A stretch of DNA of 64,000 nt from a virus (lineage: Duplodnaviria; Caudoviricetes). This document shows positions 1-64,000 of this stretch, piece by piece. Made by a program: the position numbers and the translations under genes. Within the stretch, counting starts at the first letter, position 1. Each line of letters starts with the position of its first letter. The stretch is from IMG/VR virus record IMGVR_UViG_3300022173_000064, positions 624-64,623 of that record, one strand, 5' to 3'. The notes beneath the pieces were generated by a model, which saw only the letters and a program-made list of their open reading frames with translations, had not been told where the DNA came from and made no database searches.

Positions 1-144
1 GTGCTTGGTATTCCAAATCTTCCACGACCGCTCGTCCACAAAATGGCCGCGAGGGCGAGTTTTCCAGCGCAAGACGCCCGTTCTCTTGCTGTAAGAGAAA
101 CACTGGCGAAGAAACTCGACATCTGGCAAGGTTTTAGCAGCCAT
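1..144 (-). CDS. HNH homing endonuclease, N-terminal part (runs off window edge)
   Basis: Not in ORF track. Minus-strand ATG at 144 preceded by GGAG; reads MAAKTLPDVEFLRQCFSYSKRTGVLRWKTRPRGHFVDERSWKIWNTKH, typical of the N-terminus of phage HNH(-AP2) endonucleases; TATAAT on minus strand at 213-218. Confidence 0.7.
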   Translation of the reverse strand, partial: MAAKTLPDVEFLRQCFSYSKRTGVLRWKTRPRGHFVDERSWKIWNTKH

Positions 145-246
145 TGGCTTGTCTCCATACTGGCCAAGGTTAGGGGCGCTCAGTCTGTGACTAGCAGGCA
201 GGGCGTCCCGGCATTATAGGGGCAGGAGGCAAAAATCGCTACGCCT

Positions 247-3200
247 GTGATACAAACGGCATTCGTCACGGGCGAGGTCTCGCCTGCGCTGTTCGGCCAC
301 GTCGATTTGGTGCGCATGCACGCCGCAGCATCGACGATGCGCAACCTGTGGCCATCGTACCGCGGCGGCGCCTATTCCCGCGCCGGAACTGAATTTGTAG
401 GGTTTTCCAAGCAGACCGGCCGCGCCTATCCTCCGCGCATGATCCCGTTCCAGTTTTCGATCAACCAGGGCCTCGCTCTGGAATTCGGCAACTATTACAT
501 GCGGGTGATTTTCGACGGTGGCTACGTCACCGAGGCCCCGTACATCATCAGCGGCGCGACGCAGGCCAACCCGTGCGTGCTCACCGTGACGGCCACGAGC
601 TCGCTCGATTCGGTGACCCCGATCAATTCGGCGGTGTCGGCCTCATACGTCCAAGGGGACACGATATCGCTGGCCGGGGGCACATTCTCGACCCGGGCGG
701 TTGTGACGGTCGGGCAGACCCTGCTTTCGAGTGTGGCGATCAACGCGCGGGGGCAGGGCTACAACGGCGGCGAGATCATCACCTTATCGGGCGGCAGCGC
801 GGTTGCGCGAGCGTCAGTCCAAGTCGTGACCACGCGCGTTGTGGCGGTTGATCCGGTACCGAAATATGTTGGCGCCGGCGGCACGCCAGGCGCTGCGGTC
901 CTGACCGGCACCACGGGGACCGGAACGAAATTCCAAGTCAATGTCACGATCGGCGGGCTTGGGAATATCACGGCGGTAGGGTCGATTGTCGCGGTTGGAT
1001 CCTATACGGCCAATCCGTCGACCGGGACTTTTGGCGCGTCAACGGACACGATGAGCGGGGGTGGATTTGGCGATCCTCCAATCCTCGGGCTGGCGATGGA
1101 GATCGCCACGATTTCGATCGTCAATCCGGGCCAATACCTCACCAACTCCGCCACGTTCACTCAATTTTCCACCACGGGCAGCGGGACAGGAGCGACGTTC
1201 CAGACGGTAATTTTCGGCGTCTACAACGCGACGGTGACGACGGCGGGAAATTACACGGTACTACCCACCAATCCGGTTGCGCAGTTTGCGACCAGCGGGA
1301 CCGGGGCTGGGGTGACACTAACTGCGTCGTGGTTGAGTTCGCCGACGCTTTCGACGGGAGATTGGGTCTATGTCGATGACGTCGGCGGCATGACGCAATT
1401 GAACGGGCGGACATTTGTCGCGAGCGTTTCGGGCAGCAACATTTCGCTGTTCGATGTCTACGGCAATCAGATCAATTCCTCGGCCTATGGGGCCTATACC
1501 TCGGGCGGCACGGCCTCGCGCATCTACACTCTCGCCACCCAATATTCCGAGGTCGACCTGCGGTGGATCAAGTTCACGGAATCCGCCGACACGATGTCGC
1601 TGTGCTGCGTCAATCAGTCGACGGGAACGGAATATCCACCGGTCGACCTGTCCAGATCTTCGGATACCGACTGGGCTTTCACGCCGGCGGTACCGGTGCC
1701 GTCCATATCCCCTCCCACGGGAACGTCGCTCTCGGCAAGCACTCAGCCGGCGAGCCCGACGACGGACGCGGGGTATTCCTACGTCGTGACCGCGATCGCG
1801 GACGACGGGACCGAAAGCATCGCGTCCAATATCGGCAGCCTCGCCGATGTGATCAACATCGGTTCGACGGCCGGAACGATCTATGTTTCATGGTCCGGAT
1901 CTGTCGGGGCAAACGAATATTTCATCTACAAGGCCACCCCGTCGGTAAACAAAAGCGGCTCGGGGACCGGAATTCCGTCGTCCGGCGCACTGTTCGGCTA
2001 TGTCGGGTCCGCCTATGGGCAGACGTTTTTTGACACGAATATCGTCCCGGACTTCTCTCAGGTGCCGCCTCTCCATCGCAACCCGTTCGCGCGTGGGCAG
2101 ATTCTTGCGGTTCGAACGACCGCCGGCGGCTCCGGTTACACTTCGGCCCCCACAGTGACCATAAACACATTCACCGGGGGCGGTGCGGTGATCCTGCCTA
2201 TTGTGCAGAGTGGCGCCGTGGTGGCCTACATCGTCAAGGACAACGGCTCCAATTACGCGCCAACGGATACCGTCACGATCTCGGGCGGCGGCGGCGCGAG
2301 CGCGACGGCTACGCTCACGATCGGAGCACAGACCGGCACCTATCCGGGCGTGGTCGCGTATTTCCAGCAGCGCCGATTCTACGCCTATACCCTGAACCAG
2401 CCCGATACCTATTTTGCGTCGCAGCCAGGGGCGTTCAACAATTTCGACCGGCGCATTCCGACGATCGACAGCGACGCATTCGACGGAACGCCGTGGTCGG
2501 TGCAGGTCAATGGCATCCAGTTCATGGTCCCGACCTCGGGTGGCCTGGTGGTTTTGACCGGCCTCGAGGCCTACTTCCTGACAGGCCAGGGCGGCAGCGC
2601 GTTCACTCCGCAGCCGGTCACGCCATCCAGTCAGTCCGCGGTGCCGCAGGGGTTCAACGGCTGTTCGGCCACGGTGCCGCCGATCCGCATTTACCAGGAT
2701 GTGCTCTATGTGCAGGCGAAAGGCTCGAAATATCGGGACTTCGCTTTCAACATGAACCAAAACACCTATACCGGCGACGACATCACGGAAAATTCCGCCC
2801 ATCTGTTCGACGGCCACACGATCGAGGAGCACGCATGGTGCGAGGAGCCGTATCGGTTGCTCTGGGCCGTGCGCAGCGACGGGATTTTGCTGTGCGATAC
2901 ATGGGTCAAGGCCGAGAAGGTTAACGGGTGGAGCCGACACGATACATTCGGCACGTTTGAAAGCGTGTGCTCGGTGACCGAGCCGCCGGTGGATGCCCTC
3001 TATTGTGCGACGCAACGGCTGATCGGATCGAATACGGCCTACGTCGTCGAGCGCATGAACGATCGGCTTTGGAAAACCGCAGAGGATCCGTGGTGCGTCG
3101 ATTGCGGTCTCTCCTACGCCCAAGATGAGCCGGACGCGACACTGGTCGCGAGCTCGTCTACCGGGCTCGGTTCGTTGACGGGCGTCACGAACCTGGTCGG

Positions 3201-4188
3201 CGGATCGGGCTACAGCGCGGGCACCACGGCGACCGTGGTCGACGATAACGGGCTCGGACCCGGCACCGGCGCCGTGGCAAGCGTGACCGTGGTCGCCGGC
3301 GTCATCACCGCTATTACCTTCCCCACGCCCGGCGCTGGCTATGTCAGCCCTGAGTTGGTCATCACCGATCCGGCCGGCAGCGCTGGGGGCACCGGGGCCT
3401 CGGCGGACGTCGTATTGAGCAACGTCGCGACCTTTACGGCCAGCGCCAGCGTGTTCGTGGTCGGCGATATCGGGCGCGTCATCCGCATGGGCGGCGGGGT
3501 CGCCACGATTACCGCGCGCACCAGCGGGACCGTCGTCACCGGCCAGCTTACCAGTCCGATTCGGACCGTCATTCCGAACAGCGGCGGCACCGCGGCGCCG
3601 GCCGCGTCGGGCACATGGACATTGAGCACCCCGACGACCACCGTTAGCGGCCTGTGGCCCTTGGTCGGCGCCACCGTGACCGGCATTGCCGATGGTGTGG
3701 AGATCGATCCGCAGGTGGTTTCCGCCACCGGTACGATCACGCTGGACGTCGCAGCCAGCCAGATCATCGTCGGCATGGCGTTCCTGCCCCAATTGCAGAG
3801 CGTCTACCTCGATGCCGGCGAGCCGACCGTTCAAGGGCAGCGCAAGAAGATCGCCGAAGTGACGGCGCGCGTGCAGGCGTCAGGGGATTTCACGATCGGG
3901 TCGAACCAGCCGGACGGATCGGTGCAAAGCCCGATGCAGAACGCTCCTCGATGGCAGAATATGACGGACGCGCCGAACCCGGCCAAAAATCCCTACAACA
4001 GCCGGACCAAGCCCCTGTTCACCGGCGACATCCGCATTCCGGTCCAGGGCGGCTATCAGAAGCCAGGGCAGGTCGCGATCGAGCAGCCGCATCCGTACCC
4101 GCTGCAGATCCTTGCGTTTATTCCTGAGGTATTGTCGGGCGACAAGCCATCGCAGGCGGCGCCGGAGAAACGAGGTCGCAATGGCTGA
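247..4188 (+). CDS. Tail tubular protein B / nozzle (T7 gp12, P22 gp10-like) with FCCH-like and Gly/Thr-rich inserts
   Basis: N-terminal QTAFVTGEVSP and RGGAYSRAGT, central YPGVVAYFQQRRFY, C-terminal VNGWSRH, FESVC, QPHPYPLQIL motifs; precedes internal virion genes. True start may be ATC at 235. Confidence 0.85.
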   Translation: MIQTAFVTGEVSPALFGHVDLVRMHAAASTMRNLWPSYRGGAYSRAGTEFVGFSKQTGRAYPPRMIPFQFSINQGLALEFGNYYMRVIFDGGYVTEAPYIISGATQANPCVLTVTATSSLDSVTPINSAVSASYVQGDTISLAGGTFSTRAVVTVGQTLLSSVAINARGQGYNGGEIITLSGGSAVARASVQVVTTRVVAVDPVPKYVGAGGTPGAAVLTGTTGTGTKFQVNVTIGGLGNITAVGSIVAVGSYTANPSTGTFGASTDTMSGGGFGDPPILGLAMEIATISIVNPGQYLTNSATFTQFSTTGSGTGATFQTVIFGVYNATVTTAGNYTVLPTNPVAQFATSGTGAGVTLTASWLSSPTLSTGDWVYVDDVGGMTQLNGRTFVASVSGSNISLFDVYGNQINSSAYGAYTSGGTASRIYTLATQYSEVDLRWIKFTESADTMSLCCVNQSTGTEYPPVDLSRSSDTDWAFTPAVPVPSISPPTGTSLSASTQPASPTTDAGYSYVVTAIADDGTESIASNIGSLADVINIGSTAGTIYVSWSGSVGANEYFIYKATPSVNKSGSGTGIPSSGALFGYVGSAYGQTFFDTNIVPDFSQVPPLHRNPFARGQILAVRTTAGGSGYTSAPTVTINTFTGGGAVILPIVQSGAVVAYIVKDNGSNYAPTDTVTISGGGGASATATLTIGAQTGTYPGVVAYFQQRRFYAYTLNQPDTYFASQPGAFNNFDRRIPTIDSDAFDGTPWSVQVNGIQFMVPTSGGLVVLTGLEAYFLTGQGGSAFTPQPVTPSSQSAVPQGFNGCSATVPPIRIYQDVLYVQAKGSKYRDFAFNMNQNTYTGDDITENSAHLFDGHTIEEHAWCEEPYRLLWAVRSDGILLCDTWVKAEKVNGWSRHDTFGTFESVCSVTEPPVDALYCATQRLIGSNTAYVVERMNDRLWKTAEDPWCVDCGLSYAQDEPDATLVASSSTGLGSLTGVTNLVGGSGYSAGTTATVVDDNGLGPGTGAVASVTVVAGVITAITFPTPGAGYVSPELVITDPAGSAGGTGASADVVLSNVATFTASASVFVVGDIGRVIRMGGGVATITARTSGTVVTGQLTSPIRTVIPNSGGTAAPAASGTWTLSTPTTTVSGLWPLVGATVTGIADGVEIDPQVVSATGTITLDVAASQIIVGMAFLPQLQSVYLDAGEPTVQGQRKKIAEVTARVQASGDFTIGSNQPDGSVQSPMQNAPRWQNMTDAPNPAKNPYNSRTKPLFTGDIRIPVQGGYQKPGQVAIEQPHPYPLQILAFIPEVLSGDKPSQAAPEKRGRNG

Positions 4189-4654
4189 ATTCCGCGTCAT
4201 CGAAGCCCGGGAGCATCATTGCGGCGCCATCGTCCGGCGGCTGCGAGAGGGGCAACGCACCGCCCTGATCGGCCTTGGGGTCAACCCGCACCGGGAGATC
4301 AGGACGAATTTCGATACGTCGGCATTCCGGCGCGCGTGGATGGTCGACGGCCGGCTGGGGGCGCTGTTCGGGGTCACCGGACCTCTGCTGGCGGCGCGCG
4401 GCTATTGCTGGCTCGCCATGTCTCACGAGGGGACGAAATACCCCGTGGAGATTGTGAAAGAGACGCGACGGCAATTTGGCGCTATCATGCAGACGAAACG
4501 GGAGCTTTACACCACGCTTTTGCCGGAGGACGGGGCCGCGTTGCGATTTGCGGACTTTCTCGGGTTTGAGCAGGCGCACACGGCGCCGGTTCCCTATGGC
4601 ACGGGGCGTGTGATAGCGGTTCGTTATAGGCCGGATTTGGCGAGGGCAGCATAA
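4181..4654 (+). CDS. Putative GNAT-fold protein, T7 gp13-like
   Basis: ATG overlaps nozzle stop (ATGGCTGA); GALFGV..GYCWL and ALRFADFLGF motifs; position between nozzle and internal virion proteins. Confidence 0.6.
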   Translation: MAEFRVIEAREHHCGAIVRRLREGQRTALIGLGVNPHREIRTNFDTSAFRRAWMVDGRLGALFGVTGPLLAARGYCWLAMSHEGTKYPVEIVKETRRQFGAIMQTKRELYTTLLPEDGAALRFADFLGFEQAHTAPVPYGTGRVIAVRYRPDLARAA

Positions 4655-4656
4655 CC

Positions 4657-5229
4657 GTGGCATTCGTGGCAGCAGCATTGCCGGTTTTGAGCGCGATCGG
4701 CGCCGGCGTCGGCGCCGTGAGCACCGTCATGGGCGGCATTTCATCGCGCAACCAGGCGAACTACCAAGCGGAAATCGCCAAGAACAACCAGACCATCGCC
4801 ATCCAGAACGCCGCGCGCGCGGAGCAGGCAGGCAACGTGCAGGCCGAGGCGCAGGGCCGCAAGGGAGCCGCGCGGCTCGCCGGGATCAAGGTAGGGCAGG
4901 CGGCAAGCGGGATCGACGTGAACAAGGGAACGCCAGTCGACGTGCAGGCTGGGCAGCGCGAGATCAATCAGCTGGACACCGAGACGGTGCTGAGCAACGC
5001 CCAGCTCCATGCCTACGGCTACCGGACTCAGGCGATGAATTTCGAGGCCGAGGAGCGGGCGCAGCGATCCAAAGCGGACAATGCCGTCCCCGCGGCGCTG
5101 TTGAAGGCCGGCGGCGGCCTGCTCGCCAACGCATCATCGCTCAGCGGAAAGTGGACGACGGGAGGTGGATTCGGCGCCGATCAAAGCACGGAAGCCGAGG
5201 ATTTAGCCTCCGGCATCAGGCCGGTATGA
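4657..5229 (+). CDS. Internal virion (ejection) protein, T7 gp14-like
   Basis: Ala/Gly/Gln-rich helical protein with hydrophobic N-terminus and ASGIDVNKGTPVDV motif; synteny. Confidence 0.65.
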   Translation: MAFVAAALPVLSAIGAGVGAVSTVMGGISSRNQANYQAEIAKNNQTIAIQNAARAEQAGNVQAEAQGRKGAARLAGIKVGQAASGIDVNKGTPVDVQAGQREINQLDTETVLSNAQLHAYGYRTQAMNFEAEERAQRSKADNAVPAALLKAGGGLLANASSLSGKWTTGGGFGADQSTEAEDLASGIRPV

Positions 5230-5232
5230 TCC

Positions 5233-7683
5233 ATGGCGCAGAACGAATACACCGAGGGCGTCCCGACGGTTTCCCCGTCAACGGAGGGTGGCGCTTCGTA
5301 CCAGAGCGGACGCGGCGCGGACGCCGAGGCGTTCGGCGCGGGCCTCGCACATGGCGGCGAGCAGCTGGGCCAAGGCATGGTCACCGCTGGCAAGTTTTTC
5401 GGCAAGGTAGCCGCCGACGACGCCAGTAACCAGTTCCAGGACTTTGCGTCGAAACTGCTCCATGGCGACCCGAACCGGATGTCCAAGGGGCCCGACGGGA
5501 CCGACGTTCCGGATACCGGGTATCTCGGGCTCAAGGGCCGCGCCGCGCTGGATCAGCGCCCGGCGGTGCAAAAACAGATCGACGATCGGATCAAGGAATT
5601 ACGCTCCGGGCTGCAGACGCCCGAGCAACAGCTGGAATTCGACAATTTCTCCCGGCGGTATCGAACCGGCGTGGTCGAGCGGGTGGGAAACCATGCCGAC
5701 CAGCAATCCACAGGCTGGTATGCCTCGGTCAACACCGCGACTGCCAAACTGGCGATGGATCACATCTCGAACAATTGGGACAAACCGAACGAGGTCGCGG
5801 CCGGCGCGGCTGATCTCACCGCGGCTTATGTCCGAAATGCCCAGATCAAGGGCGGCAGCGAACTCGAAATCCGCCAGGCCATGAACGATGCGCGGCGGGA
5901 CGCGCTCGGGGCGCAGCTGGACGCGATGGCGGTCAAGGATCCGGCGCGCGCAATGAGTGTGCTGGATAAAAACCGGGATATCGCCGGGGTAAAATACGAC
6001 GAAATGTCGAATAAGTTCCGCACGCGCGCCGAGCAGCAGCAAGGCATCGGTGCGGGCCTCGAGGCGATCAAAAGGACATACCAGCCGGGGCTGGGGCAAA
6101 AGACGGTCTACACAGAGGTCCAACTTTCTACCGCGGGAGCACCCTATGGGATTTCCGGCTCCTATCTGTCACGGGTGCATGCGCTCGAGGGTGACGGGGT
6201 GAGCCCGACCGGCGCCAAGGGACCGTTCCAGTTCGTCGATTCCACCGCAAAGCAGTACGGCCTCAAAGACCCGTTCAATCCGGAGGAAGCGGCCGCCGCC
6301 GCCGCGCGTCTGGCGGCAGACAACAAGGCCGGCCTGACGCGGCAACTCGGCCGCGCGCCGACGGACGCCGAGCTCTATCTGGCGCATCAGCAGGGCGCCG
6401 GCGGCGCGGCCGCGCTGCTCTCAAACCCCACCATGACGGCTCAACAAGCGCTGATGACGCTGCCGAGATATGCCAACGATCCCGCGGCGGCAGCTCGAGC
6501 AATCCGGGTAAATGGCGGCGACCCGGAAGCGTCGGCGGCGCAGTTCGCCAACATGTGGACGACGAAGTTCAACGGCGCGCCGGGGATGGCGACCGCGCAA
6601 CGGCGGGCGAGCGCACTGCAGGCGGTGCTGGAAAACCCCAACCTGACGCCGCAGGCGCAGGCGCACGCCATTACCTACGTCAACCAGCAGATGGCGGCAC
6701 AAAAGATCGCCATGGAGGAGGACGACAAGGCCAAGAAAACAGCAAACGATCAGGTCCAGGCGGAACTCACGCGCCAGATCATCGCCGGCAACGACCCTAA
6801 TATCATCGGGAAGATTGCCAATTCCGGGCTCGGCGCCACCGAGATCCAGAACCTCTATAATTTTGCCACGAGCCGCGGCGGGGTGCAGGATGACTTGCAA
6901 TATGGACCCGGATACCCGCAGGCGTTCAAGGCCATCTTGGCGCCGGATAACGACCCCTCGAAAATCACCGACGTAGCGTCGATTATCGCGCGCGGCGGGC
7001 CCGGCGGCGATCTGAGCAAGCGCGGCGTCGCCGAACTCGTCAACGCCCTGACCGCGATCAGGAAGCAGCCGGATCAGGCCGGCGTCTCCATGGTGAAGTC
7101 GAAGCAGCTTGAATATTACCTCGGCCAGTTCTCGCCAGAGCCGGAATACAAGGGCATGCCCCGCAACCAGAAGGGGCTCGACCGGTACAATCGCGAGTTC
7201 ATTCCGGCCTTTGAATCGGCCTATGCCCAATGGATCAAGGCCGGAAAGGATCCGATCGCATTCTTGCAGGACACGAAGCAGATGGACGCGATCGCAAATC
7301 GCATCTATCCGCCCGATCAACGGCGCATGGACATGCTGTTTTCCAGCGGTGCCGCGCCAACCGCGCCGCCGGTGCCGCCGCCGCCCGCTCCAGCCGGCGT
7401 CGATCAGAAGGCGTGGGACCGGTTCATGGTCGCGCCGCCGAACAGCGCGGCCGGAAAGCCGTGGACGACCGAAAATTGGGCGAAGGCGATTGAGAAATTG
7501 CGAGCCAATCCGTCCGAGGACATGAAAAAGGCGTTCGACAAGCATTTTGGCCCGAGCGGCTATACCGCCAAGGACATTTTGAGTAGGCTCCCGCCGTCGA
7601 ATGCCGTGAAGCGTCCGAACGTCGTGGCTGCACCGCCCTTTGCGCCCAATGCCGAAAGGGCTGAGGTTGGGATTAGTCAATAA
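5233..7683 (+). CDS. Internal virion protein with lytic transglycosylase-like domain
   Basis: YLSRVHALEG..GAKGPFQFVDSTAKQYGL..ELYLAHQQGAGGAAALL (about 6150-6430) is an SLT/lysozyme-like signature inside a helical ejection protein. Confidence 0.75.
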   Translation: MAQNEYTEGVPTVSPSTEGGASYQSGRGADAEAFGAGLAHGGEQLGQGMVTAGKFFGKVAADDASNQFQDFASKLLHGDPNRMSKGPDGTDVPDTGYLGLKGRAALDQRPAVQKQIDDRIKELRSGLQTPEQQLEFDNFSRRYRTGVVERVGNHADQQSTGWYASVNTATAKLAMDHISNNWDKPNEVAAGAADLTAAYVRNAQIKGGSELEIRQAMNDARRDALGAQLDAMAVKDPARAMSVLDKNRDIAGVKYDEMSNKFRTRAEQQQGIGAGLEAIKRTYQPGLGQKTVYTEVQLSTAGAPYGISGSYLSRVHALEGDGVSPTGAKGPFQFVDSTAKQYGLKDPFNPEEAAAAAARLAADNKAGLTRQLGRAPTDAELYLAHQQGAGGAAALLSNPTMTAQQALMTLPRYANDPAAAARAIRVNGGDPEASAAQFANMWTTKFNGAPGMATAQRRASALQAVLENPNLTPQAQAHAITYVNQQMAAQKIAMEEDDKAKKTANDQVQAELTRQIIAGNDPNIIGKIANSGLGATEIQNLYNFATSRGGVQDDLQYGPGYPQAFKAILAPDNDPSKITDVASIIARGGPGGDLSKRGVAELVNALTAIRKQPDQAGVSMVKSKQLEYYLGQFSPEPEYKGMPRNQKGLDRYNREFIPAFESAYAQWIKAGKDPIAFLQDTKQMDAIANRIYPPDQRRMDMLFSSGAAPTAPPVPPPPAPAGVDQKAWDRFMVAPPNSAAGKPWTTENWAKAIEKLRANPSEDMKKAFDKHFGPSGYTAKDILSRLPPSNAVKRPNVVAAPPFAPNAERAEVGISQ

Positions 7684-10600
7684 TGGACGACGGGGCCCTG
7701 CTTCCTACCGAAGATCCATTTGCCGACCTTGATCCGGAGCGCGCAGCCGCGCCAGCACCCACTGCGCCGGCCGGTAAGCCCCAGGTGCCGATCTCGCTGC
7801 CGGATGGCGTCGTGGCGCCGGTGGCCAACGATAACGAGCAGGGTAACCCTTTCGCCGAGTTCGGCGACGTCGGGCTGAGCGAAACGACCGCCAAGGGGGC
7901 ATTCGCCCGCGGCGCCGAGCGCGCGGCTCTCCCGGCGGCCGCCAGCCTCGTTGGTGCCGGCGCTGGCGCGGCGGGTGTGGTGGCGGGCGCGGCGGCTCTG
8001 GGGACGACCATCGGCCCATGGGGAACCGTCGGCGGCGCGATCGTCGGCGGCCTGGCTGCGGGCTATGGCGGGCAGGTAGCGCAAAGCTGGGTTTTGTCCA
8101 AATTGCCGGATTCGTGGGTCGATACCCTCGGGCTGGATGACCGGATGCAGCGGCTGGACGAGGCACAGCACGGCACCGCGTCGTTCCTTGGCGGTCTGGT
8201 CCCGTACACCTTGGCCATGCGCCCCGGCTCACAGCCTCTTATTGCGCTGCCAGAAAACGCTACCGCGATGCAGCGGGTGATGTCGAACAAGGCCACATCG
8301 GCCGTGTTCGGCGGCGCCATCAACGGCGGCATGGAACTCGGGCAGGAATACATCCAGGGCGAGGTCGACTGGCAAAAGGTCGGCATCGCGACCGCATTCG
8401 GGATGGTGTGGAACCAGCCGACGAAGTTCGGCCAGGCGCTGACATCGGTCGGAGAGCGGCCATTCCGCGCCCCGACTGTCCGGGCGCCAACCGTGGCCGA
8501 GGCCGGCGATCTCAAGGTGATGGGCCCGGGCGTCACGGAATCGGTGTTTCAGGGCACACAGGAGCAGGCCCCGAGCGCTGCGATGACAGCGCAGGAAACC
8601 GCGCGCGCCGAACGGATGGCGCTTGGTGAGACGCCGGAGCCCGATCTGCACGGCATCGCGCGGCAGATGGAGCCGGAATTATTCGCGGCCTATGACGACT
8701 TGCAGCGCCAGCGGGACACCTTTGCGGCGTGGCACGGCGAGGGCGGCGGTCATCCGGCCACAGAGGCGCACCTGGCTGCGACCGACGCGCAACTCAGGGA
8801 ATTGTCGCCGGAGATCGCGGCGGCGTACCGGCGGGCCGAGGAGACGCTGGGCCCGGTCGTCGACGAGCCAGCGCCGTTCCGGTCCTTTGCCGAGATGCTG
8901 GCGGCGCGAGAGAATGAAACAGGGAGGCCACCCGATGCAGGACAAATCCAAGCGCCGCAAGAAACCGCACCCGGCGGAGGACCGGGCATTCCGGATGGCG
9001 GTAAAATACCAAATCCCGTCGTCGGCGCTGGATCAGTTGCGGATGCTGGCGTTCCTGGCCCTCAACGAACCATTGGTGAACAACGGGCGAGTATCGCCAA
9101 CGATGTTGCAGAAAAGCTGATCGCGGCCGGCCGGCCGGAGGACGAGGCGCGCGCGGCTGGGCAGTTGGTTGCGGCGCGGTATGTCACCAGGGCCAGCCGG
9201 TTCGAGGGCAAACTTGGCACGCCCGAGGAGCTTTATGCGCGGGAAGGTGCCGCGATCGCGGGCCCGGAAGGTCGCCCGCGGCCGCCAGCGCAGGTCATCA
9301 GGGAGGTCGCGGCGCGCGGCGCGCAACAGAACGAGGCCGCACGCGCGGCGGACACTGCGGCGGTCGAGACAGCCGCGAAACCCCATGAGCCCGGCCTGAT
9401 CTCGCAGGACTTCGACACGTCCGATCGGATCAAAAACGAGTGGCGCAAGGCTGCGACGTTCACCGAGACGGAACCGTTTGTTGCTGCGTCGTGGCACAAC
9501 CAGCGGGCGCTCGGAGGGGTTGGAGATCAGATCGCCGCCGCGGTCGGCGTCGAATTCAAAAATCCCGGCATCAAGGCGCGGTCGACCGAGGATATCGCCA
9601 CGATCAAGGACGAGGGAAAGCGCAAACTGGCCGAGGCCAGCCGGCGCCGATTGGAAACCAAGGCCAAAAAGCACGGCATCGGCGGCGTCACGGACCAGGT
9701 TCGCGGCGGGTTCGACGTCCAGACGCCGGCCCAGGCCGACCAGGTAATTGCCGAACTGTCGAAGCATTTTCCTGTGGTCGACGAGGGTTGGCAAACCACG
9801 GCTGCGGGGTATTTCGACCGAAAGGCTTATGTCCGGTTCCCGGACGGCATGATCGGCGAGGTGCAGATTTGGCCGCCCGGCATGTTCCCGGTCAAGGATC
9901 GCGCGCACGGGCTTTATGAGGGCGTGCGGGAATTGCCGTCGTGGCACCCGATGGTGCCGCAGATCAACAAATCAGCCGCAGAGGTTTACGCCCCCGTGCG
10001 TGCCGCGCTCTCGGACGAGTGGAAGGCGGTTTTGGGCAGCGGCGGCAGCGAGCCGAACCGCTTGCCGAACGCGCCGGCCGAAAGCACCACGGCATCCGAG
10101 GCGTCTGCGGCATTGACCTCGGACCATTTTCCGCCGGAAAGCACCCAAGCCTCCGAGGGCGTCCAGAAACAGGGTTCGCCGTCCAGCGAACAGGATTTAA
10201 CTTCTGACATGTTTGGGACTCCTGCTGAGAATGTAGGGCCTCACGCCGAACCTGTCAACTCCGCGATTGACGCCGCCGACAAGATTAACTCGCTTTCGCC
10301 GGGAGAGCAAAAGCGAGAATTGCCGAAATACACAGCGACCGCAGAGCAGCCCGCAGGCGTCGACCAGCCGGCCGGCGTGTTCATGTTCGATCCGACCGCG
10401 ATCAACGTCGACGCCAAGCGATTCCAGTTCAAGAGCGGCGGCGACGAATACGGGGTGACGGGGGCGCTGCGGAGCGTCACCAAATGGAATCCGGCGAAAG
10501 CGCAGGCAATCATCGTCTGGGAGCAGACCGACGGCAAATTGTTCGTGGCCGACGGCCATCAGCGCGCGGGCCTGGCGCGGCGCCTGACCGAGCAGGGCAA

Positions 10601-13600
10601 AGCCAAGGGCATCGAATTGCCGGGCATCCTGTACCGGGAAAAGGACGGGGTTTCGGCGGACGATATCCGCGCCATCGCCGCGGTGACGAACATTGCGAAC
10701 GGGTCCGGGTCGGCGATCGACGGCGCCAAGGTGCTGCGGGCGCGGCCGGACCTGATGGATGGTTCCCTGCCGTTGTCGGTCGGCAAGGGCAAGCAGGCTG
10801 CGGCGCTGGCGCGGCTGGGCGATGAACCGTTCAAAATGGTGGTGAACGACGTCGTTCCCGAGCATTACGGGGCCGTGGTCGGGGAATTGATCCCGAACGA
10901 CCCGGCGCGGCAAGAGGCGGCGATCAAGGCCATCGCCCGGTTCGAGCCGAAGAATGCCGACGAGGCAGCGGTGCTGACCCAGCGGGTTGCGCAGGCCGAA
11001 CTCGCCAAGGCCGAGGAGGGCGCGCAGGGGTCGATGTTCGGCGACCTCGAGACGGTGGAATCGACCGCCGGCGAGGAGATGAAGATCGTCGGCCGGGCGA
11101 TCGCGGACCTGAAAAAGGACAAGGGGCTATTCCGCCGCGTTCTGGCGAATGCCGAGCGGATTGAGCAGACCGGTTCACAGATTGAGCGCGGCGCGGCGGA
11201 ATCCATCGCTTCGGACGCGGAAGTGTTTGCTAAAACGCTATCTTCGGATGCATATTCTGCGGGACCGATCCGGGACGAACTTGTTACCGCTGCAAGGGAT
11301 CTGAAAAATGGAAAATCCAGCCTCGCCGACGCTTCGGAGAGAATTGTCGCTGCCCTCCGGACCCAGGTTGAAGCGCATGGCCTTAATCGGCCTCGGGATA
11401 TCGGAGGCGTTGAACCGCAAGCCGCAAAAGAGTTCGCGCAAAACAAAACCGTCGCAGAACTCGAATCCGAATACCACCGCGCCCAAGAAGTAACGCGCGA
11501 AGCTTATCAGGTCGACGAGCCCAACCCCGACACGAAGGCGGCCGCACTGGCTGCCGAGAAGGCCGCGCGCGAGGCGTGGCTTTCTGCCTCTCGCAGCGAT
11601 TCGCTGTTCGAGCCCGGCGCCGAGGGCAAACCCCAACAACTGATCCCCGGCGTCGCGCCAGTCACGCAGCGCGACCTGATCCAAGCCGCAGCGAACAAGC
11701 CGCTCAAGCCCCGCGTCGCACAGAAAGATGCCGGCGGCCTGTTCGGCGATTCGATGGATCAGAAAGAACTGTTCCAGATCGCCCGCGGCAAGATCACCAT
11801 CTCCCCGAACAAGCGGCCGATCATCCGCCTGCTCAAGGATGCAAATGCCAGTACTTTTGTCCACGAATCTGGGCATCAGTACCTTGAGGAGATGATGCGC
11901 GACGTGGCGCACAAGGACGCGCCGGACGTCATCAAGAAGGACGCCAAGACGGTCCGCGACTGGTTCGGGATCGGCGCCGACGACGAGATCAAGACCAAGC
12001 ACCATGAGAAATTCGCCCGCGGTTTCGAGCAATACATCCGGGAGGGTGTCGCACCGTCGAAGGAACTGGCGGGCGTGTTTTCCAAGTTCCGGGACTGGCT
12101 GCTTTCGATCTACCAGAGCATTCGCGGCCTCGGGCAGGAGATCAACCCGGACATCCGCGCCGTGTTCGATCGGCTGCTGGAAATGGAGCCGCAGCGAACC
12201 GTGGTTGCGCGGCCGCAGGACCAGCCGTCGCTCCTGCACGATATCCATGAGGCGGAAGCCCGCACCATCGAACCGCACGAGGCCGAGCCGGCAATGGACC
12301 GCGTTCTGGCCGAGCATCAGCGTTATACGACCGAATTCCCGCCGGAGGTCTCCCGTGAGCTCGAAACCGCAAGAGCCGAAATCCAAGCCGAAGATGCTAT
12401 CGCTGCCGGAGAAGGTGGCGCTGGCGGAATCGGAGTTCAACCTGTGGAGCCGGGTGGCAGCCCGCCCGGGGCTCAGCCCGAAGGCGGCGCTGGCGGCGCG
12501 GAACGCGGCCCGGTCAAGCCGAGCGGCGATGCAACTCGGGCAGAAGGCGTTAAGCCTGTCACCGACCGCCGATCCGGCCTTGGCGACCATGCTTCAACCG
12601 CCCTTGCACCCGGGCCTGCAGACCTCTTTGGCCCCAGAGAGTCCCAGTTCACCGACCGAGCCGGGAACATCCGCATAGAGAACCTGACCACGAATGACGA
12701 CGTTGCGCAGGCGATCCGGGATTCGGCGGCGGAGAACAACGATTTCATCGGGGACCGCCGCGGCGTCATTACCGACGGCCAGGTGGTGGAGTTGGCGGAC
12801 GCGCTCGGGATGGACGCCGCGAAGTTGAACCAGCGCCATGTCGGGCAGGCGTTTAACGCCGAGCAGATCGTGGCGGCGCGCAAGTTGCTGATCGAATCGG
12901 CGACAGATGTCTCCGCGGCGATGCGCCGGGCCGCCACGGGCACGGACGAGGACGTCATGGCCTATGCACAGGCCAAGGACCGTCATCAGATGATCCAGGC
13001 GCAGGTGTCCGGGATCACTGCGGAAGCCGGCCGCGCTCTCCGCGCATTCCGCTCGCTGGCCGGGCAGGAAGCCGCAAAGGGCGTCGACCAATTCATCCGC
13101 GAGGCGACAGGCAAAACCCTGTTCCAGCTTCGCCAGGAGGCCCAGCTTGGGCTCTCGCTCGAAACCCCGCAGCAGGTGTCCAAATTCATGATGGACGCCC
13201 AGAACCGGTCCTTTGGCCGGATGGTGTTCGAATTCTGGATCAATTCCATCCTGTCCGGCCCGTCAACGCACGCCACGAACATCATCGGCAACGCCATTTT
13301 GGCGGCGCAGCATTTCGGACCTGAGACGGCGATCGCCGCGCTGCTCGGCCGCGTGCGAAGCGGGATGGGACGCGAGGGGCAGACGGTGCGGTTCGGCGAG
13401 ATCGGCGCAGCGGTCCGGGGCGCGCGCAGCGGCATGGCGCCGGCGCTCATGGCGACTGGCGAGGCGGCCAAAAAGGGCGCCGCGGTGCTCCTGCCGGGCG
13501 AGAAGGTTCACGTCCCGATGGATGTGCAGCCCCACGATGCGCTGGCGATGCGCGGGACGCTGGACGAGGCCGCCAAATACTCGGACCTGGTTCAAGGTAC

Positions 13601-15128
13601 GTTCGGAGCCATGCAGGGGCTCAAGGACGCCATGCTATCGGTTGGCGTGCTGCTCAAGGGCGGCGTCGAGGGATCCCCGCTGATCGGGACGCAGTTTTCG
13701 CACCTTGGGGCCATCCCGGATATTCAGGTGCGAGGCGTCACCGTGGCGCCGATCGGAACAATTGTTCGCGCGCCCGGGCGATTTCTCGCGACTGCCGACT
13801 CGTTTTTCCGCTCGCTCAACTATTCGATGGCAAAGAACGCGCTTGCTTACCGCACTGCGGCGGGTGAGGGGCTGCGCGGGACCGAGTTCGACGCGCGCGT
13901 GGCGGAACTGCGGAGCAGCCCGCCCGAGGCTATGATGGAGGAGGCGCGCGGCGTGGCCGTGTCCGCCACGCTCATGAGCCGCGGCGGTCAATTCGTGCAG
14001 GCTATGAACCGCCTGACATCGGCGACGGTGGACCTCCCGCTGGCCGGCGAGATTGCGCCCCTTAAATTCGTGGCCCCGTTCGTCAACATCGCGGGGCAAA
14101 TCCTCAACCAGTCGATCATCCAGCGCAGCCCAGTCGGACTGCTCTCCAAGGAACTCCGGGCCGATCTGGCTGGCAAGAATGGCTCCGTCGCGCAGGACAT
14201 GGCGACGGCACGCATGCTGCTCGGGACGGCGATCACGGTCGGCGTCGGCATGCTGGCCGCGGAGGGGTTCGCCACGGGCTCGGGGCCGAAAAAGCCTGAG
14301 GAAAATTCGATGTGGCGGATGGCCGGCAACCAGGCGCACAGCGTCCGGATCGGCTCCCTCTGGTACAAGGTGGACAAGCTGGGTCCGCTCGGCTTGCTGA
14401 TGGGCATGGCCGCGGACCTTTACGAGGTTTCGCAGAAGGCATCCGCCGGCGAATACACCAAGGCCGCGGCCTTCCTGCATCACGCATTCGTGCAGAACAT
14501 CCTCGATCAGTCGTTCATGAAGGGGCCGGCCGACCTGATCCAAGCCGTCAGTGACCCCGACCGGTACGGCGAGCGCTATATCCGCAATTTCCTCTCCAGC
14601 TATGTCCCGAACGTCCTGGCGCAGCACGCGCGGCGGGAGGATCCATATATGCGGGAAACGCGGACGGTGATCGACGCGATGAAGGCGCGCATCCCCGGCG
14701 TTTCCGAATCGCTTGCGCCAAAGATCGACATTTGGGGCGAGCCGATGCCGAACCAGGAAGCACTCGGCGGCAAGGGTGTTACCGGCATCTATGTGAAGAA
14801 GATGAACGACGACCCCGTGAACAAGGCGATGCTCGCCTTGGGCGTTACCCCGGGAGCGGTCGAGAAGAAGATTCGCGGCTTTGAGCTCTCGCCAGAGCAA
14901 TACGAGTTTTACGCCCGCACAGCCGGCCGCATGACCAAGATGCGGCTCGATACGATCGTCAAATCCCCGGATTTTGAACGGTGGCCGCGCGAGGCCAAGG
15001 TGAGCGTGATCCAGGAGGTTATCAACGGCTGCCGTGAGACGGCCCGCGGCGCCACCATGGCGAAGTGGCCGAACATCCCGCGCGACGCCGCCGATCTGAA
15101 ACTGAAAAAACTGAGGGGCGAAAAATGA
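7683..15128 (+). CDS. Giant polyvalent ejection protein (RelA/SpoT-like, ParB-like, zincin-like HExxH domains; gp16/LPD38-like C-terminus)
   Basis: 2481 aa; DQVRG..GYFD..GEVQIW..HGLYE (about 9490-9975); VADGHQR (about 10540-10565); STFVHESGH..HEKFARGFEQY (about 11850-12040); helical C-terminal region ending ..PKIDIWGEP..; last gene of ejectosome cluster. Confidence 0.85.
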   Translation: MDDGALLPTEDPFADLDPERAAAPAPTAPAGKPQVPISLPDGVVAPVANDNEQGNPFAEFGDVGLSETTAKGAFARGAERAALPAAASLVGAGAGAAGVVAGAAALGTTIGPWGTVGGAIVGGLAAGYGGQVAQSWVLSKLPDSWVDTLGLDDRMQRLDEAQHGTASFLGGLVPYTLAMRPGSQPLIALPENATAMQRVMSNKATSAVFGGAINGGMELGQEYIQGEVDWQKVGIATAFGMVWNQPTKFGQALTSVGERPFRAPTVRAPTVAEAGDLKVMGPGVTESVFQGTQEQAPSAAMTAQETARAERMALGETPEPDLHGIARQMEPELFAAYDDLQRQRDTFAAWHGEGGGHPATEAHLAATDAQLRELSPEIAAAYRRAEETLGPVVDEPAPFRSFAEMLAARENETGRPPDAGQIQAPQETAPGGGPGIPDGGKIPNPVVGAGSVADAGVPGPQRTIGEQRASIANDVAEKLIAAGRPEDEARAAGQLVAARYVTRASRFEGKLGTPEELYAREGAAIAGPEGRPRPPAQVIREVAARGAQQNEAARAADTAAVETAAKPHEPGLISQDFDTSDRIKNEWRKAATFTETEPFVAASWHNQRALGGVGDQIAAAVGVEFKNPGIKARSTEDIATIKDEGKRKLAEASRRRLETKAKKHGIGGVTDQVRGGFDVQTPAQADQVIAELSKHFPVVDEGWQTTAAGYFDRKAYVRFPDGMIGEVQIWPPGMFPVKDRAHGLYEGVRELPSWHPMVPQINKSAAEVYAPVRAALSDEWKAVLGSGGSEPNRLPNAPAESTTASEASAALTSDHFPPESTQASEGVQKQGSPSSEQDLTSDMFGTPAENVGPHAEPVNSAIDAADKINSLSPGEQKRELPKYTATAEQPAGVDQPAGVFMFDPTAINVDAKRFQFKSGGDEYGVTGALRSVTKWNPAKAQAIIVWEQTDGKLFVADGHQRAGLARRLTEQGKAKGIELPGILYREKDGVSADDIRAIAAVTNIANGSGSAIDGAKVLRARPDLMDGSLPLSVGKGKQAAALARLGDEPFKMVVNDVVPEHYGAVVGELIPNDPARQEAAIKAIARFEPKNADEAAVLTQRVAQAELAKAEEGAQGSMFGDLETVESTAGEEMKIVGRAIADLKKDKGLFRRVLANAERIEQTGSQIERGAAESIASDAEVFAKTLSSDAYSAGPIRDELVTAARDLKNGKSSLADASERIVAALRTQVEAHGLNRPRDIGGVEPQAAKEFAQNKTVAELESEYHRAQEVTREAYQVDEPNPDTKAAALAAEKAAREAWLSASRSDSLFEPGAEGKPQQLIPGVAPVTQRDLIQAAANKPLKPRVAQKDAGGLFGDSMDQKELFQIARGKITISPNKRPIIRLLKDANASTFVHESGHQYLEEMMRDVAHKDAPDVIKKDAKTVRDWFGIGADDEIKTKHHEKFARGFEQYIREGVAPSKELAGVFSKFRDWLLSIYQSIRGLGQEINPDIRAVFDRLLEMEPQRTVVARPQDQPSLLHDIHEAEARTIEPHEAEPAMDRVLAEHQRYTTEFPPEVSRELETARAEIQAEDAIAAGEGGAGGIGVQPVEPGGSPPGAQPEGGAGGAERGPVKPSGDATRAEGVKPVTDRRSGLGDHASTALAPGPADLFGPRESQFTDRAGNIRIENLTTNDDVAQAIRDSAAENNDFIGDRRGVITDGQVVELADALGMDAAKLNQRHVGQAFNAEQIVAARKLLIESATDVSAAMRRAATGTDEDVMAYAQAKDRHQMIQAQVSGITAEAGRALRAFRSLAGQEAAKGVDQFIREATGKTLFQLRQEAQLGLSLETPQQVSKFMMDAQNRSFGRMVFEFWINSILSGPSTHATNIIGNAILAAQHFGPETAIAALLGRVRSGMGREGQTVRFGEIGAAVRGARSGMAPALMATGEAAKKGAAVLLPGEKVHVPMDVQPHDALAMRGTLDEAAKYSDLVQGTFGAMQGLKDAMLSVGVLLKGGVEGSPLIGTQFSHLGAIPDIQVRGVTVAPIGTIVRAPGRFLATADSFFRSLNYSMAKNALAYRTAAGEGLRGTEFDARVAELRSSPPEAMMEEARGVAVSATLMSRGGQFVQAMNRLTSATVDLPLAGEIAPLKFVAPFVNIAGQILNQSIIQRSPVGLLSKELRADLAGKNGSVAQDMATARMLLGTAITVGVGMLAAEGFATGSGPKKPEENSMWRMAGNQAHSVRIGSLWYKVDKLGPLGLLMGMAADLYEVSQKASAGEYTKAAAFLHHAFVQNILDQSFMKGPADLIQAVSDPDRYGERYIRNFLSSYVPNVLAQHARREDPYMRETRTVIDAMKARIPGVSESLAPKIDIWGEPMPNQEALGGKGVTGIYVKKMNDDPVNKAMLALGVTPGAVEKKIRGFELSPEQYEFYARTAGRMTKMRLDTIVKSPDFERWPREAKVSVIQEVINGCRETARGATMAKWPNIPRDAADLKLKKLRGEK
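8935..9120 (+). CDS. Nested +1-frame small ORF (61 aa) in giant gene
   Basis: SD AGGGAGG at 8921-8927; MQDKSKRRKKPHPAEDRAFRMAVKYQIPSSALDQLRMLAFLALNEPLV..; most codons end in G/C in this frame. Confidence 0.45.
   Translation: MQDKSKRRKKPHPAEDRAFRMAVKYQIPSSALDQLRMLAFLALNEPLVNNGRVSPTMLQKS
9986..10210 (-). CDS. Nested antisense gene (74 aa), candidate antitoxin for the RelA/SpoT-like domain
   Basis: SD AGGAG 8 nt upstream of ATG; own TTGACA-N17-TACATT promoter; W/F/C-containing globular-looking product where the sense frame is an S/T/A/P/E linker. Confidence 0.65.
   Translation of the reverse strand: MSEVKSCSLDGEPCFWTPSEAWVLSGGKWSEVNAADASDAVVLSAGAFGKRFGSLPPLPKTAFHSSESAARTGA
10230..10258 (-). 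promoter_or_regulatory. Sigma70-type promoter TTGACA-N17-TACATT for antisense gene
   Basis: Minus strand GTTGACAGGTTCGGCGTGAGGCCCTACATT; resembles the early promoter at 26863-26891. Confidence 0.65.
11308..11493 (+). CDS. Possible nested +1-frame small ORF (61 aa)
   Basis: AGGGA about 9 nt upstream; RLKRMALIGLGISEALN segment; lies in an atypical-codon stretch of the giant gene. Confidence 0.3.
   Translation: MENPASPTLRRELSLPSGPRLKRMALIGLGISEALNRKPQKSSRKTKPSQNSNPNTTAPKK
12394..12678 (+). CDS. Nested +1-frame ORF (94 aa) in giant gene
   Basis: MLSLPEKVALAESEFNLWSRVAARPGLSPKAALAARNAARSSRAAMQLGQKAL; about 27 of the first 30 codons end in G/C, while the main frame is a G/P linker with A/T-ending codons. 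Weak SD. Confidence 0.45.
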   Translation: MLSLPEKVALAESEFNLWSRVAARPGLSPKAALAARNAARSSRAAMQLGQKALSLSPTADPALATMLQPPLHPGLQTSLAPESPSSPTEPGTSA

Positions 15129-15298
15129 CCGTTCCGCCGCCGATGCCGCCACAGTCGGCCCAGAAGCCGGAACGCCCGCGCGTCGCGCCGATATTGACGC
15201 CGGCTATCCGCATCGTTACGGCGCGCACCACGCGCCATATGTTGAAGCCGTCGGATGATCCACCGCCACAGGTTGATAATCCCGCCGAACCGTCCTAG
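15125..15298 (+). CDS. Hypothetical Pro-rich small protein
   Basis: ATGA overlap with giant gene stop; no recognised motif. Confidence 0.3.
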   Translation: MTVPPPMPPQSAQKPERPRVAPILTPAIRIVTARTTRHMLKPSDDPPPQVDNPAEPS

Positions 15299-15389
15299 GA
15301 TGTGACATATACAGCACACGGGGCCCGTCAACTATGGCATGGACGTTGCGAGATGCAGGCTATGCCAAGATGCGGGGCAAGTCCTGATC

Positions 15390-16634
15390 ATGGCGCGCCT
15401 CGCAAACTGCCTTGTTACGTTGCGCGCCCAGATCGACGCTCGCTGGCCGAACCGCAGCAAGTCTAACGATGGATGGATCGGAGACGCGGATCATCAGACG
15501 CGCCCGTCAGACCATAATCCGGGCGATGACGGCGTTGTCGAGGCAATCGACGTCACGCACGATCCGGCCGGCGGGTTCGACAGCTACGTGTTCGCGGAAT
15601 TGCTGCGCAACAAGCGTGATCGCCGTATCGAGTATGTGATCTCGAACGGGCGCATCTTCTATGCTGGCGGCGCGATGCCGTGGCAGTGGCAGAGCTATTC
15701 GGGCGCCAGCCCGCACACGGCGCACGTCCATATCTCCTGTCAGCCTTCAGCCTCGGTTTATGACGACGCATCGGCGTGGGACATCGAGAGTGCGCCGGAG
15801 CGCCCCGGCGTGCATCGCGGCATCGTGGCGACGTATTTCGGCGGGCCGTCCGACGCCATGTCAGGAACCAAGACTGCCTATGGAAGCCTGATTGCGCCGG
15901 GCTGGTGGGACCGTCCAGGCGTTGCCCTGCCGGCGCGCATCAACGACCGTCCATTGCCGTTGGTCAGGGTCACCTACAACGGCAAGTCCGTCATCTGCCC
16001 GGTGATTGACGTGGGTCCATGGAACACCAAGGATCCGTACTGGGCATCCGGAACACGGCCGCAAGCGGAGACCGGCTTCGATATGACCGGCCGCAAAACC
16101 AACCTCGCCGGCATCGACCTCACACGAGCAGCAGCCAATGCCATCGACCTTCCCGGAAAGGGATTGGTTGATTGGGAATTCATAAAGGAAAACGGAATGT
16201 CTGAACCTACCGACGATCTGGTCACGCAAATTCAGAGCCTGCGGGCCGAACTCGCACAGTTGCCGGCCGCTATCGTGGCCGCGCTCAAGGGTACTGCGCC
16301 CGCGCCTGTGCCACCTTCCGCGCCGCTACCGCCCGATCCAGCGCCATCGCCTGTTCCGCCGGTGGTGGTGGTGCCGCCCTCGACAACACCGATCCTCGAA
16401 AAGCCGGGCGTCGGCTTGGGCGTACTCGGCGCTATCCTGACTGGAATACTGAGCAGTTCCGGCTACATCGGGCCAGTGACGGGCGAAGAAGCTGCGTCTA
16501 CGGGGCAGCTGCCGCTACTCATTTCGGCCGGCGTTGCCGCCTTGGGTGCGACTGGCATGTTTGGATCATGGGGCACTGCACTGAAAGCCGTCGGGCCGCT
16601 ATTGGTGAAGCTGCTGGGAGGCAAGCCGCAGTGA
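15390..16634 (+). CDS. Endolysin: M15/LAS-like peptidase + RlpA-like DPBB domain + C-terminal hydrophobic helices
   Basis: GWIGDADH..SDHNP..AIDVTH..HTAHVHIS; then ATYFGG..VICPVIDVGPW..GIDLTRAAA; Pro-rich linker; two hydrophobic segments at the C-terminus. Confidence 0.8.
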   Translation: MARLANCLVTLRAQIDARWPNRSKSNDGWIGDADHQTRPSDHNPGDDGVVEAIDVTHDPAGGFDSYVFAELLRNKRDRRIEYVISNGRIFYAGGAMPWQWQSYSGASPHTAHVHISCQPSASVYDDASAWDIESAPERPGVHRGIVATYFGGPSDAMSGTKTAYGSLIAPGWWDRPGVALPARINDRPLPLVRVTYNGKSVICPVIDVGPWNTKDPYWASGTRPQAETGFDMTGRKTNLAGIDLTRAAANAIDLPGKGLVDWEFIKENGMSEPTDDLVTQIQSLRAELAQLPAAIVAALKGTAPAPVPPSAPLPPDPAPSPVPPVVVVPPSTTPILEKPGVGLGVLGAILTGILSSSGYIGPVTGEEAASTGQLPLLISAGVAALGATGMFGSWGTALKAVGPLLVKLLGGKPQ

Positions 16635-17077
16635 CCGACGAGGGGCGCGGACTTTTGTTGGTCGCCGCGCTCTTGGTGGGCATTGGCTTCGTCGGCGGCC
16701 GGATGACCGCGCCTGTCCCGCCGGTGGAAGTGCGCTGTGTGACGATCGATGTGCCGTCTGCGGTTCCGGTTCCGCCGGTGGCTGTGGCTCCGATCGATCC
16801 CGTGCCGCCCGCCGAGCCGATCAATGCACCGGCCACGATCGATGCACCCGACGATGTCGCACCGCTGCCGACACCGCGGCCGAAAGTTGAAGCCAAGCCA
16901 AAACCAAAGCCCGAAAAGGCCGGCGCGAAGAAACCTCGCGCCGCCGTGAACCGGCAGCGAAAGCCGACCGCCAGGGAATGCGACCTGATGCGCAAGTCTG
17001 ATCGATCTACTGCCAAAGCCTGGAGCAGTTATTCCGCCGCTCAAATTGATCAAGCCTTTAGAGATTGCGGACTCTGA
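16631..17077 (+). CDS. Membrane-anchored Pro-rich protein (i-spanin-like candidate)
   Basis: GTGA overlap with lysin stop; N-terminal TM LLLVAALLVGIGFVGG, Pro-rich then basic region. Confidence 0.45.
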   Translation: MTDEGRGLLLVAALLVGIGFVGGRMTAPVPPVEVRCVTIDVPSAVPVPPVAVAPIDPVPPAEPINAPATIDAPDDVAPLPTPRPKVEAKPKPKPEKAGAKKPRAAVNRQRKPTARECDLMRKSDRSTAKAWSSYSAAQIDQAFRDCGL

Positions 17078-17108
17078 AATACATCTACCACCAACGAGGA
17101 GAACGACA

Positions 17109-17294
17109 GTGAACTTTCTGACCAACTGGAAAACCACCGGTAGCGGCATCATCATGATCGTGCTCGGCATCGGCGGGCTGCTCGGCATCAAGGGCGGTAC
17201 CGACCCCAGCGTAGCCGTCACGTCGATCGTGGGCGGCCTCGGCCTGATCTTTGCCAAGGACAAGAACGTCACGGGTGGCACCACGCGGCAGTGA
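17109..17294 (+). CDS. Small two-TM holin-like protein
   Basis: GAGGAG SD, GTG start; NWKTTGSGII..GLGLIFAKD; two TM segments, charged C-terminus. Confidence 0.55.
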   Translation: MNFLTNWKTTGSGIIMIVLGIGGLLGIKGGTDPSVAVTSIVGGLGLIFAKDKNVTGGTTRQ

Positions 17295-17331
17295 CGACAT
17301 CTGCGGCCAAGAGATAGGGTGGGAATTTGGA

Positions 17332-17652
17332 ATGTCGGATGATCCTGGATTACTGGTGCAGATCGGGGTGAGGCTGCAGGACTTGATCGCCGGCCTTATG
17401 GGCGGCGTGGTCAATGCGTTCGTTTTTAGCAGGTCCGACCCATGGTCCATCATTGGTTCCATGGTGGTGGGGGCGCTCACGGCGAATTACCTGAGCGATC
17501 CGATTGGCCGAATGATCGGAACGTCAGGGGGTGCCACCGCGTTCATCGTTGGTCTGGCCGGGATGGCCATTTGCCAAGGGATCGTGGAGGCTGCGAAGAA
17601 TTGGCACCCGACCAGCAAAGGAGCGTCCGATGTTACTCGACCGCCTACTTGA
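17332..17652 (+). CDS. Putative holin (about 3 TM)
   Basis: LIAGLMGGVV, MVVGALTANYL, AFIVGLAGM hydrophobic segments typical of holins; lysis cluster. Confidence 0.6.
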   Translation: MSDDPGLLVQIGVRLQDLIAGLMGGVVNAFVFSRSDPWSIIGSMVVGALTANYLSDPIGRMIGTSGGATAFIVGLAGMAICQGIVEAAKNWHPTSKGASDVTRPPT

Positions 17653-17992
17653 GGTTTCGCCAATGGCACAGGTTTTGTTCGTGCTTTCTGTCGCGTATGG
17701 CGTCGTGATTTCAATAGTTCTGATGCAATTGACGGAAAGTTCACAGTCCATTGCGGGGGACAATTATTTGATGAGATCCGCGCGGCGCGCATCCCTCGCA
17801 GCTGTTGCGATCGCCTTTTTGTGGTGCCTGAGTTATTCCGTCGCGAAAGATTGGGAACCGTGGCCGCCTATGGTTGGCTTGATCTGGGCATTTAATTTCA
17901 ACCTCACCATGCGAGCAATAACAACAAGGATGCGGGAGCGGGCGCTATCAAGATCGCATAAATCTGTTGTTTCGACCAATGGCGCACATTAG
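17630..17992 (+). CDS. Multi-TM membrane protein of lysis cluster
   Basis: AAGGAG SD; three hydrophobic segments; overlaps holin. Confidence 0.5.
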   Translation: MLLDRLLEVSPMAQVLFVLSVAYGVVISIVLMQLTESSQSIAGDNYLMRSARRASLAAVAIAFLWCLSYSVAKDWEPWPPMVGLIWAFNFNLTMRAITTRMRERALSRSHKSVVSTNGAH

Positions 17993-17994
17993 CG

Positions 17995-18384
17995 ATGCGG
18001 CTTTTTCTGGCTGTGGTTATGGCTTACTCCGCCATGATAGGCGTCATCAACGCCAGCACCTTCGGTGATCTTTGGCTAACCAGAATCAAGCCTGAGCCGC
18101 ACGGCGGGATAGCTACCCAATTCACAGACCGGATCGGGGCATGGGGAAACCGGATCAAGCCAGGGTCTTTTGTCTGCGCTCACCTTCTTGAACCACGAGG
18201 CCAGCGCCTGCGCGTGACCAATATCGCGAATGGCCGATCGGCCGTCTGCGAAGTCCAAGACCGTGGTCCGGATCGGCACAAAAGGTTTTGGCCCCGCCGC
18301 GAAATCGACATGACGCCAGCGGTTAATCTGGCGATAGGTTGCGGGGGGTATTGTCGCGTAACGATCGAGAGGATGAAGAAATGA
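17995..18384 (+). CDS. Secreted RlpA-like DPBB lytic transglycosylase-like protein
   Basis: Signal peptide; CAH..LRVTNIANGRSAVCEVQDRGP..REIDMT RlpA signature. Confidence 0.7.
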   Translation: MRLFLAVVMAYSAMIGVINASTFGDLWLTRIKPEPHGGIATQFTDRIGAWGNRIKPGSFVCAHLLEPRGQRLRVTNIANGRSAVCEVQDRGPDRHKRFWPRREIDMTPAVNLAIGCGGYCRVTIERMKK

Positions 18385-18587
18385 AATTTCTGATGCTCTT
18401 GGCCCTTAGTGCCACGCCGGGCGCGGGAGAAAACCCGGTCCGGCTTAATTCGATGTTCTGCGAAATCGTCAATGGATATGTCGATATATACGGAGAGAAG
18501 GCTGCGGCGACTTGGGCCAAATCTCACAAGTGGAGCGCGGCCAGAATTGCCGAAGCAAAAGGGTGTCGCGGGGTCAGATCGTCCTGA
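18381..18587 (+). CDS. Small secreted hypothetical protein
   Basis: ATGA overlap, hydrophobic N-terminus, two Cys. Confidence 0.45.
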   Translation: MKFLMLLALSATPGAGENPVRLNSMFCEIVNGYVDIYGEKAAATWAKSHKWSAARIAEAKGCRGVRSS

Positions 18588-18622
18588 TGTCGTCTATTCA
18601 AGCGCTGTTTGGCCAACAGTGG

Positions 18623-18856
18623 TTATGTGAGGCTACCCCAAGTCTTGCAGCCCGGCGCGTGCAGAACGCTGCCGTAGCAGCACCTGGGCGGCGGTTCGAC
18701 GATCTTCCCCGCGTCGTCTAGCTCAACCACTTCGAAGCCGTTGCCGCGCGCCCGCAGCGCCGTCCGTTGCGGCTTTCGGATAGGGCCGCAGATCGCCGCG
18801 AACAGTTCGGCCTCCATCTGCTTGGCCAGCTTTTGCATGATGTCGGCCATTGTCAT
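18623..18856 (-). CDS. Hypothetical protein
   Basis: GGAGG SD; last gene of leftward operon. Confidence 0.45.
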   Translation of the reverse strand: MTMADIMQKLAKQMEAELFAAICGPIRKPQRTALRARGNGFEVVELDDAGKIVEPPPRCCYGSVLHAPGCKTWGSLT

Positions 18857-18893
18857 CCTCCGTGTTCGCTTAAGACTTGTGCGGCGTTTCAGT

Positions 18894-18912
18894 TGTCAAG
18901 GATTCCTTGACA
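18894..18912. promoter_or_regulatory. Perfect palindrome TGTCAAGG-ATT-CCTTGACA (back-to-back TTGACA)
   Basis: 8-bp arms in an intergenic gap; possible operator/promoter. Confidence 0.45.
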
Positions 18913-18924
18913 GGTGGTGGCTGT

Positions 18925-19173
18925 TTAGGAGCCGCGAAGTGCGGCCAGCACCTCGTCCGGCCCAGTGGTTCGCTCAAGAATTTCCTCGGTCAGTTCGACG
19001 TAGCGATCAATCGCAGCCAGCGGCGTCAACGGCGAACCATAGATCACGCTGCGGCCGAGCAACAGAAACTCGGTCCCGTTCGGATCGGTCCCGCGCCAAA
19101 GCCGGTACTTGCCTGGGTCGCCCGAGATCGTGACGCCGACGCCGGTATCCTCGATTGTCAGCTTTAACGGCAT
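18925..19173 (-). CDS. Hypothetical protein
   Basis: GGGAG SD; compact ORF in leftward operon. Confidence 0.5.
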   Translation of the reverse strand: MPLKLTIEDTGVGVTISGDPGKYRLWRGTDPNGTEFLLLGRSVIYGSPLTPLAAIDRYVELTEEILERTTGPDEVLAALRGS

Positions 19174-19186
19174 GGTGTCTCCCTGT

Positions 19187-19405
19187 TTAGGACTGAGGGT
19201 GCGCGGCTAGCGCCGCCTCTGCTGCTTTTAGGTCGGCGTCGAATCCAGACTCCCAGCTACTATTGGGCATCACGCCTTGCTTGCGGATTACGAATAGGGC
19301 GAGTTTTGCTGCCCTTATAGCTGCCTCCAAGCCATCTCGTTTTCGTTCAACCTCTGCCAGTATCACCCCTCGGTGATCGTGGGCGTCACCCGCGTAGTCG
19401 GCCAA
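19187..19405 (-). CDS. Hypothetical helical protein (start uncertain)
   Basis: Amphipathic LEAAIRAAKLAL..DLKAAEAAL pattern. Confidence 0.4.
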   Translation of the reverse strand: MADYAGDAHDHRGVILAEVERKRDGLEAAIRAAKLALFVIRKQGVMPNSSWESGFDADLKAAEAALAAHPQS

Positions 19406-19537
19406 CCACTCGCCCGGCGCCCTTCGTGCTGTCCTCGGCCCGCTGATGGGCGGACTTGATTTGTTCGATTGTCTGCATTTTTGCTCAACCTGACTGTGTT
19501 CTCTGGGCCAATTGTAAACCGCTCATGCACTGCCTGC

Positions 19538-19738
19538 TCAAGACCGGGGACGCGATTTATCCATGTGCATCGTGTCGTCATCATCCAGTCGGTCGAAAAA
19601 GGCCCTAACGTCCTCAATCGAGAGGTCGGCGGGGAGGCCAAGAGATTTTGGCGGTCGCGTCGCGCCACAGCGCGCACAGTGGCTTACTATGCCAGTAAAG
19701 AACGAATGCGTGTGAGTGCAGATCATGTTCTCCTCCAT
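19538..19738 (-). CDS. Small Zn-binding-like protein
   Basis: CTHTH..HCARCG motif; GGAG SD. Confidence 0.45.
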   Translation of the reverse strand: MEENMICTHTHSFFTGIVSHCARCGATRPPKSLGLPADLSIEDVRAFFDRLDDDDTMHMDKSRPRS

Positions 19739-20017
19739 GGTGTTCGGTCAGCAGTCAGTAACACGCGCGACGGTAGGCCTGGTGCGGAGCCGGCTTGTTT
19801 GCCGGGAATGGTCGCTTCATCTTCCGTGGCGTCCGGCGCTGCTCTGCTAGCCAAAATTCCGTAGGGTCTGGCAGCAAATTGAAGTCGAACGTAGGCTCTC
19901 GCACATAGCTCAGAACTATCATCTGGCGCGGACAGTTCGGATTCCAGCACTGCAAAGCGGGGCATCCCGTCGAGCAACCAATATCGAAGCTCGTTGTGGT
20001 GCCGCCGCTCCAAAGCA

Positions 20018-20203
20018 TCATCCTCGATCTCCATTCGGAAGTGAAACTGCTTCAACGAGCACCATACGCGACCACGCCCCATCGATCAGTTCATAGACCC
20101 CGGCGTCTGTCGCAACGAGAACTCGCTCCTTGAAGTTGAGCATAGAAACGATCCGCTCGGCTCCAGGCGGGAATGGCATTGCTCGGAATGCTGGCTGTGT
20201 CAT
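20018..20203 (-). CDS. Hypothetical protein
   Basis: Coupled ORF; RVLVATDAGVYEL beta-rich motif. Confidence 0.45.
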   Translation of the reverse strand: MTQPAFRAMPFPPGAERIVSMLNFKERVLVATDAGVYELIDGAWSRMVLVEAVSLPNGDRG

Positions 20204-20219
20204 GCTCGATTCCTACTGA

Positions 20220-20534
20220 TCAGCGCTGGAGACGGATATCGGCGGCAACGTCGTCAGGATAGCCGACCGCACGATAAGTGATCTTGTGGCCGTCCTGGCA
20301 GAGCGCGTCGGCGATCTGCTCCAGCATGTAGCCGCCAAGCGCTTTCGTGAGGGCTGGGCTGGCGTAGGCTTTGACGGCGGCCCATTTGACTTGCTGCCGG
20401 GCGCCCCACATCTGCGCCTCCCAGAGCTTGCAGCCGCCCATCCCGGACCGGTTGAAGTCGGTAGCCGTCGCGAGCACGTCGCCATCCGGCGCCGTCATGA
20501 TGGCGATAATTCCCTGCGGTTCCTTGTCGCTCAC
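20220..20534 (-). CDS. Hypothetical protein
   Basis: AAAGGAG SD; GTGA coupling with upstream frame. Confidence 0.5.
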   Translation of the reverse strand: MSDKEPQGIIAIMTAPDGDVLATATDFNRSGMGGCKLWEAQMWGARQQVKWAAVKAYASPALTKALGGYMLEQIADALCQDGHKITYRAVGYPDDVAADIRLQR

Positions 20535-20751
20535 TTGCGCTCTCCTTTGGATAGTGCGGACAACTCCGCGACGGACTGGCCGATAGCCTTTTCCAGCCGG
20601 CGGCGCTGATCGGCGTCGGTGGACTTGGCCAGGTTCTCAAGCTGTTCGAGGAGGTTCGAGCAGCGGTGCCCGGCCGGGTATCGGCGCCGAGTTCCTTGCG
20701 GAGTTTGAGCAGCGACGTGCGGGCGGCCGGAATGTCAAAATCGTTAGTCAC
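20531..20751 (-). pseudogene. Small protein with apparent 1-bp frameshift
   Basis: Adding one base at the GGG run 20676-20678 gives ..KELGADTPAGHRCSNLLEQLENLAK..KGERK* whose stop overlaps the next start (GTGA). Confidence 0.55.
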
Positions 20752-20754
20752 TTT

Positions 20755-21063
20755 TCACCTCGGCCCGTTAACCGGATGTGATGCCGGAGCCCACGGCTCC
20801 CGACGCAGGTCCGCCAGAGCGCCGACCTTTCGCTCAATCCGCTCCAGTCCGGCTAGGAGTGGATTGTAAGCCGCGCAAAGCCGGATCGAAAGTATTTCCG
20901 ATACTGCGGCGCGAAGCAGGGCCTCCTCATATTGGAGGCGCGGCCGGGGCGCGATGCTGTTGAGGCGCAGGTCGGCGAATGCCTCGCTAACGGTCTTGCG
21001 CCAGTTGTCGCGAGCGGTTCCGATGGTGACCAGTCCAACAGTCTGACCATGCTGGTATTTCAT
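20755..21063 (-). CDS. Hypothetical protein
   Basis: ATGA coupling with upstream ORF. Confidence 0.45.
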   Translation of the reverse strand: MKYQHGQTVGLVTIGTARDNWRKTVSEAFADLRLNSIAPRPRLQYEEALLRAAVSEILSIRLCAAYNPLLAGLERIERKVGALADLRREPWAPASHPVNGPR

Positions 21064-21275
21064 GAGACGTCCCCCCTCTTGAATGGCAAAGATTCCACGA
21101 ACGCGGCCCGGTGCTGCGAAACCAAGGCGCTGATATTGTCCCGGCGCATGCCTGCAGCTTTGAGCGATGCGGTGAATACGACCTCGGAGAACTCACCCGC
21201 GCGCCATCTGGCGACAAGGCCTGCGACTTTCTCAGATCGTTCCTCGGGATCGTGGGTCATGAACGCCCCTTCCAC
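21060..21275 (-). CDS. Hypothetical protein
   Basis: Coupled small ORF in leftward operon. Confidence 0.45.
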   Translation of the reverse strand: MEGAFMTHDPEERSEKVAGLVARWRAGEFSEVVFTASLKAAGMRRDNISALVSQHRAAFVESLPFKRGDVS

Positions 21276-21565
21276 ACAGCCAAATCCCGACGATATTTCT
21301 TCGCTGCCAGCATCGCCGCGGCGCGCGTGATCGACTGCTCAGCGTTCACGTCGCTGTCCGGAATATCCATCCGCCGGAAGGCCGGGTCGTCGATCGGCCC
21401 GAACTTTGCCACCAAGCCATCGCGGGACAGGTCCAGCAGCACTCGCTTGATGGTGTTGCGAGAATATTGATCCATCAAGGCGTACACCTGCTTGGACGTG
21501 ACCCAGGCTGGCGGCAGCGGCATCGCCCGTAGAACCGCCAGCTTCATTTGGTCGGCCGCCGTCAT
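21257..21565 (-). CDS. Putative winged-helix DNA-binding protein
   Basis: VTSKQVYALM..SRNTIKRVLLDLSRDGLVAK wHTH-like pattern. Confidence 0.5.
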   Translation of the reverse strand: MTAADQMKLAVLRAMPLPPAWVTSKQVYALMDQYSRNTIKRVLLDLSRDGLVAKFGPIDDPAFRRMDIPDSDVNAEQSITRAAAMLAAKKYRRDLAVWKGRS

Positions 21566-21918
21566 GCTCCAGGCGCGATCATTGGACGGTCGATCCTGAT
21601 TTCCGCGCGATCGACGCCCATGACCTCGCGCGCGCAGTCCTGCCAGCCCTGCAGGCGACCATAGGACCGCTCGACATCACTAAGGCGCTGGGCAGTCAGA
21701 ATATGCTGCATGCCGTAATTGTGGTGATCCGATTTTAATTTGGTGCATTCCTCCATGTAGGAATCGCGTTGCCGCACCAACTCAGCACACCGCTGAGTGA
21801 GATTATGCACGTCCCGACGCAGGTTTCCGATGGTGATGCCCGCCGGCTCACCCCTTGGCTTGCGCGGCGGGCTAACTCGCGCGGGCTTCCTTGTCTTTGG
21901 CATCGAAGTATTCTCCAA
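21562..21918 (-). CDS. Coiled-coil hypothetical protein
   Basis: Basic N-terminus and heptad region; coupled to neighbours. Confidence 0.45.
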   Translation of the reverse strand: MENTSMPKTRKPARVSPPRKPRGEPAGITIGNLRRDVHNLTQRCAELVRQRDSYMEECTKLKSDHHNYGMQHILTAQRLSDVERSYGRLQGWQDCAREVMGVDRAEIRIDRPMIAPGA

Positions 21919-22687
21919 TCTGTCGTTCGAGGGATTTTCGGGTCTCGGTTCGGACTTTCAGGTCCAGACGCATTTTCTGATGCACGGGACCGTTGAAATA
22001 ATCGAATGCGGCGTGGCGCGCGTCGGCTGGCTGCTTCTTGAGCCACGACAGGCACGCCGCGACATACTCCGCCTCGTTGGTGGGAGCCGAGCGGGGCGGA
22101 CTACCGGGTTCCTTCCCCTCATCCGCCCGCGCCGCTGCTTCACCCCCTTTCGGTGGATCGGACGCCTCGGCCTGCGGCGTGGTGGCCTTGGCGTCCGATT
22201 TCTTGGCCCGGCTGGCGCGCGGCTTCGGCGCCGGGTCCGGCGTGTTGTCGACGCCGACCATGGCCTCGATCTCGGATTTCAGCACATTGCGATCCATCCC
22301 CGGCAGGAACTTCATTACCACGACGTCGGTCACTCGCCGGAGCAGACGAACCCAGGTATCCGCGCTCAGCCCGGAGATCGACTTCGGCTTGACCTCGGTC
22401 TTGTTGCGAAGGCTGTCGACGATCACCTTGAAATGCCTCGCCTCGAGCAGGATACGGTCGGCGCAATCCTGTTTGTCCAGAAACCCGTCCGGCGAGTTTT
22501 CGGTGACCTTGCCGACCAGCGCCCAGAAGAATTTCAGATATTTCAAATTCGCTGGGACGGTGCATTCGGCCTTGACGTCGGCATCCATCGGGAGGCTGGA
22601 AAACTCCTCGCGAAATACCTCGGTGTCGAGGAATAGCCCGATCTCGCCGGGTTGCGCCTTGCGCTTCTTGAAAACGATCTCAACCAT
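21872..22687 (-). CDS. NinB/DUF1367-like recombination accessory protein with disordered C-terminal half
   Basis: NLKYLKFFWALVG..KPKSIS pattern resembles NinB-type proteins; lies just downstream of recT. Confidence 0.45.
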   Translation of the reverse strand: MVEIVFKKRKAQPGEIGLFLDTEVFREEFSSLPMDADVKAECTVPANLKYLKFFWALVGKVTENSPDGFLDKQDCADRILLEARHFKVIVDSLRNKTEVKPKSISGLSADTWVRLLRRVTDVVVMKFLPGMDRNVLKSEIEAMVGVDNTPDPAPKPRASRAKKSDAKATTPQAEASDPPKGGEAAARADEGKEPGSPPRSAPTNEAEYVAACLSWLKKQPADARHAAFDYFNGPVHQKMRLDLKVRTETRKSLERQIGEYFDAKDKEARAS

Positions 22688-22820
22688 GGGGTTTGCTTTC
22701 GCACGCGCGGCATTCGATGCGGCGCTGTTCGACTGGGCACTGGAATGATTGGCCGCATTTGACGCATAGCGTCGTAACGTACCGCTCGCCGGCGAGCCAT
22801 TTTCCGTTACTGCTCGGCAT
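22680..22820 (-). CDS. 46-aa Zn-ribbon protein (below ORF-track cutoff)
   Basis: MPSSNGKWLAGERYVTTLCVKCGQSFQCPVEQRRIECRACESKPHG*; fills the recT gap exactly and its stop overlaps the next ATG (ATGGTTGA). Confidence 0.6.
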   Translation of the reverse strand: MPSSNGKWLAGERYVTTLCVKCGQSFQCPVEQRRIECRACESKPHG

Positions 22821-22822
22821 GG

Positions 22823-23953
22823 CTACTCATCCGCGTTCAAAATGTTGATCCGGCGCGTGTAGGCGTCGGTCAGATCCGAAAAATCCGACGGGAACACGGT
22901 TTCGCGGTGCGGCTCAATCTCCTCGTTGAAAAACGATTCCAGCGCGCCGCCGTCATCGGATTTGGTGATCTGATCCAGAGCCCAAGAGAACCAGCCATCG
23001 TACTCGTTTTCGATGCTCGGCACGCCGGCGCGCTTGGCCTTCGGCGGCGGGCCCGAGGAGATCGGGTCGGCCTTGGCGCCGGACACGTCCACCACGTCGC
23101 CGGGGCGGTACTTGTCGGAGCCGTGGTCGGGATCGTCGCGGCCCTCCGGCGGCTCGGGCGAATTCTCGATTTCGGCCGGGCTTGGGACGCGCAGCCGCGG
23201 CGGCATCGGCTCGATCGTGTGGGCGTCGACATGCTCAGCCTCGTCCTCGATCTGGATGGCGCGCACGAGCTCGGGGGATTGATCCTGCCGCTTCATCAAG
23301 CGGCGGAGCGCCGTCTTTTTCGACATCTCGGACTCGTCGGTCGCCCACGGGGTCGATTTGATCTTGCCTTCCTTGAACGCCTTCCATGCGTCGGATCGAT
23401 CGCGGATATCCTGGCACTGCTTGACCGACATCGGCTCGAAATCGAACGTGCCGTCCTTGAATGCGACGAGCGCAACATAGCCGATGATATCGCCGCGATC
23501 GCCGAACAGTTTTGGCCTGTGGTGAAATACCTTCGGGAATCCCAAGTCACACTCTACGTCATCCAGCGCGTGGACCTCGTGAGCATAGATGCCGGCCACG
23601 TTGCCGGCCTGCCGGGCGAGTTTGTTCATTCCCTTGTAGCCGACGCGCAGCTGCGGTTCTACCTTGCGGGTTTTGTAGTTGTAGGCCGTGACGATGTAGC
23701 CTTCGCCGAGCAATGGATCGAGCAACAGCCCGAGGCCGGCGGCCTTCGACACTTCACGGAAGATCAGGCGCGGGTCGAAGTCCATCAGGGACGGATTCGC
23801 CATCAGCGCATTGACGAGGTTTCGCTCGAACACGGCGGGTTTGATGTGCGTCGGGAGCGACTGATACAGGTCGCGGGCGCGCTCCGGCGGAAGCACCTGC
23901 ACCCGGTATTCGTCCAGCCTCGACGGGCGCTCGGCTATGGTAACTTGGTTCAT
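22823..23953 (-). CDS. recT: RecT-family single-strand annealing recombinase
   Basis: AAGLGLLLDPLLGEGYIV..QLRVGYKGMNKLARQAG..W..D..EMSKKTALRRLMK motifs; GGAGG SD. Confidence 0.88.
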   Translation of the reverse strand: MNQVTIAERPSRLDEYRVQVLPPERARDLYQSLPTHIKPAVFERNLVNALMANPSLMDFDPRLIFREVSKAAGLGLLLDPLLGEGYIVTAYNYKTRKVEPQLRVGYKGMNKLARQAGNVAGIYAHEVHALDDVECDLGFPKVFHHRPKLFGDRGDIIGYVALVAFKDGTFDFEPMSVKQCQDIRDRSDAWKAFKEGKIKSTPWATDESEMSKKTALRRLMKRQDQSPELVRAIQIEDEAEHVDAHTIEPMPPRLRVPSPAEIENSPEPPEGRDDPDHGSDKYRPGDVVDVSGAKADPISSGPPPKAKRAGVPSIENEYDGWFSWALDQITKSDDGGALESFFNEEIEPHRETVFPSDFSDLTDAYTRRINILNADE

Positions 23954-23976
23954 CGGTCGTCCTCCAATGTCGCGCC

Positions 23977-24006
23977 AATATGGCGCAACGCAATTCGTAA
24001 TGTCAA
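23977..24006 (-). promoter_or_regulatory. Putative promoter TTGACA-N18-CATATT upstream of recT
   Basis: Minus-strand hexamers in intergenic gap. Confidence 0.45.
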
Positions 24007-24015
24007 TCGGATTGT

Positions 24016-24240
24016 TTACCCGCCGAACGGCAGGTGTTTTTTATTTTCTTGGTGCCGCGCAACGCACATCCGGACACGCTCCACAATTCGGAGGTCAAAG
24101 CATTGGGTGCTGGTCGGGTCCGTGCGAAACTCGGCGTCGATCAGGTCAAGCAATTCCATCGCTTCTTTCCGGTTCGTTATGTCATCCTCAATGGCGCGTT
24201 CCGTGCGGGCATTGTACCGCAGTTCCGTCCGGTCCCTCAT
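24016..24240 (-). CDS. Hypothetical protein
   Basis: ATGA coupling; DLIDAEFRTDP..CFDLRIV. Confidence 0.5.
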   Translation of the reverse strand: MRDRTELRYNARTERAIEDDITNRKEAMELLDLIDAEFRTDPTSTQCFDLRIVERVRMCVARHQENKKHLPFGG

Positions 24241-25274
24241 CGAACAACACTCCTCTCCTCGGTGGTAGCGCCCGGAACCTGGATGCCGGCCCGGATGGCT
24301 TTCTGCGCCAGCGTGGTCAGCAGCGCGACCAGATCGGGGTTGCCCTTGAATTGGGCAAAGACCTTTTCCTCGTCGATCGCGGTGACGAACGTCTCGCCCT
24401 TGACGCTGGCCGCGCGCCCGGCGCCGCCCCTGATCTGGGCAGCCGGCGGCGGGACGTTCGATTTGGCCGGTTCCGGCGGTGGCGGGGCGGGCTCGTTGGC
24501 TTTGGCGGCCGCCGCGACCTGTTCGGCATGCTCCCGCGCGGCCTTCTCAGCGGCCTCCGCAGCGAGCTTGGCGGCCTTGCGCTTCTCGTCCTCCCAAGCC
24601 CCCATGGCCGTCCGCAGCGTCCCGGCGGCGGCGTCCGCGTCGTCCCGGAGCGGGAACCAGACCTCCCGCAGCTTTTTCTGCTGTTCCAGCAACGGCCGGT
24701 TCGCCGCCTCGTAATGCTTCCCGGCCTCCGAGCGCAGGTCCAGAAACCGGTTCTGCAGGGACCGCGCCTTGGACGCCAGTTCGTCCGAATCGATGGCGGC
24801 ATATTTGGGCAGAAGCGCCTTGGCCTCGGCTATGCCAGCCGCGACCTTGGTCGACGGTTGTGCGTCCTCCTCGGCGTTGCGGCGGTCGTCCTCGGCAATG
24901 AATGCCTGCTCTGTCGCAGCCTCAGCCCCGGGGTTGCGCTTGGCCTTCGGCTTCTCCTCATGACTGTCCGGCCATTGGGCGCCCTGCTCCGCGACCGCCC
25001 GGTACGTCTCCTCGCTGATCGGATATGCCGCACAGTAGGACCAAATCTCGTTGATCTTGTCGCGGTCGGTGATGGCGTCGCCGCCGACTACCGCCGCGAG
25101 CTCGGCCTGGTTCATGAAGATCGCCACCGGCGACCAGCCGACCCGCTTGCGGGCTTTGTTCTCCTGCTTTTCGTAGACCCCGCGCCGGTAAAATCCCGGC
25201 TGCGGGTCGTCGACGAACATCTTCGGCTTCTCGCCGGCGAGCGCGGCCTTCCAGTAGGCGTATGGATTGGTCAT
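24237..25274 (-). CDS. Conserved phage early protein, coiled-coil (Gam/Gp157-like region possible)
   Basis: YWKAALAG..PQPGFYR N-terminus, long heptad region, IRAGIQVPGA C-terminus. Confidence 0.5.
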   Translation of the reverse strand: MTNPYAYWKAALAGEKPKMFVDDPQPGFYRRGVYEKQENKARKRVGWSPVAIFMNQAELAAVVGGDAITDRDKINEIWSYCAAYPISEETYRAVAEQGAQWPDSHEEKPKAKRNPGAEAATEQAFIAEDDRRNAEEDAQPSTKVAAGIAEAKALLPKYAAIDSDELASKARSLQNRFLDLRSEAGKHYEAANRPLLEQQKKLREVWFPLRDDADAAAGTLRTAMGAWEDEKRKAAKLAAEAAEKAAREHAEQVAAAAKANEPAPPPPEPAKSNVPPPAAQIRGGAGRAASVKGETFVTAIDEEKVFAQFKGNPDLVALLTTLAQKAIRAGIQVPGATTEERSVVR

Positions 25275-25552
25275 TTTTCGTCCTTCGATATGATGATCGG
25301 CGCCATCGGCTGGGCTTTCATCGCGGTCATGGATTGATCGAAATAGTGGGTGGCGACCGATTGGTGAACGTGTTGCTGGGTCATCACCATGTCTCGGAAC
25401 AGGCTCATCAGTTCGCCTGTGAATTCCCAGCGCTCGCGCGGATTATCCGGCGACCATCGCTTTACGAAAACCTCGGCGCGCTGCGCAAAGATGGTGTGAT
25501 CGCGTTCGTTTTTGAGTGCAGCGAGCATATCAGCATCACGCATTGTCGATTT
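25271..25552 (-). CDS. Hypothetical protein
   Basis: AAGGGA SD; ATGA coupling downstream. Confidence 0.45.
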   Translation of the reverse strand, partial: KSTMRDADMLAALKNERDHTIFAQRAEVFVKRWSPDNPRERWEFTGELMSLFRDMVMTQQHVHQSVATHYFDQSMTAMKAQPMAPIIISKDEK

Positions 25553-25606
25553 CCCTTTTTTCGATCCGCGCCAGTTCCGCCTCAAGCAGGCATTCCAGCG
25601 CGCCGA

Positions 25607-26080
25607 TCACCCAAGCTTGGATGGCCGCCGTCCCGTCGAGCCCGCGGTGCTTGCGGATTTCGAGGAGCCCGGTGACTTTCGATTTGGTATTTTCCTGCTG
25701 CCCTTCGGTGGCCATGCGCTCGTCCTCGCTGTGATGCCGAAACCCTTCGGCTTGATGGTGGCGCGCGGCTTGCGCTTTTTCCTCGGCTTTCCGCCGGTCC
25801 CGCCATATTCCGCATAGAGGCGCGCGGCGATCGCGAACGGGTCCATATTGCGCACGGCCCAAAACCGCTTCTCGTTCTTGTGCTGGCTCTCAGGCCCGTC
25901 GAGATGGCACCATTGGTTGAGCGGGACAGCGAATCGGTCGTCCGGCTTCTTTCCCATGGTGAGGAACCCGATCCGAATGTGAGCCGCCTGACTTCGCGGC
26001 GGACGCCCGCACCCGCAGCAACACGGCTTCTGACGCAGAAATTCAAGAAAACCGTCATCGTGCAGGCGCGGGCGACTCAC
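25607..26080 (-). CDS. DUF968-like HNH/Zn protein
   Basis: FLEFLRQKPCCCGCG..QAAHIR..MGKKPDDRFAVPL..CH..SQH signature; GTGA coupling. Confidence 0.7.
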   Translation of the reverse strand: MSRPRLHDDGFLEFLRQKPCCCGCGRPPRSQAAHIRIGFLTMGKKPDDRFAVPLNQWCHLDGPESQHKNEKRFWAVRNMDPFAIAARLYAEYGGTGGKPRKKRKPRATIKPKGFGITARTSAWPPKGSRKIPNRKSPGSSKSASTAGSTGRRPSKLG

Positions 26081-26205
26081 CCCAGCCATCCCGTTGCAAT
26101 GCCGAAGCCGATGACGGCCGCGACCAAGATGGTGTAAGAGCCATATTCGGCGACCTTGCAGCCGACATAGGCCAGCGCGTCGAGCGCGTTCGGTTCTCGG
26201 TTCAT
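26077..26205 (-). CDS. Small single-TM protein
   Basis: GGGAGG SD; C-terminal hydrophobic helix. Confidence 0.45.
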   Translation of the reverse strand: MNREPNALDALAYVGCKVAEYGSYTILVAAVIGFGIATGWLG

Positions 26206-26216
26206 GTCGTCCTCCC

Positions 26217-26816
26217 TCATGCGTAGGTGCTGAAATTGTCGGAGCCGTAGACCGGAACGGTGCCGATCATCTTCTCCGGCTTGAGGTAGTAGGCGCGGCC
26301 GCCGCGCGCCCACGGTTGGACCCGGATCGAACCGTCGCCAGCGAGGCAGCGCTTGGCCTCCTCGCGTTCGATGAACTTGCCCGGCAGCGGAATGCAGCGT
26401 CCCGTCATCGTCGATCCGTTTTCGATGGCCTTCGATTTGATCTCGCGGACGGTGACATAGCGGCCCTTCGATTCGATCACTTCGAAATAGTTGACGTTGG
26501 TCTGGTCGTATCCCCACGTCCACTTGAACAGGTCGCCGACCTTGTAAGCGTTGGTGACGGCGGAGCGCTTGGCGCGCTGCTCGGCCTTGGTCGCGAGGTA
26601 GGCCCGGCGGCTCTCGAATGCCACCTTGATCGACTTCTCGCGTTGACCGGCATCGCGGAAGTAGCAGGCAATGATCGCCTTGTTGCACTTGCCGTAGAAC
26701 ACGCGGGCGCAGAGTTGGCCGACGCGATTGGTATAGACAAAGGCGACGGCATCGGACTGCTTGTCGGCGACCTTGATCGCCTGCTTTGGAACCTGCATTT
26801 CTCGGGGAAGCCTCAT
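26217..26816 (-). CDS. First leftward early gene, WGYDQTN-motif protein
   Basis: VGDLFKWTWGYDQTNVNYFEV motif seen in phage/plasmid early proteins; AGGAG SD behind strong promoter. Confidence 0.6.
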   Translation of the reverse strand: MRLPREMQVPKQAIKVADKQSDAVAFVYTNRVGQLCARVFYGKCNKAIIACYFRDAGQREKSIKVAFESRRAYLATKAEQRAKRSAVTNAYKVGDLFKWTWGYDQTNVNYFEVIESKGRYVTVREIKSKAIENGSTMTGRCIPLPGKFIEREEAKRCLAGDGSIRVQPWARGGRAYYLKPEKMIGTVPVYGSDNFSTYA

Positions 26817-26862
26817 TTTTATCTCCTCTCGGGGCGAGCCACAATCGGCTCCGACAATTCAA

Positions 26863-26891
26863 AATCTAGGGGCGGTTTTTCGACCTGTCAA
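26863..26891 (-). promoter_or_regulatory. Leftward early promoter TTGACA-N17-TAGATT
   Basis: Near-consensus hexamers followed by hairpin leader and SD. Confidence 0.75.
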
Positions 26892-26899
26892 CAACAAAG

Positions 26900-26928
26900 T
26901 TGACGCCGGTTGAAAATATGTTTAAGAC
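26900..26928 (+). promoter_or_regulatory. Rightward promoter TTGACG-N17-TAAGAC, probably giving a leaderless mRNA
   Basis: ATG at 26934 lies 5 nt after the -10; no SD; -35 is one arm of the GTCAAC-N6-GTTGAC palindrome. Confidence 0.55.
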
Positions 26929-26933
26929 GGCGC

Positions 26934-27263
26934 ATGGCAAAAAAACAGACCAATTTCGAGCGGGTTATGGCGGCGGTCGCAGCCAAATACCGGGAGGAGC
27001 GCGGGACCGAGGTCGGTGTGATGACCTGGCTCGCCACGGGAATCGGCGTGCAGAAGCAGGCCATGACCAATTTCAAGAACCGGGGCCGGTTCCCCGACGG
27101 CTATCTGGCAAAGATCAGCAAATTCACCAAGATACCGGTTCCGGAACTGCAGGGCGACCCGACGGACGAAATCGTGGATTTGTCCCGGAGGTGGCGCATG
27201 TCGGTCCGGGATACCGAGATCGCGCTGATCCGCGTCGGGCTCGACCACACCATCAGGAAGTGA
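26934..27263 (+). CDS. Cro-like HTH regulator
   Basis: WLATGIGVQKQAMTNFKNRGRFP..LAKISKFTKIPVPEL; first rightward gene at the divergence point. Confidence 0.65.
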   Translation: MAKKQTNFERVMAAVAAKYREERGTEVGVMTWLATGIGVQKQAMTNFKNRGRFPDGYLAKISKFTKIPVPELQGDPTDEIVDLSRRWRMSVRDTEIALIRVGLDHTIRK

Positions 27264-27284
27264 ACGCCAGCAAAAGGAGCACCC

Positions 27285-27947
27285 ATGGCGAAGGCAGCGA
27301 AGAAGGCAAAACCGACGGCACCGAAAGGGCCGAAGAAAGAGCGAAAACCCCGGGAAAAGAAGGCTGACGCGGCGGCTCCGGCTAAAATGCCCGCATCTGC
27401 GATCGGTCACAATCTGGGCGTCGATCCCGACAAGCGCGAGTTATTCCTGTCCGACCTGCGCAAATGGCAGGCGCTGGACAAGGCCGCAAAGAGCGCCAGC
27501 GCCAAGCGCCGCGCGTTCGAGAAGGAGATCAAGTCGGACGGTTTCCTGCTCGACCAGATCCACCTTGCGGACAAGCTGGGGACACCGGAGGGCGAGGAAG
27601 AATTCCGGATGCACACCGCCAACATGCTTATTGCGGCGCAATACGTCGGCGCCGAGATCGGCACCCAGCTCAGCCTGTTTCTCGAACCGTCGCGCGTTCC
27701 GGCCGTAGATTTGGCATATGACTCCGGTGTTCAAGACAGTATCGAGGGAAAAACCGCGAAGCCTGGCTTCGATCCATCGACCGAGCAGTTTCGCCGGTAC
27801 ATGGCCGGATATAACGACGAAACCGAGCGCCGGATCAAAAAGGGCATCGGATCGGACGTGAAGCCGAACCCGAAGCGCGAGGACGTGCTGGCGGCCGCCC
27901 GTGAAGCGAATGAATTGCCGGTCCCGCCGGCCGCAAAGTTCAACTGA
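27285..27947 (+). CDS. GapR/DUF2312-like DNA-binding protein with RMF-like C-terminal motif
   Basis: IGHN then helical ..EKEIKSDGF..; later AYDSG..G....P..YMAGY; Lys-rich N-tail. Confidence 0.5.
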   Translation: MAKAAKKAKPTAPKGPKKERKPREKKADAAAPAKMPASAIGHNLGVDPDKRELFLSDLRKWQALDKAAKSASAKRRAFEKEIKSDGFLLDQIHLADKLGTPEGEEEFRMHTANMLIAAQYVGAEIGTQLSLFLEPSRVPAVDLAYDSGVQDSIEGKTAKPGFDPSTEQFRRYMAGYNDETERRIKKGIGSDVKPNPKREDVLAAAREANELPVPPAAKFN

Positions 27948-28444
27948 TGGACCTGATGGCCGCCGATCCAGGTTTGAGCGGCGGCCTGTGCTTTGTTCGG
28001 GATGGGAAGGTGGTCGAATTGCTCGACATGCCGACCCTCCCGGACGGGTCCAATCGTCAGGTCGACGTCAACGCGGTTTGTCGGCGGATCGACAAGTGGA
28101 AGCCGCGGCACTGCATCATCGAGAACGTGCAGCCCATGCCGTCTATACCTGGCGCCAATGGCGTCCGGCGCGGGATGGGCGCTGCGTCGTCTTTCCGGTT
28201 TGGCTTCGCTGTGGGGCAAATACGGGCCGTGGCGGTATGCTACGGGATGGAGGTCCGGCTGGTCCACCCTCAATCCTGGAAGCGATGGGCGGGGCTGAAA
28301 GGCTCCGACAAAGAGCAATCGCGGATGAAGGCGCTGGAACTGGTGCCGTCGGCGGTGCCGTGGCTGGGGCTGAAAAAACATCACAACAGGGCCGAGGCGC
28401 TGCTGCTGGCGCTGTACGGGCTGGATTCTATAGGAATGCTTTGA
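27947..28444 (+). CDS. RuvC-like Holliday junction resolvase
   Basis: ADPGLSGG, IIENV, SSFRFG, PQSWKR, NRAEALL catalytic motifs. Confidence 0.85.
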   Translation: MDLMAADPGLSGGLCFVRDGKVVELLDMPTLPDGSNRQVDVNAVCRRIDKWKPRHCIIENVQPMPSIPGANGVRRGMGAASSFRFGFAVGQIRAVAVCYGMEVRLVHPQSWKRWAGLKGSDKEQSRMKALELVPSAVPWLGLKKHHNRAEALLLALYGLDSIGML

Positions 28445-29034
28445 TGGGCGATTTGGCATCCGGCGCCGGCGACAAGCGGCACGCGGTAAAGGTCCGCAAG
28501 GATGACCTATACGAGACGCCGCCGGAGGCCGTCCGCGCACTGCTGCGGGCTGAGGATTTGCCGGACGTGATCTGGGAGCCTGCATGCGGTCCGGGATCAA
28601 TCGTGCGTGTGCTGCGCGCCACCGGGCGGCAGGTTTACGCCACGGATCTGGTCGACTACGAATCGCAGGACCAAGACGCGGCCGGATGGGATTTTCTGAT
28701 GGAAACCCAATTGCCGATCGGCGTGCAGGCGATCGTATCTAACCCGCCGTTCAAAAACGGAGCGGAATTCGTCGCCAAAGGACTCGCGTTGTGTCCGCGG
28801 GTAGTGATGCTGCTGCGGTTGGCGTTTCTCGAAAGCGCAGCGCGGTCCGATATCCTCGACGGCGGCCAGCTTGCGCGCGTTCATGTGTTCCGAAACCGGC
28901 TGCCCATGATGCACCGGGACGGCTGGGATGGCCCGAAATCGACGAACACGATGGCGTTCGCTTGGTTTGTCTGGGATCGAAACTGCATCGGGCCGACGGT
29001 GCTAAACCGTATCTCGTGGGACCGGGAGCCGTAG
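28444..29034 (+). CDS. Orphan DNA N6-adenine (amino) methyltransferase
   Basis: DDLYETP, WEPACGPG (motif I), IVSNPPF (motif IV), LLRLAFLES, FAWFVW. Confidence 0.8.
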   Translation: MGDLASGAGDKRHAVKVRKDDLYETPPEAVRALLRAEDLPDVIWEPACGPGSIVRVLRATGRQVYATDLVDYESQDQDAAGWDFLMETQLPIGVQAIVSNPPFKNGAEFVAKGLALCPRVVMLLRLAFLESAARSDILDGGQLARVHVFRNRLPMMHRDGWDGPKSTNTMAFAWFVWDRNCIGPTVLNRISWDREP

Positions 29035-29052
29035 CCGCTACCGGTTGCGGTA

Positions 29053-29120
29053 TTGACTCCTAGCCCGACTCGCTCGTACAAAAAGCAACGGCCCCCGCGA
29101 CTGGACGAAGCGGAGGCCGT
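29053..29120 (+). promoter_or_regulatory. Putative promoter TTGACT-N18-TACAAA followed by GC-rich hairpin
   Basis: Hairpin ACGGCC..CCGC/GCGG..GGCCGT at 29088-29120 in a long non-coding stretch. Confidence 0.4.
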
Positions 29121-29463
29121 AAACTAAAGACCGAGATACCTTGCACGGGATCGGTCAGGAATTGAGAAATAGGCAATTTACGCCGTTTCGTCAACCCACC
29201 TGACAATCCCGCCACAGCATTTCGGTTCCATAGGCCAGCCCGTCCACCGGGACTGGACCCTGCGAGCCTAGCCATGGTTGTTGCGGGTGTTCCAAGCCAA
29301 AATTCACCAAAAGGAAGCTGGCAGTCCGCTGACCAGCACGAACGGTCCCTTTGCCCGATCAGGGGGATTCGATCCACCGCCGCATGAGGCCAGAGAGTGT
29401 CCCGACAGAGCGACCCCGGGACGATACTCCTAGATCGGGTGCCGACGATCGGTACTTTTTCCG

Positions 29464-29781
29464 GTGGGTGAGGTGCCTCTGCTCGGTAGCTTTTTTGCCA
29501 AGAGGCAAAAAACCCACGTGTGTAAGAAAGGAAGGGCTAGGCAGATGAAGGAAGATGAACTCAAGGCCGCCACATCGCGGCTTAGTCGAGCGGCCAAGGA
29601 GGAAATGGCCAAGTGGAAACGGGAGAAGGGGATAAAGGCGATCTTGCCAAAGACAGCAAACCAGAAGGCTGAAATGCGTCGATACAATCGGACCGCGCGA
29701 ACCCTTGATAGGCACGAAATGCGGAAAATATCGCACGGTGCCGCGAGCGAGGTGCGCGTAATTAAACCGGAGGATTTGTGA
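29464..29781 (+). CDS. Basic hypothetical protein (start uncertain)
   Basis: Lys/Arg-rich helical ORF; stop coupled to next gene. Confidence 0.45.
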   Translation: MGEVPLLGSFFAKRQKTHVCKKGRARQMKEDELKAATSRLSRAAKEEMAKWKREKGIKAILPKTANQKAEMRRYNRTARTLDRHEMRKISHGAASEVRVIKPEDL

Positions 29782-30011
29782 TGCGCGAACGAAACGAGGA
29801 TTACCTGGCCCGGAAGCGATACCGCGACAACAAGCGGAAGCGGGAGAATCGCGCCAAGGAACGGGCTGCGAGGGCGCCGGTCGCGGCTCCGGTGACGTTC
29901 AAGCCGAACCGCCACACGATGGTATTCCGCCGTCCGGTCGAGATGACGAAGGCGGAGATGTACGAGATGTTCGCCACGGCGGCGGCAAACACGGCGGCGC
30001 TGGCCACATGA
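29778..30011 (+). CDS. Basic hypothetical protein
   Basis: GGAGG SD; coupled to dnaB (ATGA). Confidence 0.5.
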   Translation: MMRERNEDYLARKRYRDNKRKRENRAKERAARAPVAAPVTFKPNRHTMVFRRPVEMTKAEMYEMFATAAANTAALAT

Positions 30012-31429
30012 AGGTCGGCGAGGACCATAATTTGGAGTGCGAGCAGGCCCTGCTCGGCGCCATCCTGTTGAACAATGACGCCTATCACCGGATTGAGGAT
30101 ATCCTGGAGCCGAGACATTTTTTTGAGCCGATCCACAGGACAATATGGGAAATCTGCGGGCAATTGATCTCGGCCGGGAAACTGGCTGACCCGATTACGA
30201 TGCGGACATTCTTGCCGGCGGACGTGAAGATCGGCGACATGACGGCCCGGGTGTATCTGGCGCAGCTGGCGGCCTCGGCGGTGACGATCATCAACGCGCC
30301 GGACTTTGCCAGGGTGATTCGCGACCTCGGGGACCATCGGGACATTGCAGACCTCGCCCGGCAGGTGCAGGAGCAGGATGGGACGGCGGACCCGTCTGAC
30401 CTGGCGGCATGGGCGATCGATGGGCTGGACGGCATCGTGGCGGCGCGGACGATCGGGCAAGTGCCATCCCTGACCCTGCAGGCGTCCGTGGTGCGCGCGG
30501 TCGACGCGGCCGCCAAGGCCTACCAGAGCGACGGTGCGCTAACCGGGATGAGCTATGGGCTGCGGGATCTGGACCGCAAGACGTCCGGACTATCCAAAGG
30601 GGAGTTGACGATCCTCGCTGGCCGGCCGGGGATGTTCAAGACCGGTGCCGCGCTGAATTTCTCCCGGGCGCTGTGCCAGGATGGACACAAAGGGGTGTTT
30701 TTCAGCCTCGAGATGGGCGACGTTTCGCTGAGCCGGCGGCTGATCTCGGATATGCTTTTCAATCAATACGAACTGCCGCACTTTCGGATGAAGTCCGGAA
30801 AGATCAACGAGAGCGATTTTACGCGGATTCGGGACGCCTCGGACGATCTGGCAAAACTGCAGTTGCGGATTGAACAGCAATCGGGGCTTTCGATCTCCCA
30901 AATATCCGCTCGATCTCGACAAATGAAGCGGCGCCACGGGCTGGATTTCATCGTGGTCGACCACATGGGCCACGTCCAGGCGAGCGACCGGTACCGCGGC
31001 AGCAAGGTCAATGAGGTTGGGGAAATCTCCTCGGGACTGCTGAGGCTGGCGCGCGAGCTCGACGTGGCGGTGGTCGCGCTGGCGCAGTTGTCGCGGGGTG
31101 TGGAAAGCCGGGAGAACAAGCGGCCGACCATTTCCGACCTGCGGGATTCCGGTAACATCGAGCAGGACGCCGCGACGGTGCTGCTGCTGTACCGGGAAGC
31201 CTACTATCTGCAAAACGCGGAGCCGCGCGTCGGCACGGCCGAATACGAGGTTTGGCAGATGCAGATGGAGAAGTGCATCAACGATCTGGAAATCATCATC
31301 GGCAAGCAGCGGGACGGCGCGACCGGGACGGTGCGGTGCCATGTCGACGTGACGTGCAACGCGGTGCGCGATCAGGGATGGTCGCGCGAGACGTGGCCGG
31401 ACGCAATGGATGAACGATTCGCATTCTAA
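30008..31429 (+). CDS. dnaB: DnaB-like replicative helicase (variant Walker A GRPGMFKT)
   Basis: EQALLGAILLNN, FSLEM, FIVVDH, LAQLSRGVESRENKRPTISDLRDSGNIEQDA, KQRDG. Confidence 0.93.
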   Translation: MKVGEDHNLECEQALLGAILLNNDAYHRIEDILEPRHFFEPIHRTIWEICGQLISAGKLADPITMRTFLPADVKIGDMTARVYLAQLAASAVTIINAPDFARVIRDLGDHRDIADLARQVQEQDGTADPSDLAAWAIDGLDGIVAARTIGQVPSLTLQASVVRAVDAAAKAYQSDGALTGMSYGLRDLDRKTSGLSKGELTILAGRPGMFKTGAALNFSRALCQDGHKGVFFSLEMGDVSLSRRLISDMLFNQYELPHFRMKSGKINESDFTRIRDASDDLAKLQLRIEQQSGLSISQISARSRQMKRRHGLDFIVVDHMGHVQASDRYRGSKVNEVGEISSGLLRLARELDVAVVALAQLSRGVESRENKRPTISDLRDSGNIEQDAATVLLLYREAYYLQNAEPRVGTAEYEVWQMQMEKCINDLEIIIGKQRDGATGTVRCHVDVTCNAVRDQGWSRETWPDAMDERFAF

Positions 31430-31443
31430 ACAGGGAGCATCAC

Positions 31444-31875
31444 ATGACCGCCATGCTATTCGAATTCCCCGAGCCTGCCCGCCGCCGTCCCGCAAAGCCA
31501 AAGAAGGAACCGGCCAGCACCTACACCGAGGAGTTTGAGGCATTCTGGATGGGCTACCCGCGCAAGCTGAATTGCTCAAAGTTCGAGGCGTCGAAATCAT
31601 GGGCAAAGTTGCCGGCTGAGATGCAGGCCCAGGCGCTGGCGGTGCTGCCCATATTCGCCCGTATGATGTCCGGAAAGGACGAGCAATTCATCTGCCACGC
31701 CGCGACATGGCTCAATCAGCGGAGATTTGAGACGATCGTGGTGCCGCCGACGGTACCCTCTGCACCCATGCAGATCGATTGGCCGGCCGCGCTGAAAATC
31801 TACCGGGCGACGGGACGATGGAATCGGGAATTCGGGCCGGAGCCGGGGCAACCGGGATGCAGGGCTCCGACATGA
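31444..31875 (+). CDS. Replication initiator C-terminal-like domain protein
   Basis: EFEAFWMGYPRK..SWAKL..CHAATWLNQRRFE motif of phage replication organiser C-termini. Confidence 0.65.
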   Translation: MTAMLFEFPEPARRRPAKPKKEPASTYTEEFEAFWMGYPRKLNCSKFEASKSWAKLPAEMQAQALAVLPIFARMMSGKDEQFICHAATWLNQRRFETIVVPPTVPSAPMQIDWPAALKIYRATGRWNREFGPEPGQPGCRAPT

Positions 31876-32723
31876 AACCGCTGGCGATCGACCTTTTCTG
31901 CGGCTTGGGCGGCTGGACTGACGGCCTGATTGCCGAAGGCTACGACGTGATCGGGTTCGATATCGAGCGGCATGTCTACGGCGACCATAGATACCCGGCG
32001 CAGCTCGTGGTGCAGGACGTGACCACCCTGCACGGCTCGCAATTCAAGACGGCAGACCTGATCGTCGCCTCCCCGCCCTGCCAGGAATACAGCTACATGG
32101 CGATGCCGTGGTCGCTTGCGAAGGCCAAGGCCGCCGCGATCCGCGCGGACACGACAGGGAAGGCGCTGGCTGATCTAAACCGGCTGTTCGACGCATGTTT
32201 CCGCATCCAGAAAGAGGCCAGCATCGCGGCCGGGAGGCATGTCCCGATGGTGGTCGAGAACGTCCGCGGCGCGATCCCGTGGGTCGGGCGCAGCCGGTGG
32301 AATTTTGGCAGCTTTCACCTTTGGGGCGACGTGCCGGCATTGATGCCGGTGACGGCCAAGGCTATCAATGTTCCGACGATGGGCGCGGGCTGGTATCCGC
32401 CTGGGCACCCAAAGCACGTTCCCGGGCTCGGGTTCAATACGCACGCCGAGCGGCACACCAAAAACAACGGCGGATCGTGGTTCAACATCGCTCACAACAC
32501 CACAAGCGGGAAGGGGCAAAATCCTGATGGGAGAAAGCTACCCGGACGTGGGAAAGAGGGTTGGTTTGGTGACTATTCCGAGCAGAAGGCAAATGGGACG
32601 GTTTCGCCAGGGAGATTACACGGGAAAAATCACCCCGGCCGCAAGATGGCCAGCGCCATGATCGCAAAAATACCGCTGCCGCTATCCCGCCATATCGCGG
32701 CGACTTTTCTTCGGGGTGCGTAA
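31872..32723 (+). CDS. Orphan C5 cytosine DNA methyltransferase
   Basis: IDLFCGLGG (I), SPPCQEYS (IV), VVENV (VI), MIAKIPLPLS (X-like). Confidence 0.85.
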   Translation: MKPLAIDLFCGLGGWTDGLIAEGYDVIGFDIERHVYGDHRYPAQLVVQDVTTLHGSQFKTADLIVASPPCQEYSYMAMPWSLAKAKAAAIRADTTGKALADLNRLFDACFRIQKEASIAAGRHVPMVVENVRGAIPWVGRSRWNFGSFHLWGDVPALMPVTAKAINVPTMGAGWYPPGHPKHVPGLGFNTHAERHTKNNGGSWFNIAHNTTSGKGQNPDGRKLPGRGKEGWFGDYSEQKANGTVSPGRLHGKNHPGRKMASAMIAKIPLPLSRHIAATFLRGA

Positions 32724-32732
32724 ATTAATCAC

Positions 32733-32760
32733 TTGACATAGCTAAAACCGCCATTAGATT
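32733..32760 (+). promoter_or_regulatory. Promoter TTGACA-N16-TAGATT for accessory operon
   Basis: Consensus hexamers followed by a hairpin leader similar to that at 26817-26862. Confidence 0.75.
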
Positions 32761-32808
32761 GAGGTTGTCAGGAGCCGGTAGCGGCTCGCTCAGAGAGAGG
32801 ATGACAAA

Positions 32809-33189
32809 ATGACGTTCCAGACAGAATTCCCGGATTTCCCCGCCGCCGACATGCCGAAGATGCCCGCCGGGTTCAGGGACGATTCGTTCCGGAACGATAC
32901 GTGCCCGTCGTTCGGGAGCGATGTCTTGTGCGTATCTATCTTCGTTGACTATGCCGACGTGGCCATGCGGGAATTCAGCGAAGGCAGCCGGTTCGTCGTC
33001 AAGGCTCTGGATGAAGATGGTTGCTTCACGGAGGACGACGCGCTGATCGCTTCCGACGACTGGAAGGCGGTTCTGGAATTCCTCATCGAACGCGCGCAGG
33101 CCATGATCGCGGCCGAAACCGGATCGGACCAGCCCAAGCTGGACGCGCTCAATATAACTCTCGAACCCATGTTTGAGATGGTGGGCTGA
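32809..33189 (+). CDS. Hypothetical early protein
   Basis: GAGAGG SD; EFPDF..SFRNDTCPSF..FVDYAD motif. Confidence 0.6.
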   Translation: MTFQTEFPDFPAADMPKMPAGFRDDSFRNDTCPSFGSDVLCVSIFVDYADVAMREFSEGSRFVVKALDEDGCFTEDDALIASDDWKAVLEFLIERAQAMIAAETGSDQPKLDALNITLEPMFEMVG

Positions 33190-33193
33190 TCAC

Positions 33194-33394
33194 ATGACCG
33201 CAGTATTCATCGCTCCGACCGAGATCATCGTTTCCGCGATGGCGCCGTCGAAGTATGACCGGCACATTCAGGATTTTCGCTGGCACGCTCGTATGACGGC
33301 GTGGTGTGCCCCGGATTACCTCGCCGATATCGCGGCGCGGCAGGCTGCGAAGCGCGCGGCTGGGATTGGACCGGAGGGGCGGTGCCATGCGTAA
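33194..33394 (+). CDS. Hypothetical protein
   Basis: Coupled small ORF. Confidence 0.4.
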   Translation: MTAVFIAPTEIIVSAMAPSKYDRHIQDFRWHARMTAWCAPDYLADIAARQAAKRAAGIGPEGRCHA

Positions 33395-33731
33395 GATCAC
33401 GGCGGTTGCCGCATTGAGCTTTGCAGGAGGATTTTTCAGCCATTGGCTGGTATCGCTTGCGCTTTTAACCCCGCCCCCGCCCCCACCTTCGGTCGGCAGC
33501 GCCGAAGTATCAGATTTAGTCCGTCGGCTGCTGCCTTTTGTGCAGGATGAAAAATCGGAATATTCGGGCGTCGCCGTTACGTACAGCGGCGGTGGCGTTT
33601 CGATCCGGCTGCGGTTGAAGAATAGGAATGAGTACAACGCCAAATCGGGCACTCTTTCTGGTGCGGTAATGATGCTCACAGCGCCGTCGGACGAAATCAA
33701 GCAAGCCCTCAGCGGGTGGAAATCTCCATGA
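33387..33731 (+). CDS. Membrane-anchored/secreted protein
   Basis: GGAGG SD; hydrophobic N-terminus, Pro6 linker; lower GC. Confidence 0.5.
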   Translation: MRKITAVAALSFAGGFFSHWLVSLALLTPPPPPPSVGSAEVSDLVRRLLPFVQDEKSEYSGVAVTYSGGGVSIRLRLKNRNEYNAKSGTLSGAVMMLTAPSDEIKQALSGWKSP

Positions 33732-33931
33732 GCCGATCATCCATCGAAATGGCGATCGCCGATCGCGTCGGCGCCGCCGAAAAGATCACCTTGGCCGCGC
33801 TCGGCCACGACAACCTGGACGTCGCCATGATGGGCTTTGCCGCCTACTGCGGCGTGATGCTGATTGCGGTCGAGCCGGAGCGGTCGACGATATGGCCGCG
33901 CACCGATACAACCGTGACGGGGCGGAGATGA
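33728..33931 (+). CDS. Hypothetical protein
   Basis: ATGA coupling on both sides. Confidence 0.45.
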   Translation: MSRSSIEMAIADRVGAAEKITLAALGHDNLDVAMMGFAAYCGVMLIAVEPERSTIWPRTDTTVTGRR

Positions 33932-34197
33932 GCCAGAACGGCAGAGCCACCATGACGCCGAACGAGTTCCGAAATATCCGGAAGAAACTCAACCTGACCA
34001 TGGACGATTTCGCCATTGAACTCGGTTACGAGGGAACGCGAACCGGAAACCGGAACACGATCGCCAGGTTTGAGCGCAACAAGCGCCCGATCCCGTTGCC
34101 TGTGGCAAAATTGGCGTGGATGATGGAGCTGCACGGGATTCCGCGGTGGCCGAGGCACCTCGAGGCCGCGCCGGCGCAAGAGACGGTTGATGGATAG
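33928..34197 (+). CDS. XRE-family HTH protein
   Basis: MTPNEFRNIRKKLNLTMDDFAIELG..TIARFERNKRPIP. Confidence 0.75.
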   Translation: MSQNGRATMTPNEFRNIRKKLNLTMDDFAIELGYEGTRTGNRNTIARFERNKRPIPLPVAKLAWMMELHGIPRWPRHLEAAPAQETVDG

Positions 34198-34241
34198 GCA
34201 GTGCTGAAGGGCAACTGAGTACGACAACCAAGGGAGAGTGA

Positions 34242-34463
34242 ATGATGACACGGCAACAACATTTGGATTGGTGCAAGCAGCGCGCAAGCGAATATCTCGC
34301 CAGCGGTGACGTCCAGAACGCCTATGCATCGATGGCGGGCGACCTCAACAAACACCCGGAAACGGAAGGCCACCCGGCCATCCAACTCGGAATGATGATG
34401 ATGATTTCCGGTCATCTGTCATCGGTGCCGGAAATGCGGAAATTCATCGACGGGTTCAACTGA
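34242..34463 (+). CDS. Hypothetical protein
   Basis: GGGAG SD; HLDWCKQRASEYL..SDL/GDLNKHPET pattern. Confidence 0.55.
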   Translation: MMTRQQHLDWCKQRASEYLASGDVQNAYASMAGDLNKHPETEGHPAIQLGMMMMISGHLSSVPEMRKFIDGFN

Positions 34464-34515
34464 CACCCCCGCTCCGGCAACCACACTAGCGAAGACAACC
34501 GACAGGAGAGACACC

Positions 34516-34899
34516 ATGTCTAACTACGATCTCGATCTCATCAACGCCGAGCGGCGCCGCAAGGGAAAGCCGCCTATCACGCCGGCACAGGCACGCACGG
34601 CCGTCAGCACCGGACCTGGCAGCGGCTTCGACATGACCCACTTCCTGATCGGCTACGCGACGGGCATTCCGATGCCGTCAGGCGCCGGGATCGTGGGCGC
34701 GATGCTGCACCCATCATCCTCCACGGCCGCCGCCTCGCCATCCTCATCGAGCGACGACAGCTTCAGCGGTGGTGGCGGATCATACAGCGGCGAGGGTGCC
34801 AGCAGTTCCTGGGACTCGTCGTCAAGCTCCAGTTCGTCCGATAGCTCGTCGTCTTCGTCGTCGGATTCCGGTTCGTCGTCTTCAGGTAGCAGCGAATGA
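34516..34899 (+). CDS. Protein with Ser-rich low-complexity C-terminus
   Basis: AGGAG SD; tail SSSDDSFSGGGGSYSGEGASSSWDSSSS... Confidence 0.6.
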   Translation: MSNYDLDLINAERRRKGKPPITPAQARTAVSTGPGSGFDMTHFLIGYATGIPMPSGAGIVGAMLHPSSSTAAASPSSSSDDSFSGGGGSYSGEGASSSWDSSSSSSSSDSSSSSSSDSGSSSSGSSE

Positions 34900-35558
34900 C
34901 CGCGCCTCGTCCCCACTCCCAGCCAGTGGCCGACGAATTAAAGAAGCGAGCCCCAGCCATGACCTCCCCTACCTCCCCTGAACAAGATGAACTGCTGGCC
35001 GCTGTTGCAAGGCTGCGCGCTTTTACGAGTGGCCACGATTCCGACGAGAACGCGGACAATTCAGAACCGAACTTTCACCAGGACGTTGAAGTTTTGGCTG
35101 CCTCCGCCCTTCGCTCGCCGCAACCTCAGTGCGGGGTGCATACTGTGGACGCAATCATCAAGGCCGCGCGTGAATGCGTTCATGATTACTACGTGGCCAG
35201 CGGAATCGTTCACACGGCAGAGGGCGACGGCTACGGGGCGCTGCGAGCGCTCCGCGTGGCCCTAGAGCTGCATGACGAAGCCGCCCTCTCCCCTGATACG
35301 GCAAGGGGGCGGGAGTGGCAGCCGATCGAGACGGCGCCGCGGGACGGAACGCCGATCGAGGTTTGCAACACCAGGCATCCGTCGCGCCCGCCGGTTATCG
35401 TTCGATGGACCGACGAGGGTCTGTCGGAAGATTTGCTCGATCCGCACTGGACCGATGCAGCCACGGCAGACGGGTCAGCGCTCTATTACAACCAGAACTA
35501 TTTCGATTTCTGGAAGCCCACCACCCCGCTTCCATCGGCAGACGGAGGAAGCAAATGA
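34896..35558 (+). CDS. Hypothetical protein with DUF551-like WQPIETAPRDGT domain
   Basis: C-terminal WQPIETAPRDGTPI..W..P motif. Confidence 0.6.
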   Translation: MTAPRPHSQPVADELKKRAPAMTSPTSPEQDELLAAVARLRAFTSGHDSDENADNSEPNFHQDVEVLAASALRSPQPQCGVHTVDAIIKAARECVHDYYVASGIVHTAEGDGYGALRALRVALELHDEAALSPDTARGREWQPIETAPRDGTPIEVCNTRHPSRPPVIVRWTDEGLSEDLLDPHWTDAATADGSALYYNQNYFDFWKPTTPLPSADGGSK

Positions 35559-35725
35559 GGTACGTCACCTTGGCAGTTGCGCTTGCCGCCGCTAATTTTG
35601 GGTATCGATATTTTGGCGATGCCAACTGGGCGATTGCAATTGATAGAACGTGGTTTCAGACGTGCGCGATTGCGGCGTGCTGGATGACTGACGCGATCTC
35701 CTCACCCGACCGGGTGCAAAAATGA
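35555..35725 (+). CDS. Small membrane protein
   Basis: GGAGG SD, two hydrophobic segments. Confidence 0.45.
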   Translation: MRYVTLAVALAAANFGYRYFGDANWAIAIDRTWFQTCAIAACWMTDAISSPDRVQK

Positions 35726-35872
35726 GCCTTCTATCCGAAGCCATGCGCCTCATCCAGAACCGTCAGGCCGAGAAGGACAACCGGCGCCGGGGTGACGAGT
35801 CGTCGCGCCAGCGCGAGGTCGAGGTGCTGGAGCGGATTGCATCGCGGATTTCCTCCACGGAGTGCAAGTGAC

Positions 35873-36157
35873 ATGAAACGCTGGCGCGAATTACACGACA
35901 AAAGCATTGTCCACGCCGAAAGCGCGGGCGGCGTAGACTATACGCTTTGCGGGGATGCCCTAGAAGGCGAGAACGGCGACACTCCGATGGAGTTGACGCG
36001 CGATCTAATCCGCTGCGGGCGATGCGAAGCCATCATTCTGCATTGCAAGATGATCAAGCCGGCAGAGATAAACAAATTCAGCCGGCGGAGAATTGAAGCT
36101 GCGCGCACTGTTCGCGGCACTTCACGGCTCTCTTCGCATCACGGAGGAAGCAAATGA
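35873..36157 (+). CDS. Hypothetical protein (H..C..CxxC)
   Basis: IVHA..TLCG..RCGRC motif. Confidence 0.5.
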   Translation: MKRWRELHDKSIVHAESAGGVDYTLCGDALEGENGDTPMELTRDLIRCGRCEAIILHCKMIKPAEINKFSRRRIEAARTVRGTSRLSSHHGGSK

Positions 36158-36384
36158 AATGGGTTGTCGCATACTTGGTTGCCGGCGTTCTGCTGACGCA
36201 CGCTTGGAACATCCAAGTGCAACATGCTTGCGGCCGGCCGATGCCGTTTGCGGGGCTTGTGACGGCGCCAGCGGTGATGCCGATCTTTGCGCCATTCATC
36301 ATCTGGGACGATATGAAACCGACGTGTGATCGCATGAAGCTTTCATCGCGAGTCCTTTTGCAACACTCGGGAGGCGAGAAGTGA
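36154..36384 (+). CDS. Small membrane/secreted protein
   Basis: GGAGG SD; hydrophobic N-terminus. Confidence 0.45.
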   Translation: MKWVVAYLVAGVLLTHAWNIQVQHACGRPMPFAGLVTAPAVMPIFAPFIIWDDMKPTCDRMKLSSRVLLQHSGGEK

Positions 36385-36809
36385 TCCTCTGGCTTGACCA
36401 TAAAATTTTCGGGAATGGGCACGGCCTCGGCTCGCCATACTTCGACAACAAATTCTATTGGCTGAGCGGCCAACTGTACACGTTCATGCACGGCTTCGGC
36501 GCTCAGCTGCACAGCATCCAATGGCGGCACCCGTTGGCCGGAGAGCGCCGCGAACTGTTCGGGTATCGATTTGAGGTGCTGCACAGCACACGGCAATTTA
36601 TGTGGCTGTGGCCCGATAAGGTTTTTGCAATGCCTACGCCGATATGCAGGGTGATGGTTGCCTGGGGGCGCGTCGATCTGCCGAAGGAAATTGACGAGGC
36701 CAACGCCGAAATACGGCACATGGCAACGCAGGTTGGTCTGTCGCACCCAGACAAGCGCCGTTGGCCCGCCCCGCCAGTCACGTCGCGACACCAGTTAGGA
36801 GGCGAGTGA
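36381..36809 (+). CDS. Hypothetical protein
   Basis: GGGAGG SD; GTGA coupling. Confidence 0.5.
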   Translation: MILWLDHKIFGNGHGLGSPYFDNKFYWLSGQLYTFMHGFGAQLHSIQWRHPLAGERRELFGYRFEVLHSTRQFMWLWPDKVFAMPTPICRVMVAWGRVDLPKEIDEANAEIRHMATQVGLSHPDKRRWPAPPVTSRHQLGGE

Positions 36810-36908
36810 TGCCAATCGAGATGATCTTGTATTTCGCCGTTGGAATGTTCGCCGTCTGGCTGTTCGTCCGGTGGATTTTTAGTCACTGACCAGAGGAGAA
36901 GCCAACCA

Positions 36909-37202
36909 ATGATTGCCGATTGCGAGACCTGCGACCGCAAGCAAGTGCCCTGCAAATCCTGTCAGGAGAGCCAACGCGCTATTTGCTACGTCTGTCGGGG
37001 CGACATTGCCGATCCTTACGGAGAATCAGAGGACATGGACCCGGAGGCAGAAATGCACCTGGCCATTAAGGCTTGGCTCAAGTGTCCGGCAGACAAGCGC
37101 CCGACGCCAGCCGCCCTCGGTCAACGAATTTCCGAGATTGCATCGTCGCTTTCGACCGCAGGACGGCCACTTCAAACCTATGAACCAGCGAGGCGCAAAT
37201 GA
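36909..37202 (+). CDS. Cys-rich Zn-finger protein
   Basis: CETC..CKSC..CYVC; GAGGAG SD. Confidence 0.55.
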   Translation: MIADCETCDRKQVPCKSCQESQRAICYVCRGDIADPYGESEDMDPEAEMHLAIKAWLKCPADKRPTPAALGQRISEIASSLSTAGRPLQTYEPARRK

Positions 37203-37384
37203 GCCGAGAAATTGATTTGAATAAGCAGTCCGACCGCCGCCGAGGTTTCCGAGATTCAAGGGATGGTAAGCCCTACTACTGCAAAACTTGCGGCATTGGT
37301 TGGAACGAAATGATGGCCTGCGAGGAAGGCGATTGCGTCGAAGAAACCGAGGGCGACGCAATGAAGCGATACGAGCCCGCCTGA
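37199..37384 (+). CDS. Small Zn-finger protein
   Basis: YYCKTCG..CEEGDC; ATGA coupling. Confidence 0.5.
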   Translation: MSREIDLNKQSDRRRGFRDSRDGKPYYCKTCGIGWNEMMACEEGDCVEETEGDAMKRYEPA

Positions 37385-37532
37385 TGATAGTCATTGACGA
37401 AATAGCGGCCCGTAACAAGGTGATCGACGCGCTACAGGAAAGCGGTGCCCTGGGCGTCAAGACCCGCCCTGACAACGGTTAGCGGGGCCATGAGATGCCA
37501 AGGAACCGCTTAAATTAAATGGAGGAAATAAG

Positions 37533-37685
37533 ATGCTGACGATGAGATGCGCTAGATGCGCCGGCAAGCTGTACCCGAATGAAATGAACGTTTGCTCGGC
37601 TTGCTATGCACGGCCCCACTTTCAGCCGATTCCTGCGCCGCCTGTCATACCCGTTTCGGTGGTCACGTCGCGAGAGCAGTCATGA
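37533..37685 (+). CDS. 50-aa Zn-ribbon protein (below ORF-track cutoff)
   Basis: GGAGG SD; MLTMRCARCAGKLYPNEMNVCSAC; ATGA coupling to next gene. Confidence 0.5.
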   Translation: MLTMRCARCAGKLYPNEMNVCSACYARPHFQPIPAPPVIPVSVVTSREQS

Positions 37686-38047
37686 CAAAAAGCAAAGAAC
37701 GCCCTTACGTCTATATCGATTCCGGCGACTTGGATTTCCGAGACATCGATAGCCCGAAGTTGCCGCCCGGAATCATCGTCTGTTTCTCCTGCCTGGGAAA
37801 CGGCAAGAAGGTCCAGCGCTACTGCGACGCGCCGACGATGACAGGACCATGTGACAGCCATCTCTGCGGCGGCAGCGGGTTCATGTATGCCGAGACATGC
37901 CGCGGCGCCCCGACGAGCGTCACCAACCAGATTGCCGGCATGAACGGGCTGGAGCAGGCAATGCCATGGCAGGCCGTTTCGATGTACGGGCTGCGGTGGA
38001 AGCGCAGTCGCACTGGCGCTGTTGTGGGAACAGGGAGCAAGACATGA
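37682..38047 (+). CDS. DnaJ-type Zn-finger-like protein
   Basis: CFSCLGNG..C..CGGSG repeats. Confidence 0.55.
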   Translation: MTKSKERPYVYIDSGDLDFRDIDSPKLPPGIIVCFSCLGNGKKVQRYCDAPTMTGPCDSHLCGGSGFMYAETCRGAPTSVTNQIAGMNGLEQAMPWQAVSMYGLRWKRSRTGAVVGTGSKT

Positions 38048-38367
38048 GCAAAGTTTCAGCGGGGCGATTTATCGAGCTTGACGATAATCGGCTGGTGTTC
38101 GTTGGCGACCTCCTCGACAAGGATGGCTACGGCATCGGATTCCGCAATAAGGATGGTGATGTCACTAAGTTTGCCCTCAGCGCCGAGGCCGCGACCGCGC
38201 TTGTCAGTCTCCTTACCAGCCCAGATGCAGGCACATTCACGGAAGAACCGACGTTCCTCGTCAATAAGGCAGAGGAAATGGTCTACCGCTGGCGGGCCAT
38301 CGTTACCAAGGACGGGGCCGTCATCCCCGATGGGGATGTCGGATCAGTCACGGGGGAGCGGACATGA
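38044..38367 (+). CDS. Hypothetical protein
   Basis: GGGAG SD; coupling on both sides. Confidence 0.5.
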   Translation: MSKVSAGRFIELDDNRLVFVGDLLDKDGYGIGFRNKDGDVTKFALSAEAATALVSLLTSPDAGTFTEEPTFLVNKAEEMVYRWRAIVTKDGAVIPDGDVGSVTGERT

Positions 38368-38594
38368 GCGACGATCACCGCGAGGCGATGCTTGAAATGG
38401 GAGAGCAGCCCGACCCGATCAAGGAAGCATTGCGGCGCATGATAGCCGAGTTCGGAGACTACCATTATCATACATGCCCAGCCGACAACGATACCGGCCT
38501 GTGTGACTGCTTTGCGGGCCATCTTCTGAACGATGCCAGGAGAGCCATCGACCTGTCATCCCCACTCCCTCCGTCGAAATGCGAGGGCGAATGA
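38364..38594 (+). CDS. Hypothetical protein
   Basis: GGGGAG SD; H..TCP..CDC motif. Confidence 0.45.
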   Translation: MSDDHREAMLEMGEQPDPIKEALRRMIAEFGDYHYHTCPADNDTGLCDCFAGHLLNDARRAIDLSSPLPPSKCEGE

Positions 38595-38652
38595 GCCGAG
38601 CGCAGCCACCATCCTCTTGACGCCAACCTATTGACGGGACGATATTTCCAGA

Positions 38653-39156
38653 ATGCCGAGCAATTCCAAGCCGAAACACCCAGGCGGCCGACCGACCGTA
38701 TTCAAAAACGAGTATGTCGATCAGGCCCGCGCACTATGCCAACTCGGCGCGACCGAAACCGATCTGGCCAACTTCTTCAAGGTGACGACCGTCACCATTT
38801 GGCGCTGGCGAACGCGATACCCAGAGTTTTGTAGTGCCCTAAAGGTCGGTCGAGACGTAGCTGACGATCGCGTGGAGAGCAGCCTGTACCACCGGGCGAA
38901 CGGCTACACCTATGATGCGGTTAAGATTTTTCCGCCCTCTGGGAAGCGCGACAAGCCGCTGCTGGTGCCTTACAAAGAGCACGTTCCGCCCGACACCACG
39001 GCGGCGATCTTCTGGCTCAAGAACCGCCGGCGCCTGGAGTGGCGCGAAAAGCCGGACGTGGAGTTCAATGTCTCGGTCAATCTGCTGGACCTGGTGCTGG
39101 CGAGCTATCCCGAGCCGGTGGCACCGAAGCTGATCGAGCACGACAAGGACGAATAA
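38653..39156 (+). CDS. terS: Terminase small subunit
   Basis: GGRPT, HTH region, YPEFCSALKVG, SLYHRANGY, HVPPDTTAAIFWLKNR. Confidence 0.85.
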   Translation: MPSNSKPKHPGGRPTVFKNEYVDQARALCQLGATETDLANFFKVTTVTIWRWRTRYPEFCSALKVGRDVADDRVESSLYHRANGYTYDAVKIFPPSGKRDKPLLVPYKEHVPPDTTAAIFWLKNRRRLEWREKPDVEFNVSVNLLDLVLASYPEPVAPKLIEHDKDE

Positions 39157-39203
39157 TGCCAAGTAACGCTTGGTAACGCGCGTTACCTGTGCTAGGTAAC
39201 GCC

Positions 39204-39446
39204 ATGGACGGAATTTCACAGACCATCAGCCGAGTGCGCCGCGCGATGCCGCGGAACCAGGACGTGATGGCTGTGTGCGACTACGCCGAGCAATCATTGG
39301 CGCGTAGCTCAGCCGGATCAGAGCATCCGCCTTCTAAGCGGCAGGTCGCCGGTTCGAGTCCGGCCGCGCCAGCCAAGCCAAAACTGAGCCGGGCTGAGAT
39401 CCAGCGGAACTATCGCTTGCGGAAGAAGGTCAAAAAAAATGGATAG
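39204..39446 (+). CDS. Hypothetical protein containing an in-frame tRNA gene
   Basis: RRAMPRNQDVMAVCD N-terminus, EIQRNYRLRKK C-terminus; stop overlaps next start. Confidence 0.55.
   Translation: MDGISQTISRVRRAMPRNQDVMAVCDYAEQSLARSSAGSEHPPSKRQVAGSSPAAPAKPKLSRAEIQRNYRLRKKVKKNG
39298..39375 (+). tRNA. tRNA-Arg(UCU)
   Basis: Acceptor TGGCGCG/CGCGCCA, D-arm GCTC/GAGC, anticodon loop CTTCTAA, T-arm GCCGG-TTCGAGT-CCGGC, G73, encoded CCA. Confidence 0.88.
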
Positions 39447-39825
39447 GCCAATTTGGTATGTCTACGGGCTTATCGCTCCTGAGGACAATTGGGTGTTTTA
39501 CGTCGGCATCACCACCAATTTGAAGAAGCGGCTCGGGCAGCACATGACCAATCGAGATTCGGCGGCTTACGAGGCGTGTCGGCAAATATTGCGCCAAGGC
39601 GATATCCCGCGCATGTGCTGCTTCATGGGGACATACGACAAAGATGCGGCCCTGCAATTAGAGCGGCATCTGATCATCGGCATTCCTCAGACTTACAATC
39701 GGACATTCTTCAAGGAGGGTTTTAAGTTCTGGGAGTCCACACGCGATCGCATGTTTGCCAAGTACACCGCCGACGAAATGGTGGAGATGGGCCATGGCCG
39801 CAAGGCCGAGGGGAAACAGCCGTGA
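39439..39825 (+). CDS. GIY-YIG nuclease-family protein
   Basis: YVYGL..FYVGIT.NLKKRLGQH..LE signature. Confidence 0.75.
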   Translation: MDRPIWYVYGLIAPEDNWVFYVGITTNLKKRLGQHMTNRDSAAYEACRQILRQGDIPRMCCFMGTYDKDAALQLERHLIIGIPQTYNRTFFKEGFKFWESTRDRMFAKYTADEMVEMGHGRKAEGKQP

Positions 39826-41941
39826 CACCAACGGTCGAGATGTCATTCAACGCGCTCAAGGTCCGTTTTGGCAGCATGACGCATTTACGGATCGACGTCA
39901 CGAAACTGATCGGTTTTCAGTCTTGGCGGGAGGGGTACGGCAATCGAAAGTTTGTCATTGAGTACACCATGGTCGGCGGCCAGATCGTCTGCGAATACGA
40001 TACCGAGGACAATTGGAAGGCGATCTTGGATGGGCTTGATAAAGCCTTGGATCAGCCTAACCGCGGGGATGGGACGAAGCCGTGAGTGAGATTGATCACC
40101 GGATGGTGGATGATTTTGTGGCTGCCCTGCAGATGCCAGGCGCCGACCGCGAGATTGCCTTGGACGCGATGGCCGAGCATCTTCCGGAATCGATGGCCGC
40201 ATTCACCAAGATTGAGAGAGCGGTAAACATATTGCGGGGCGACGTGATAAAGCGCGCCGCTGAGAAGGAAAAACAATGAGCCGCGCCGAACGCCGCCGCG
40301 CCACGCTCGCCCAGAGCCAGGGCAACGCGCAGATGATTTTCTCGGTGCTGCAGACCGAGCCGACGCCGCGGGACGCGATGGCGACGCTGAGCGCGGTGCA
40401 TGCGGCGATGATCTGGACGCAGGAGCAGAGCGACGAGGCGCGCGCTCGGGCGCTGGCGATCGAGGCTGTGGACGGGATCATTGAGCTGTGGCGCGTCAAC
40501 CGCGACGCGACGGCCGAGACGAAGCAATGAAGCCGAGCGTCACAGTCAGTTTTGACCCCGACATCCAGCCGCAGATCGAATCGCGGCCGGGGATGAAATT
40601 CATCTGTCGGGCATGCTGTGCGCTGAGCCAGCTGCGTCCGGCGGTCGGCGGCGGGATCGTTACGTGGTGCCCGGCCGGCCACCCGCAGATCATGGTGAGC
40701 GCGGACGGCAAGGTCGTGGGGACGAGCGCGTGAGGGAGCTTGCTACATTCGTGATGCTGTCAGTCGCGGCCGTGGTCCTGTTCACCATCCTTGGGATATA
40801 CCTCGGCGACCCGCTGCCGCCTGCAGGAGATTTCTGGCAATGATCCAACTCTCATTTAATCTCAGATCGTTTCCGCGCACGATCGGCCGCAAGGAGTGGC
40901 GCGAGATTTGGCGGTGGAAGCGATGCACCGAGAAGGAACTTGCCATCCATGCCAAGCGGCAGATGGAGGATTTTGTCACTTTCGGATCCACGATGCCAGC
41001 CACCACGCGCGCCGACATCATGAACAAGATGGTAAATCCCCCAATCCTGATGCACGAGAGGTCAATGGATTGGCATTTCCATGGAGGCATGGTGAGAAAA
41101 TGACCGCATCCCCGGCGCGCATCGCGGAGATTCGCCGCCTCGTCGACGACCCTGCGCTGGAGCCGATCAAGGCCCTCGCCCGCATGAGCAACGCAATCAT
41201 GGATATCATCGCGACGTCGCGCCAGGGCGAGCTCGAGGCCGCGCTGATTGCCAAGGGCTTCTCGATCGGCGACATCAAGCGGGATCTGCCGTCGGCGCTG
41301 TGCTTCATCGACGAATTCGGGAAGGTTGGTAAATGATCCGCGCATTCCGCCGCTGGTTCGGGTTAAAGTGCTGGCTGCGCATGTGCGGCGGCAGGATCGG
41401 GTTCACCTGCGACGACGGGATTTGCTGGCGCTGCGCAAGCTGCGGGAAGGAGATGGAGTGATGCCAAAGCCTCGTTTCATCGCGTGGATGGATTGGATAC
41501 TTGATGGCGATGCCGTGAGTTATTCAACTGCTGGATATGGCTCTGCCGAGTCTCCCTCAGGATGTCTGTGGATCGTGCCCGGAACCTACCGCGCATGACC
41601 GAAGGCGCCGAAGCGGGCGGCAGGATTGGCTTCGCGTCCGACGACGAGATATGCTGGCGCTGTGCGCAATGCGGAAGGGATGTGGAATGACGATCAAGAT
41701 GCGATGCACCCGCACAAACGGCCGGACTGCGATCGTTCATGCGAAGGATCTCGGCGCTCGTGTTTTTCGAGGCCAGGAGGTCTACACCACCGCACTCTGG
41801 TTCAAGAACGGGCCGCGTCGCTATTCTCGCGTTGACCGCGCTATGGTGGACAAGCGCGGACTCACCTATCGCCTTGAGATAGACGAGACCGTGCTGGATA
41901 GCATGGGCGCGATTGGCCCATTTGAAATAATGTGGAAATGA
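39822..41941 (+). other. Chain of translationally coupled small hypothetical ORFs (39822-40085, 40082-40279, 40276-40530, 40527-40733, 40840-41103, 41100-41336, 41687-41941)
   Basis: ATGA/GTGA overlaps and SD sites; 40527 carries CxxC..C..H; no recognisable families. Confidence 0.5.
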
Positions 41942-41966
41942 CCGAAGGCGCAGGGAGGGAGATGGA

Positions 41967-42173
41967 ATGAGCACCTTGGGCGATGATCTTCCGAAGGAAA
42001 TGGCACGTATCCGTGACGTGGTGATGCCGGCCTATCAAGAAATAGGCCCGGCGGGTGGGTTTGCGCTCGCATTCATGAGGCGTGATCTGGATGCAGCTGC
42101 ACGCGCGATGGCAGATGGTGATCTCCCCGGCATGATCGCAGCCTACAAGGCGCTGAAAGACTACAAACTGTGA
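41967..42173 (+). CDS. Hypothetical protein
   Basis: GGGAG SD; LPKEMARIRD..Y..IGPAGGFA motif; coupled to terL. Confidence 0.55.
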   Translation: MSTLGDDLPKEMARIRDVVMPAYQEIGPAGGFALAFMRRDLDAAARAMADGDLPGMIAAYKALKDYKL

Positions 42174-43693
42174 CCGTCGAAGGTGCCGAATCCACCGCGG
42201 CCGAGCAGCGGGAAGCAATCCGCCGCGGCGGCCAGCAGATCGCCCGATGGCGCGCATCGCCTCTCGCGTTCGTCCGGGAGGAGTTCAAGGTTGAGCCGGA
42301 CCCGTGGCAGGCGGACGTGCTCGAGCAATTCCCGAGCAATCCGATGGTCGCGCTCACCGCGTGCAAGGGCCCGGGCAAGACCTGCGTGCTGGCGTGGCTC
42401 AACTGGAATTTCCTCGCGACCAGGCCGTTCCCGAAAATGGCGGCCACGTCGATCTCGGGCGACAACCTGCGGGACAACCTATGGGCCGAAATGGCCAAAT
42501 GGCGCGATCGCTCGGCCATGCTCAAGAACGAGTTCGAGTGGACCAAATCCCGCATCTACAATCGAAAGGCCGAGGAGACGTGGTTTCTGTCTGCGCGGAC
42601 ATGGCCACAATCGGCCGATCCGCAGAAGCAGGCGGACACGCTGGCCGGACTGCACGCCGATTACATCATGTTCACGCTGGATGAATCGGGCGGCATCCCC
42701 GACGCGGTGATGGTCGCGGCCGAGGCGGCGCTGTCGTCCTGCATCGAGGGCCATATCCTGCAGGCCGGCAACCCGACCCAGCTGTCCGGGCCGCTCTACC
42801 GCGCCAACCGGTCGCGCAAGGAAAAGGGCGGCCTGTGGCTGGTCATCAACATCACCGGCGATCCGGACGACCCGAAGCGGTCGCCGCGAGTGAGCGTCGA
42901 ATGGGCCCGGAACCAGATCGATACCCACGGCCGCGATAACCCCTGGGTATTGGTGAACGTGTTCGGCCAGTTCCCTCCGAGCTCATTCAACTCGCTGATC
43001 GGCGTCGACGAGGTACGCGAGGCGATGAAGCGGATGTACCGGGAATGGGATTACCGGGATGCGGCCAAGGTGCTCGGGGTCGACGTCGCCCGGTACGGCA
43101 ACGCGGCCAGCGTGGTCTACAAGCGCCAGGGCCTGCAATCCTTCCCGATGCGCAAGGTCCGCGGGGTGAATAGCGTCCAAGGCGCCGGCATCGTGGCGCG
43201 GGCGTGGGACGATTGGGCCGCGGATGCGTGCTTTGTCGACGCTACCGGCGGTTTCGGCGCCGGTTGGATTGACCAATTGATCCAGATCGGCAAAGCGCCG
43301 ATCGGCATCCAGTTTTCTCAGGAAGCGCACGAAAAGACCAAATACGCCAACAAACGCGCGGAAATGGCATTTGACGCGGTGCAGTGGATCAAGCGCGGCG
43401 GCGCGCTGGTCGAAAGCGAGGAATTGCTGCGGACCCTGACCGAGACGACCTACACGTTCCAGAAAGACCGGATCCTGCTCGAGCCGAAGGACGATATCGA
43501 AGCGCGGCTGGGCTTCACCCTGGACGAGTTCGACGGGCTGATCCTGACATTCGCCGAGCCGGTGAGCCCGAAGGCGCGGCAGGTATTCCGGCCGAAGAAC
43601 ATGGCGGATTACGATCCGCTGTCGGATCAGAAGGTGCGGGCCGATGTGGGGCTGGCGAGCGCGATCGATTCGAGTTATGATCCGTTTAAGTGA
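42170..43693 (+). CDS. terL: Terminase large subunit
   Basis: Walker A ACKGPGKT, Walker B MFTLDE, AGNPT coupling motif, nuclease LGVDVARYG and FVDATGGFG. Confidence 0.92.
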   Translation: MTVEGAESTAAEQREAIRRGGQQIARWRASPLAFVREEFKVEPDPWQADVLEQFPSNPMVALTACKGPGKTCVLAWLNWNFLATRPFPKMAATSISGDNLRDNLWAEMAKWRDRSAMLKNEFEWTKSRIYNRKAEETWFLSARTWPQSADPQKQADTLAGLHADYIMFTLDESGGIPDAVMVAAEAALSSCIEGHILQAGNPTQLSGPLYRANRSRKEKGGLWLVINITGDPDDPKRSPRVSVEWARNQIDTHGRDNPWVLVNVFGQFPPSSFNSLIGVDEVREAMKRMYREWDYRDAAKVLGVDVARYGNAASVVYKRQGLQSFPMRKVRGVNSVQGAGIVARAWDDWAADACFVDATGGFGAGWIDQLIQIGKAPIGIQFSQEAHEKTKYANKRAEMAFDAVQWIKRGGALVESEELLRTLTETTYTFQKDRILLEPKDDIEARLGFTLDEFDGLILTFAEPVSPKARQVFRPKNMADYDPLSDQKVRADVGLASAIDSSYDPFK

Positions 43694-44163
43694 GGATAGA
43701 GATCAATTGTGAGCACGCTCAAGCGCCGCGGGCAGGATCGACGCGAGCCCCTCGCCTATGTGCGGTTCGAAGTCGCTTGCGATGACGGTGGCGGCTTTCG
43801 CGGTGTGGCCGAGGCACTGGCCCTGTCGGCTCGGGGCGAGCGGATGGACCTTGAATTGCGCACCGGTAGCGCCCCACGATATCTCCGATGATGGCGAGGC
43901 TATGCGGCTGTTCCGCCGCCGCTGCGTCTACAACAATTCGATCCACGGCTACGGCAATTGGTGCTGGAGGGCCTACGACATCCCCATGCCAGACGCCGCA
44001 TGGCTCCTGCACCACGCAATCCGCGGCGAGAAGTTTTCATGCACGGGGGCGTCTGGCAACAACGCTTGCCGGCTATCCGATGCTCTCGACGAGAATGCGA
44101 GCCTGAGTGAGGTGACCTTGTACCTCGGTCTATTTGGCTGCTGACCGATCCCCGCCCCACACC

Positions 44164-44192
44164 TAGACATTTCCGCCGCCCCGCCATACCAT
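44164..44192 (+). promoter_or_regulatory. Putative head-operon promoter TAGACA-N17-TACCAT
   Basis: Hexamers with 17-nt spacer, followed by CCATCC/GGATGG hairpin. Confidence 0.5.
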
Positions 44193-44453
44193 CCGAGCCG
44201 ATTTCACCCTCGGCAGGGATGGTTTGCTCGTGGCCACAAAGGCAATCGCGCCCTTAGTCCCAATCCCGCGTGGCCCAACGCCGGAGCTTGTCGCCCCGCC
44301 CATGGTTGTGGTCGTGCCCGACGGCTTCCTGCTCGTAAACGCCCGGCCTTTGGCGGACGATAGCGTTCGGCTTCAATTTCGTGCATTGTCAGCCCTGACG
44401 GACAACACGCCGATTTCTCTTTCCATCACCGCCATGCGATAGGGTTGCTCATC

Positions 44454-44669
44454 ATGTCGTTTCTTACCCCCGAAGCGCCAGCCGCTCCGACACCCCCGCC
44501 GCCCCCGCCCGCACCGCCGACATTTGCAGACGCGGGCGCAAAGACCGCTGGCGCCGCGCAGCGGGCCGCAGCTGCAGCGGCCGCCGCCGGCGGGACGACC
44601 AAGACCAGCAGCCAGGGCAGCCCGGACCCGACCACGACGAAGGGCAGCAAGTCCCTTTTTGGCCAGTGA
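44454..44669 (+). CDS. Small Pro/Ala-rich virion-associated protein preceding portal
   Basis: PPPPPP..TSSQG..KSLFGQ pattern typical of the gene upstream of podovirus portals. Confidence 0.6.
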   Translation: MSFLTPEAPAAPTPPPPPPAPPTFADAGAKTAGAAQRAAAAAAAAGGTTKTSSQGSPDPTTTKGSKSLFGQ

Positions 44670-44670
44670 G

Positions 44671-45426
44671 ATGCCAAGAATCCCGCCCGTAAAGAAGCCG
44701 GTCAATATCTCTGGGCGCAGGTTCGGCGCCCTTGAGGCGATTGATTATCGTGTCACCGACAATAAGTGGCGGTGCCTATGCGATTGTGGGAATGAGGTTT
44801 ATCGACGATTTTGCGATCTCAATTCCAACATTCGGCGCGGCAGTCGAAATAGCTGCTCCAAATGCGGAGTGCGAAAACCAACCCGAGGGTCAACAGGGTG
44901 TAAATTCCCCGGGCGCGGAATTGACCTCGTGGGCCAAGAGTTCGGCCGGCTTACTGTCGTTTCTCTTATCGAGAGAACTCCGAGCGGGTCGCTATGGCTT
45001 TGTGCCTGCTCCTGTGGCAGCGAGGGCCACGTAAAGAGAACGACCAGCAATCTGAAAAATACATCCGAGCCTGGATGTAAGGATTGTGAAACCGAGCGCC
45101 GGGCGGCAGCCAAGGTAACGCACGGGGGGGCTCATAAAGGCGTTACGCGTCTTTACTCAATTTGGAAGGGAATTCTTAAACGGTGTCGCGACATGTCTAA
45201 CCCGCACTACGGCGGAAAGGGCATCAAGGTTTGTAGGGAGTGGGAAGATTTTCCAACTTTCCGCGCTTGGGCTCGTGCGGCTCGTTACGACAACACCCTC
45301 ACAATCGACCGGCTCGACCCTTCCAAAGGATATATGCCGTCAAATTGCGAATGGGTGACACAAGAAGAAAACTCCCGGCGCGTCTATCATCCTCGTATCC
45401 TTGATATGAATGGAATTCGCGCATGA
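44671..45426 (+). CDS. Freestanding HNH homing endonuclease
   Basis: Two GxxFGxL..WxCxCxCG repeats; RLYSIWKG..RC; TIDRLDPSKGYMPSNCEW; lower GC. Confidence 0.8.
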   Translation: MPRIPPVKKPVNISGRRFGALEAIDYRVTDNKWRCLCDCGNEVYRRFCDLNSNIRRGSRNSCSKCGVRKPTRGSTGCKFPGRGIDLVGQEFGRLTVVSLIERTPSGSLWLCACSCGSEGHVKRTTSNLKNTSEPGCKDCETERRAAAKVTHGGAHKGVTRLYSIWKGILKRCRDMSNPHYGGKGIKVCREWEDFPTFRAWARAARYDNTLTIDRLDPSKGYMPSNCEWVTQEENSRRVYHPRILDMNGIRA

Positions 45427-47252
45427 ACGCCCCGGTTCTCGAAAAGGACGTGGCCGCCGCGACGCCGGCTTATATCCAAATGGGCCCGTCGCTTCTGGCG
45501 CAGCAGCCGGTGACGACGCAGACGAAGATCGACGCCAACCCCGATTTCAAGTGGACGACGATATTCTCCCACCTCGAGGCGCGGCTGGCTTCGCTCCGAA
45601 CCTGGCGCTATTCGTGGTGGGCGTATTGGGCCCGGCTCGCAGAGTTTTTCAACCCGCGGCGCTATCACTGGCTCGTTGTGGCCAACCGCATGTCGCGCGG
45701 CAACGCCCTCAACGACGCGATTATTGATTCGACCGGCTTGCTCGCGGTCGAGACCTGCGCCAGCGGCATGTGGACCGGCCTCACCAACCCGGCCCGGCCG
45801 TGGATCAAGATGGAGAGCGGCCTGCCGTGGGTGAAGTTGGACGCCGACGGCAAGGAATGGATCGAGGACACCGAGCAGCGGCTTTACACGGTGCTGGCAC
45901 AGTCCAATTTCTACACCGTGCTCGCCCAGGCGTTTCAGGATCTGACGGTGTTCGGCACGGCGCCGTTCGTGATCTATGAGGATTTTGAGGACGTCATCCG
46001 GCTTTATCTGCCGTGCGCGGGCGAATACTATCTCGGGACCGGGGCGCGGCTGTCGGTCGATACGTTCTATCGGGAATTCACGTTCACGGTCGCCCAGATC
46101 GTGGAGCAGTTCAAAGTCGCGAATTGCCCCGAGCAGGTAACGAACCTGTGGAACACCGGCGGATCGTCGCTGGACCGTGAATTTGTGGTCGCCCACGCGA
46201 TCGAGCCCAACTTCGCGCTCACCGAGCGGGGCACCAACAAGACCGTGCGCGTGGTGCCGGGATCGTTCATTTACCGGGAGGTCTACTGGCTCAAGGGCAT
46301 CCAGACCGCGCGGCCGCTGAGTGTGGCGGGCTTCCGGACCAAGCCGTTCATGGCTCTCCTGTGGTCCAGGGTCTCGAACGACGCCTATGGCCGGTCACCG
46401 TGCATGGATGCGCTGGGCGATTCGAAGCAGGTCCAGCTGGAGACCAGGCGCAAGGCCGAATTCATCGAAAAGCTGGTGCGGCCGCCGATGGGCGCCAATC
46501 CAGAGATGAAAAACGAGCCGTCGTCGATCGTGCCGGGCAACATCACCTATACGAACACCGAGGGCACCAAGAAGGGCTTTTGGCCCCTGTTCGAGGTGGC
46601 GCCGGCCGCTCTGGCCCCGATGGTGCAGGATATAGCCCAGGTCAACGCGCGGATCGAGAAGGCGCTATTTGTCGACGTGTTCATGGCCATTACCCAGATG
46701 CAGGGCGTACAGCCGCGGAACGAGCTCGAATTGACCAAGCGCGACCTCGAGCGCCTGCAGAAGCTGGGCCCGGTCATTACGCTGGTCGAGGAGGAGCTGC
46801 GCCAAGCCCTGACCCGGATTCTGGACATCATGGAGCGGCGCCGGATGCTCAAGCCGAAGCCGGCCGCGCTCAAGGACGTGCCGCTGCGGATCGACTTCCT
46901 GTCCTTGATGCGGATTGCCCAGCGATCGGCCACGGCGGTTTCGATGAAGGACTTCATGGCCACGATGGGCGGCATGTCGAGCGCGGCGAAGGCGGCCGGC
47001 ATCCCCGATCCGCTGCGCAAGGTGAACCTGGACAAGACCGCGGAGAAGTTCGCCGACGTCACCAATTTCCCGTCCGATTGCCTCTACACCGATGATGAGG
47101 TGAAGGAACACGACAAGATCAGGGAGCAGGCCTCGCAGGGTGCGCAGGCTCCGGAGCAGATGACCGCGGCCGTGAACGCTGCCAAGACCCTGAGCGAGAC
47201 GAACACCGGCGGCCAGACGGCGTTATCGCAGCTGCTCGGGACGCCTCAATGA
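45423..47252 (+). CDS. Portal (head-to-tail connector)
   Basis: IIDSTG..ASGMWTGLTNPARPW, QSNFY, YGRSPCMDALGD..LQ, LERLQKLGPV, LAQRS motifs of T7 gp8/BPP-1-type portals. Confidence 0.92.
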   Translation: MNAPVLEKDVAAATPAYIQMGPSLLAQQPVTTQTKIDANPDFKWTTIFSHLEARLASLRTWRYSWWAYWARLAEFFNPRRYHWLVVANRMSRGNALNDAIIDSTGLLAVETCASGMWTGLTNPARPWIKMESGLPWVKLDADGKEWIEDTEQRLYTVLAQSNFYTVLAQAFQDLTVFGTAPFVIYEDFEDVIRLYLPCAGEYYLGTGARLSVDTFYREFTFTVAQIVEQFKVANCPEQVTNLWNTGGSSLDREFVVAHAIEPNFALTERGTNKTVRVVPGSFIYREVYWLKGIQTARPLSVAGFRTKPFMALLWSRVSNDAYGRSPCMDALGDSKQVQLETRRKAEFIEKLVRPPMGANPEMKNEPSSIVPGNITYTNTEGTKKGFWPLFEVAPAALAPMVQDIAQVNARIEKALFVDVFMAITQMQGVQPRNELELTKRDLERLQKLGPVITLVEEELRQALTRILDIMERRRMLKPKPAALKDVPLRIDFLSLMRIAQRSATAVSMKDFMATMGGMSSAAKAAGIPDPLRKVNLDKTAEKFADVTNFPSDCLYTDDEVKEHDKIREQASQGAQAPEQMTAAVNAAKTLSETNTGGQTALSQLLGTPQ

Positions 47253-47387
47253 CGCCCCGACAGAACGATATCGTCGAAATCTGCCTCATTTCGATGCTGC
47301 CGATAGGCGGCGCGGCCATCCTCTTTTGGATGTGGTGGTCGATCGGGTAATCCGCGCCGGCGGTATCCGGCATTTGAGAGGACGAAG

Positions 47388-47675
47388 ATGATTAAACCCT
47401 CAATTGGTCGCATCATGTGGTACTGGCCTGAGAAGGTGTCACGAGGCGATCAGCCTTGGCCGGCTATCGTCAGTTATGTCCACGGCGACAACATGGTGAA
47501 TCTCAGTGTTTGGAATGCTGAGGGCCATGCCCAGAACGGGAAAACCTCCGTTCCGGTCGTGCAGGACGGCTCACCGTACACCGCCGGAGATAGCCCATAT
47601 GTCGAATGGATGCCTTTCCAAGTCGGGCAGGCAAAGCGGCACGAGGCCGAAGTCAAGCCGGCCCACGGTTTCTGA
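47388..47675 (+). CDS. Conserved phage hypothetical protein
   Basis: MIKPSIGRIMWYW..AIV..V..VNLSV..WMPFQVGQ; GAGG SD. Confidence 0.6.
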   Translation: MIKPSIGRIMWYWPEKVSRGDQPWPAIVSYVHGDNMVNLSVWNAEGHAQNGKTSVPVVQDGSPYTAGDSPYVEWMPFQVGQAKRHEAEVKPAHGF

Positions 47676-47815
47676 CGGGAACAATCCAGCCCCTTGCGAA
47701 TTGGCCATGGCATTCACAGGAGAGCGCCATGGCCACGCGGGAGATCGCCGAGCGGGAGGAGCGCGAACAGCGCCGGATTCGCGACGAGGATCGCCAGGCG
47801 GCCGAGGTCTGAGCC

Positions 47816-47965
47816 ATGTCCCTCGGTCTTATTTTCTGGATACTGATGCTGCTCTGGCTGATTTTCGGCTGGGCGCTGTACTACGGCCGGGTCGGCACTT
47901 ACGGCCCGGTAGGTAGCACGCTCCTGCTGTTTATCCTGCTATCGCACCGGGGATGCCGTCGATGA
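47816..47965 (+). CDS. Small membrane protein, possibly C-terminally truncated
   Basis: MSLGLIFWILMLLWLIFG..LLLFILL then an abrupt basic tail that is the antisense of the converging ORF. Confidence 0.45.
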   Translation: MSLGLIFWILMLLWLIFGWALYYGRVGTYGPVGSTLLLFILLSHRGCRR

Positions 47966-48221
47966 TGCGGACCGGAATGCCGCGAAACGACGGTGACGGC
48001 AGGCCAGCAGCGTCATCCAAGCACAAGAGTACATTGCAATCTCTGATGGACTGAATATCCAGATAATAGCGGATCACCCGGTTGCGGTAGAATTCCGTGA
48101 TGATTGCCCTTTCTGGCGGCATCATCTTCACCGGCATCAAGGATCCGGCCCGCACGATAGCGGGCGCGGCGACGAGCGAGATCAGCCCAGTGATGAAGCC
48201 TCGGCGGGATGTCTCGATCAT
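47931..48221 (-). CDS. Small protein with Tat-like N-terminus
   Basis: SRRGFITGLISLVAAPAIVRAGSLMPV; GGAGG SD. Confidence 0.55.
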   Translation of the reverse strand: MIETSRRGFITGLISLVAAPAIVRAGSLMPVKMMPPERAIITEFYRNRVIRYYLDIQSIRDCNVLLCLDDAAGLPSPSFRGIPVRIIDGIPGAIAG

Positions 48222-48776
48222 ACGTCGCCCTCCAAATCAGCCGTCGCAGAGATAGCCCAGACCGCCAAACAGAACATGGCGACCATGACCAGAAATATCA
48301 GGAACACAACGCCGATGGCGGCCAGCACATAGGTCATATTTTGGTCCTCGGCTCTATTTTGACGAAGATGCACTTGCCGTCGGCGCCGACCACGGCATCC
48401 ACAATGCGGTGATCCACCCGGTAACCCCGGTAAAGCTCCCAGAGGCGGCCGCCGCGCTCTCCGACGATCTCGTACCCCTTGGCCGTGAGATCGCGGTTTT
48501 GCCGACGGAAGGCCAAATGCTCTTTCGCGACGGGGCCCATTTTCATTTCATAGCCTCGTCGATCATCTCCTGCCATATTTCCCGTTTCTCCTCTTGGGAG
48601 AGGAAATAGCCCCTCTCCCCGAGGTCCAAGCTGATTTCGAGACGCAGCATATCCTCGGTAGGCTCGCGCATTGCCTTCATGATACCGACGTGGATGCTGT
48701 CCCAAGCTGAACGTCTGATGATCGGAGCGATGCGCTTTGCCATCGGAGGGATGCGTTTTCGTCCCGGACTATTCAT
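48218..48776 (-). other. Three coupled small ORFs (48218-48337 TM peptide, 48334-48546, 48543-48776)
   Basis: ATGA overlaps chain them to the Xis-like gene. Confidence 0.5.
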
Positions 48777-48988
48777 CCCACCCTCTCGATCCGTTTTGCC
48801 GCCCAAGCGTCAAGATCAGCTTTTGCATAGCGAACGTGTTTCCATCCGATCCGCGTAAAGGGAGGGCCTTTGCCCTTGTTGTTGTTGGACGCTAACTTGC
48901 CAAGGTTCTCCGCCGTCATGGGATAACCGAGGTCCGACAGGTACGCTGCGGCCTCTTTCCTTGTGATCCCGAAGTCCTTGACCGCCAT
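48773..48988 (-). CDS. Excisionase-like / HTH_17 DNA-binding protein
   Basis: TRKEAAAYL..LGKLA..GPPFTRIG..VRYAKADLDAW. Confidence 0.75.
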   Translation of the reverse strand: MAVKDFGITRKEAAAYLSDLGYPMTAENLGKLASNNNKGKGPPFTRIGWKHVRYAKADLDAWAAKRIERVG

Positions 48989-49055
48989 ATATGGTATCTC
49001 CGTTTATCTTAATTATGCGGGATATTACCCCGTCATGTCCAGATGACATTGCGGA

Positions 49056-49580
49056 ATGTTCAAAGCCCATGCACAAAATCGTTCCAACATGGGCGCACTC
49101 ACAGAATCCGAGATTTTCGACTGCCTGAGCACGAATTTTCGGCTCGCGGCGGAGGATTGTGAGAAACTGGCCCGATCCCCCCGCCGAGGAGCCAACTATG
49201 CTGCGCTGAGGGAAAAACTCGAATTGCTGGAGGGCGCGTGCCGCCAGGCCAGCGTATGGCGGCAGGACACCCGCTGGCTGCAGATCGGGCTGGCCATGGC
49301 CGAAGCCCACAAGCGCGCCGGCGAATGGATTCGCGGCATCAAGATTGCCGGTGTCCCGGGCCGCGTGAAGGTGGCCGAGGGCCACATGCACCCACTTTTC
49401 AAGAAACTGGCCGAAAACCTCAGGTTGGCGCATGCCCGCGCCGAGGAAATTCGGACCAAGCGCACCGGTAAGGTCGGCATGATTCTGCCGGCGACCGGCC
49501 GCGCGCCGCTGCGCGACACCAAGCCGACCGGCTGGCGTCGACCCAGCGGCATCATTGTCCCGAGCGCAGAGTTCGCATGA
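49056..49580 (+). CDS. Hypothetical protein
   Basis: Helical ORF coupled (ATGA) to head genes; start may be 49089. Confidence 0.55.
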   Translation: MFKAHAQNRSNMGALTESEIFDCLSTNFRLAAEDCEKLARSPRRGANYAALREKLELLEGACRQASVWRQDTRWLQIGLAMAEAHKRAGEWIRGIKIAGVPGRVKVAEGHMHPLFKKLAENLRLAHARAEEIRTKRTGKVGMILPATGRAPLRDTKPTGWRRPSGIIVPSAEFA

Positions 49581-49969
49581 GCGATGACGATGATATTGAA
49601 CAGGATCAGCCCGAGCCGCTCGAAACCGAGCAGCCGACGGTCGATGCTGGCAATCCAGCGGCCATCAAAAAGCGGAAACTCACCCAGAAAATCCTCGATC
49701 GCGAGGAAGCCAGGTTCTGGCAAGGCGTGTTCGAGAACGAGATCGGCCGCCGCTGCATGTGGAAGCTCCTCAACGAGGGACATCCTTTCGAGGAGCGCTT
49801 TGCCTGCGGCCCGAACGGCTTTCCGCAGACTGAGGCGACATGGTTTCATGCAGGTGAGCAGGCCCTTGCCCTCCGCCTGTACCAGACATGGCTCGCGCGC
49901 TTCCCGCTTGCCGTCATGGCAATGCACCAAGAGCACGACCATCGATTTCGGACGAAAAAGGACGAGTAA
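49577..49969 (+). CDS. Bbp19-like head-region protein
   Basis: VFENEIGRRCMWKLL..T.FHAGEQALAL pattern; position between portal and scaffold. Confidence 0.65.
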   Translation: MSDDDDIEQDQPEPLETEQPTVDAGNPAAIKKRKLTQKILDREEARFWQGVFENEIGRRCMWKLLNEGHPFEERFACGPNGFPQTEATWFHAGEQALALRLYQTWLARFPLAVMAMHQEHDHRFRTKKDE

Positions 49970-50847
49970 TGGCTGACGAACCGATTGCAGCTCCTCCCGG
50001 AGGCACAGCGCCGGAGCCCGTAGCGGCGGCATCGTCCCCGCCCGCTGCGGCTCCGGCTGCGGCGCCGGAACCGGTTGCTGCGGCACCGGAGCCCGCGCCG
50101 GCGGCTGTTGAGCCTGCCGCGCCCGCTGCCCCGGCCGGCCCCGAGCCGACGCTGCTCCAGAAGCATGACGCCGAGGCTGCGGCCGCAGCTCCCGCCGATC
50201 CGGCCAAGCCTGCGGAGCCCGCAAAACCGGCCGAACCCGCCAAGCCTGTTGCCGAGCCGGCCGCACCGGTTGAGGCCTCCAAGCCTGCGGACGCCGACGC
50301 CTCCACGCCGGCGCCCGCAGCGCCTGCTCCGCTGGAGCTGGTCGAATACGCCTATGAGTTGCCGGAGACGATCAAGCTCGACGACGCAACGCGCAGCACC
50401 TTCCACACCGCGCTCGACGCCTTCCGGACCGATCCGACCAAGGGCGCGCAGGGCCTGATCGACCTGCACAACCAGACCATGACCGACTACGCCGCGCACG
50501 TCGCCGACGAGCAGCAGCGCGTCTGGAATGACACCCGCAAGGGATGGCAGACCCAGGTGATGGCCGATGAACAGCTGGGCGGGTCCGGCTTCCAGACCAC
50601 CATGGGCGCGGTGGCGCGGATGCGCGACCTGCTCGTGCCCGAATCGCACCGCGCCGCCTTCGACAGTTTCTTGACGACGACGGGAGCCGGCGATCATCCG
50701 GAATTCCTTCGCATCCTCCACAACGCCGCCCGCCTGTTCGACGAAGCGCCGTTGCCGCCGCCGGATCCGCGTCCCGCCCCGAACGGCGGAAAGCCGCCGA
50801 GCGGACGGCTGCGGGATATGTACAAATCGACCCAACCACGGGGCTGA
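49969..50847 (+). CDS. Capsid scaffolding protein
   Basis: Long Pro/Ala N-terminus with PAKPAE repeats, helical core, GAGDHPEFLRIL, immediately before MCP. Confidence 0.75.
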   Translation: MADEPIAAPPGGTAPEPVAAASSPPAAAPAAAPEPVAAAPEPAPAAVEPAAPAAPAGPEPTLLQKHDAEAAAAAPADPAKPAEPAKPAEPAKPVAEPAAPVEASKPADADASTPAPAAPAPLELVEYAYELPETIKLDDATRSTFHTALDAFRTDPTKGAQGLIDLHNQTMTDYAAHVADEQQRVWNDTRKGWQTQVMADEQLGGSGFQTTMGAVARMRDLLVPESHRAAFDSFLTTTGAGDHPEFLRILHNAARLFDEAPLPPPDPRPAPNGGKPPSGRLRDMYKSTQPRG

Positions 50848-50873
50848 GGCCCGTTTATTGAGAGGACACCACC

Positions 50874-51920
50874 ATGGCGACCGGTTCTTGGCCCACCATT
50901 GCAGACGTAGCGAGCCGTTCGGACCCGACCGGCAAGCCGAAGATCATCGCGGAAATGCTTTCGCAGTCCGTGGCGCTGGCCAAAGACCTCTACATGGTCG
51001 AGGCGAGCGAGTTCGGCGGTCACGAATTCGTGTTCCGCACGTCGATCCCGGCCGGCTCTTGGCGCCAGATCAACCAGGGCGTCCCGTACAGCAAGTCGAC
51101 CACCGCGAAATCCCGCGTCGGCCTCGGCACGCTGGAGGATTATTCGCAGGTCGATCGGCTGCTGGCCGAAATGACCGGCGACGTCGAACGGTTCCGTGAA
51201 ACCGAGGACGTGGCCTTCCTGGAAGGCATGGGCCAGACCATCGAACAGACCACCTGGTACGGCAACACCGCCGCGACCCCGGCGGAGTTCATGGGTCTTT
51301 CGACCTTCTACAACACCCTGACTGCGGCAACTGCGCAGAACGGGCAGAACGTGCTCAATGGCGGCGGCGTCGGATCGTCGAATGCGTCGATCTGGCTGCT
51401 TTGCCACGGTGCGCGCACCTTCCATGGCCTCTATCCCCGCAGCTCCAAGGCTGGCCTCGCGATGGAGGACAAGGGCGACACCGTTCCGGGCTATGATTCG
51501 CTCGGCAACCGGTTCGAGGCTTACACCTCATGGTTCCGGCAGATGATCGGCATCGTCCCGATCGACTGGCGGTATTGCGCCCGCATCGCGAATATCGACG
51601 TCACCACCGCGGGCCTGGCCGGGCCGAACGCCTACGACATCTTCGCCGGCCTGCGCCAGCTGATGCTGCTGCCGCCGACCCTGACCTCCGAATCGTCCGC
51701 CATCACCGAGACCGATGCGCCCGACGAGCCGGCGCCGGGCATCCGCCCGGTCATCTACTGCAACCGCACCGTCCGTCACTGGATGGACGTGCAGGCGATG
51801 CGCGACCGCAACGTGCTGCTGACCATCAACGACTATGCGGGCAAGCCCGTGACCGGCATCAACAATATCCCGGTCAAGGTCTCGGATCAGCTGCTCATCA
51901 CCGAGGGCGCGGTTTCCTGA
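50874..51920 (+). CDS. Major capsid protein (HK97 fold, BPP-1 Bbp17-like)
   Basis: FRTSIPAGSWRQINQGV..SKSTT, ETEDVAFLEGMGQ, DWRYCARIANID, IPVKVSDQLLITE. Confidence 0.88.
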   Translation: MATGSWPTIADVASRSDPTGKPKIIAEMLSQSVALAKDLYMVEASEFGGHEFVFRTSIPAGSWRQINQGVPYSKSTTAKSRVGLGTLEDYSQVDRLLAEMTGDVERFRETEDVAFLEGMGQTIEQTTWYGNTAATPAEFMGLSTFYNTLTAATAQNGQNVLNGGGVGSSNASIWLLCHGARTFHGLYPRSSKAGLAMEDKGDTVPGYDSLGNRFEAYTSWFRQMIGIVPIDWRYCARIANIDVTTAGLAGPNAYDIFAGLRQLMLLPPTLTSESSAITETDAPDEPAPGIRPVIYCNRTVRHWMDVQAMRDRNVLLTINDYAGKPVTGINNIPVKVSDQLLITEGAVS

Positions 51921-51978
51921 TCTGATCGCCGAACACGGAACCAAGGCCCGCGGGCCGTAGACCAAAAGGACAAAGACC

Positions 51979-52533
51979 ATGATTATCGACAGCCAGCTTT
52001 CCTTCGTTCCGATCGGCGCTCCGCTCTCGCTTGTGGCCGGCGCGGGTATCGACGTCCCCTCGACCAACGTCATCGACTTGCTCGGCATCGGCGCGGGCAA
52101 CCCGCCGACCTCGAGCATTATCGGCAATGTGACCAACTTCGGCGCCCCGGATGCGATGGGCGTCGGCGGGCTGCGGCCGGAATTGCTCGTCAATATCGGC
52201 GACGCGTTCACCACCGGCACCTCGGCCACCCTCAATGTGGCGCTGCAGGCGGCGGCGGATGCCGGCACCCCGACGTGGCAGCCCGGCACTTGGCAGACCA
52301 TCGCCGAAACGGGCGAGCTCACCGCGGCGCAGCTGACCGCGGATCAGACCATCATGCGGCTGCCCTGGCTGCCGCCGTTCCCGGCGAACCTCCGCCCGCG
52401 GTTCCTGCGCCTGCTGTTCCAGGTTCCGGCCGCAACCCTGTTCACCGCCGGCACCATCTCGAGCGCGCTCGTCGTGCCCTGCCGCGACGATCAGTTCAAC
52501 AAATACGCGGCGAAGAACTACAGCGTCGCATAG
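51979..52533 (+). CDS. Capsid cement/decoration protein (Bbp16-like)
   Basis: MIIDSQL..STNVIDL..RFLRL..GTISSAL; follows MCP. Confidence 0.75.
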   Translation: MIIDSQLSFVPIGAPLSLVAGAGIDVPSTNVIDLLGIGAGNPPTSSIIGNVTNFGAPDAMGVGGLRPELLVNIGDAFTTGTSATLNVALQAAADAGTPTWQPGTWQTIAETGELTAAQLTADQTIMRLPWLPPFPANLRPRFLRLLFQVPAATLFTAGTISSALVVPCRDDQFNKYAAKNYSVA

Positions 52534-52604
52534 GCGGACCTCCCAGCCTGCGGCGCGCATCATCCGGTGCGCGCCGGCCTTTTACCCGAAACAAGGACGA
52601 AACC

Positions 52605-53357
52605 ATGACCGAAGCCGCCACCACCGAACGCAGGAAGCCGGGCCGCAAGCCGCGCCCGCCGCTGACCGACACCCCCGAATTTCAGGCCGCCGTGGCGCGC
52701 GTCGCCAATGAGGCCGTGCAGGCCGCCCTGTCCGGCCTTGCGCCCAAGGTCGCGGCCGCCGGCATCGAGCCGACGGTTGGCTCCCAGGACTGGATGCAGA
52801 CCCTCGCCGTGACACTGGCCGAGATCGGCAGCCAAGGCACCGGCCGCAAGACGGTCGCACCGCACATCCTCAAGCAGCGCGAGAATGCGCGCGACCGGAT
52901 GGTGGACCTGATCGTGGCCGCGCGCGCGGAGAAGCGGGCGCCGAAGTACCAGCTTCGCAACAAGGTGGTGCTGGCCGAGCGGGTCATCGAACCGTTTTGG
53001 ATCACGTCGGACAAAAAGACCAAGCCGACCGAAATCGACTGGTACGGCGTGCCGAACGAGGTCATGGTGCCGATCAACGACACCGCCAAGGAGATCCACG
53101 GCGCGTTCATGGATTCCATCGGCACGGTCGAGCGCGTCGCGCCCGAGGATCGCCTGGGCGTGACGCCCGGCGGCCTTGTGGTCCGCAACGCCGCGGTGAC
53201 CGACACGATGTCCAAGCGCACCAACGGCGAGGCCCCGCACGTCGGCGACGGCAAGAGCGACGAGGGCCTTGTCATTCACCACGAGAACGAGCCGGGCCGT
53301 TACAAGTCCGTGAACGTGCTCGGGACCATCCAGGAACCCGCTCGGCAGTCGATCTGA
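52605..53357 (+). CDS. Hypothetical head-region protein
   Basis: AAGGA SD; typical codon usage. Confidence 0.55.
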   Translation: MTEAATTERRKPGRKPRPPLTDTPEFQAAVARVANEAVQAALSGLAPKVAAAGIEPTVGSQDWMQTLAVTLAEIGSQGTGRKTVAPHILKQRENARDRMVDLIVAARAEKRAPKYQLRNKVVLAERVIEPFWITSDKKTKPTEIDWYGVPNEVMVPINDTAKEIHGAFMDSIGTVERVAPEDRLGVTPGGLVVRNAAVTDTMSKRTNGEAPHVGDGKSDEGLVIHHENEPGRYKSVNVLGTIQEPARQSI

Positions 53358-53369
53358 GGGAGATAGCGC

Positions 53370-53663
53370 GTGGCGGATTGTTACATCTCGGAGCATATGA
53401 GTGCGGCGTCGGCGATCGGCACCGCGAATCCGCCCGTGCTGCCCCAGCCGGCGCTCGCCGTGCAGAAGATCGCCATCGGCGCGACCACGCAATCCAACGC
53501 CTTCAGCGACAAGACGCGCGCGATCATGATCGTGGCGGATGGCCCGTGCCATTTCTCCATCGGCGAGAGCCCGACCGCGAGCACGTCGACGATGCTATTG
53601 CCTTCCGGGGTGCCGATGGTTTTCGGCGTCCCGCCCGGCTACAAGATCGCAGTTTCGACCTGA
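53370..53663 (+). CDS. Small beta-rich virion protein
   Basis: GGGGAG SD; QSNAFS..IVADGPCHFSIG..PTA..MLLP..GYKIAV. Confidence 0.55.
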   Translation: MADCYISEHMSAASAIGTANPPVLPQPALAVQKIAIGATTQSNAFSDKTRAIMIVADGPCHFSIGESPTASTSTMLLPSGVPMVFGVPPGYKIAVST

Positions 53664-53675
53664 TCGGAGAGACCC

Positions 53676-53981
53676 ATGACCGCATCTACTGGCCAAATCA
53701 AAACCTCCCCCGTGGTCGTCAGCGGGTCGATCCCGTTCGATGGTGGCCCGCAGGTGAGCGCCGTCAACGCCAACGGCGGGACGTTCACAGCCAACAGCGG
53801 GACGCCCGTCACGGTGACAAACTCCAATATCACGGCAGATTCCGTGATCTGGTTCGGCCTCAAGACCCCGGGCGGCACGCCGGCGGCACCGTTCCAAGTC
53901 ACGGTAACGCCCGGGACCGGGTTCACCGTCAACAGCGGCGGTAGTGACACATCGACTTATAATTACGTCATCTTCGGCTGA
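53676..53981 (+). CDS. Small fibre-tip-like beta protein
   Basis: VTVTNSNITADSVI..TPGTGFTVNS..DTSTYNYVI resembles tail-fibre terminal domains. Confidence 0.55.
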   Translation: MTASTGQIKTSPVVVSGSIPFDGGPQVSAVNANGGTFTANSGTPVTVTNSNITADSVIWFGLKTPGGTPAAPFQVTVTPGTGFTVNSGGSDTSTYNYVIFG

Positions 53982-54009
53982 TCGCGGCCACACACAGGAG
54001 GGGCTACCC

Positions 54010-54492
54010 ATGAAGAAATTCGCTCTTATCGCCGGTGCCGCGCTGGCAGCCTTCGCGGCCAGTTTTGCGGTGGCGCAGACCATCAGCGTCCCGAAGGTGG
54101 CCATCATCGGCCCTACCGATCTGATCCAGGTGCTCCCGGGCGGCGTGCCGTCGGCGCAGAGCAAGTACGCCTACCCGAATCAGATCACGTCGCAGATGGG
54201 CTACCAGAAGAAATCGCCGGCGACCGGTTTCACCTACAGTTTCGGCAATTCGGACAGTCTGATCGCCCTGAGCCATTCGACCACACTGGCCTCCGGCACG
54301 ATCACGTTCGCGGCGGCGCCGTCGGACGGTGCGCAGGAGTGCATCTACGCGCAGAACATCGTCACCACGCTCAACCTGGCGGCCGGCGCCTCGACGCAGA
54401 CCATCGTCAACGCGGTGACCACGATCGGCGCCGCGGCGCAAGTCTGCTATCTCTACTCGCTGTCGGACCAGACCTGGACCCGATCGCATTGA
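54010..54492 (+). CDS. Signal-peptide-bearing beta-rich virion-module protein
   Basis: MKKFALIAGAALAAFAASFAVA|Q; two Cys; AGGAGG SD. Confidence 0.65.
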   Translation: MKKFALIAGAALAAFAASFAVAQTISVPKVAIIGPTDLIQVLPGGVPSAQSKYAYPNQITSQMGYQKKSPATGFTYSFGNSDSLIALSHSTTLASGTITFAAAPSDGAQECIYAQNIVTTLNLAAGASTQTIVNAVTTIGAAAQVCYLYSLSDQTWTRSH

Positions 54493-55682
54493 GTTGGCTG
54501 GCCGCCCATAGGGTCGGGGTCTGGGCTTTCCTGGTTACGGTTGCCTTCGTCCCCGGCATTATGTCAGCGGCCATCGTCCCGCGATGGGCAGTCATTGCCC
54601 TTGGAATTCCGCTGGTGTCGCAGATCAGGTGGCAGATACCGACCGGGCTTCAACTCGCCGTCGCCGCGGGCGTGGCGTGGTCGGCGGCATCGATCATCCA
54701 CGCGCCGGATCAACTGGACAGCCTGCTCCAGTTCTTTTTCATGCTGTGCCTGATCTGCGTGATGGGCGTCGCATCCCAAGTCGACGACCTGACCGAGGCC
54801 TTGTCCGGCATGTGCTGGGGGCTTGGGCTTTCGTCCTTGGTATGCCTCATCGCATGGCGCCACGGGCACTTTCTGGCGACGTCCCACCCCGAGCTATTCC
54901 CCGGACTGTTCTACAATGCCGAGGTGCTGGTTGAGCTCTGCGCGCCGTTGCTGGTTTGGGCGGCGGTGACGCGCCGGTGGCATTTCGTGGCGATCGCCGC
55001 GGTGCCGATCCTGCTCAACAACTCCCGAATCCCTATCGTCGCCGTCATGATCGGGCTGATGTTCGCGTTCTGGCCGAAGGATTGGCGCGCGCGCCTCGCT
55101 CTCGGCATGGCTGGGATCGTGCTGGCGTGCTCCGTAGTGGCCTACATGACCTTCGGCCACTTCAAGCTGGGCAGCGCGGCGGGGCGAATTGTGTCGTGGC
55201 TCACCGCGGCCTATGCCATCACGCCGTCCGGCCAGGGGTTCGGCTGGTTCCGGGCGACGCACGGTGGCGACGAATTCGCCCATAGCGACATTCTCCAGGC
55301 ATTTGCGGAGATCGGGATCGGGGCGCTACTTTTTGCGCTGATTCCGGTCTATGCTCTGCGAAACAGGAGGGCTCATGCCGAGCGCGCCGCATTTGTCGTC
55401 ATCTGCACGGAATTGGCGGTTTCTTTCCCGATCCATGTCCCTGCCACGGGATTTCTGGCAGCCCTACTTGCGGGGTATCTGGTTCGTGATCGCCTTGGCG
55501 TTCGCGGGCTTCAATATGGCGGCCGAGATTCGGTTGGCGATCGCGATGGATGGTATCCCGCGGCTGCCGGAGCAGTTATTGGCGGAGGTCGACGGCGCAG
55601 TTTCTACCTTCCCCTTGGACCTGAGGCTGAGGAGTTATCAGCGGTGGGTCTATCGGGAAGTCGCGCGGCGGGAGCAAGATAA
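54489..55682 (+). CDS. O-antigen ligase / Wzy_C-like polytopic membrane protein
   Basis: About 10 hydrophobic segments; NSR, GRIVSW, GQGFGWF, AHSDILQAFAEIGIG motifs; TTGA and TAATG couplings to neighbours. Confidence 0.75.
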   Translation: MSWLAAHRVGVWAFLVTVAFVPGIMSAAIVPRWAVIALGIPLVSQIRWQIPTGLQLAVAAGVAWSAASIIHAPDQLDSLLQFFFMLCLICVMGVASQVDDLTEALSGMCWGLGLSSLVCLIAWRHGHFLATSHPELFPGLFYNAEVLVELCAPLLVWAAVTRRWHFVAIAAVPILLNNSRIPIVAVMIGLMFAFWPKDWRARLALGMAGIVLACSVVAYMTFGHFKLGSAAGRIVSWLTAAYAITPSGQGFGWFRATHGGDEFAHSDILQAFAEIGIGALLFALIPVYALRNRRAHAERAAFVVICTELAVSFPIHVPATGFLAALLAGYLVRDRLGVRGLQYGGRDSVGDRDGWYPAAAGAVIGGGRRRSFYLPLGPEAEELSAVGLSGSRAAGAR

Positions 55683-55858
55683 TGCCGACCGTATCGCCAA
55701 AGCAGGGGAAATTCATGAGGGCGGTAGCCCACAACCCTGAATTTTCGGCAAAGACTGGCGTTCCGCAGTCGGTAGGCAAGGAATTCGTGGCCGCAGACAA
55801 GGCGGTAGGCAAGAAGCGGATGCGGGATCTGTACCGGGGAAAGGGTCAGAAGGACTGA
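55682..55858 (+). CDS. 58-aa basic protein (below ORF-track cutoff)
   Basis: MPTVSPKQGKFMRAVAHNPEFSAKTGVPQSVGKEFVAADK..RMRDLY; fills the gap exactly. Confidence 0.7.
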   Translation: MPTVSPKQGKFMRAVAHNPEFSAKTGVPQSVGKEFVAADKAVGKKRMRDLYRGKGQKD

Positions 55859-55859
55859 A

Positions 55860-56339
55860 ATGGACCTCAGCACTTCGATGAAAGCCGCATTGGCGGAAAC
55901 GTGGGTTTGGGGCTTTAAGTCCCACGTTTTTCATTGGAATGTGCGCGGACCGATGTTTTCCCAATATCACGAGTTTTTCGGGGATATCTACAAGGACGCG
56001 GATGGCGCCGTGGATGATCTTGCGGAGCAAATCCGGGCACTGGATGAGGCCGCCCCGAGTTCGATCGATGAGATCACCGGTCCGGCGAGGATCATTTTTT
56101 CCCACGCTGACGACGCCGAACAGATGCTCGAGCAATTGTCGTCCGACAACAAGACGGTCATTGATGCCCTGACCGCGGCGCAGACCTCCGCCGAGGAGGC
56201 TGGGAAGAAGGGGCTGGCCAACTTCCTCCAGGATCGCCTCGACAAGCACGCGAAATGGGGCTGGATGCTGACGGCCTACACCAAGAAGGACGACGCGCCC
56301 CCGCGCCGCATGCGCAGCCTGTATCGAGCGAGGGCATGA
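55860..56339 (+). CDS. dps: Dps / ferritin-like protein
   Basis: HVFHWNVRGPMFSQYHEFF..DDLAEQIRAL..HAKWGWML ferroxidase-centre motifs. Confidence 0.88.
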   Translation: MDLSTSMKAALAETWVWGFKSHVFHWNVRGPMFSQYHEFFGDIYKDADGAVDDLAEQIRALDEAAPSSIDEITGPARIIFSHADDAEQMLEQLSSDNKTVIDALTAAQTSAEEAGKKGLANFLQDRLDKHAKWGWMLTAYTKKDDAPPRRMRSLYRARA

Positions 56340-56542
56340 TGGCCGACTGGATCAAAAAGGGAGCCAAGAAGCATCCCGGGCTTTTCCGGCGCAAGGCCGA
56401 GGCCGCCGGCGAGACGACGCGCCAGTTTGCGGCAGAGCACAAGGATTCGCCCGGGAAGCTGGGGAAGCAGGCCCGTTTCGCGATCAATGCGATGGGCGCG
56501 GCCAAGAAGCACCGATCGAAGCTCTACAACCACAAGGATTGA
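56336..56542 (+). CDS. Small basic protein
   Basis: WIKKGAKKHPGLF..GKLGKQARFA; ATGA coupling. Confidence 0.6.
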   Translation: MMADWIKKGAKKHPGLFRRKAEAAGETTRQFAAEHKDSPGKLGKQARFAINAMGAAKKHRSKLYNHKD

Positions 56543-56546
56543 GGCC

Positions 56547-56948
56547 ATGGCCGAAGACAAGAAATCCCGCCGCAGCGTTATGTACGACAAGGGCAAGAAG
56601 CCCGAACCGAAGGCCGAGGAGAAGAAGCCCGCGGCACCGGCGGAGCCTGCTGCGCCCGCATCTGCCGATCCCGCCAGCGCCGCGCCGGCCGCGCCGAACA
56701 TGGGCGAGACGCAATCCAAGGCCCGCACCGAGCTCCACAAGCGCCACGAGGGCGAGCGGAGGGACTTCCATGGCAACCAGCGCGACGCTCTCCGGAAGAT
56801 GGTCGCGAGGCACGACAAGGAGATCAAGGCGCTCCAGGTGGCTCATGAAGCCGAGATGGCCGGCGCTGCGGCAGTGCCTGGCGAGGGTAATGCGGCGGCG
56901 GCCGAAGGGGCTGGCGCGGTGTCTGCGGCTCCTCCGGCGGAGGCGTGA
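56547..56948 (+). CDS. His-rich coiled-coil hypothetical protein
   Basis: GAGG SD; LHKRHEGERRDFH..ARHDKE. Confidence 0.55.
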   Translation: MAEDKKSRRSVMYDKGKKPEPKAEEKKPAAPAEPAAPASADPASAAPAAPNMGETQSKARTELHKRHEGERRDFHGNQRDALRKMVARHDKEIKALQVAHEAEMAGAAAVPGEGNAAAAEGAGAVSAAPPAEA

Positions 56949-56949
56949 G

Positions 56950-57291
56950 ATGTTCACCAAGCTCGTAGACATGGAATTGGACGACGAGGAGAAGGTGGAC
57001 TTCTGCGCGCCGATCGCGTGCGCGATGCCCGATTTTCCCTACGGTCTGCGTCTGTGTCTTTCGGAAAAGGAACTCAAAAAGCTGGGCTTGCCAGTTCCCG
57101 AGGTTGGCGACTATCTTGATCTGCGCGCGTTCGCCTGCGTCAAGTCCGTTTCCTGTGATTCAAACGACAGGGGCGAGACCTGCCGGGTGGAATTGCAGAT
57201 CGAGAAGATCGCGGTTGAAAACGAGGACGATGAACCCGAGGAGATCAAGGATGCCCCCAGACGACGTTTATCTTACGGACGCTCAGGTTGA
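56950..57291 (+). CDS. Capsid staple-like protein
   Basis: FPYGLRLCL..LKKLGL..VGD..VELQIEKI pattern. Confidence 0.6.
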   Translation: MFTKLVDMELDDEEKVDFCAPIACAMPDFPYGLRLCLSEKELKKLGLPVPEVGDYLDLRAFACVKSVSCDSNDRGETCRVELQIEKIAVENEDDEPEEIKDAPRRRLSYGRSG

Positions 57292-57430
57292 GCAGATCGC
57301 CCAACGGGTGGTCGCGGTGATCGTGAAGAAGATGACCGCGCCGGATTGGCGCACCGACATCGAGCGCGAGGCGGATGAGCAGGCCGCTCTGGCGCGGTCT
57401 GAGATTGCTCGCAGGGCTATTTCCCAATGA
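57251..57430 (+). CDS. Hypothetical protein
   Basis: Overlaps upstream gene by 41 nt; ATGA coupling downstream. Confidence 0.4.
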   Translation: MPPDDVYLTDAQVEQIAQRVVAVIVKKMTAPDWRTDIEREADEQAALARSEIARRAISQ

Positions 57431-57918
57431 GGCGCATCGCGATCATTCTTGCCGCCATCGCAATCTGGATGCCCGCCGCGGCGTTCGGCCAGAACGCCTT
57501 GCTGCAGGGCGGGAGCTGGACGCTGGGGCGCTTGCCGGCCTATGTCACCCAAGGCGGCCAGCCGATCGTGGTAGACAGCGGCCCGGCTCGAGGCGGCAGT
57601 GTCGGCACCGGCGTTTCCGAGATCGGGATGATCGCGCGCGGCACTGGAGCGGCGCCGTACAGCGGGCAGGCGACCGGCGCATTCGGCTCCGCGTTCTGCA
57701 TGTATGACGCGCCGATCGACAACGCGACCGGATACCACTACCTCTGCCTCTCTCCAAACGCGACCGGAGGGAAGGCCCTGATATCGGTCGGCGCCGTCGG
57801 CGCGAGCCCAATCGGTCTGAATTTCAACATTGACGGTACGTCCATCGTCGGCGTGACGTGCTCGGGCACGCCCACGAGCAGTTTTGCAACGGTGAACGGC
57901 ATCGTCACCCACTGCTGA
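57427..57918 (+). CDS. Signal-peptide protein paralogous to tailspike N-terminus
   Basis: MRRIAIILAAIAIWMPAAAFG|Q; LQGGSWT, DSGPA, FCxYDAP..NATGYHYxC shared with 57930. Confidence 0.7.
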   Translation: MRRIAIILAAIAIWMPAAAFGQNALLQGGSWTLGRLPAYVTQGGQPIVVDSGPARGGSVGTGVSEIGMIARGTGAAPYSGQATGAFGSAFCMYDAPIDNATGYHYLCLSPNATGGKALISVGAVGASPIGLNFNIDGTSIVGVTCSGTPTSSFATVNGIVTHC

Positions 57919-57929
57919 GGGTGCATCAC

Positions 57930-60900
57930 ATGCTGCGGATTGCTGCGGGCCTGCTGGCCCTTCTGGTTTCGTCGGCCGCGTTTGGCCAAGGCACCGTCTT
58001 GCAGGGCGGCAGCTGGACGGCAGGCCGAGCCCCGATGTACGTCGGGACCGGATCCGGCCAAGCTGTTGTACAAGATTCGGGTCCAGCCGGCGGCGGCACT
58101 ACGGGGCTCGGCCTCAAGGAATTGCTCCTGACGGCCCGCGGCACCGGCACCCCGCCCTTTGTGGCGCAGGGGACCGGCCCAGGCGGGACGAACTTCTGCA
58201 ATTACGACGCCCCGACAACGAACGCGACGGGATACCATTACATTTGCATGAGCCCGAACGCCACCGTTGCGGGCGTCACGGGGTCGATCATTACGGCCGG
58301 ATCTGGCGGAGCGACGTCCGCGGTCCCGCTGTATCTTTGCTCAAACGGGACGTGCGTCACCCCGAGCGGCACTATTGCCGGCCTCACGGTCGGCACCACG
58401 ACCATAGCCGGCGGCGGCAACGGTGGCGTGCTTTACGACAACTCCGGAATTCTGGGCGAAGTAGCGGCGCCATCCGTCGCATTGAGAATGATGCAGTCGG
58501 GAGCGAGTGCGGCCCCGAGTTATTCCACGTCGACATGGCCGGCGACCACGACGATAAACCAGATTTTGTATTCCAGCGCCGCGAACACGGTAAGCGGCCT
58601 CGCCACGCAAGCCAGTTCCATATTGGTCACGGATGGCTCTGGCGTTCCGTCGCTTTCGACTACCGCTCCGAGCGGAATCAACTTTCCTCTGACTGTCGGC
58701 ACAACCACAATCGCCAGCGGCACATCGTTGGGGATGCTCTACAACAACGCGGGTGTTCTCGGGAACACCGCGTCTCTCGCAAATGCGGTTCTCGTCACGA
58801 ATGCGTCCAGCGTTCCGGCCTTCTCCACGTCGATTCCGAGCGGCGTCGTGGGGAACGCTCTCGGATGGTACATAGTCGGGTCGGCTGAGTACCCTACGGC
58901 AGCATCAGCTATTACAGCTGCGAATACCGCGGGTGGTGGCATCGTATACTTTCCTTGCAAGCCCCCTATCAATTCAACCATTTTACTTGGGTCTGGAGCT
59001 ATTGGCCTCGATATGCGCAACATGCGCAATGTGCGGTTGATCGGTGGGGCGAGTCTCAATTCTGGTGGTTCGATTTGCACCTATTTAAGTTACACTGGTA
59101 CAGGTACAGCCATTGATATTTCAGGCTCTACCGGTACTGAAATCGCAGGGCTTGAAATATGGGGACAATCTGCTGATTACGTTATTCGTGCGTCAGGTGC
59201 TACGCAGGCGGCTTATGCGCGAATCCACGACAACACGATCTTCGGCAAGACCACTGCGACAGGCATCGGTATCAGCTTCGACAATATCATTGTCTCGTCG
59301 GTTACCTCGAACGTAATTAACGCATACATCGGCATGCGCGGCATTGACTCGGTCGGTGCTACTCATACCTCCAATGTCATCCAGATCGAAAAGAATTCCT
59401 TCACTTCAGGCAACACGATCCATCTCCAGAACGCCACCCTTTGGAGCGTAGACAAGAACACCTTCACAGGCAGCGTCTCTGGTGTTGCTTACGGACAATC
59501 AGCAGGCGTTGCCGGATGTTCTATAATCAATTTCAGCAACAACGACTTTGATGATCCACAGGCTGGTACGCTGCTTATCAACACCGACTGTAAGCAAGTA
59601 AACAGTTGGGGCAATGTCTTCTCGACCATGGCTGGCGGTACGGTCTTCACCCTCACTGCCGGCACCGATGCGGTACTGAAATCCGATGGTGATTATTACA
59701 ACCTCAGCGGCACCGGCATTAATATCAACACAGGAAACTGTGCCCAACTAATCAACCCACGACTGCATGCATTGGTATCCCCAGCGATTGCTGGGACGCA
59801 AGGCTGCACCCAAACGAATCTGATCTACCAAAACTCTCAGCAATCGGGTATTCACTACGGAAACCTGAACACCGCATCACCACCGACGGCTGTTACGGGC
59901 ACTATGTTGCAGCTTAGCCAAGCTGATAGTGTGTCGACACGCCTTGGAATGTACGCCTTTGGCACGGCAAATGCTGGCGTGCTGGATATGTATAAATCCC
60001 GTGGGACTAAGGCGGCGCCTACAGCAGCACAGACTGGTGATGCTCTTGCTGCATGGATTGGCACCGGTTATGGTGCGACCGGTTACGGTGCAGCCTCTGG
60101 TGCAATCCAGATGTCGGCCGCCGAGAATTTCACCGACACCGCCAAGAGCTCCTATTGGGGAATTTTCACTGCCACCACCGGCGCGACAACCTCTGTAGAG
60201 CGTATGCGCGTAGGTCAGGGAGTTGCGATTCCAGCATCTGTCACCGGTGGTGACAAAGGCGCTGGCACGATCAACGCGACCACGATTTACCAAAACAACG
60301 TTGCGCTGGGCGCGCTGGCAACGGTCACACCTGGAACCGGTGTAGCGACGGCGCTCGGCGTGAATGTCGGTACTGCTGGATCGTTTGTGGTGAATGGCGG
60401 TGCCCTTGGCTCACCGTCATCAGCAGGTACGCTCCCCGCCCATACTCTGGGCGGGACGATCTCCGGCGGCGGAAACCAGATCAATAACGTCATCATCGGT
60501 ACGTCAACGCCACTCGCTGGCAGTTTTACGCAGCTTGGTGCCACTACTCAGATGCTGGTGGGAAACCAGAGCGCAACCGACACCATTTTGACGGTCAACG
60601 CCAACAACGGAACCCCGGATACGGACTCGTTCGGCACTAACATTGCGCACTTCATATGCCCAGACACTACGTTGTGCGGCATTTTCATGGATAGTTACGG
60701 CACTTCTGCAAGCCAAAATTTCTTGGCCAGTCGCATGGCTGGAGGGACAAGAGCATCAAAAACTGCACTAACTGCGGGAGCGGGATTTAGCTTCTTCGCT
60801 CAAGGTTGGGACACAGCTGCTTACGGGTCGATGGGGGCAATTGATATTCTCGCCAATGGCACTCAAAGCCCAACAGACCACGCTGGATACGTGCAGATAA

Positions 60901-61166
60901 GAACGGTCCCGACCGGTTCCACCACCTTGACGTTCTCCGCCCGGTTTCACCCAAGCGGAGGGCTGTCTATCGGCACGTCATCGGACCCCGGTACTGGTAT
61001 GATCTACACCAATGCCGCGACCTTCATGCATCGCACTAAAACATCATGGACCAATGGCGCCGCCGCTGGCGCTGGCACGATCACCAACGCTCCTTCAGCC
61101 GGCAACCCAACAAAATGGATACCCGTCGATGACAACGGCACGACTCGTTACATTCCTGCTTGGTAG
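57930..61166 (+). CDS. Tailspike / tail fibre with beta-helix depolymerase-like region and N-terminal signal peptide
   Basis: MLRIAAGLLALLVSSAAFG|Q; SAITAA..GGIVYFP start of a pectate-lyase-like beta-helix, Asn-ladder repeats, fibre repeats; more AT-rich codon usage. Confidence 0.8.
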   Translation: MLRIAAGLLALLVSSAAFGQGTVLQGGSWTAGRAPMYVGTGSGQAVVQDSGPAGGGTTGLGLKELLLTARGTGTPPFVAQGTGPGGTNFCNYDAPTTNATGYHYICMSPNATVAGVTGSIITAGSGGATSAVPLYLCSNGTCVTPSGTIAGLTVGTTTIAGGGNGGVLYDNSGILGEVAAPSVALRMMQSGASAAPSYSTSTWPATTTINQILYSSAANTVSGLATQASSILVTDGSGVPSLSTTAPSGINFPLTVGTTTIASGTSLGMLYNNAGVLGNTASLANAVLVTNASSVPAFSTSIPSGVVGNALGWYIVGSAEYPTAASAITAANTAGGGIVYFPCKPPINSTILLGSGAIGLDMRNMRNVRLIGGASLNSGGSICTYLSYTGTGTAIDISGSTGTEIAGLEIWGQSADYVIRASGATQAAYARIHDNTIFGKTTATGIGISFDNIIVSSVTSNVINAYIGMRGIDSVGATHTSNVIQIEKNSFTSGNTIHLQNATLWSVDKNTFTGSVSGVAYGQSAGVAGCSIINFSNNDFDDPQAGTLLINTDCKQVNSWGNVFSTMAGGTVFTLTAGTDAVLKSDGDYYNLSGTGININTGNCAQLINPRLHALVSPAIAGTQGCTQTNLIYQNSQQSGIHYGNLNTASPPTAVTGTMLQLSQADSVSTRLGMYAFGTANAGVLDMYKSRGTKAAPTAAQTGDALAAWIGTGYGATGYGAASGAIQMSAAENFTDTAKSSYWGIFTATTGATTSVERMRVGQGVAIPASVTGGDKGAGTINATTIYQNNVALGALATVTPGTGVATALGVNVGTAGSFVVNGGALGSPSSAGTLPAHTLGGTISGGGNQINNVIIGTSTPLAGSFTQLGATTQMLVGNQSATDTILTVNANNGTPDTDSFGTNIAHFICPDTTLCGIFMDSYGTSASQNFLASRMAGGTRASKTALTAGAGFSFFAQGWDTAAYGSMGAIDILANGTQSPTDHAGYVQIRTVPTGSTTLTFSARFHPSGGLSIGTSSDPGTGMIYTNAATFMHRTKTSWTNGAAAGAGTITNAPSAGNPTKWIPVDDNGTTRYIPAW

Positions 61167-61380
61167 TCTTATCGTCACTTCGGCTGCGGCGCAGACGCAG
61201 CCGCCCGACGCGGCATTTATGCAGCGCGCGGTGTCTGCATTGCAGGCGCAGCGGAACGCGGCGCAGGACGCGGCTGCAGTAGCGGAGGCTAGGGCGGCGG
61301 GGTTGGCGGATGATCTCGTCAAAGCGCGCGCGCGCATCAAGGAACTTGAGCCAAGCCCGGCCGAAAAGCCCAAGGAGTGA
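61129..61380 (+). CDS. Signal-peptide coiled-coil protein (fibre chaperone candidate)
   Basis: MTTARLVTFLLGSLIVTSAAA|Q then heptads ALQAQRNAAQDAAA..LVKARARIKEL; directly after tailspike. Confidence 0.6.
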   Translation: MTTARLVTFLLGSLIVTSAAAQTQPPDAAFMQRAVSALQAQRNAAQDAAAVAEARAAGLADDLVKARARIKELEPSPAEKPKE

Positions 61381-61383
61381 CTG

Positions 61384-61971
61384 TTGACCTCTCTCACGTC
61401 GACCGACGTCGTTAACCAGGCAATCAACATCATCGGCAACGATATTCCGCCGGTGACGGGGGTTGCGCCGACGTTCGACGACTCGACGGCGGGGAAGGCG
61501 GCGCAGCAACTCTATGGGCTGTGCGTCAACGCGGTCGGCAGGCAATTCGGGTGGGACTTTGCGCGCAACCAGGTGACGCTCACGGCGTCGGGAAACGTCG
61601 CACCGTTCCCCATGGGTTTCATCGGGGAATACCTCTACCCGACGAACGGCATCCAGGTTTGGCAACTGTTCGGCGATCTCGCGGCGGTGGGGGTGGATGC
61701 GAACAACCCCACTCCGGCGAATTGGTCCGTCGGAAATACGCTGGTGACCGGGGTCCAGAAAAAGGTCATCTGGACGAACATCACGGCACCGCGGGCGATC
61801 TACAACAACGCTCCGAACGAGAGCACATGGGATCCGCTGTTCCAGATGGCGGTGGTTCGCCTGCTGGCGAGCGCGATGGCGATGGCGATCGCCGGGAAGC
61901 CGGATGTGGCTCAATCCATGTTGGAGTCGGGAAGTGCGTTCGAATCACTCGCTGAGAGCCGGGAGGATTAG
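61384..61971 (+). CDS. Tail tubular protein A / adaptor ring, paralog 1
   Basis: DVVNQAI..IG, WDFA, EYLYP, WDPLFQMAVVRLLAS. Confidence 0.75.
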   Translation: MTSLTSTDVVNQAINIIGNDIPPVTGVAPTFDDSTAGKAAQQLYGLCVNAVGRQFGWDFARNQVTLTASGNVAPFPMGFIGEYLYPTNGIQVWQLFGDLAAVGVDANNPTPANWSVGNTLVTGVQKKVIWTNITAPRAIYNNAPNESTWDPLFQMAVVRLLASAMAMAIAGKPDVAQSMLESGSAFESLAESRED

Positions 61972-61973
61972 CC

Positions 61974-62591
61974 GTGGCATCCGTCATCACAACGGTCCCG
62001 GACGTCGTAAACCTTGCCCTCGCCGGCATCGGGCGCCGGGACCGCATTGCTTCGATTTACGAGGGCTCGGCGGCTGCTAAAGCCGCTCTGGACATCTACA
62101 GCCAGACCCGCGACGAGATGATGCGGACGGTCGACTACGGCTTTGCCGAGCGCAACGTGAACCTGACCGTGCTCAAATGGGCCAATGCAAACGGCTATTT
62201 CCCGCCGAACCAGTGGGACGGGACGTTGAACCCGCCGCCGGGCTGGCTGTTTTCGTACACCTATCCGACCGACTGCCTGAAGGTCCGCGCCATCAAGGCG
62301 CAGCCCCTTTTCCCGCTCAATTACGATCCTCAGCCGGTGGTTTTCAAGATCGAAAACGACAATTATTACACCCCGGCCCGCAAGGTGATCCTGTGCAATA
62401 TCGAGAGCGCGCAGATGGTCTACACGGGCCAGGTCACCGACCCGTCGACATGGGAGGCTTCATTTACGGAAGCCTTTGCGGCAGAGTTGGGACGGAGATT
62501 GGCACCAGCGTTGGCCACCATGGACGCAGCCAAATTTTCCGCAGCGGTTGCGGCTAAGGCCACGGACGAGGCTGATCGAACAGAGGGGTAG
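61974..62591 (+). CDS. Tail tubular protein A / adaptor ring, paralog 2
   Basis: DVVNLALAGIG, YGFA, YTYPTDCLKVR, WEASFTEAFAAELG. Confidence 0.8.
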   Translation: MASVITTVPDVVNLALAGIGRRDRIASIYEGSAAAKAALDIYSQTRDEMMRTVDYGFAERNVNLTVLKWANANGYFPPNQWDGTLNPPPGWLFSYTYPTDCLKVRAIKAQPLFPLNYDPQPVVFKIENDNYYTPARKVILCNIESAQMVYTGQVTDPSTWEASFTEAFAAELGRRLAPALATMDAAKFSAAVAAKATDEADRTEG

Positions 62592-62686
62592 ATTTTTATC
62601 TAAAAATCGCTCAAAAATGAGCAGGGGCCGAAGCTGTTGTGGCAGCGACGACCCCTTAACCGAAACCAGATGTTGGGCATCCGGAT

Positions 62687-63250
62687 ATGGCTGACGCCGT
62701 TCTACCAGAATTAATCAAGGCATGCACGTCATGCGGGACTCAACTTCCATTGAGCGGGTTTTATTTGAGCGGACGCGGCTCAGGAAAGCGGATGGCTAAA
62801 TGCATAGCATGCATGCGCGCCCTGGCTACGGGCCGGGAGAAATCGGCGGGATATAAGCTCCGAAAGTTGGAGCGACAAAGGATTCGCAGGGAGGGACCGG
62901 AAGAAAGAGCAAAGACCAATGGATGGAGGGGTAATAATCTGGAAAAAGCCAGGGCGTCCGAAAGAAAATCCCAACTCATCACTAAATACGGTTTGACCGT
63001 AGAGCAATTCGAGAAAATGATGGCCGATCAAGGATATCGGTGCCCAATATGTCAAGGCGACATCTCCGGCAAGACGAGTAGGGCGGCAAAACGCAGGGCG
63101 GCAGTAGATCATGACCACGACTCCGGAAAAGTCAGAGGCATCCTTTGCAGCCCATGTAATTCGGGCATCGGGTATCTGGCAGACGATGCAGATCGTCTGG
63201 AAGCCGCTGCCGTATATATCAGGAGGCACAAGGCGGACGCTCGGGGGTGA
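62687..63250 (+). CDS. Endonuclease VII-family homing endonuclease
   Basis: KYGLT..Q.YRCPIC..VDHDHDSGKVRGILCSPCNSGIG; N-terminal CxxC..CxxC; lower GC. Confidence 0.88.
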   Translation: MADAVLPELIKACTSCGTQLPLSGFYLSGRGSGKRMAKCIACMRALATGREKSAGYKLRKLERQRIRREGPEERAKTNGWRGNNLEKARASERKSQLITKYGLTVEQFEKMMADQGYRCPICQGDISGKTSRAAKRRAAVDHDHDSGKVRGILCSPCNSGIGYLADDADRLEAAAVYIRRHKADARG

Positions 63251-63253
63251 TCC

Positions 63254-64000
63254 ATGAGCGGCTATCTTCCTCAGGACGTGGCAAACCAGGCGCTTGATGC
63301 GGCTGGGATCGAGCACACGCTGGGCGACCTGCAGGAAGGCACCCGGCCGGCGCAAGTGATCCTGCGGGCCTACGACCAGAGTATGCGGCAGCTTATGAGG
63401 GCGGCGCACTGGAATTGGTGCCGCAAGACGGCGCCGCTCGTGCTGCTCGCCGACGCCACCGGCCAGACCGCGAACGTCGGCACCGCCGTACCGATTCCGT
63501 GGACCTATGAATATGCGTGGCCGATCGACTGCCTCAAGGTCCGCTTCATTCCGTGGAATTACTACCAGACCCCCACGGTGCCGAGCGGCAACATCGCAAT
63601 CCCGACGACGCCGCTGACCACCGGATTCAATGCCGCGCCACTCACGGGCCAGCGGCTGATCCCGTCGCGGTTCGTGATTGCGACCGATCCGAACTACCCC
63701 CCGCCCCCGGGCCAGCTTATTTTCGACACCCCGGGGGAAAGCCCGATCGCGCGCACGGTCATTCTGTCCAATGTGCAGAATGCGCAGTGCGTCTACACCG
63801 CCTTCAACCCATATCCGAGCGTCTGGGATCCGCTGTTCCGCGAGGCTTTCGTGGCGATGCTGGCGCAGAAGATTGCGCTGCCGCTGGCGAAGGACAAGAA
63901 ATTCGGCATGCAAATGCGCAAGGAGAACATCGAGATCGCGAAGGCGAGCATCAAGGCCGCGCGGGTGGCGGATGGCAACGACGGCTGGTTCTCGAGCGCC
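63254..64000 (+). CDS. Tail tubular protein A / adaptor ring, paralog 3 (3' end outside window; not in ORF track)
   Basis: DVANQALDAAG, HWNWCRK, EYAWPIDCLKVR, WDPLFREAFVAMLAQKIA; open to window end. Confidence 0.8.
   Translation, partial: MSGYLPQDVANQALDAAGIEHTLGDLQEGTRPAQVILRAYDQSMRQLMRAAHWNWCRKTAPLVLLADATGQTANVGTAVPIPWTYEYAWPIDCLKVRFIPWNYYQTPTVPSGNIAIPTTPLTTGFNAAPLTGQRLIPSRFVIATDPNYPPPPGQLIFDTPGESPIARTVILSNVQNAQCVYTAFNPYPSVWDPLFREAFVAMLAQKIALPLAKDKKFGMQMRKENIEIAKASIKAARVADGNDGWFSSA

What the first reader, a model, noticed from the sequence alone, without database searches (positions are those of the whole stretch)
50806..57291. Shared R-x-R-x-(L/M)-Y motif on scaffold and small head-region proteins: candidate capsid cargo-loading signal
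The scaffold ends GRLRDMYK; the 58-aa protein ends KRMRDLYR (16/18 nt identical to the scaffold motif); Dps ends RRMRSLYR beyond its ferritin fold; 56336 ends KHRSKLYN; 56547 begins KSRRSVMYD; 56950 ends PRRRLSYG. Scaffold C-termini bind coat protein in P22/T7-type assembly. Inference: these proteins reuse that tag to be packaged into the procapsid, like encapsulin cargo peptides.
Basis: partly seen in the sequence, partly recalled or inferred. Interest (0 to 1): 0.8.

Follow-up and report, generated by a model that had tools for sequence, protein, structure and literature searches.

The report
Shared scaffold-tail tag on phage head proteins
In this 64.6-kb phage the last few residues of the head-scaffolding protein also sit on four or five unrelated neighbouring proteins, including an iron-storing Dps. 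In relatives the copies change together with the scaffold's own tail, so the peptide is most likely an address label that loads these proteins into the assembling capsid, although loading has not been measured.

Summary
Scaffold, the 58-aa protein and Dps carry R-x-R-x-(L/M)-Y 4-7 residues before their stops. p68 (C-terminal) and p133 (N-terminal) carry the looser basic-x-x-hydrophobic-Tyr form, and the p113 tail is a weak match.

This is not chance. The strict pattern occurs 4 times in the six-frame window, 3 of them at these C-termini. A matrix built only from relatives ranks four of the sites top of 1366.

In 65 related metagenomic phages the scaffold tail is conserved. It exists in lineage variants (YDHPRS, YKS, RY), and the small proteins of each genome carry their own scaffold's variant (z about 5.5). 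Dps homologues in four other related contigs carry the local variant, whereas cellular Bradyrhizobium Dps has no tail.

In epsilon15, phiV10, BPP-1 and BcepC6B the scaffold and the gp10-like protein (the p113 family) share genome-specific tails. Epsilon15 gp10 is a reported virion protein that a 2022 re-analysis removed from the capsid surface.

Best reading (about 0.6): the peptide is the scaffold's capsid-docking peptide, reused as a cargo tag.

I did not check it.

The parts
49969..50847 (+). Scaffolding protein (292 aa). The tag G279-K286 (GRLRDMYK) lies at 50803-50826, after a Pro-rich linker.
   Evidence: Sits between the portal and the MCP. 60 orthologues have a conserved C-terminal tail, with Y285 nearly invariant. 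PHROG 458 hit.
50874..51920 (+). Major capsid protein of the epsilon15/BPP-1 GP7 type; candidate receptor of the tag.
   Evidence: PF20911, E 2e-92. In the loop after the spine helix, residues 135/138 (TPAE versus NPAQ/T/S) associate with tail type, which is a weak lead only.
51979..52533 (+). Bbp16-type protein, the likely true surface cement protein; it carries no tag.
   Evidence: PF21190 Bbp16, E 4e-6. BPP-1 Bbp16 is the cement protein (PMC3863775).
55682..55858 (+). p58, a small basic protein (pI 10.4). C-terminal tag KRMRDLYR at 55814-55837.
   Evidence: N-terminal domain matches phrog_16759. Orthologue tails follow the local scaffold variant.
55860..56339 (+). Dps mini-ferritin (159 aa). 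Tag RRMRSLYRARA at 56304-56336, beyond the four-helix bundle.
   Evidence: PF00210, E 1e-19 over residues 11-144. PDB Dps chains align to residues 7-140 with the His/His/Asp/Glu ferroxidase positions kept. Tails of phage homologues follow the local tag type, and cellular homologues lack a tail.
56336..56542 (+). p68, a small basic helical protein (pI 10.5). C-terminal tag KHRSKLYNHKD at 56507-56539.
   Evidence: Top-scoring site in the window. 30 orthologues, with tails concerted with the scaffold, z 5.7.
56547..56948 (+). p133. N-terminal tag SRRSVMYDKGKK at 56565-56600, followed by a Lys/Glu/Pro/Ala-rich spacer and a C-terminal helical region.
   Evidence: 43 orthologues keep the tag at the N-terminus and follow the local scaffold variant, z 5.4.
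56950..57291 (+). p113, homologue of epsilon15 gp10 / BPP-1 Bbp20. Weak C-terminal tag PRRRLSYGRSG at 57256-57288.
   Evidence: PF21628, E 1e-10. Matches 3J40_N at E 7e-10, and the tail starts just after the aligned KDA. The AF2 model has a beta-hairpin at 56-91 and a coil tail. Homologues in epsilon15, phiV10, BPP-1, BcepC6B, L068 and L076 share their scaffold's tail.

Best explanation
The basic-x-x-hydrophobic-Tyr peptide is the docking peptide by which the scaffolding protein attaches to the inside of the assembling procapsid, most likely to the GP7-type coat protein. Four to five unrelated proteins encoded in a row downstream (p58, Dps, p68, p133 and, more weakly, the gp10-like p113) carry a copy on a flexible end. 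They would therefore be co-assembled into the procapsid as cargo.

Small basic cargo would stay with the DNA and could be ejected into the host. A Dps dodecamer would carry twelve tags, would be too large to leave through capsid pores, and would stay in the filled head.

Shown here: the tag is real, terminal, independent of protein charge or fold, conserved, and co-evolving with the scaffold tail.

Inferred: that the scaffold tail is the capsid-binding element, that the coat protein is the receptor, and that the tagged proteins end up in particles.
For: 1. The scaffold tail is conserved in 60 orthologues. It follows a Pro-rich linker and has a nearly invariant Tyr.

2. The tails evolve in concert. 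Tails of p68, p133 and p58 are more like the scaffold tail of their own genome than of other genomes: z 5.7, 5.4 and 2.2, with p <= 2e-4, 2e-4 and 0.017 on dereplicated pairs. Examples:
- L058: KRY in the scaffold, p58 and p68; RRY in p133.
- L045: SRMYDHPSS in scaffold and p68.
- L043: LRDIYKS versus RLQYKS.
On the MCP tree the YK-type arose at least 3 times. In 3 independent contrasts p68 followed in about 2.8 and never went the other way.

3. Dps follows the local tag. Four phage homologues at 65-95% identity keep an RxRxLYR-like tail (the closest ends RRMRSLYRARD). A 46% homologue in a syntenic phage ends VLHDHPRSR, beside a scaffold ending VLYDNPRS and four other proteins with HD(H/N)PRS tags. 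Bradyrhizobium Dps lacks any tail.

4. The tag is independent of position and charge. It is N-terminal in p133, and it sits on proteins of pI 4.5 to 10.5.

5. Relatives tag further unrelated proteins. These are a lysozyme-like protein that makes sense only if delivered from the virion, a Cys-rich protein, a KHNKKL family and a DUF6582-like family.

6. In epsilon15, phiV10, BPP-1 and BcepC6B the scaffold and the gp10-like protein end in the same genome-specific peptide: AFYP, (V/T)LYG, RLY(A/G)AS and AAK(L/F)Y. That peptide occurs near the C-terminus of no other sizeable reading frame in the stretches read.

7. Epsilon15 gp10 was found in virions by proteomics. It is no longer thought to be the surface staple (PMC9207676), and the Bbp16 type is the cement protein (PMC3863775).

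8. Established precedent: the scaffold C-terminus binds coat protein in 80alpha, and SaPI1 CpmB copies that C-terminal motif to bind the same coat site (PMC5644958).
Against: - There is no physical evidence for this phage or its clade. No cultured relative lies closer than about 39% MCP identity, so no virion proteome exists.
- The receptor is unknown. The MCP covariation (positions 135/138) rests on 5 independent contrasts, of which only 2-3 are concordant, and is not significant.
- The phylogenetically independent transitions of tail type number only about 3, so the sign tests cannot reach significance.
- Most gp10-like proteins of the close clade lack a basic tail and end in acidic runs.
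- The window's own tags are heterogeneous: YKS, YRG, YRA, YNH, YDK, SYG.
- A folded Dps dodecamer inside a DNA-filled head has no precedent that I could find.
Confidence: 0.6

Rival explanations
1. The tag is an assembly address, but its receptor is not the coat protein. It could bind the scaffold core itself (as the T4 capsid-targeting sequence is thought to), the portal, or the conserved small protein encoded between portal and scaffold (p130 here, gp5 in epsilon15, Bbp19 in BPP-1). The tagged proteins would still be recruited to the nascent head.
For: Concerted evolution only requires a common phage-encoded partner. p130 homologues occur in 50 of 65 loci and in epsilon15, phiV10 and BPP-1. 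The MCP covariation is weak.
Against: No p130 column tracks tail type. The portal columns that differ are shared by three related groups and are not independent. In the solved 80alpha system it is the scaffold C-terminus that contacts the coat protein (PMC5644958).
Confidence: 0.15
2. The tail is a recognition signal for a host or phage protease or chaperone. It would act as a degron that clears scaffold and surplus small proteins after assembly, or as a chaperone handle, and would have nothing to do with packaging.
For: The signal is short, terminal and unstructured, and lies on either end of proteins, as with ClpX-type signals (general knowledge). Hosts differ between lineages, which could also drive concerted change.
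Against: No prohead protease gene was found in the head module with Pfam or PHROGs; the only 'protease' label is the PHROG name of the scaffold family itself. The tag lies 2-15 residues from the end and tolerates varied trailing residues. Epsilon15 gp10 carries the tail and is reported in mature virions, not degraded (PMC9207676). A lysozyme-like protein and a Dps are odd clients for a degron.
Confidence: 0.1
3. The tails are generic basic DNA-binding extensions, as in some cellular Dps proteins, and their resemblance to the scaffold end is coincidental or compositional.
For: The window's tags are Arg/Lys-rich. Some cellular Dps proteins use basic tails to bind DNA (general knowledge). p58 and p68 are very basic overall.
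Against: Generic basic tails would not track lineage-specific variants such as HDHPRS on Dps, p58-like and three further proteins in L068. They would not keep an invariant Tyr, nor be shared with an acidic scaffold (pI 4.7) that has no reason to bind DNA. The epsilon15, phiV10 and BcepC6B versions (AFYP, LYG, AAKLY) are not basic.
Confidence: 0.07

Closest known systems
Staphylococcal phage 80alpha scaffolding protein and SaPI1 CpmB (shared C-terminal helix-and-hook with RIIK motif; PMC5644958)
   Same: A second, otherwise unrelated protein carries a copy of the scaffold's C-terminal peptide and thereby reaches the scaffold's site on the coat protein inside the procapsid.
   Different: In 80alpha there is one hijacker protein from a satellite, which competes with the scaffold to change capsid size. 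Here the phage's own genome carries 4-8 tagged proteins, including an enzyme-like and a ferritin-like protein. The motif is unrelated in sequence, and binding is not shown.
Phage T4 capsid-targeting sequence on internal proteins IPI-III and Alt
   Same: A short peptide addresses unrelated proteins to the prohead interior, and the cargo set is variable between relatives.
   Different: The T4 tag is N-terminal, is thought to bind the scaffolding core and is cut off by the prohead protease gp21. Here the tag is mostly C-terminal, is identical in kind to the scaffold's own tail, and no prohead protease was found.
Encapsulin cargo-loading peptides (Family 1: ferritin-like protein, DyP and other cargo)
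   Same: An HK97-fold shell; a terminal peptide on a flexible linker; the peptide can be N- or C-terminal; the cargo is ferritin-fold and oligomeric.
   Different: This is a true phage with portal, tail and terminase genes. The peptide sequence is unrelated to known loading peptides. The shell must also hold 64.6 kb of DNA, and no sequence relationship to encapsulin was found or claimed.
Nested protease/scaffold genes that share a C-terminus (lambda C/Nu3, herpesvirus UL26/UL26.5; general knowledge)
   Same: Two proteins reach the procapsid through one shared C-terminal capsid-binding tail.
   Different: In those systems the sharing comes from in-frame nested translation of one gene. Here separate genes carry short copies with different codons (10-16 of 18 nucleotides identical).
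Epsilon15 gp10 / BPP-1 Bbp20 family (PF21628)
   Same: p113 is a member, and across the family the tail matches the scaffold tail of the same phage.
   Different: The family was annotated as a surface 'staple' or coat protein. A re-analysis assigns that density to the 130-aa Bbp16-like protein (PMC9207676), so the family's location and role are open.

Membership tests
Dps (PF00210 ferritin-like, Dps subfamily) | Four-helix-bundle ferritin-like domain with a significant profile match | tested here: met
   PF00210, E 1.1e-19, residues 11-144. 15 PDB Dps chains match, the best at 1.6e-17.
Dps (PF00210 ferritin-like, Dps subfamily) | Inter-subunit ferroxidase residues (His, His, Asp, Glu in the HW...H...D..AE pattern) | tested here: met
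   The alignment to 8ff9_A shows HWNV, YHEFF and DDLAEQIR conserved.
Dps (PF00210 ferritin-like, Dps subfamily) | Dodecameric shell | not testable with these tools
Epsilon15 gp10 / Bbp20 family (PF21628) | Profile and pairwise homology to gp10 | tested here: met
   PF21628, E 9.5e-11. 3J40_N, E 7e-10 over residues 28-102.
T4-type capsid-targeting sequence | N-terminal leader removed by a prohead protease at a conserved site | tested here: not met
   The tag is C-terminal in 5 of 6 proteins. No protease family was found among the head-module proteins searched.
Encapsulin cargo system | Shell protein without portal or DNA packaging; cargo peptide of the known consensus | tested here: not met
   A T7-type portal (PF12236, E 4e-106) lies upstream and tail genes downstream. 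The peptide consensus is different.
Encapsulin cargo system | Peptide binds a luminal pocket of the HK97-fold shell | not testable with these tools
Scaffold C-terminal mimicry (80alpha SP / SaPI1 CpmB kind) | The same terminal peptide on the scaffold and on another protein of the same assembly system | tested here: met
Scaffold C-terminal mimicry (80alpha SP / SaPI1 CpmB kind) | Peptide contacts the coat protein in the procapsid | tested here: inconclusive
   There is only a weak association of MCP residues 135/138 with tail type: 35/19/4/1 in the contingency table, and 2-3 of 5 independent contrasts concordant.
Nested protease/scaffold sharing of a C-terminus | Shared tail produced by in-frame overlapping genes | tested here: not met
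   The genes are separate, with different codons and unrelated flanks.

The most novel reading that the evidence does not exclude
This phage group uses its capsid as an encapsulin-like compartment as well as a DNA container. The scaffold's docking peptide would have become a general, evolvable loading tag. A swappable cassette of tagged genes next to the head genes would decide what travels in the particle: small DNA-associated or anti-defence proteins, a wall-degrading enzyme, and Dps dodecamers that stay in the filled head as an iron/peroxide shield for the genome. This would be a living intermediate between phage scaffolding peptides and encapsulin cargo-loading peptides.
Probability: 0.25. 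Interest if true: 0.9.

Novelty: new variant of a known kind. Interest (0 to 1): 0.78.

Why it matters
If true, three things follow.

First, it gives a simple sequence rule for finding the proteins that a large, mostly uncultured group of epsilon15/BPP-1-like phages carry inside their heads: look for the scaffold's own last residues on other genes. These proteins include candidates for injected anti-defence factors.

Second, it offers an explanation for a standing oddity. Epsilon15 gp10 is a virion protein, but it is no longer the surface staple it was modelled as.

Third, it shows a natural phage loading a ferritin-fold protein through a scaffold-derived tag. That is the arrangement that defines encapsulins, so the proposed phage-to-encapsulin transition becomes testable.

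It also suggests a short natural tag for loading foreign proteins into capsids of this type. Epsilon15 and BPP-1 are cultured, so the core claim can be tested with standard genetics.

Tried and rejected
No verdict on binding exists.
- A DNA search of the phage collection found only a 180-bp MCP match to Pseudomonas phages. The protein search shows no cultured relative above about 39% MCP identity, so no virion proteome of a close relative is available.
- p68 has one marginal hit in cultured phages. The p58 N-domain is widespread in jumbo phages, but without informative annotation.
- Foldseek of the p113 model against the PDB gave nothing at E <= 0.001.
- Literature searches for the motif strings (YDHPRS and others) and for packaged Dps found nothing relevant.
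- The BPP-1 paper does not mention Bbp20 and does not say which MCP elements face inward, so the 135/138 loop could not be placed inside or outside.
- An RNA-level or gene-conversion explanation was rejected. Codons differ between copies and the flanks are unrelated.
- Chance or composition was rejected.
- The single-linkage clustering of tagged ORFs merged p58 and p68, because stop-to-stop frames overlap, and it included Arg-rich off-frame hits. Its family counts are therefore only approximate.


Full report
**What the window is.** The window is nearly all of a 64,623-bp single-contig phage genome. The head module on the + strand reads as follows:
- T7-type portal, 45423-47252 (PF12236).
- Two conserved small genes.
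- Scaffold, 49969-50847.
- GP7-type major capsid protein of the epsilon15/BPP-1 kind, 50874-51920 (PF20911, E 2e-92).
- Bbp16-type protein, 51979-52533 (PF21190).
- Several unassigned genes.
- A Wzy_C-like membrane protein, 54489-55682.
- A tightly packed run of five genes: p58 (55682-55858), Dps (55860-56339), p68 (56336-56542), p133 (56547-56948) and p113 (56950-57291, PF21628 Gp10-like).

No cultured phage has an MCP more than about 39% identical.

**Checking the observation.**
- The scaffold/p58 nucleotide identity of 16/18 is right. Dps shares only 10/18 and 12/18, and the flanks are unrelated, so what is shared is a peptide, not a DNA or RNA element.
- Strict R.R.[LM]Y occurs four times in all six frames. 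Three of these are the C-termini of the scaffold, p58 and Dps.
- A position matrix trained only on tails from other genomes ranks the p68, p133, scaffold and p58 sites first to fourth of 1366 Tyr-centred 12-mers, with a clear gap to the fifth. Dps ranks 25th and p113 lower.
- The carriers range from pI 4.5 to 10.5, so the motif is not a by-product of composition.

**Relatives.** The MCP recovered 65 IMG/VR loci at 48-83% identity. Scaffold orthologues were found in 60 of them. They end in a conserved Pro-rich linker followed by basic residues, a hydrophobic residue and a nearly invariant Tyr. The tail comes in lineage variants:
- ...RRLRDIYDHPRS, the commonest.
- ...GLRSLYKS, as in the window.
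- ...KRY/RRY, in the most distant clade.

The small proteins follow their own scaffold:
- In L058 the scaffold, p58 and p68 carry KRY and p133 carries RRY.
- In L045 the scaffold and p68 both end SRMYDHPSS.
- In L043/L064 the scaffold has LRDIYKS, and p68 and p133 have RLQYKS/RLQYKG.

p133 orthologues always carry the tag at the N-terminus.

**Strength of the covariation.** On dereplicated pairs, and with the Tyr itself left out, within-genome similarity of the scaffold tail to the p68, p133 and p58 tails exceeds permuted pairings. The z scores are 5.7, 5.4 and 2.2 (p <= 2e-4, 2e-4, 0.017).

On an MCP tree the YK-type tail arose at least three times. In the three phylogenetically independent contrasts available, p68 changed the same way in about 2.8 and never the opposite way. 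Three contrasts cannot reach formal significance. Two independently drifting motifs would not be more alike within genomes than between them, so the pattern implies a common constraint.

**Dps.** The fold ends near residue 140, and about 19 further residues carry the tag. The ferroxidase His/His/Asp/Glu positions are kept.

None of the 65 loci has a Dps, but the protein database does:
- Homologues at 95, 74, 68 and 65% identity end in RRMRSLYR-like tails.
- Bradyrhizobium chromosomal Dps proteins at 53-55% identity stop right after the fold.
- A 46% homologue ends ...KVLHDHPRSR.

The contig of that 46% homologue (L068) has the same gene order as the window. Its scaffold ends ...RVLYDNPRS. Its p58-like, DUF6582-like and 95-aa proteins end ...PIHDHPRS. 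Its p133-like protein begins MAKSPLHDNPRS, and its gp10-like protein ends ...ASALYDRE. Two further Dps contigs (L075, L076) show the YK/YR-type on every tagged gene, including a gp10-like protein ending RARLRSAYGK.

A generic DNA-binding tail would not do this.

**Other cargo.** Relatives put the tag on further unrelated proteins:
- A family beginning MPW...KHNKKL, in 13 loci.
- A DUF6582-like family (phrog_16160).
- A GWKPGG family.
- A Cys-rich 192-aa protein (L028).
- A 260-aa lysozyme-like protein (L056, phrog_90, E 1e-18).

Of 190 matrix hits in the loci, 133 lie within 16 residues of a stop. Single genomes hold up to seven or eight tagged genes, and all of those I inspected lie in the same cassette between the head and tail genes. 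Some of the hits elsewhere are Arg-rich off-frame noise.

**The gp10-like protein and cultured phages.** p113 is a homologue of epsilon15 gp10 (3J40_N, E 7e-10), and its tail begins right after the aligned ...KDA. In four cultured phages the scaffold and the gp10-like protein share a genome-specific ending:

| Phage | Scaffold ends | gp10-like protein ends |
|---|---|---|
| epsilon15 | SAFYPKK | DAFYPDGEDD |
| phiV10 | AAEVLYGK | AAETLYGNGGE |
| BPP-1 | ARRLYAASNMNP | AQRLYGASSMSA |
| BcepC6B | RAAKLYDKS | RAAKFYANTPTT |

In the stretches read, those short strings lie near the C-terminus of no other sizeable reading frame. Epsilon15 and phiV10 are close relatives, so their difference is one more concerted switch.

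Epsilon15 gp10 was identified in virions by proteomics and modelled as the surface staple. A 2022 re-analysis concluded that the staple density fits the 130-aa protein instead (PMC9207676). That protein is the Bbp16 homologue, and Bbp16 is the proven cement protein of BPP-1 (PMC3863775). The window has its own Bbp16-type gene.

So the gp10 family is a virion protein of unknown location that carries the scaffold's tail, which is what the cargo model predicts. The AF2 model of p113 is a long beta-hairpin with two short helices and a coil tail. It has no PDB fold match.

**Mechanism.** In the solved 80alpha system the scaffold's C-terminus is the coat-binding element. SaPI1 CpmB copies the 80alpha scaffold's C-terminal motif to occupy the same coat site (PMC5644958).

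The most economical reading is that this peptide is the scaffold's docking peptide and that tagged proteins ride into the procapsid on it. I put this at about 0.6.

One lead is the MCP loop just after the predicted spine helix (helix 104-129; residues 132-139 at pLDDT below 50). In that loop TPAE goes with YDHPRS-type tails, and NPAQ/NPAT/NPAS goes with YK- and RY-type tails. The contingency table is 35/19/4/1. Only 2-3 of 5 independent contrasts are concordant and none is opposed, so this is not significant. No p130 column tracks tail type, and the portal differences are not independent.

**Rivals.**
- Another assembly partner as receptor: 0.15.
- A degron or chaperone handle: 0.10.
- Generic DNA-binding tails: 0.07.
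- Chance is effectively excluded.

**Comparison with known systems and novelty.**
- Address tags for capsid cargo are known in T4, where they are N-terminal and removed by a protease.
- Scaffold-tail mimicry is known in SaPI1 CpmB.
- Shared tails through nested genes are known in lambda C/Nu3 and in herpesvirus.
- Terminal loading peptides define encapsulins.

What is new here:
- A scaffold-derived, mostly C-terminal tag with no sign of protease removal, spread over many separate genes in a swappable cassette.
- The tag's presence across the epsilon15/BPP-1 group.
- A Dps among the cargo.

I found no paper describing it. An earlier, unchecked note of this scan (e1-5667307) reports a Dps with a scaffold-like tail in an unrelated 174-kb phage, and other notes describe N-terminal tags in huge phages.

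I class the finding as a new variant of a known kind, with interest 0.78.

Noticed in passing
window 51979-52533: This gene matches PF21190 (Bbp16, the BPP-1 cement protein). The surface cement protein of this phage is therefore probably this gene and not the gp10-like p113, in line with the 2022 re-assignment in epsilon15 (PMC9207676).
   Followed up: partly
window 51276-51287 (MCP residues 135-138): The TPAE loop after the spine helix flips repeatedly to NPAQ/NPAT/NPAS among relatives. The flip associates with the type of scaffold/cargo tail (35/19/4/1), but too few independent contrasts exist for significance.
   Followed up: partly
window 54489-55682: A Wzy_C/O-antigen-ligase-like multi-pass membrane protein (PF04932, E 3e-5, below the Pfam cut-off) sits inside the head module. 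Its stop overlaps the start codon of p58. Homologues were found in only 10 of 65 related loci.
   Followed up: no
window 55682-55816 (p58 residues 1-45): The N-terminal domain of p58 (phrog_16759) also matches the N-termini of much larger 'virion structural protein' families (phrog_25121, phrog_22033). It gives tblastn hits in 122 cultured phages, many of them phiKZ-like jumbo phages.
   Followed up: no
L056:7217-7999: A 260-aa lysozyme-like protein (phrog_90, E 1e-18) in a related phage carries the cargo tag (...PLYTNPRSPV...). It is a candidate packaged wall-degrading enzyme.
   Followed up: partly
L071:10001-10519: Dps homologues at 57-62% identity (P0005-P0007) have both N- and C-terminal extensions. 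P0006 lies in a contig with a P22-type portal, about 2 kb upstream of it. Dps acquisition by phages therefore seems recurrent, and their tails were not compared with that phage's scaffold.
   Followed up: no
L026, L030, L043, L044, L075 (gp10-like genes): Many gp10-like proteins without a basic tail end in an acidic run followed by a terminal Tyr (EEEEY, NEKY, QEYD, EEGEY). This may be a degenerate or alternative form of the tag.
   Followed up: no
L068:4204-4782: An HNH endonuclease gene (PF13392) is inserted on the opposite strand between the scaffold and MCP genes of a related phage.
   Followed up: no

Follow-up and report, generated by a model that had tools for sequence, protein, structure and literature searches.

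In the textbook account, tailed-phage assembly is wholly cytoplasmic: particles are put together in the cytoplasm, and in T7 and P22 attachment of the fibres is the last, separable assembly step. Fibre trimerisation requires small helical coiled-coil proteins, such as T4 gp57A and other fibre chaperones. Tail-fibre assembly chaperones other than gp57A are encoded next to their fibre gene, and we know of no tail-fibre chaperone that carries a signal peptide. Some exported phage proteins are encoded beside receptor-binding genes, namely T5 Llp, Cor, and Lom and Bor of lambda. Other phage proteins that leave the cytoplasm are the SAR or Sec-exported endolysins, such as Lys44 of fOg44 and Lyz of P1 (reviewed in PMC6116005). 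Among bacterial proteins, WceF of Pantoea, a Tat substrate, forms a trimeric beta-helix of the tailspike fold and trims exopolysaccharide after its export (PMC7949094), and Bdellovibrio bacteriovorus possesses mosaic adhesive trimer (MAT) fibres (Caulton et al. 2024, PMC10769870; PDB 8oml, 8onf, 8ol4, 8ond).

The locus described here belongs to a 64.6-kb, CheckV-complete phage genome from an uncultivated IMG/VR record, in which a tyrosine integrase was not found. The window, meaning the whole stretch of DNA analysed, is 64,000 nt long. A preliminary description of it had proposed that four genes of a virion module, starting at 54010, 57427, 57930 and 61129, open with signal peptides and that all predicted mature chains begin with Gln. 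All four were confirmed as open reading frames on the plus strand, and each predicted mature chain does begin at Gln (Table 1). We refer to their products as SP160, SP163, the spike and SPcc.

Table 1. Signal-bearing genes, spike regions and neighbouring genes in the window.
Feature	Position	Strand	Predicted signal, cleavage motif and mature N-terminus	Remarks
p101, 101-aa K1-lyase_C domain protein	53676..53981	+		Pfam PF24146, E = 1.7e-10; without signal peptide or Cys here
SP160, small fibre-like protein, 160 aa	54010..54492	+	1-22 (54010-54075), A-V-A, Gln23	2 Cys (111, 146)
Putative multi-pass membrane protein, Wzy_C type (O-antigen ligase/polymerase)	54489..55682	+		Pfam Wzy_C, E = 2.9e-5, under the curated cut-off
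SP163, stand-alone copy of the spike N-domain, 163 aa	57427..57918	+	1-21 (57427-57489), A-F-G, Gln22	4 mature Cys (91, 107, 145, 163)
Spike, 1078 aa	57930..61166	+	1-19 (57930-57986), A-F-G, Gln20	GAGGG 9 nt upstream; 12 Cys
Spike N-domain	residues ~20-135
Spike fibre repeats	residues ~136-300
Spike beta-helix (predicted)	residues ~300-630 (58827-59819)			followed by a low-confidence fibre stretch
Spike C-terminal tip	residues ~900-1078 (60627-61163)
SPcc, coiled-coil partner and candidate fibre chaperone, 83 aa	61129..61380	+	1-21 (61129-61191), A-A-A, Gln22	0 Cys
Two of three gp11-like tail paralogues	61384..62591 (61384-61971 + 61974-62591)	+		phrog_394 'tail protein', E = 6e-16 to 1.7e-31
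Third gp11-like paralogue	starts 63254, extends past window end	+

The four genes lie inside the late operon, with junctions that overlap or span 3-28 nt. The SP160 gene has a strong ribosome-binding site (AGGAGG, 7 nt upstream of the start), the ATG of SP163 overlaps the stop of the upstream ORF, and SPcc starts 38 nt inside the 3′ end of the spike gene with no clear Shine-Dalgarno sequence. Promoter- and terminator-like sites in the four-gene region are no more frequent than expected by chance. Across 65 related loci, the N-domain gene was found only in the order Gp10-like head-region gene, N-domain, gp11a/b/c and gp12, and gp11-like genes stand directly 3′ of it in 58 of them; the gp11-like tail proteins are the likely docking region for the fibres. 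More than 60 related phages keep the genes at this fixed place of the late operon, with head genes on one side and tail-tube genes on the other, and the single N-domain copy among 201 Rhizobiaceae-family genomes belongs to a prophage. A prophage of this lineage (L062) resides in Rhizobium sp. BK313. Both the synteny of the 65 loci, from Gp10-like to gp11-like genes, and the tight operon junctions support the earlier assignment of the four genes to a virion module. We also considered morons and exclusion lipoproteins of the Cor, Llp or Lom type, which are dispensable units with their own promoter or terminator. The four genes do not fall into this class, because coupling links them to the adjacent genes, the numbers of promoters and terminators do not exceed chance, and their positions are fixed in more than 60 related phages.

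All four ORFs begin with a K/R n-region and a hydrophobic core, followed by a small-x-small motif and then Gln. A crude N-terminus heuristic, which gave false positives, called 4 of the 11 genes at 54010-61380 signal-like versus 2 of 70 elsewhere in the genome (Fisher p = 0.003). The signal evidence used below consists of alignments and of the positions preceding the invariant Gln, and cleavage sites were read from the sequence. The N-domain family comprises at least 941 clusters at 50% identity; signal statistics come from the best 149 of the 941, with 145 representatives scored. In 144 of the 149 the domain comes after a signal of the A-x-A/G type. K/R residues and a hydrophobic core were present in 144 of these 145, position -3 was Ala in 126 (87%), position -1 was A, G or S in 142 (98%), and the next residue was the invariant Gln, whereas the sequence of the core itself varies. 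In 6 of 180 family members a lipobox (lipoprotein signal) stands in place of the usual signal; one type of export signal has thus been exchanged for another, which implies processing. The N-domain family shows no variation in Gln at +1, which is also near-universal in the SP160 family and present in every signal-bearing coiled-coil partner. Of 27 N-terminal classes of signal-bearing fibres, about 20 have it, versus 4 of 18 host periplasmic binding proteins, an excess that fits long-lived extracellular proteins. A Tat signal was rejected: only the 57427 product has R-R, the rest of the S/T-R-R-x-F-L-K consensus is missing, and its relatives have K-R, K-K or a single K/R.

The paired Cys reported earlier for three of the proteins are indeed there, with 2, 4 and 12 in the mature chains and none in the fourth. 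The FCxYDAP...HYxC motif is likewise real, C91 and C107 of SP163 being at least 90% conserved in 47 relatives. In the spike, the Cys fall into six near-neighbour pairs (90/106, 137/142, 343/383, 530/554, 604/626 and 910/916), and across the N-domain family the Cys count is even in 135 of the 145 representatives. Cysteine content is also linked to signal status. The 119 relatives of the spike body divide into 56 with a signal, whose median is 10.4 Cys per 1000 aa, and 63 without, whose median is 2.6 (p = 1e-12), and even, non-zero Cys counts were found in 54 of the signal-bearing proteins (96%) versus 26 of the signal-less ones (41%; p = 2e-11).

The coiled-coil protein after the spike had also been described as exported. 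Partner homologues following fibre genes all carry a signal in L066, L067, L068, L069, L074, L079 and L096, and all lack one in L071, L072, L073 and L076. The signal of the partner tracks the status of the fibre in every case: it is present in eight of eight signal-bearing loci and missing from four of four signal-less loci (p = 0.002; p = 0.005 with close relatives merged). The possibility that SPcc is an i-spanin was set aside because it adjoins fibre genes in four phage types and the lysis genes of this phage lie at 15.3-18.6 kb.

Export of the four proteins through Sec, with signals of the signal peptidase I type, is therefore a well supported prediction. It is supported by the conservation of the signals (A-x-A-Gln throughout the family), the lipoprotein swaps, the link of signals to Cys density and parity, and the co-switching of the partner, and these comparisons equally uphold the earlier view of Sec-type signals combined with Cys pairing in the periplasm. 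From these patterns we infer cleavage, disulfides, tail docking and their timing.

Homologues extend the picture to the neighbouring genes. The 30 distinct SP160 homologues in related phages all have a signal, 23 of them exactly 2 Cys, and long forms reach 406-475 aa; most of them display both Gln at +1 (24 sequences as parsed) and a QxxxVPQV..DLxQ motif. Thirty SP163 homologues were found, their genes always just upstream of gp11-like genes or of the long spike, and the AlphaFold2 (AF2) model of SP163 (pLDDT 81) predicts a helix at 2-19 followed by a beta-rich domain. In locus L068, the SP163 homologue is fused in frame behind a head-region protein and lacks its own start codon. Homologues of p101 in L002, L006, L017 and L060 possess an N-terminal signal or anchor, and the p101 position in L001, L015, L023, L050 and L059 is occupied by signal-bearing proteins of 274-333 aa, the one in L001 carrying Peptidase_S74. 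The Wzy_C-like gene overlaps the SP160 stop and directly follows the SP160 gene in 12 related loci as well as in L068 and L069; it is missing from L001 and L002. Signal-bearing fibres of other types also occur in unrelated podo- and siphoviruses.

Database searches with the four proteins yielded little. Pfam, PHROG and NCBIfam returned no match except weak coiled-coil noise, megablast of the region and phmmer of the spike against PDB sequences returned none, and tblastn of the spike and SP160 against 50,697 phage records found no isolate with such proteins. The N-domain model gave no significant fold match (Foldseek against PDB and BFVD; a wide VIA search, with every Z <3), and hhalign detected no similarity to the N-domain of T7 gp17 (probability 0.1). 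The AF2 model of the spike, which is of low confidence, contains stacked short strands at 300-630 (pLDDT 60-94) and a fibre-tip fold at 900-1030. By Foldseek, the beta-helix region has only weak matches to PL6 lyases and tailspikes (E = 0.02-0.5), and the tip matches the tips of Bdellovibrio MAT fibres and of the T5 L-shaped fibre; for the C-terminal domain against the Bd1334 and Bd2439 tips, E = 2e-6, with an rmsd of 2.4 Å over 128 columns. Mosaic homologues of the spike carry tail-fibre Pfams, and PF12708 and PF13229 also occur in homologues. Going by these models, the label 'tailspike' for the 57930 gene is only moderately supported.

The spike combines a conserved N-terminal end with a mosaic C-terminal end, whose modules are common to signal-less fibres of other phages, and its last ~70 residues are near-identical in fibres of unrelated phages. 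The GC3 of its gene is 0.61, versus 0.78-0.86 in neighbouring genes. The conserved C-terminal ...WIPVDDNGTTRYIPAW was considered as an export mark and rejected, as it is equally frequent with and without signals (14 versus 14). Neither a PF03906 or PF13884 match nor a signal-less fibre or other fibre candidate was found in the CheckV-complete genome; the ORF where a conventional fibre would stand in T7 (gp17, after gp16), at 15339-16634, is lysin-like. The nozzle protein is ~500 aa longer than its relatives.

In what we regard as the best reading, held with moderate confidence, an exported fibre and spike module docks at lysis onto particles built in the cytoplasm. Host-recognition parts seem, on sequence grounds, to fold outside the compartment in which the particle is built. 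The module would comprise SP160, SP163 (the lineage-specific N-domain alone), the 1078-aa spike and the 83-aa coiled-coil helper. Signal peptidase I would cut at A-x-A/G directly before Gln. Folding and trimerisation of the fibres would take place in the periplasm, where they would undergo DsbA-type oxidation and probably acquire a pyroglutamyl N-terminus, while heads and tails are assembled in the cytoplasm. Fibres and particles would not meet until holin, endolysin and spanin remove the barrier between the compartments, so that fibres would be attached as the cell lyses or in the resulting lysate. Surface glycans of the host itself may be a further target of the exported enzymes before lysis. 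A literature search found no case of periplasmic fibres joining tailed-phage particles and no description of this route for tailed phages.

It is also conceivable, although we consider it less likely, that the exported proteins never enter the particle and act instead at the infected cell, in its periplasm or on its surface, with the particle binding its host through the enlarged nozzle. At the surface, they could destroy or mask receptors, thereby blocking superinfection and keeping progeny from sticking to debris, or they could form MAT-like surface fibres. Export itself, which is well supported, suits this explanation as well, and so do the lipoprotein variants: these would stay membrane-anchored and therefore fit poorly with incorporation into a particle. 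SP163 is an N-domain without a receptor-binding part, the ~500 extra residues of the nozzle could themselves bind the host, and the L068 homologue behind a head-region protein is a further observation at odds with late joining. Fourteen loci couple SP160 with a Wzy_C-like membrane protein. In Bdellovibrio, proteins laid out alike (signal, 130-aa beta-rich N-domain, fibre, tip) serve cell-surface display (PMC10769870), and the spike tip matches MAT tips. The virion of phage Milano has many disulfides without any signal peptide (PMC10811340), which counts against the late-joining reading. Against a purely envelope-bound role, the N-domain is confined to one tail lineage while the C-terminal modules move freely, and an envelope anchor should spread likewise. 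The genome offers the particle no fibre that lacks a signal, the genes are translationally coupled in a late structural operon rather than arranged as moron-like units, and how the proteins would cross the outer membrane is not obvious. Of the two outcomes raised in the preliminary description, joining of virions at or after lysis and action on the host surface, the balance leans towards the first, given the restriction of the N-domain to one tail lineage and the lack of another fibre in the genome.

Improbable, in our view, is an uncleaved hydrophobic N-terminus that serves as a membrane tether, holding the proteins at the inner membrane as in SAR endolysins until the holin collapses the potential and so timing their release. 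SAR endolysins show that phages use such tethers (PMC6116005), some relatives have hydrophobic N-termini of 25-30 residues (the 305-aa protein of L001 and the 133-aa protein of L006), and the L068 fusion puts the segment internally. However, the -3/-1 rule is obeyed in 87% and 98% of the 145 members exactly before the invariant Gln, which would be superfluous for an uncleaved anchor; the hydrophobic cores span a mere 10-15 residues, the exchange for a lipobox implies processing, and even an uncleaved protein would have its body in the periplasm. We give hardly any weight to an annotation artefact, in which true starts lie downstream, as the preliminary description had itself cautioned, or hydrophobicity arises by chance in a G+C-rich genome, leaving ordinary cytoplasmic fibres. 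Codons for Ala, Leu and Val are abundant in such genomes, the 61129 start lies inside the spike gene without a Shine-Dalgarno sequence, and the heuristic is prone to false positives. Yet the conserved domain begins at Gln right after the hydrophobic stretch, and none of the four ORFs has a later in-frame start that would keep the conserved mature N-terminus. The features are kept across hundreds of diverged relatives, the Cys signature and the co-switching of the partner do not depend on the start call, and such N-termini occur in only 2 of 70 other genes of the genome.

Returning to an exported module that joins particles at lysis, a wider reading, which we put forward slightly more tentatively, is that many tailed phages, widely distributed, assemble their fibres in another compartment than the particle. 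Fibres and chaperone would be Sec-exported, oxidised, capped with pyroglutamate and added at lysis, with the MAT surface fibres as their domesticated relatives. Should such export of receptor-binding proteins prove routine, fibres would be attached during or after lysis, and the influence of lysis timing, burst size and host factors (Sec, signal peptidase I and DsbA) on infectivity would change accordingly. Fibres stabilised by disulfides and capped with pyroglutamate could readily supply robust binding proteins and depolymerases, best expressed in the periplasm rather than the cytoplasm, and host-range prediction and phage engineering would have to keep the signal peptide and exported chaperone with the fibre. 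A possible origin for the Bdellovibrio MAT surface fibres would also follow.

Compared with known systems, the proteins described here share single traits with several. Llp, Cor and Lom are small, are not fibres and frequently have expression signals of their own; relative to these and to WceF, the present proteins are of fibre type, carry Sec-type signals, are coupled into the late operon and count the phage's sole spike among them. SPcc resembles chaperones of the T4 gp57A type by description, being a coiled-coil protein encoded after a fibre gene and predicted for the same compartment as the fibre, and differs from them in its signal. The Sec-exported and SAR endolysins offer a precedent in that late phage proteins pass through host Sec before lysis and stay outside the cytoplasm until the holin fires, but they are lysis enzymes, not particle or fibre proteins. 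Classical podovirus fibres (T7 gp17, P22 gp9, and the K1F and K1-5 spikes with their adaptors) have in common with the present ones their position among structural genes, a conserved N-terminal end, an exchangeable C-terminal end and a beta-helix body, the last of these being a prediction for the present spike, and the short N-domain-only protein beside the long spike recalls the adaptor-plus-spike systems of K1F and K1-5. In contrast, those fibres have few Cys and no signal peptide and reach their fold in the cytoplasm, and the N-domain of the T7 gp17 type is not matched here. The MAT proteins, the closest analogue known, show the same combination of a signal peptide, a conserved ~130-aa beta-rich N-domain without known structural homologue, a trimeric fibre and an exchangeable tip or S74 chaperone. 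This likeness lies in the layout and the tip fold, since the MAT PDB entries cover C-terminal parts only and the N-domains are likened by layout. The MAT genes, however, are chromosomal genes of a predatory bacterium that displays the fibres on its own surface, whereas the genes described here stand in a phage structural operon beside tail genes.

Four plus-strand genes of the late operon, namely SP160, SP163, the spike gene and the gene for its partner, encode N-termini of signal type, as the preliminary description had claimed: K or R is followed by 10–15 uncharged hydrophobic residues and a small-x-small motif. In gene order, Gln stands directly after A-V-A, A-F-G, A-F-G and A-A-A sites. 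The paired cysteines described for three of the proteins were also confirmed, the predicted mature chains holding 2, 4, 12 and 0 Cys, and the 12 of the spike form six near-neighbour pairs. Three of the four start codons are preceded by a ribosome-binding site or overlap the stop codon upstream, and the partner gene overlaps the 3' end of the spike gene by 38 nt. In none of the four ORFs would initiation at a later in-frame codon leave the conserved mature N-terminus intact. Scored by our own crude signal heuristic, signal-like N-termini occur in 4 of the 11 genes within 54010–61380 versus 2 of 70 elsewhere in the genome (p = 0.003).

The source genome, an uncultivated IMG/VR virus rated 100% complete by CheckV, has a T7-like layout and a head of epsilon15/BPP-1 type, and no tyrosine integrase was found in its 64,623 bp. 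The window covers all but the first 623 bases of this one record (624–64623). Its capsid protein is at most 39% identical to those of the nearest isolated phages, all of which lack the SP160, SP163, spike and partner proteins. Genome bases 1–130 repeat a stretch near the record end, inside the third gp11-like gene, a pattern suggesting that assembly of a circular or terminally redundant genome left overlapping ends; an exact terminal repeat of the record was looked for and not found.

Late-operon genes and other features in layout order (window coordinates)
Feature	Position	Size	Remarks
Portal	45423-47252		Head-tail_con
Scaffold			between portal and capsid
Capsid	50874-51920		Pfam GP7, E = 2e-92
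Cement, Bbp16-type			next after capsid, ahead of signal-bearing region
K1-lyase_C protein	53676-53981	101 aa	
SP160	54010-54492		signal-bearing
Wzy_C-like protein	54489-55682		multi-pass membrane protein; gene overlaps SP160 stop
Dps/ferritin-like protein	55860-56339		Pfam Ferritin, E = 1e-19; within structural operon; missing in close relatives L068 and L069
SP163	57427-57918		signal-bearing
Spike	57930-61166	1078 aa	signal-bearing
Partner	61129-61380	83 aa	signal-bearing; coiled coil, candidate fibre chaperone
Three gp11-like tail paralogues			phrog_394; after signal-bearing region
gp12-like nozzle	247-4188	1313 aa	
Internal virion proteins		190, 816, 2481 aa	
RlpA-like protein	17995-18384	129 aa	lysis region; hydrophobic N-terminus, RlpA-like domain (NCBIfam E = 2e-7); candidate further exported protein of the phage
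Lysin-like and holin-like ORFs			after internal virion proteins

Export was judged by four comparative tests: conservation of form, signal swapping, cysteines and co-switching of the partner. A profile search with the N-domain, the conserved N-terminal domain of the spike of which SP163 is a stand-alone copy, returned 941 clusters at 50% identity. Among the best 149 of these, an invariant Gln opens the domain in 145 (median position 23); in these 145 representatives, K/R precedes the hydrophobic core in 144, Ala occupies position −3 in 126, and 142 have A, G or S at −1. The form of the signal is conserved and its sequence is not. The same signal-then-Gln pattern was present in 59 viral and 4 genomic N-domain loci, and 30 homologues of SP160 carry the same signal pattern. 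In 6/180 family members, a lipoprotein box (L-A-A-C-S or L-I-A-G-C) replaces the peptidase I site, a signal-for-signal replacement expected only for exported proteins. A lipobox sub-group (P0029, P0179, P0196, P0232, P0260 and P0294) comprises metagenomic N-domain fibres of 258–778 aa with the signal L-A-A-C-S-S-Q-A-P-A-Q, retaining A-P-A ahead of the conserved Gln; such fibres may be membrane-anchored or processed twice.

For the cysteine comparison, we used 119 mosaic spike-body relatives carrying the tail-fibre Pfams Collar, Peptidase_S74, Pectate_lyase_3 and K1-lyase_C. Median Cys per 1000 residues was 10.4 with a signal (n = 56) versus 2.6 without (n = 63; p = 1e-12), and the count was even and non-zero in 54/56 versus 26/63 (p = 2e-11). 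Because virion disulfides form without export in phage Milano (PMC10811340), the cysteines by themselves are insufficient evidence for export.

Homologues of the partner were found after fibre genes of unrelated phages, including a podovirus with an SU10-type adaptor (L066) and a siphovirus with a Phage-tail_3/Rcc01698_C tail protein (L067). The partner bears a signal where the fibre has one (8/8: the window, L066, L067, L068, L069, L074, L079 and L096) and lacks it where the fibre has none (4/4: L071, L072, L073 and L076; p = 0.002, or 0.005 with three close relatives counted once), the partners in L076 (HMM E = 0.04) and L096 (E = 5.7) having been assigned chiefly from gene position and visual inspection of the sequence. 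Its own signal and this co-switching support the earlier suggestion that the partner, too, would be exported. The partner's first 12 codons (61129–61166) overlap, in another frame, the codons for the fibre C-terminus, a highly conserved stretch (V-D-D-N-G-T-T-R-Y-I-P-A-W); the same overlap recurs in L074 and L096, and the partners of L066, L073 and L079 start instead at a stop-overlapping ATGGTGA. Since all four comparative tests agree, Sec-type export of the four proteins, as originally proposed, is strongly supported and very probable.

Gln at +1 is invariant in the N-domain family and occurs in almost all parsed SP160 homologues, 8/8 signal-bearing partners and, by eye, ~20/27 other N-terminal classes of signal-bearing fibres, versus 4/18 periplasmic binding proteins in the comparison set, taken from Rhizobium sp. 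BK313, which carries a related prophage (p = 0.0009). The published ‘Q-rule’ is described as specific to Bacteroidetes (PMC5837995). On both grounds, the bias seems to be a property of these proteins, not of the host, and it would be compatible with a protective pyroglutamate.

Gene order supports assigning these proteins to the particle module. At 65/65 N-domain loci, scored only as far as each contig reaches, the N-domain gene follows a Gp10-like head-region gene (PF21628) and precedes the three gp11-like genes and the nozzle. In 22 whole-region loci, the fibre-like accessory proteins encoded between cement and gp11 and inspected by eye, Peptidase_S74 and K1-lyase_C proteins among them, are almost all signal-bearing; capsid, cement, small basic and gp11-like proteins are mostly without signal, the crude heuristic flagging a few probable false positives among them. 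Gene junctions in the region overlap or measure 3–28 nt, and promoter- and terminator-like sites there show no excess above chance level. Among 201 genomes from the family of Rhizobium sp. BK313, the N-domain was found in only 1, as the prophage itself; the domain family is therefore phage-borne, not cellular. No other fibre candidate, T7-type fibre domain or S74 domain was found in the genome.

Several variants were observed in this region. A close relative (L068:2433-3266, Logan SRR14271362) has its Gp10-like head-region protein continued in frame by the SP163 homologue; stop codon, small intervening gene and initiator Met are all absent, and the hydrophobic segment is internal, after K-K-R-R-S-R-L-Y-G-R. 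Genuine fusion, gene decay and misassembly are all possible explanations. The K1-lyase_C protein has neither signal nor Cys in the window phage and L069; the homologues from L002, L006, L017 and L060 do carry a signal or anchor, and elsewhere signal-bearing proteins of 274–333 aa occupy its position, the one in L001 with Peptidase_S74. A single phage lineage thus harbours both compartment forms of one family. The Wzy_C-like gene occupies the same spot in 14 related loci and is absent in others; candidate functions of its product are O-antigen polymerization or ligation and PglL-type transfer to the exported Ser/Thr-rich fibres.

The N-domain model (pLDDT 81) consists of a signal helix and then a beta-rich domain, for which we found neither a structural match nor any similarity to the T7 gp17 N-domain. 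Overall confidence in the spike model is low (pLDDT 55), the confident parts being residues 300–630, a predicted beta-helix, and 900–1030, a predicted C-terminal domain that matches the Bdellovibrio MAT fibre tips Bd1334 and Bd2439 (E = 2e-6) and also the T5 L-shaped fibre tip. The last ~70 residues are almost identical in fibres of unrelated phages, signal-bearing and signal-less alike. GC by codon position in the spike ORF (57858–61166) is 0.52/0.58/0.61. The low GC3 (0.61 versus 0.78–0.86 in neighbouring genes) and the G+C minimum of the late operon at 58–60 kb fit a recent horizontal acquisition of the gene.

As to the fate of the exported proteins, we see an even chance that fibres and helper mature in the periplasm and then dock onto finished particles at lysis. 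Following export, they would be oxidized and trimerised in the periplasm, the fibres possibly already trimming host surface glycans, and would dock once the barrier between the compartments is removed by holin, endolysin and spanins. Particles of T7 and P22 acquire their fibres or spikes last, and this step works in vitro, which makes docking at lysis physically plausible. The strongest argument for it is that the N-domain is confined to this one tail lineage and the C-terminal modules are freely mobile. Against docking, the main rival holds that the exported proteins act in the envelope only, a possible but rather unlikely outcome to which the lipoprotein variants of the N-domain family, the existence of an N-domain-only protein, the recurrent Wzy_C-like neighbour, the oversized nozzle and the analogy with Bdellovibrio MAT fibres (PMC10769870) all lend weight. 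Isolated-phage relatives cover 57–63% of the nozzle, whose ~500 residues of extra domains (weak E1_FCCH match) could contact the host themselves. An uncleaved tether fits the data poorly and is improbable; an annotation artefact, likewise a poor fit, is very improbable indeed.

No description of tailed-phage fibres exported by Sec came up in our literature searches. The parallels that did are exported phage endolysins (PMC6116005), Porphyromonas phages with signal-bearing proteins of unknown function (PMC10367356), WceF, an exported enzyme with a tailspike fold (PMC7949094), and the MAT fibres of Bdellovibrio (PMC10769870), to which we liken the exported fibres described here.
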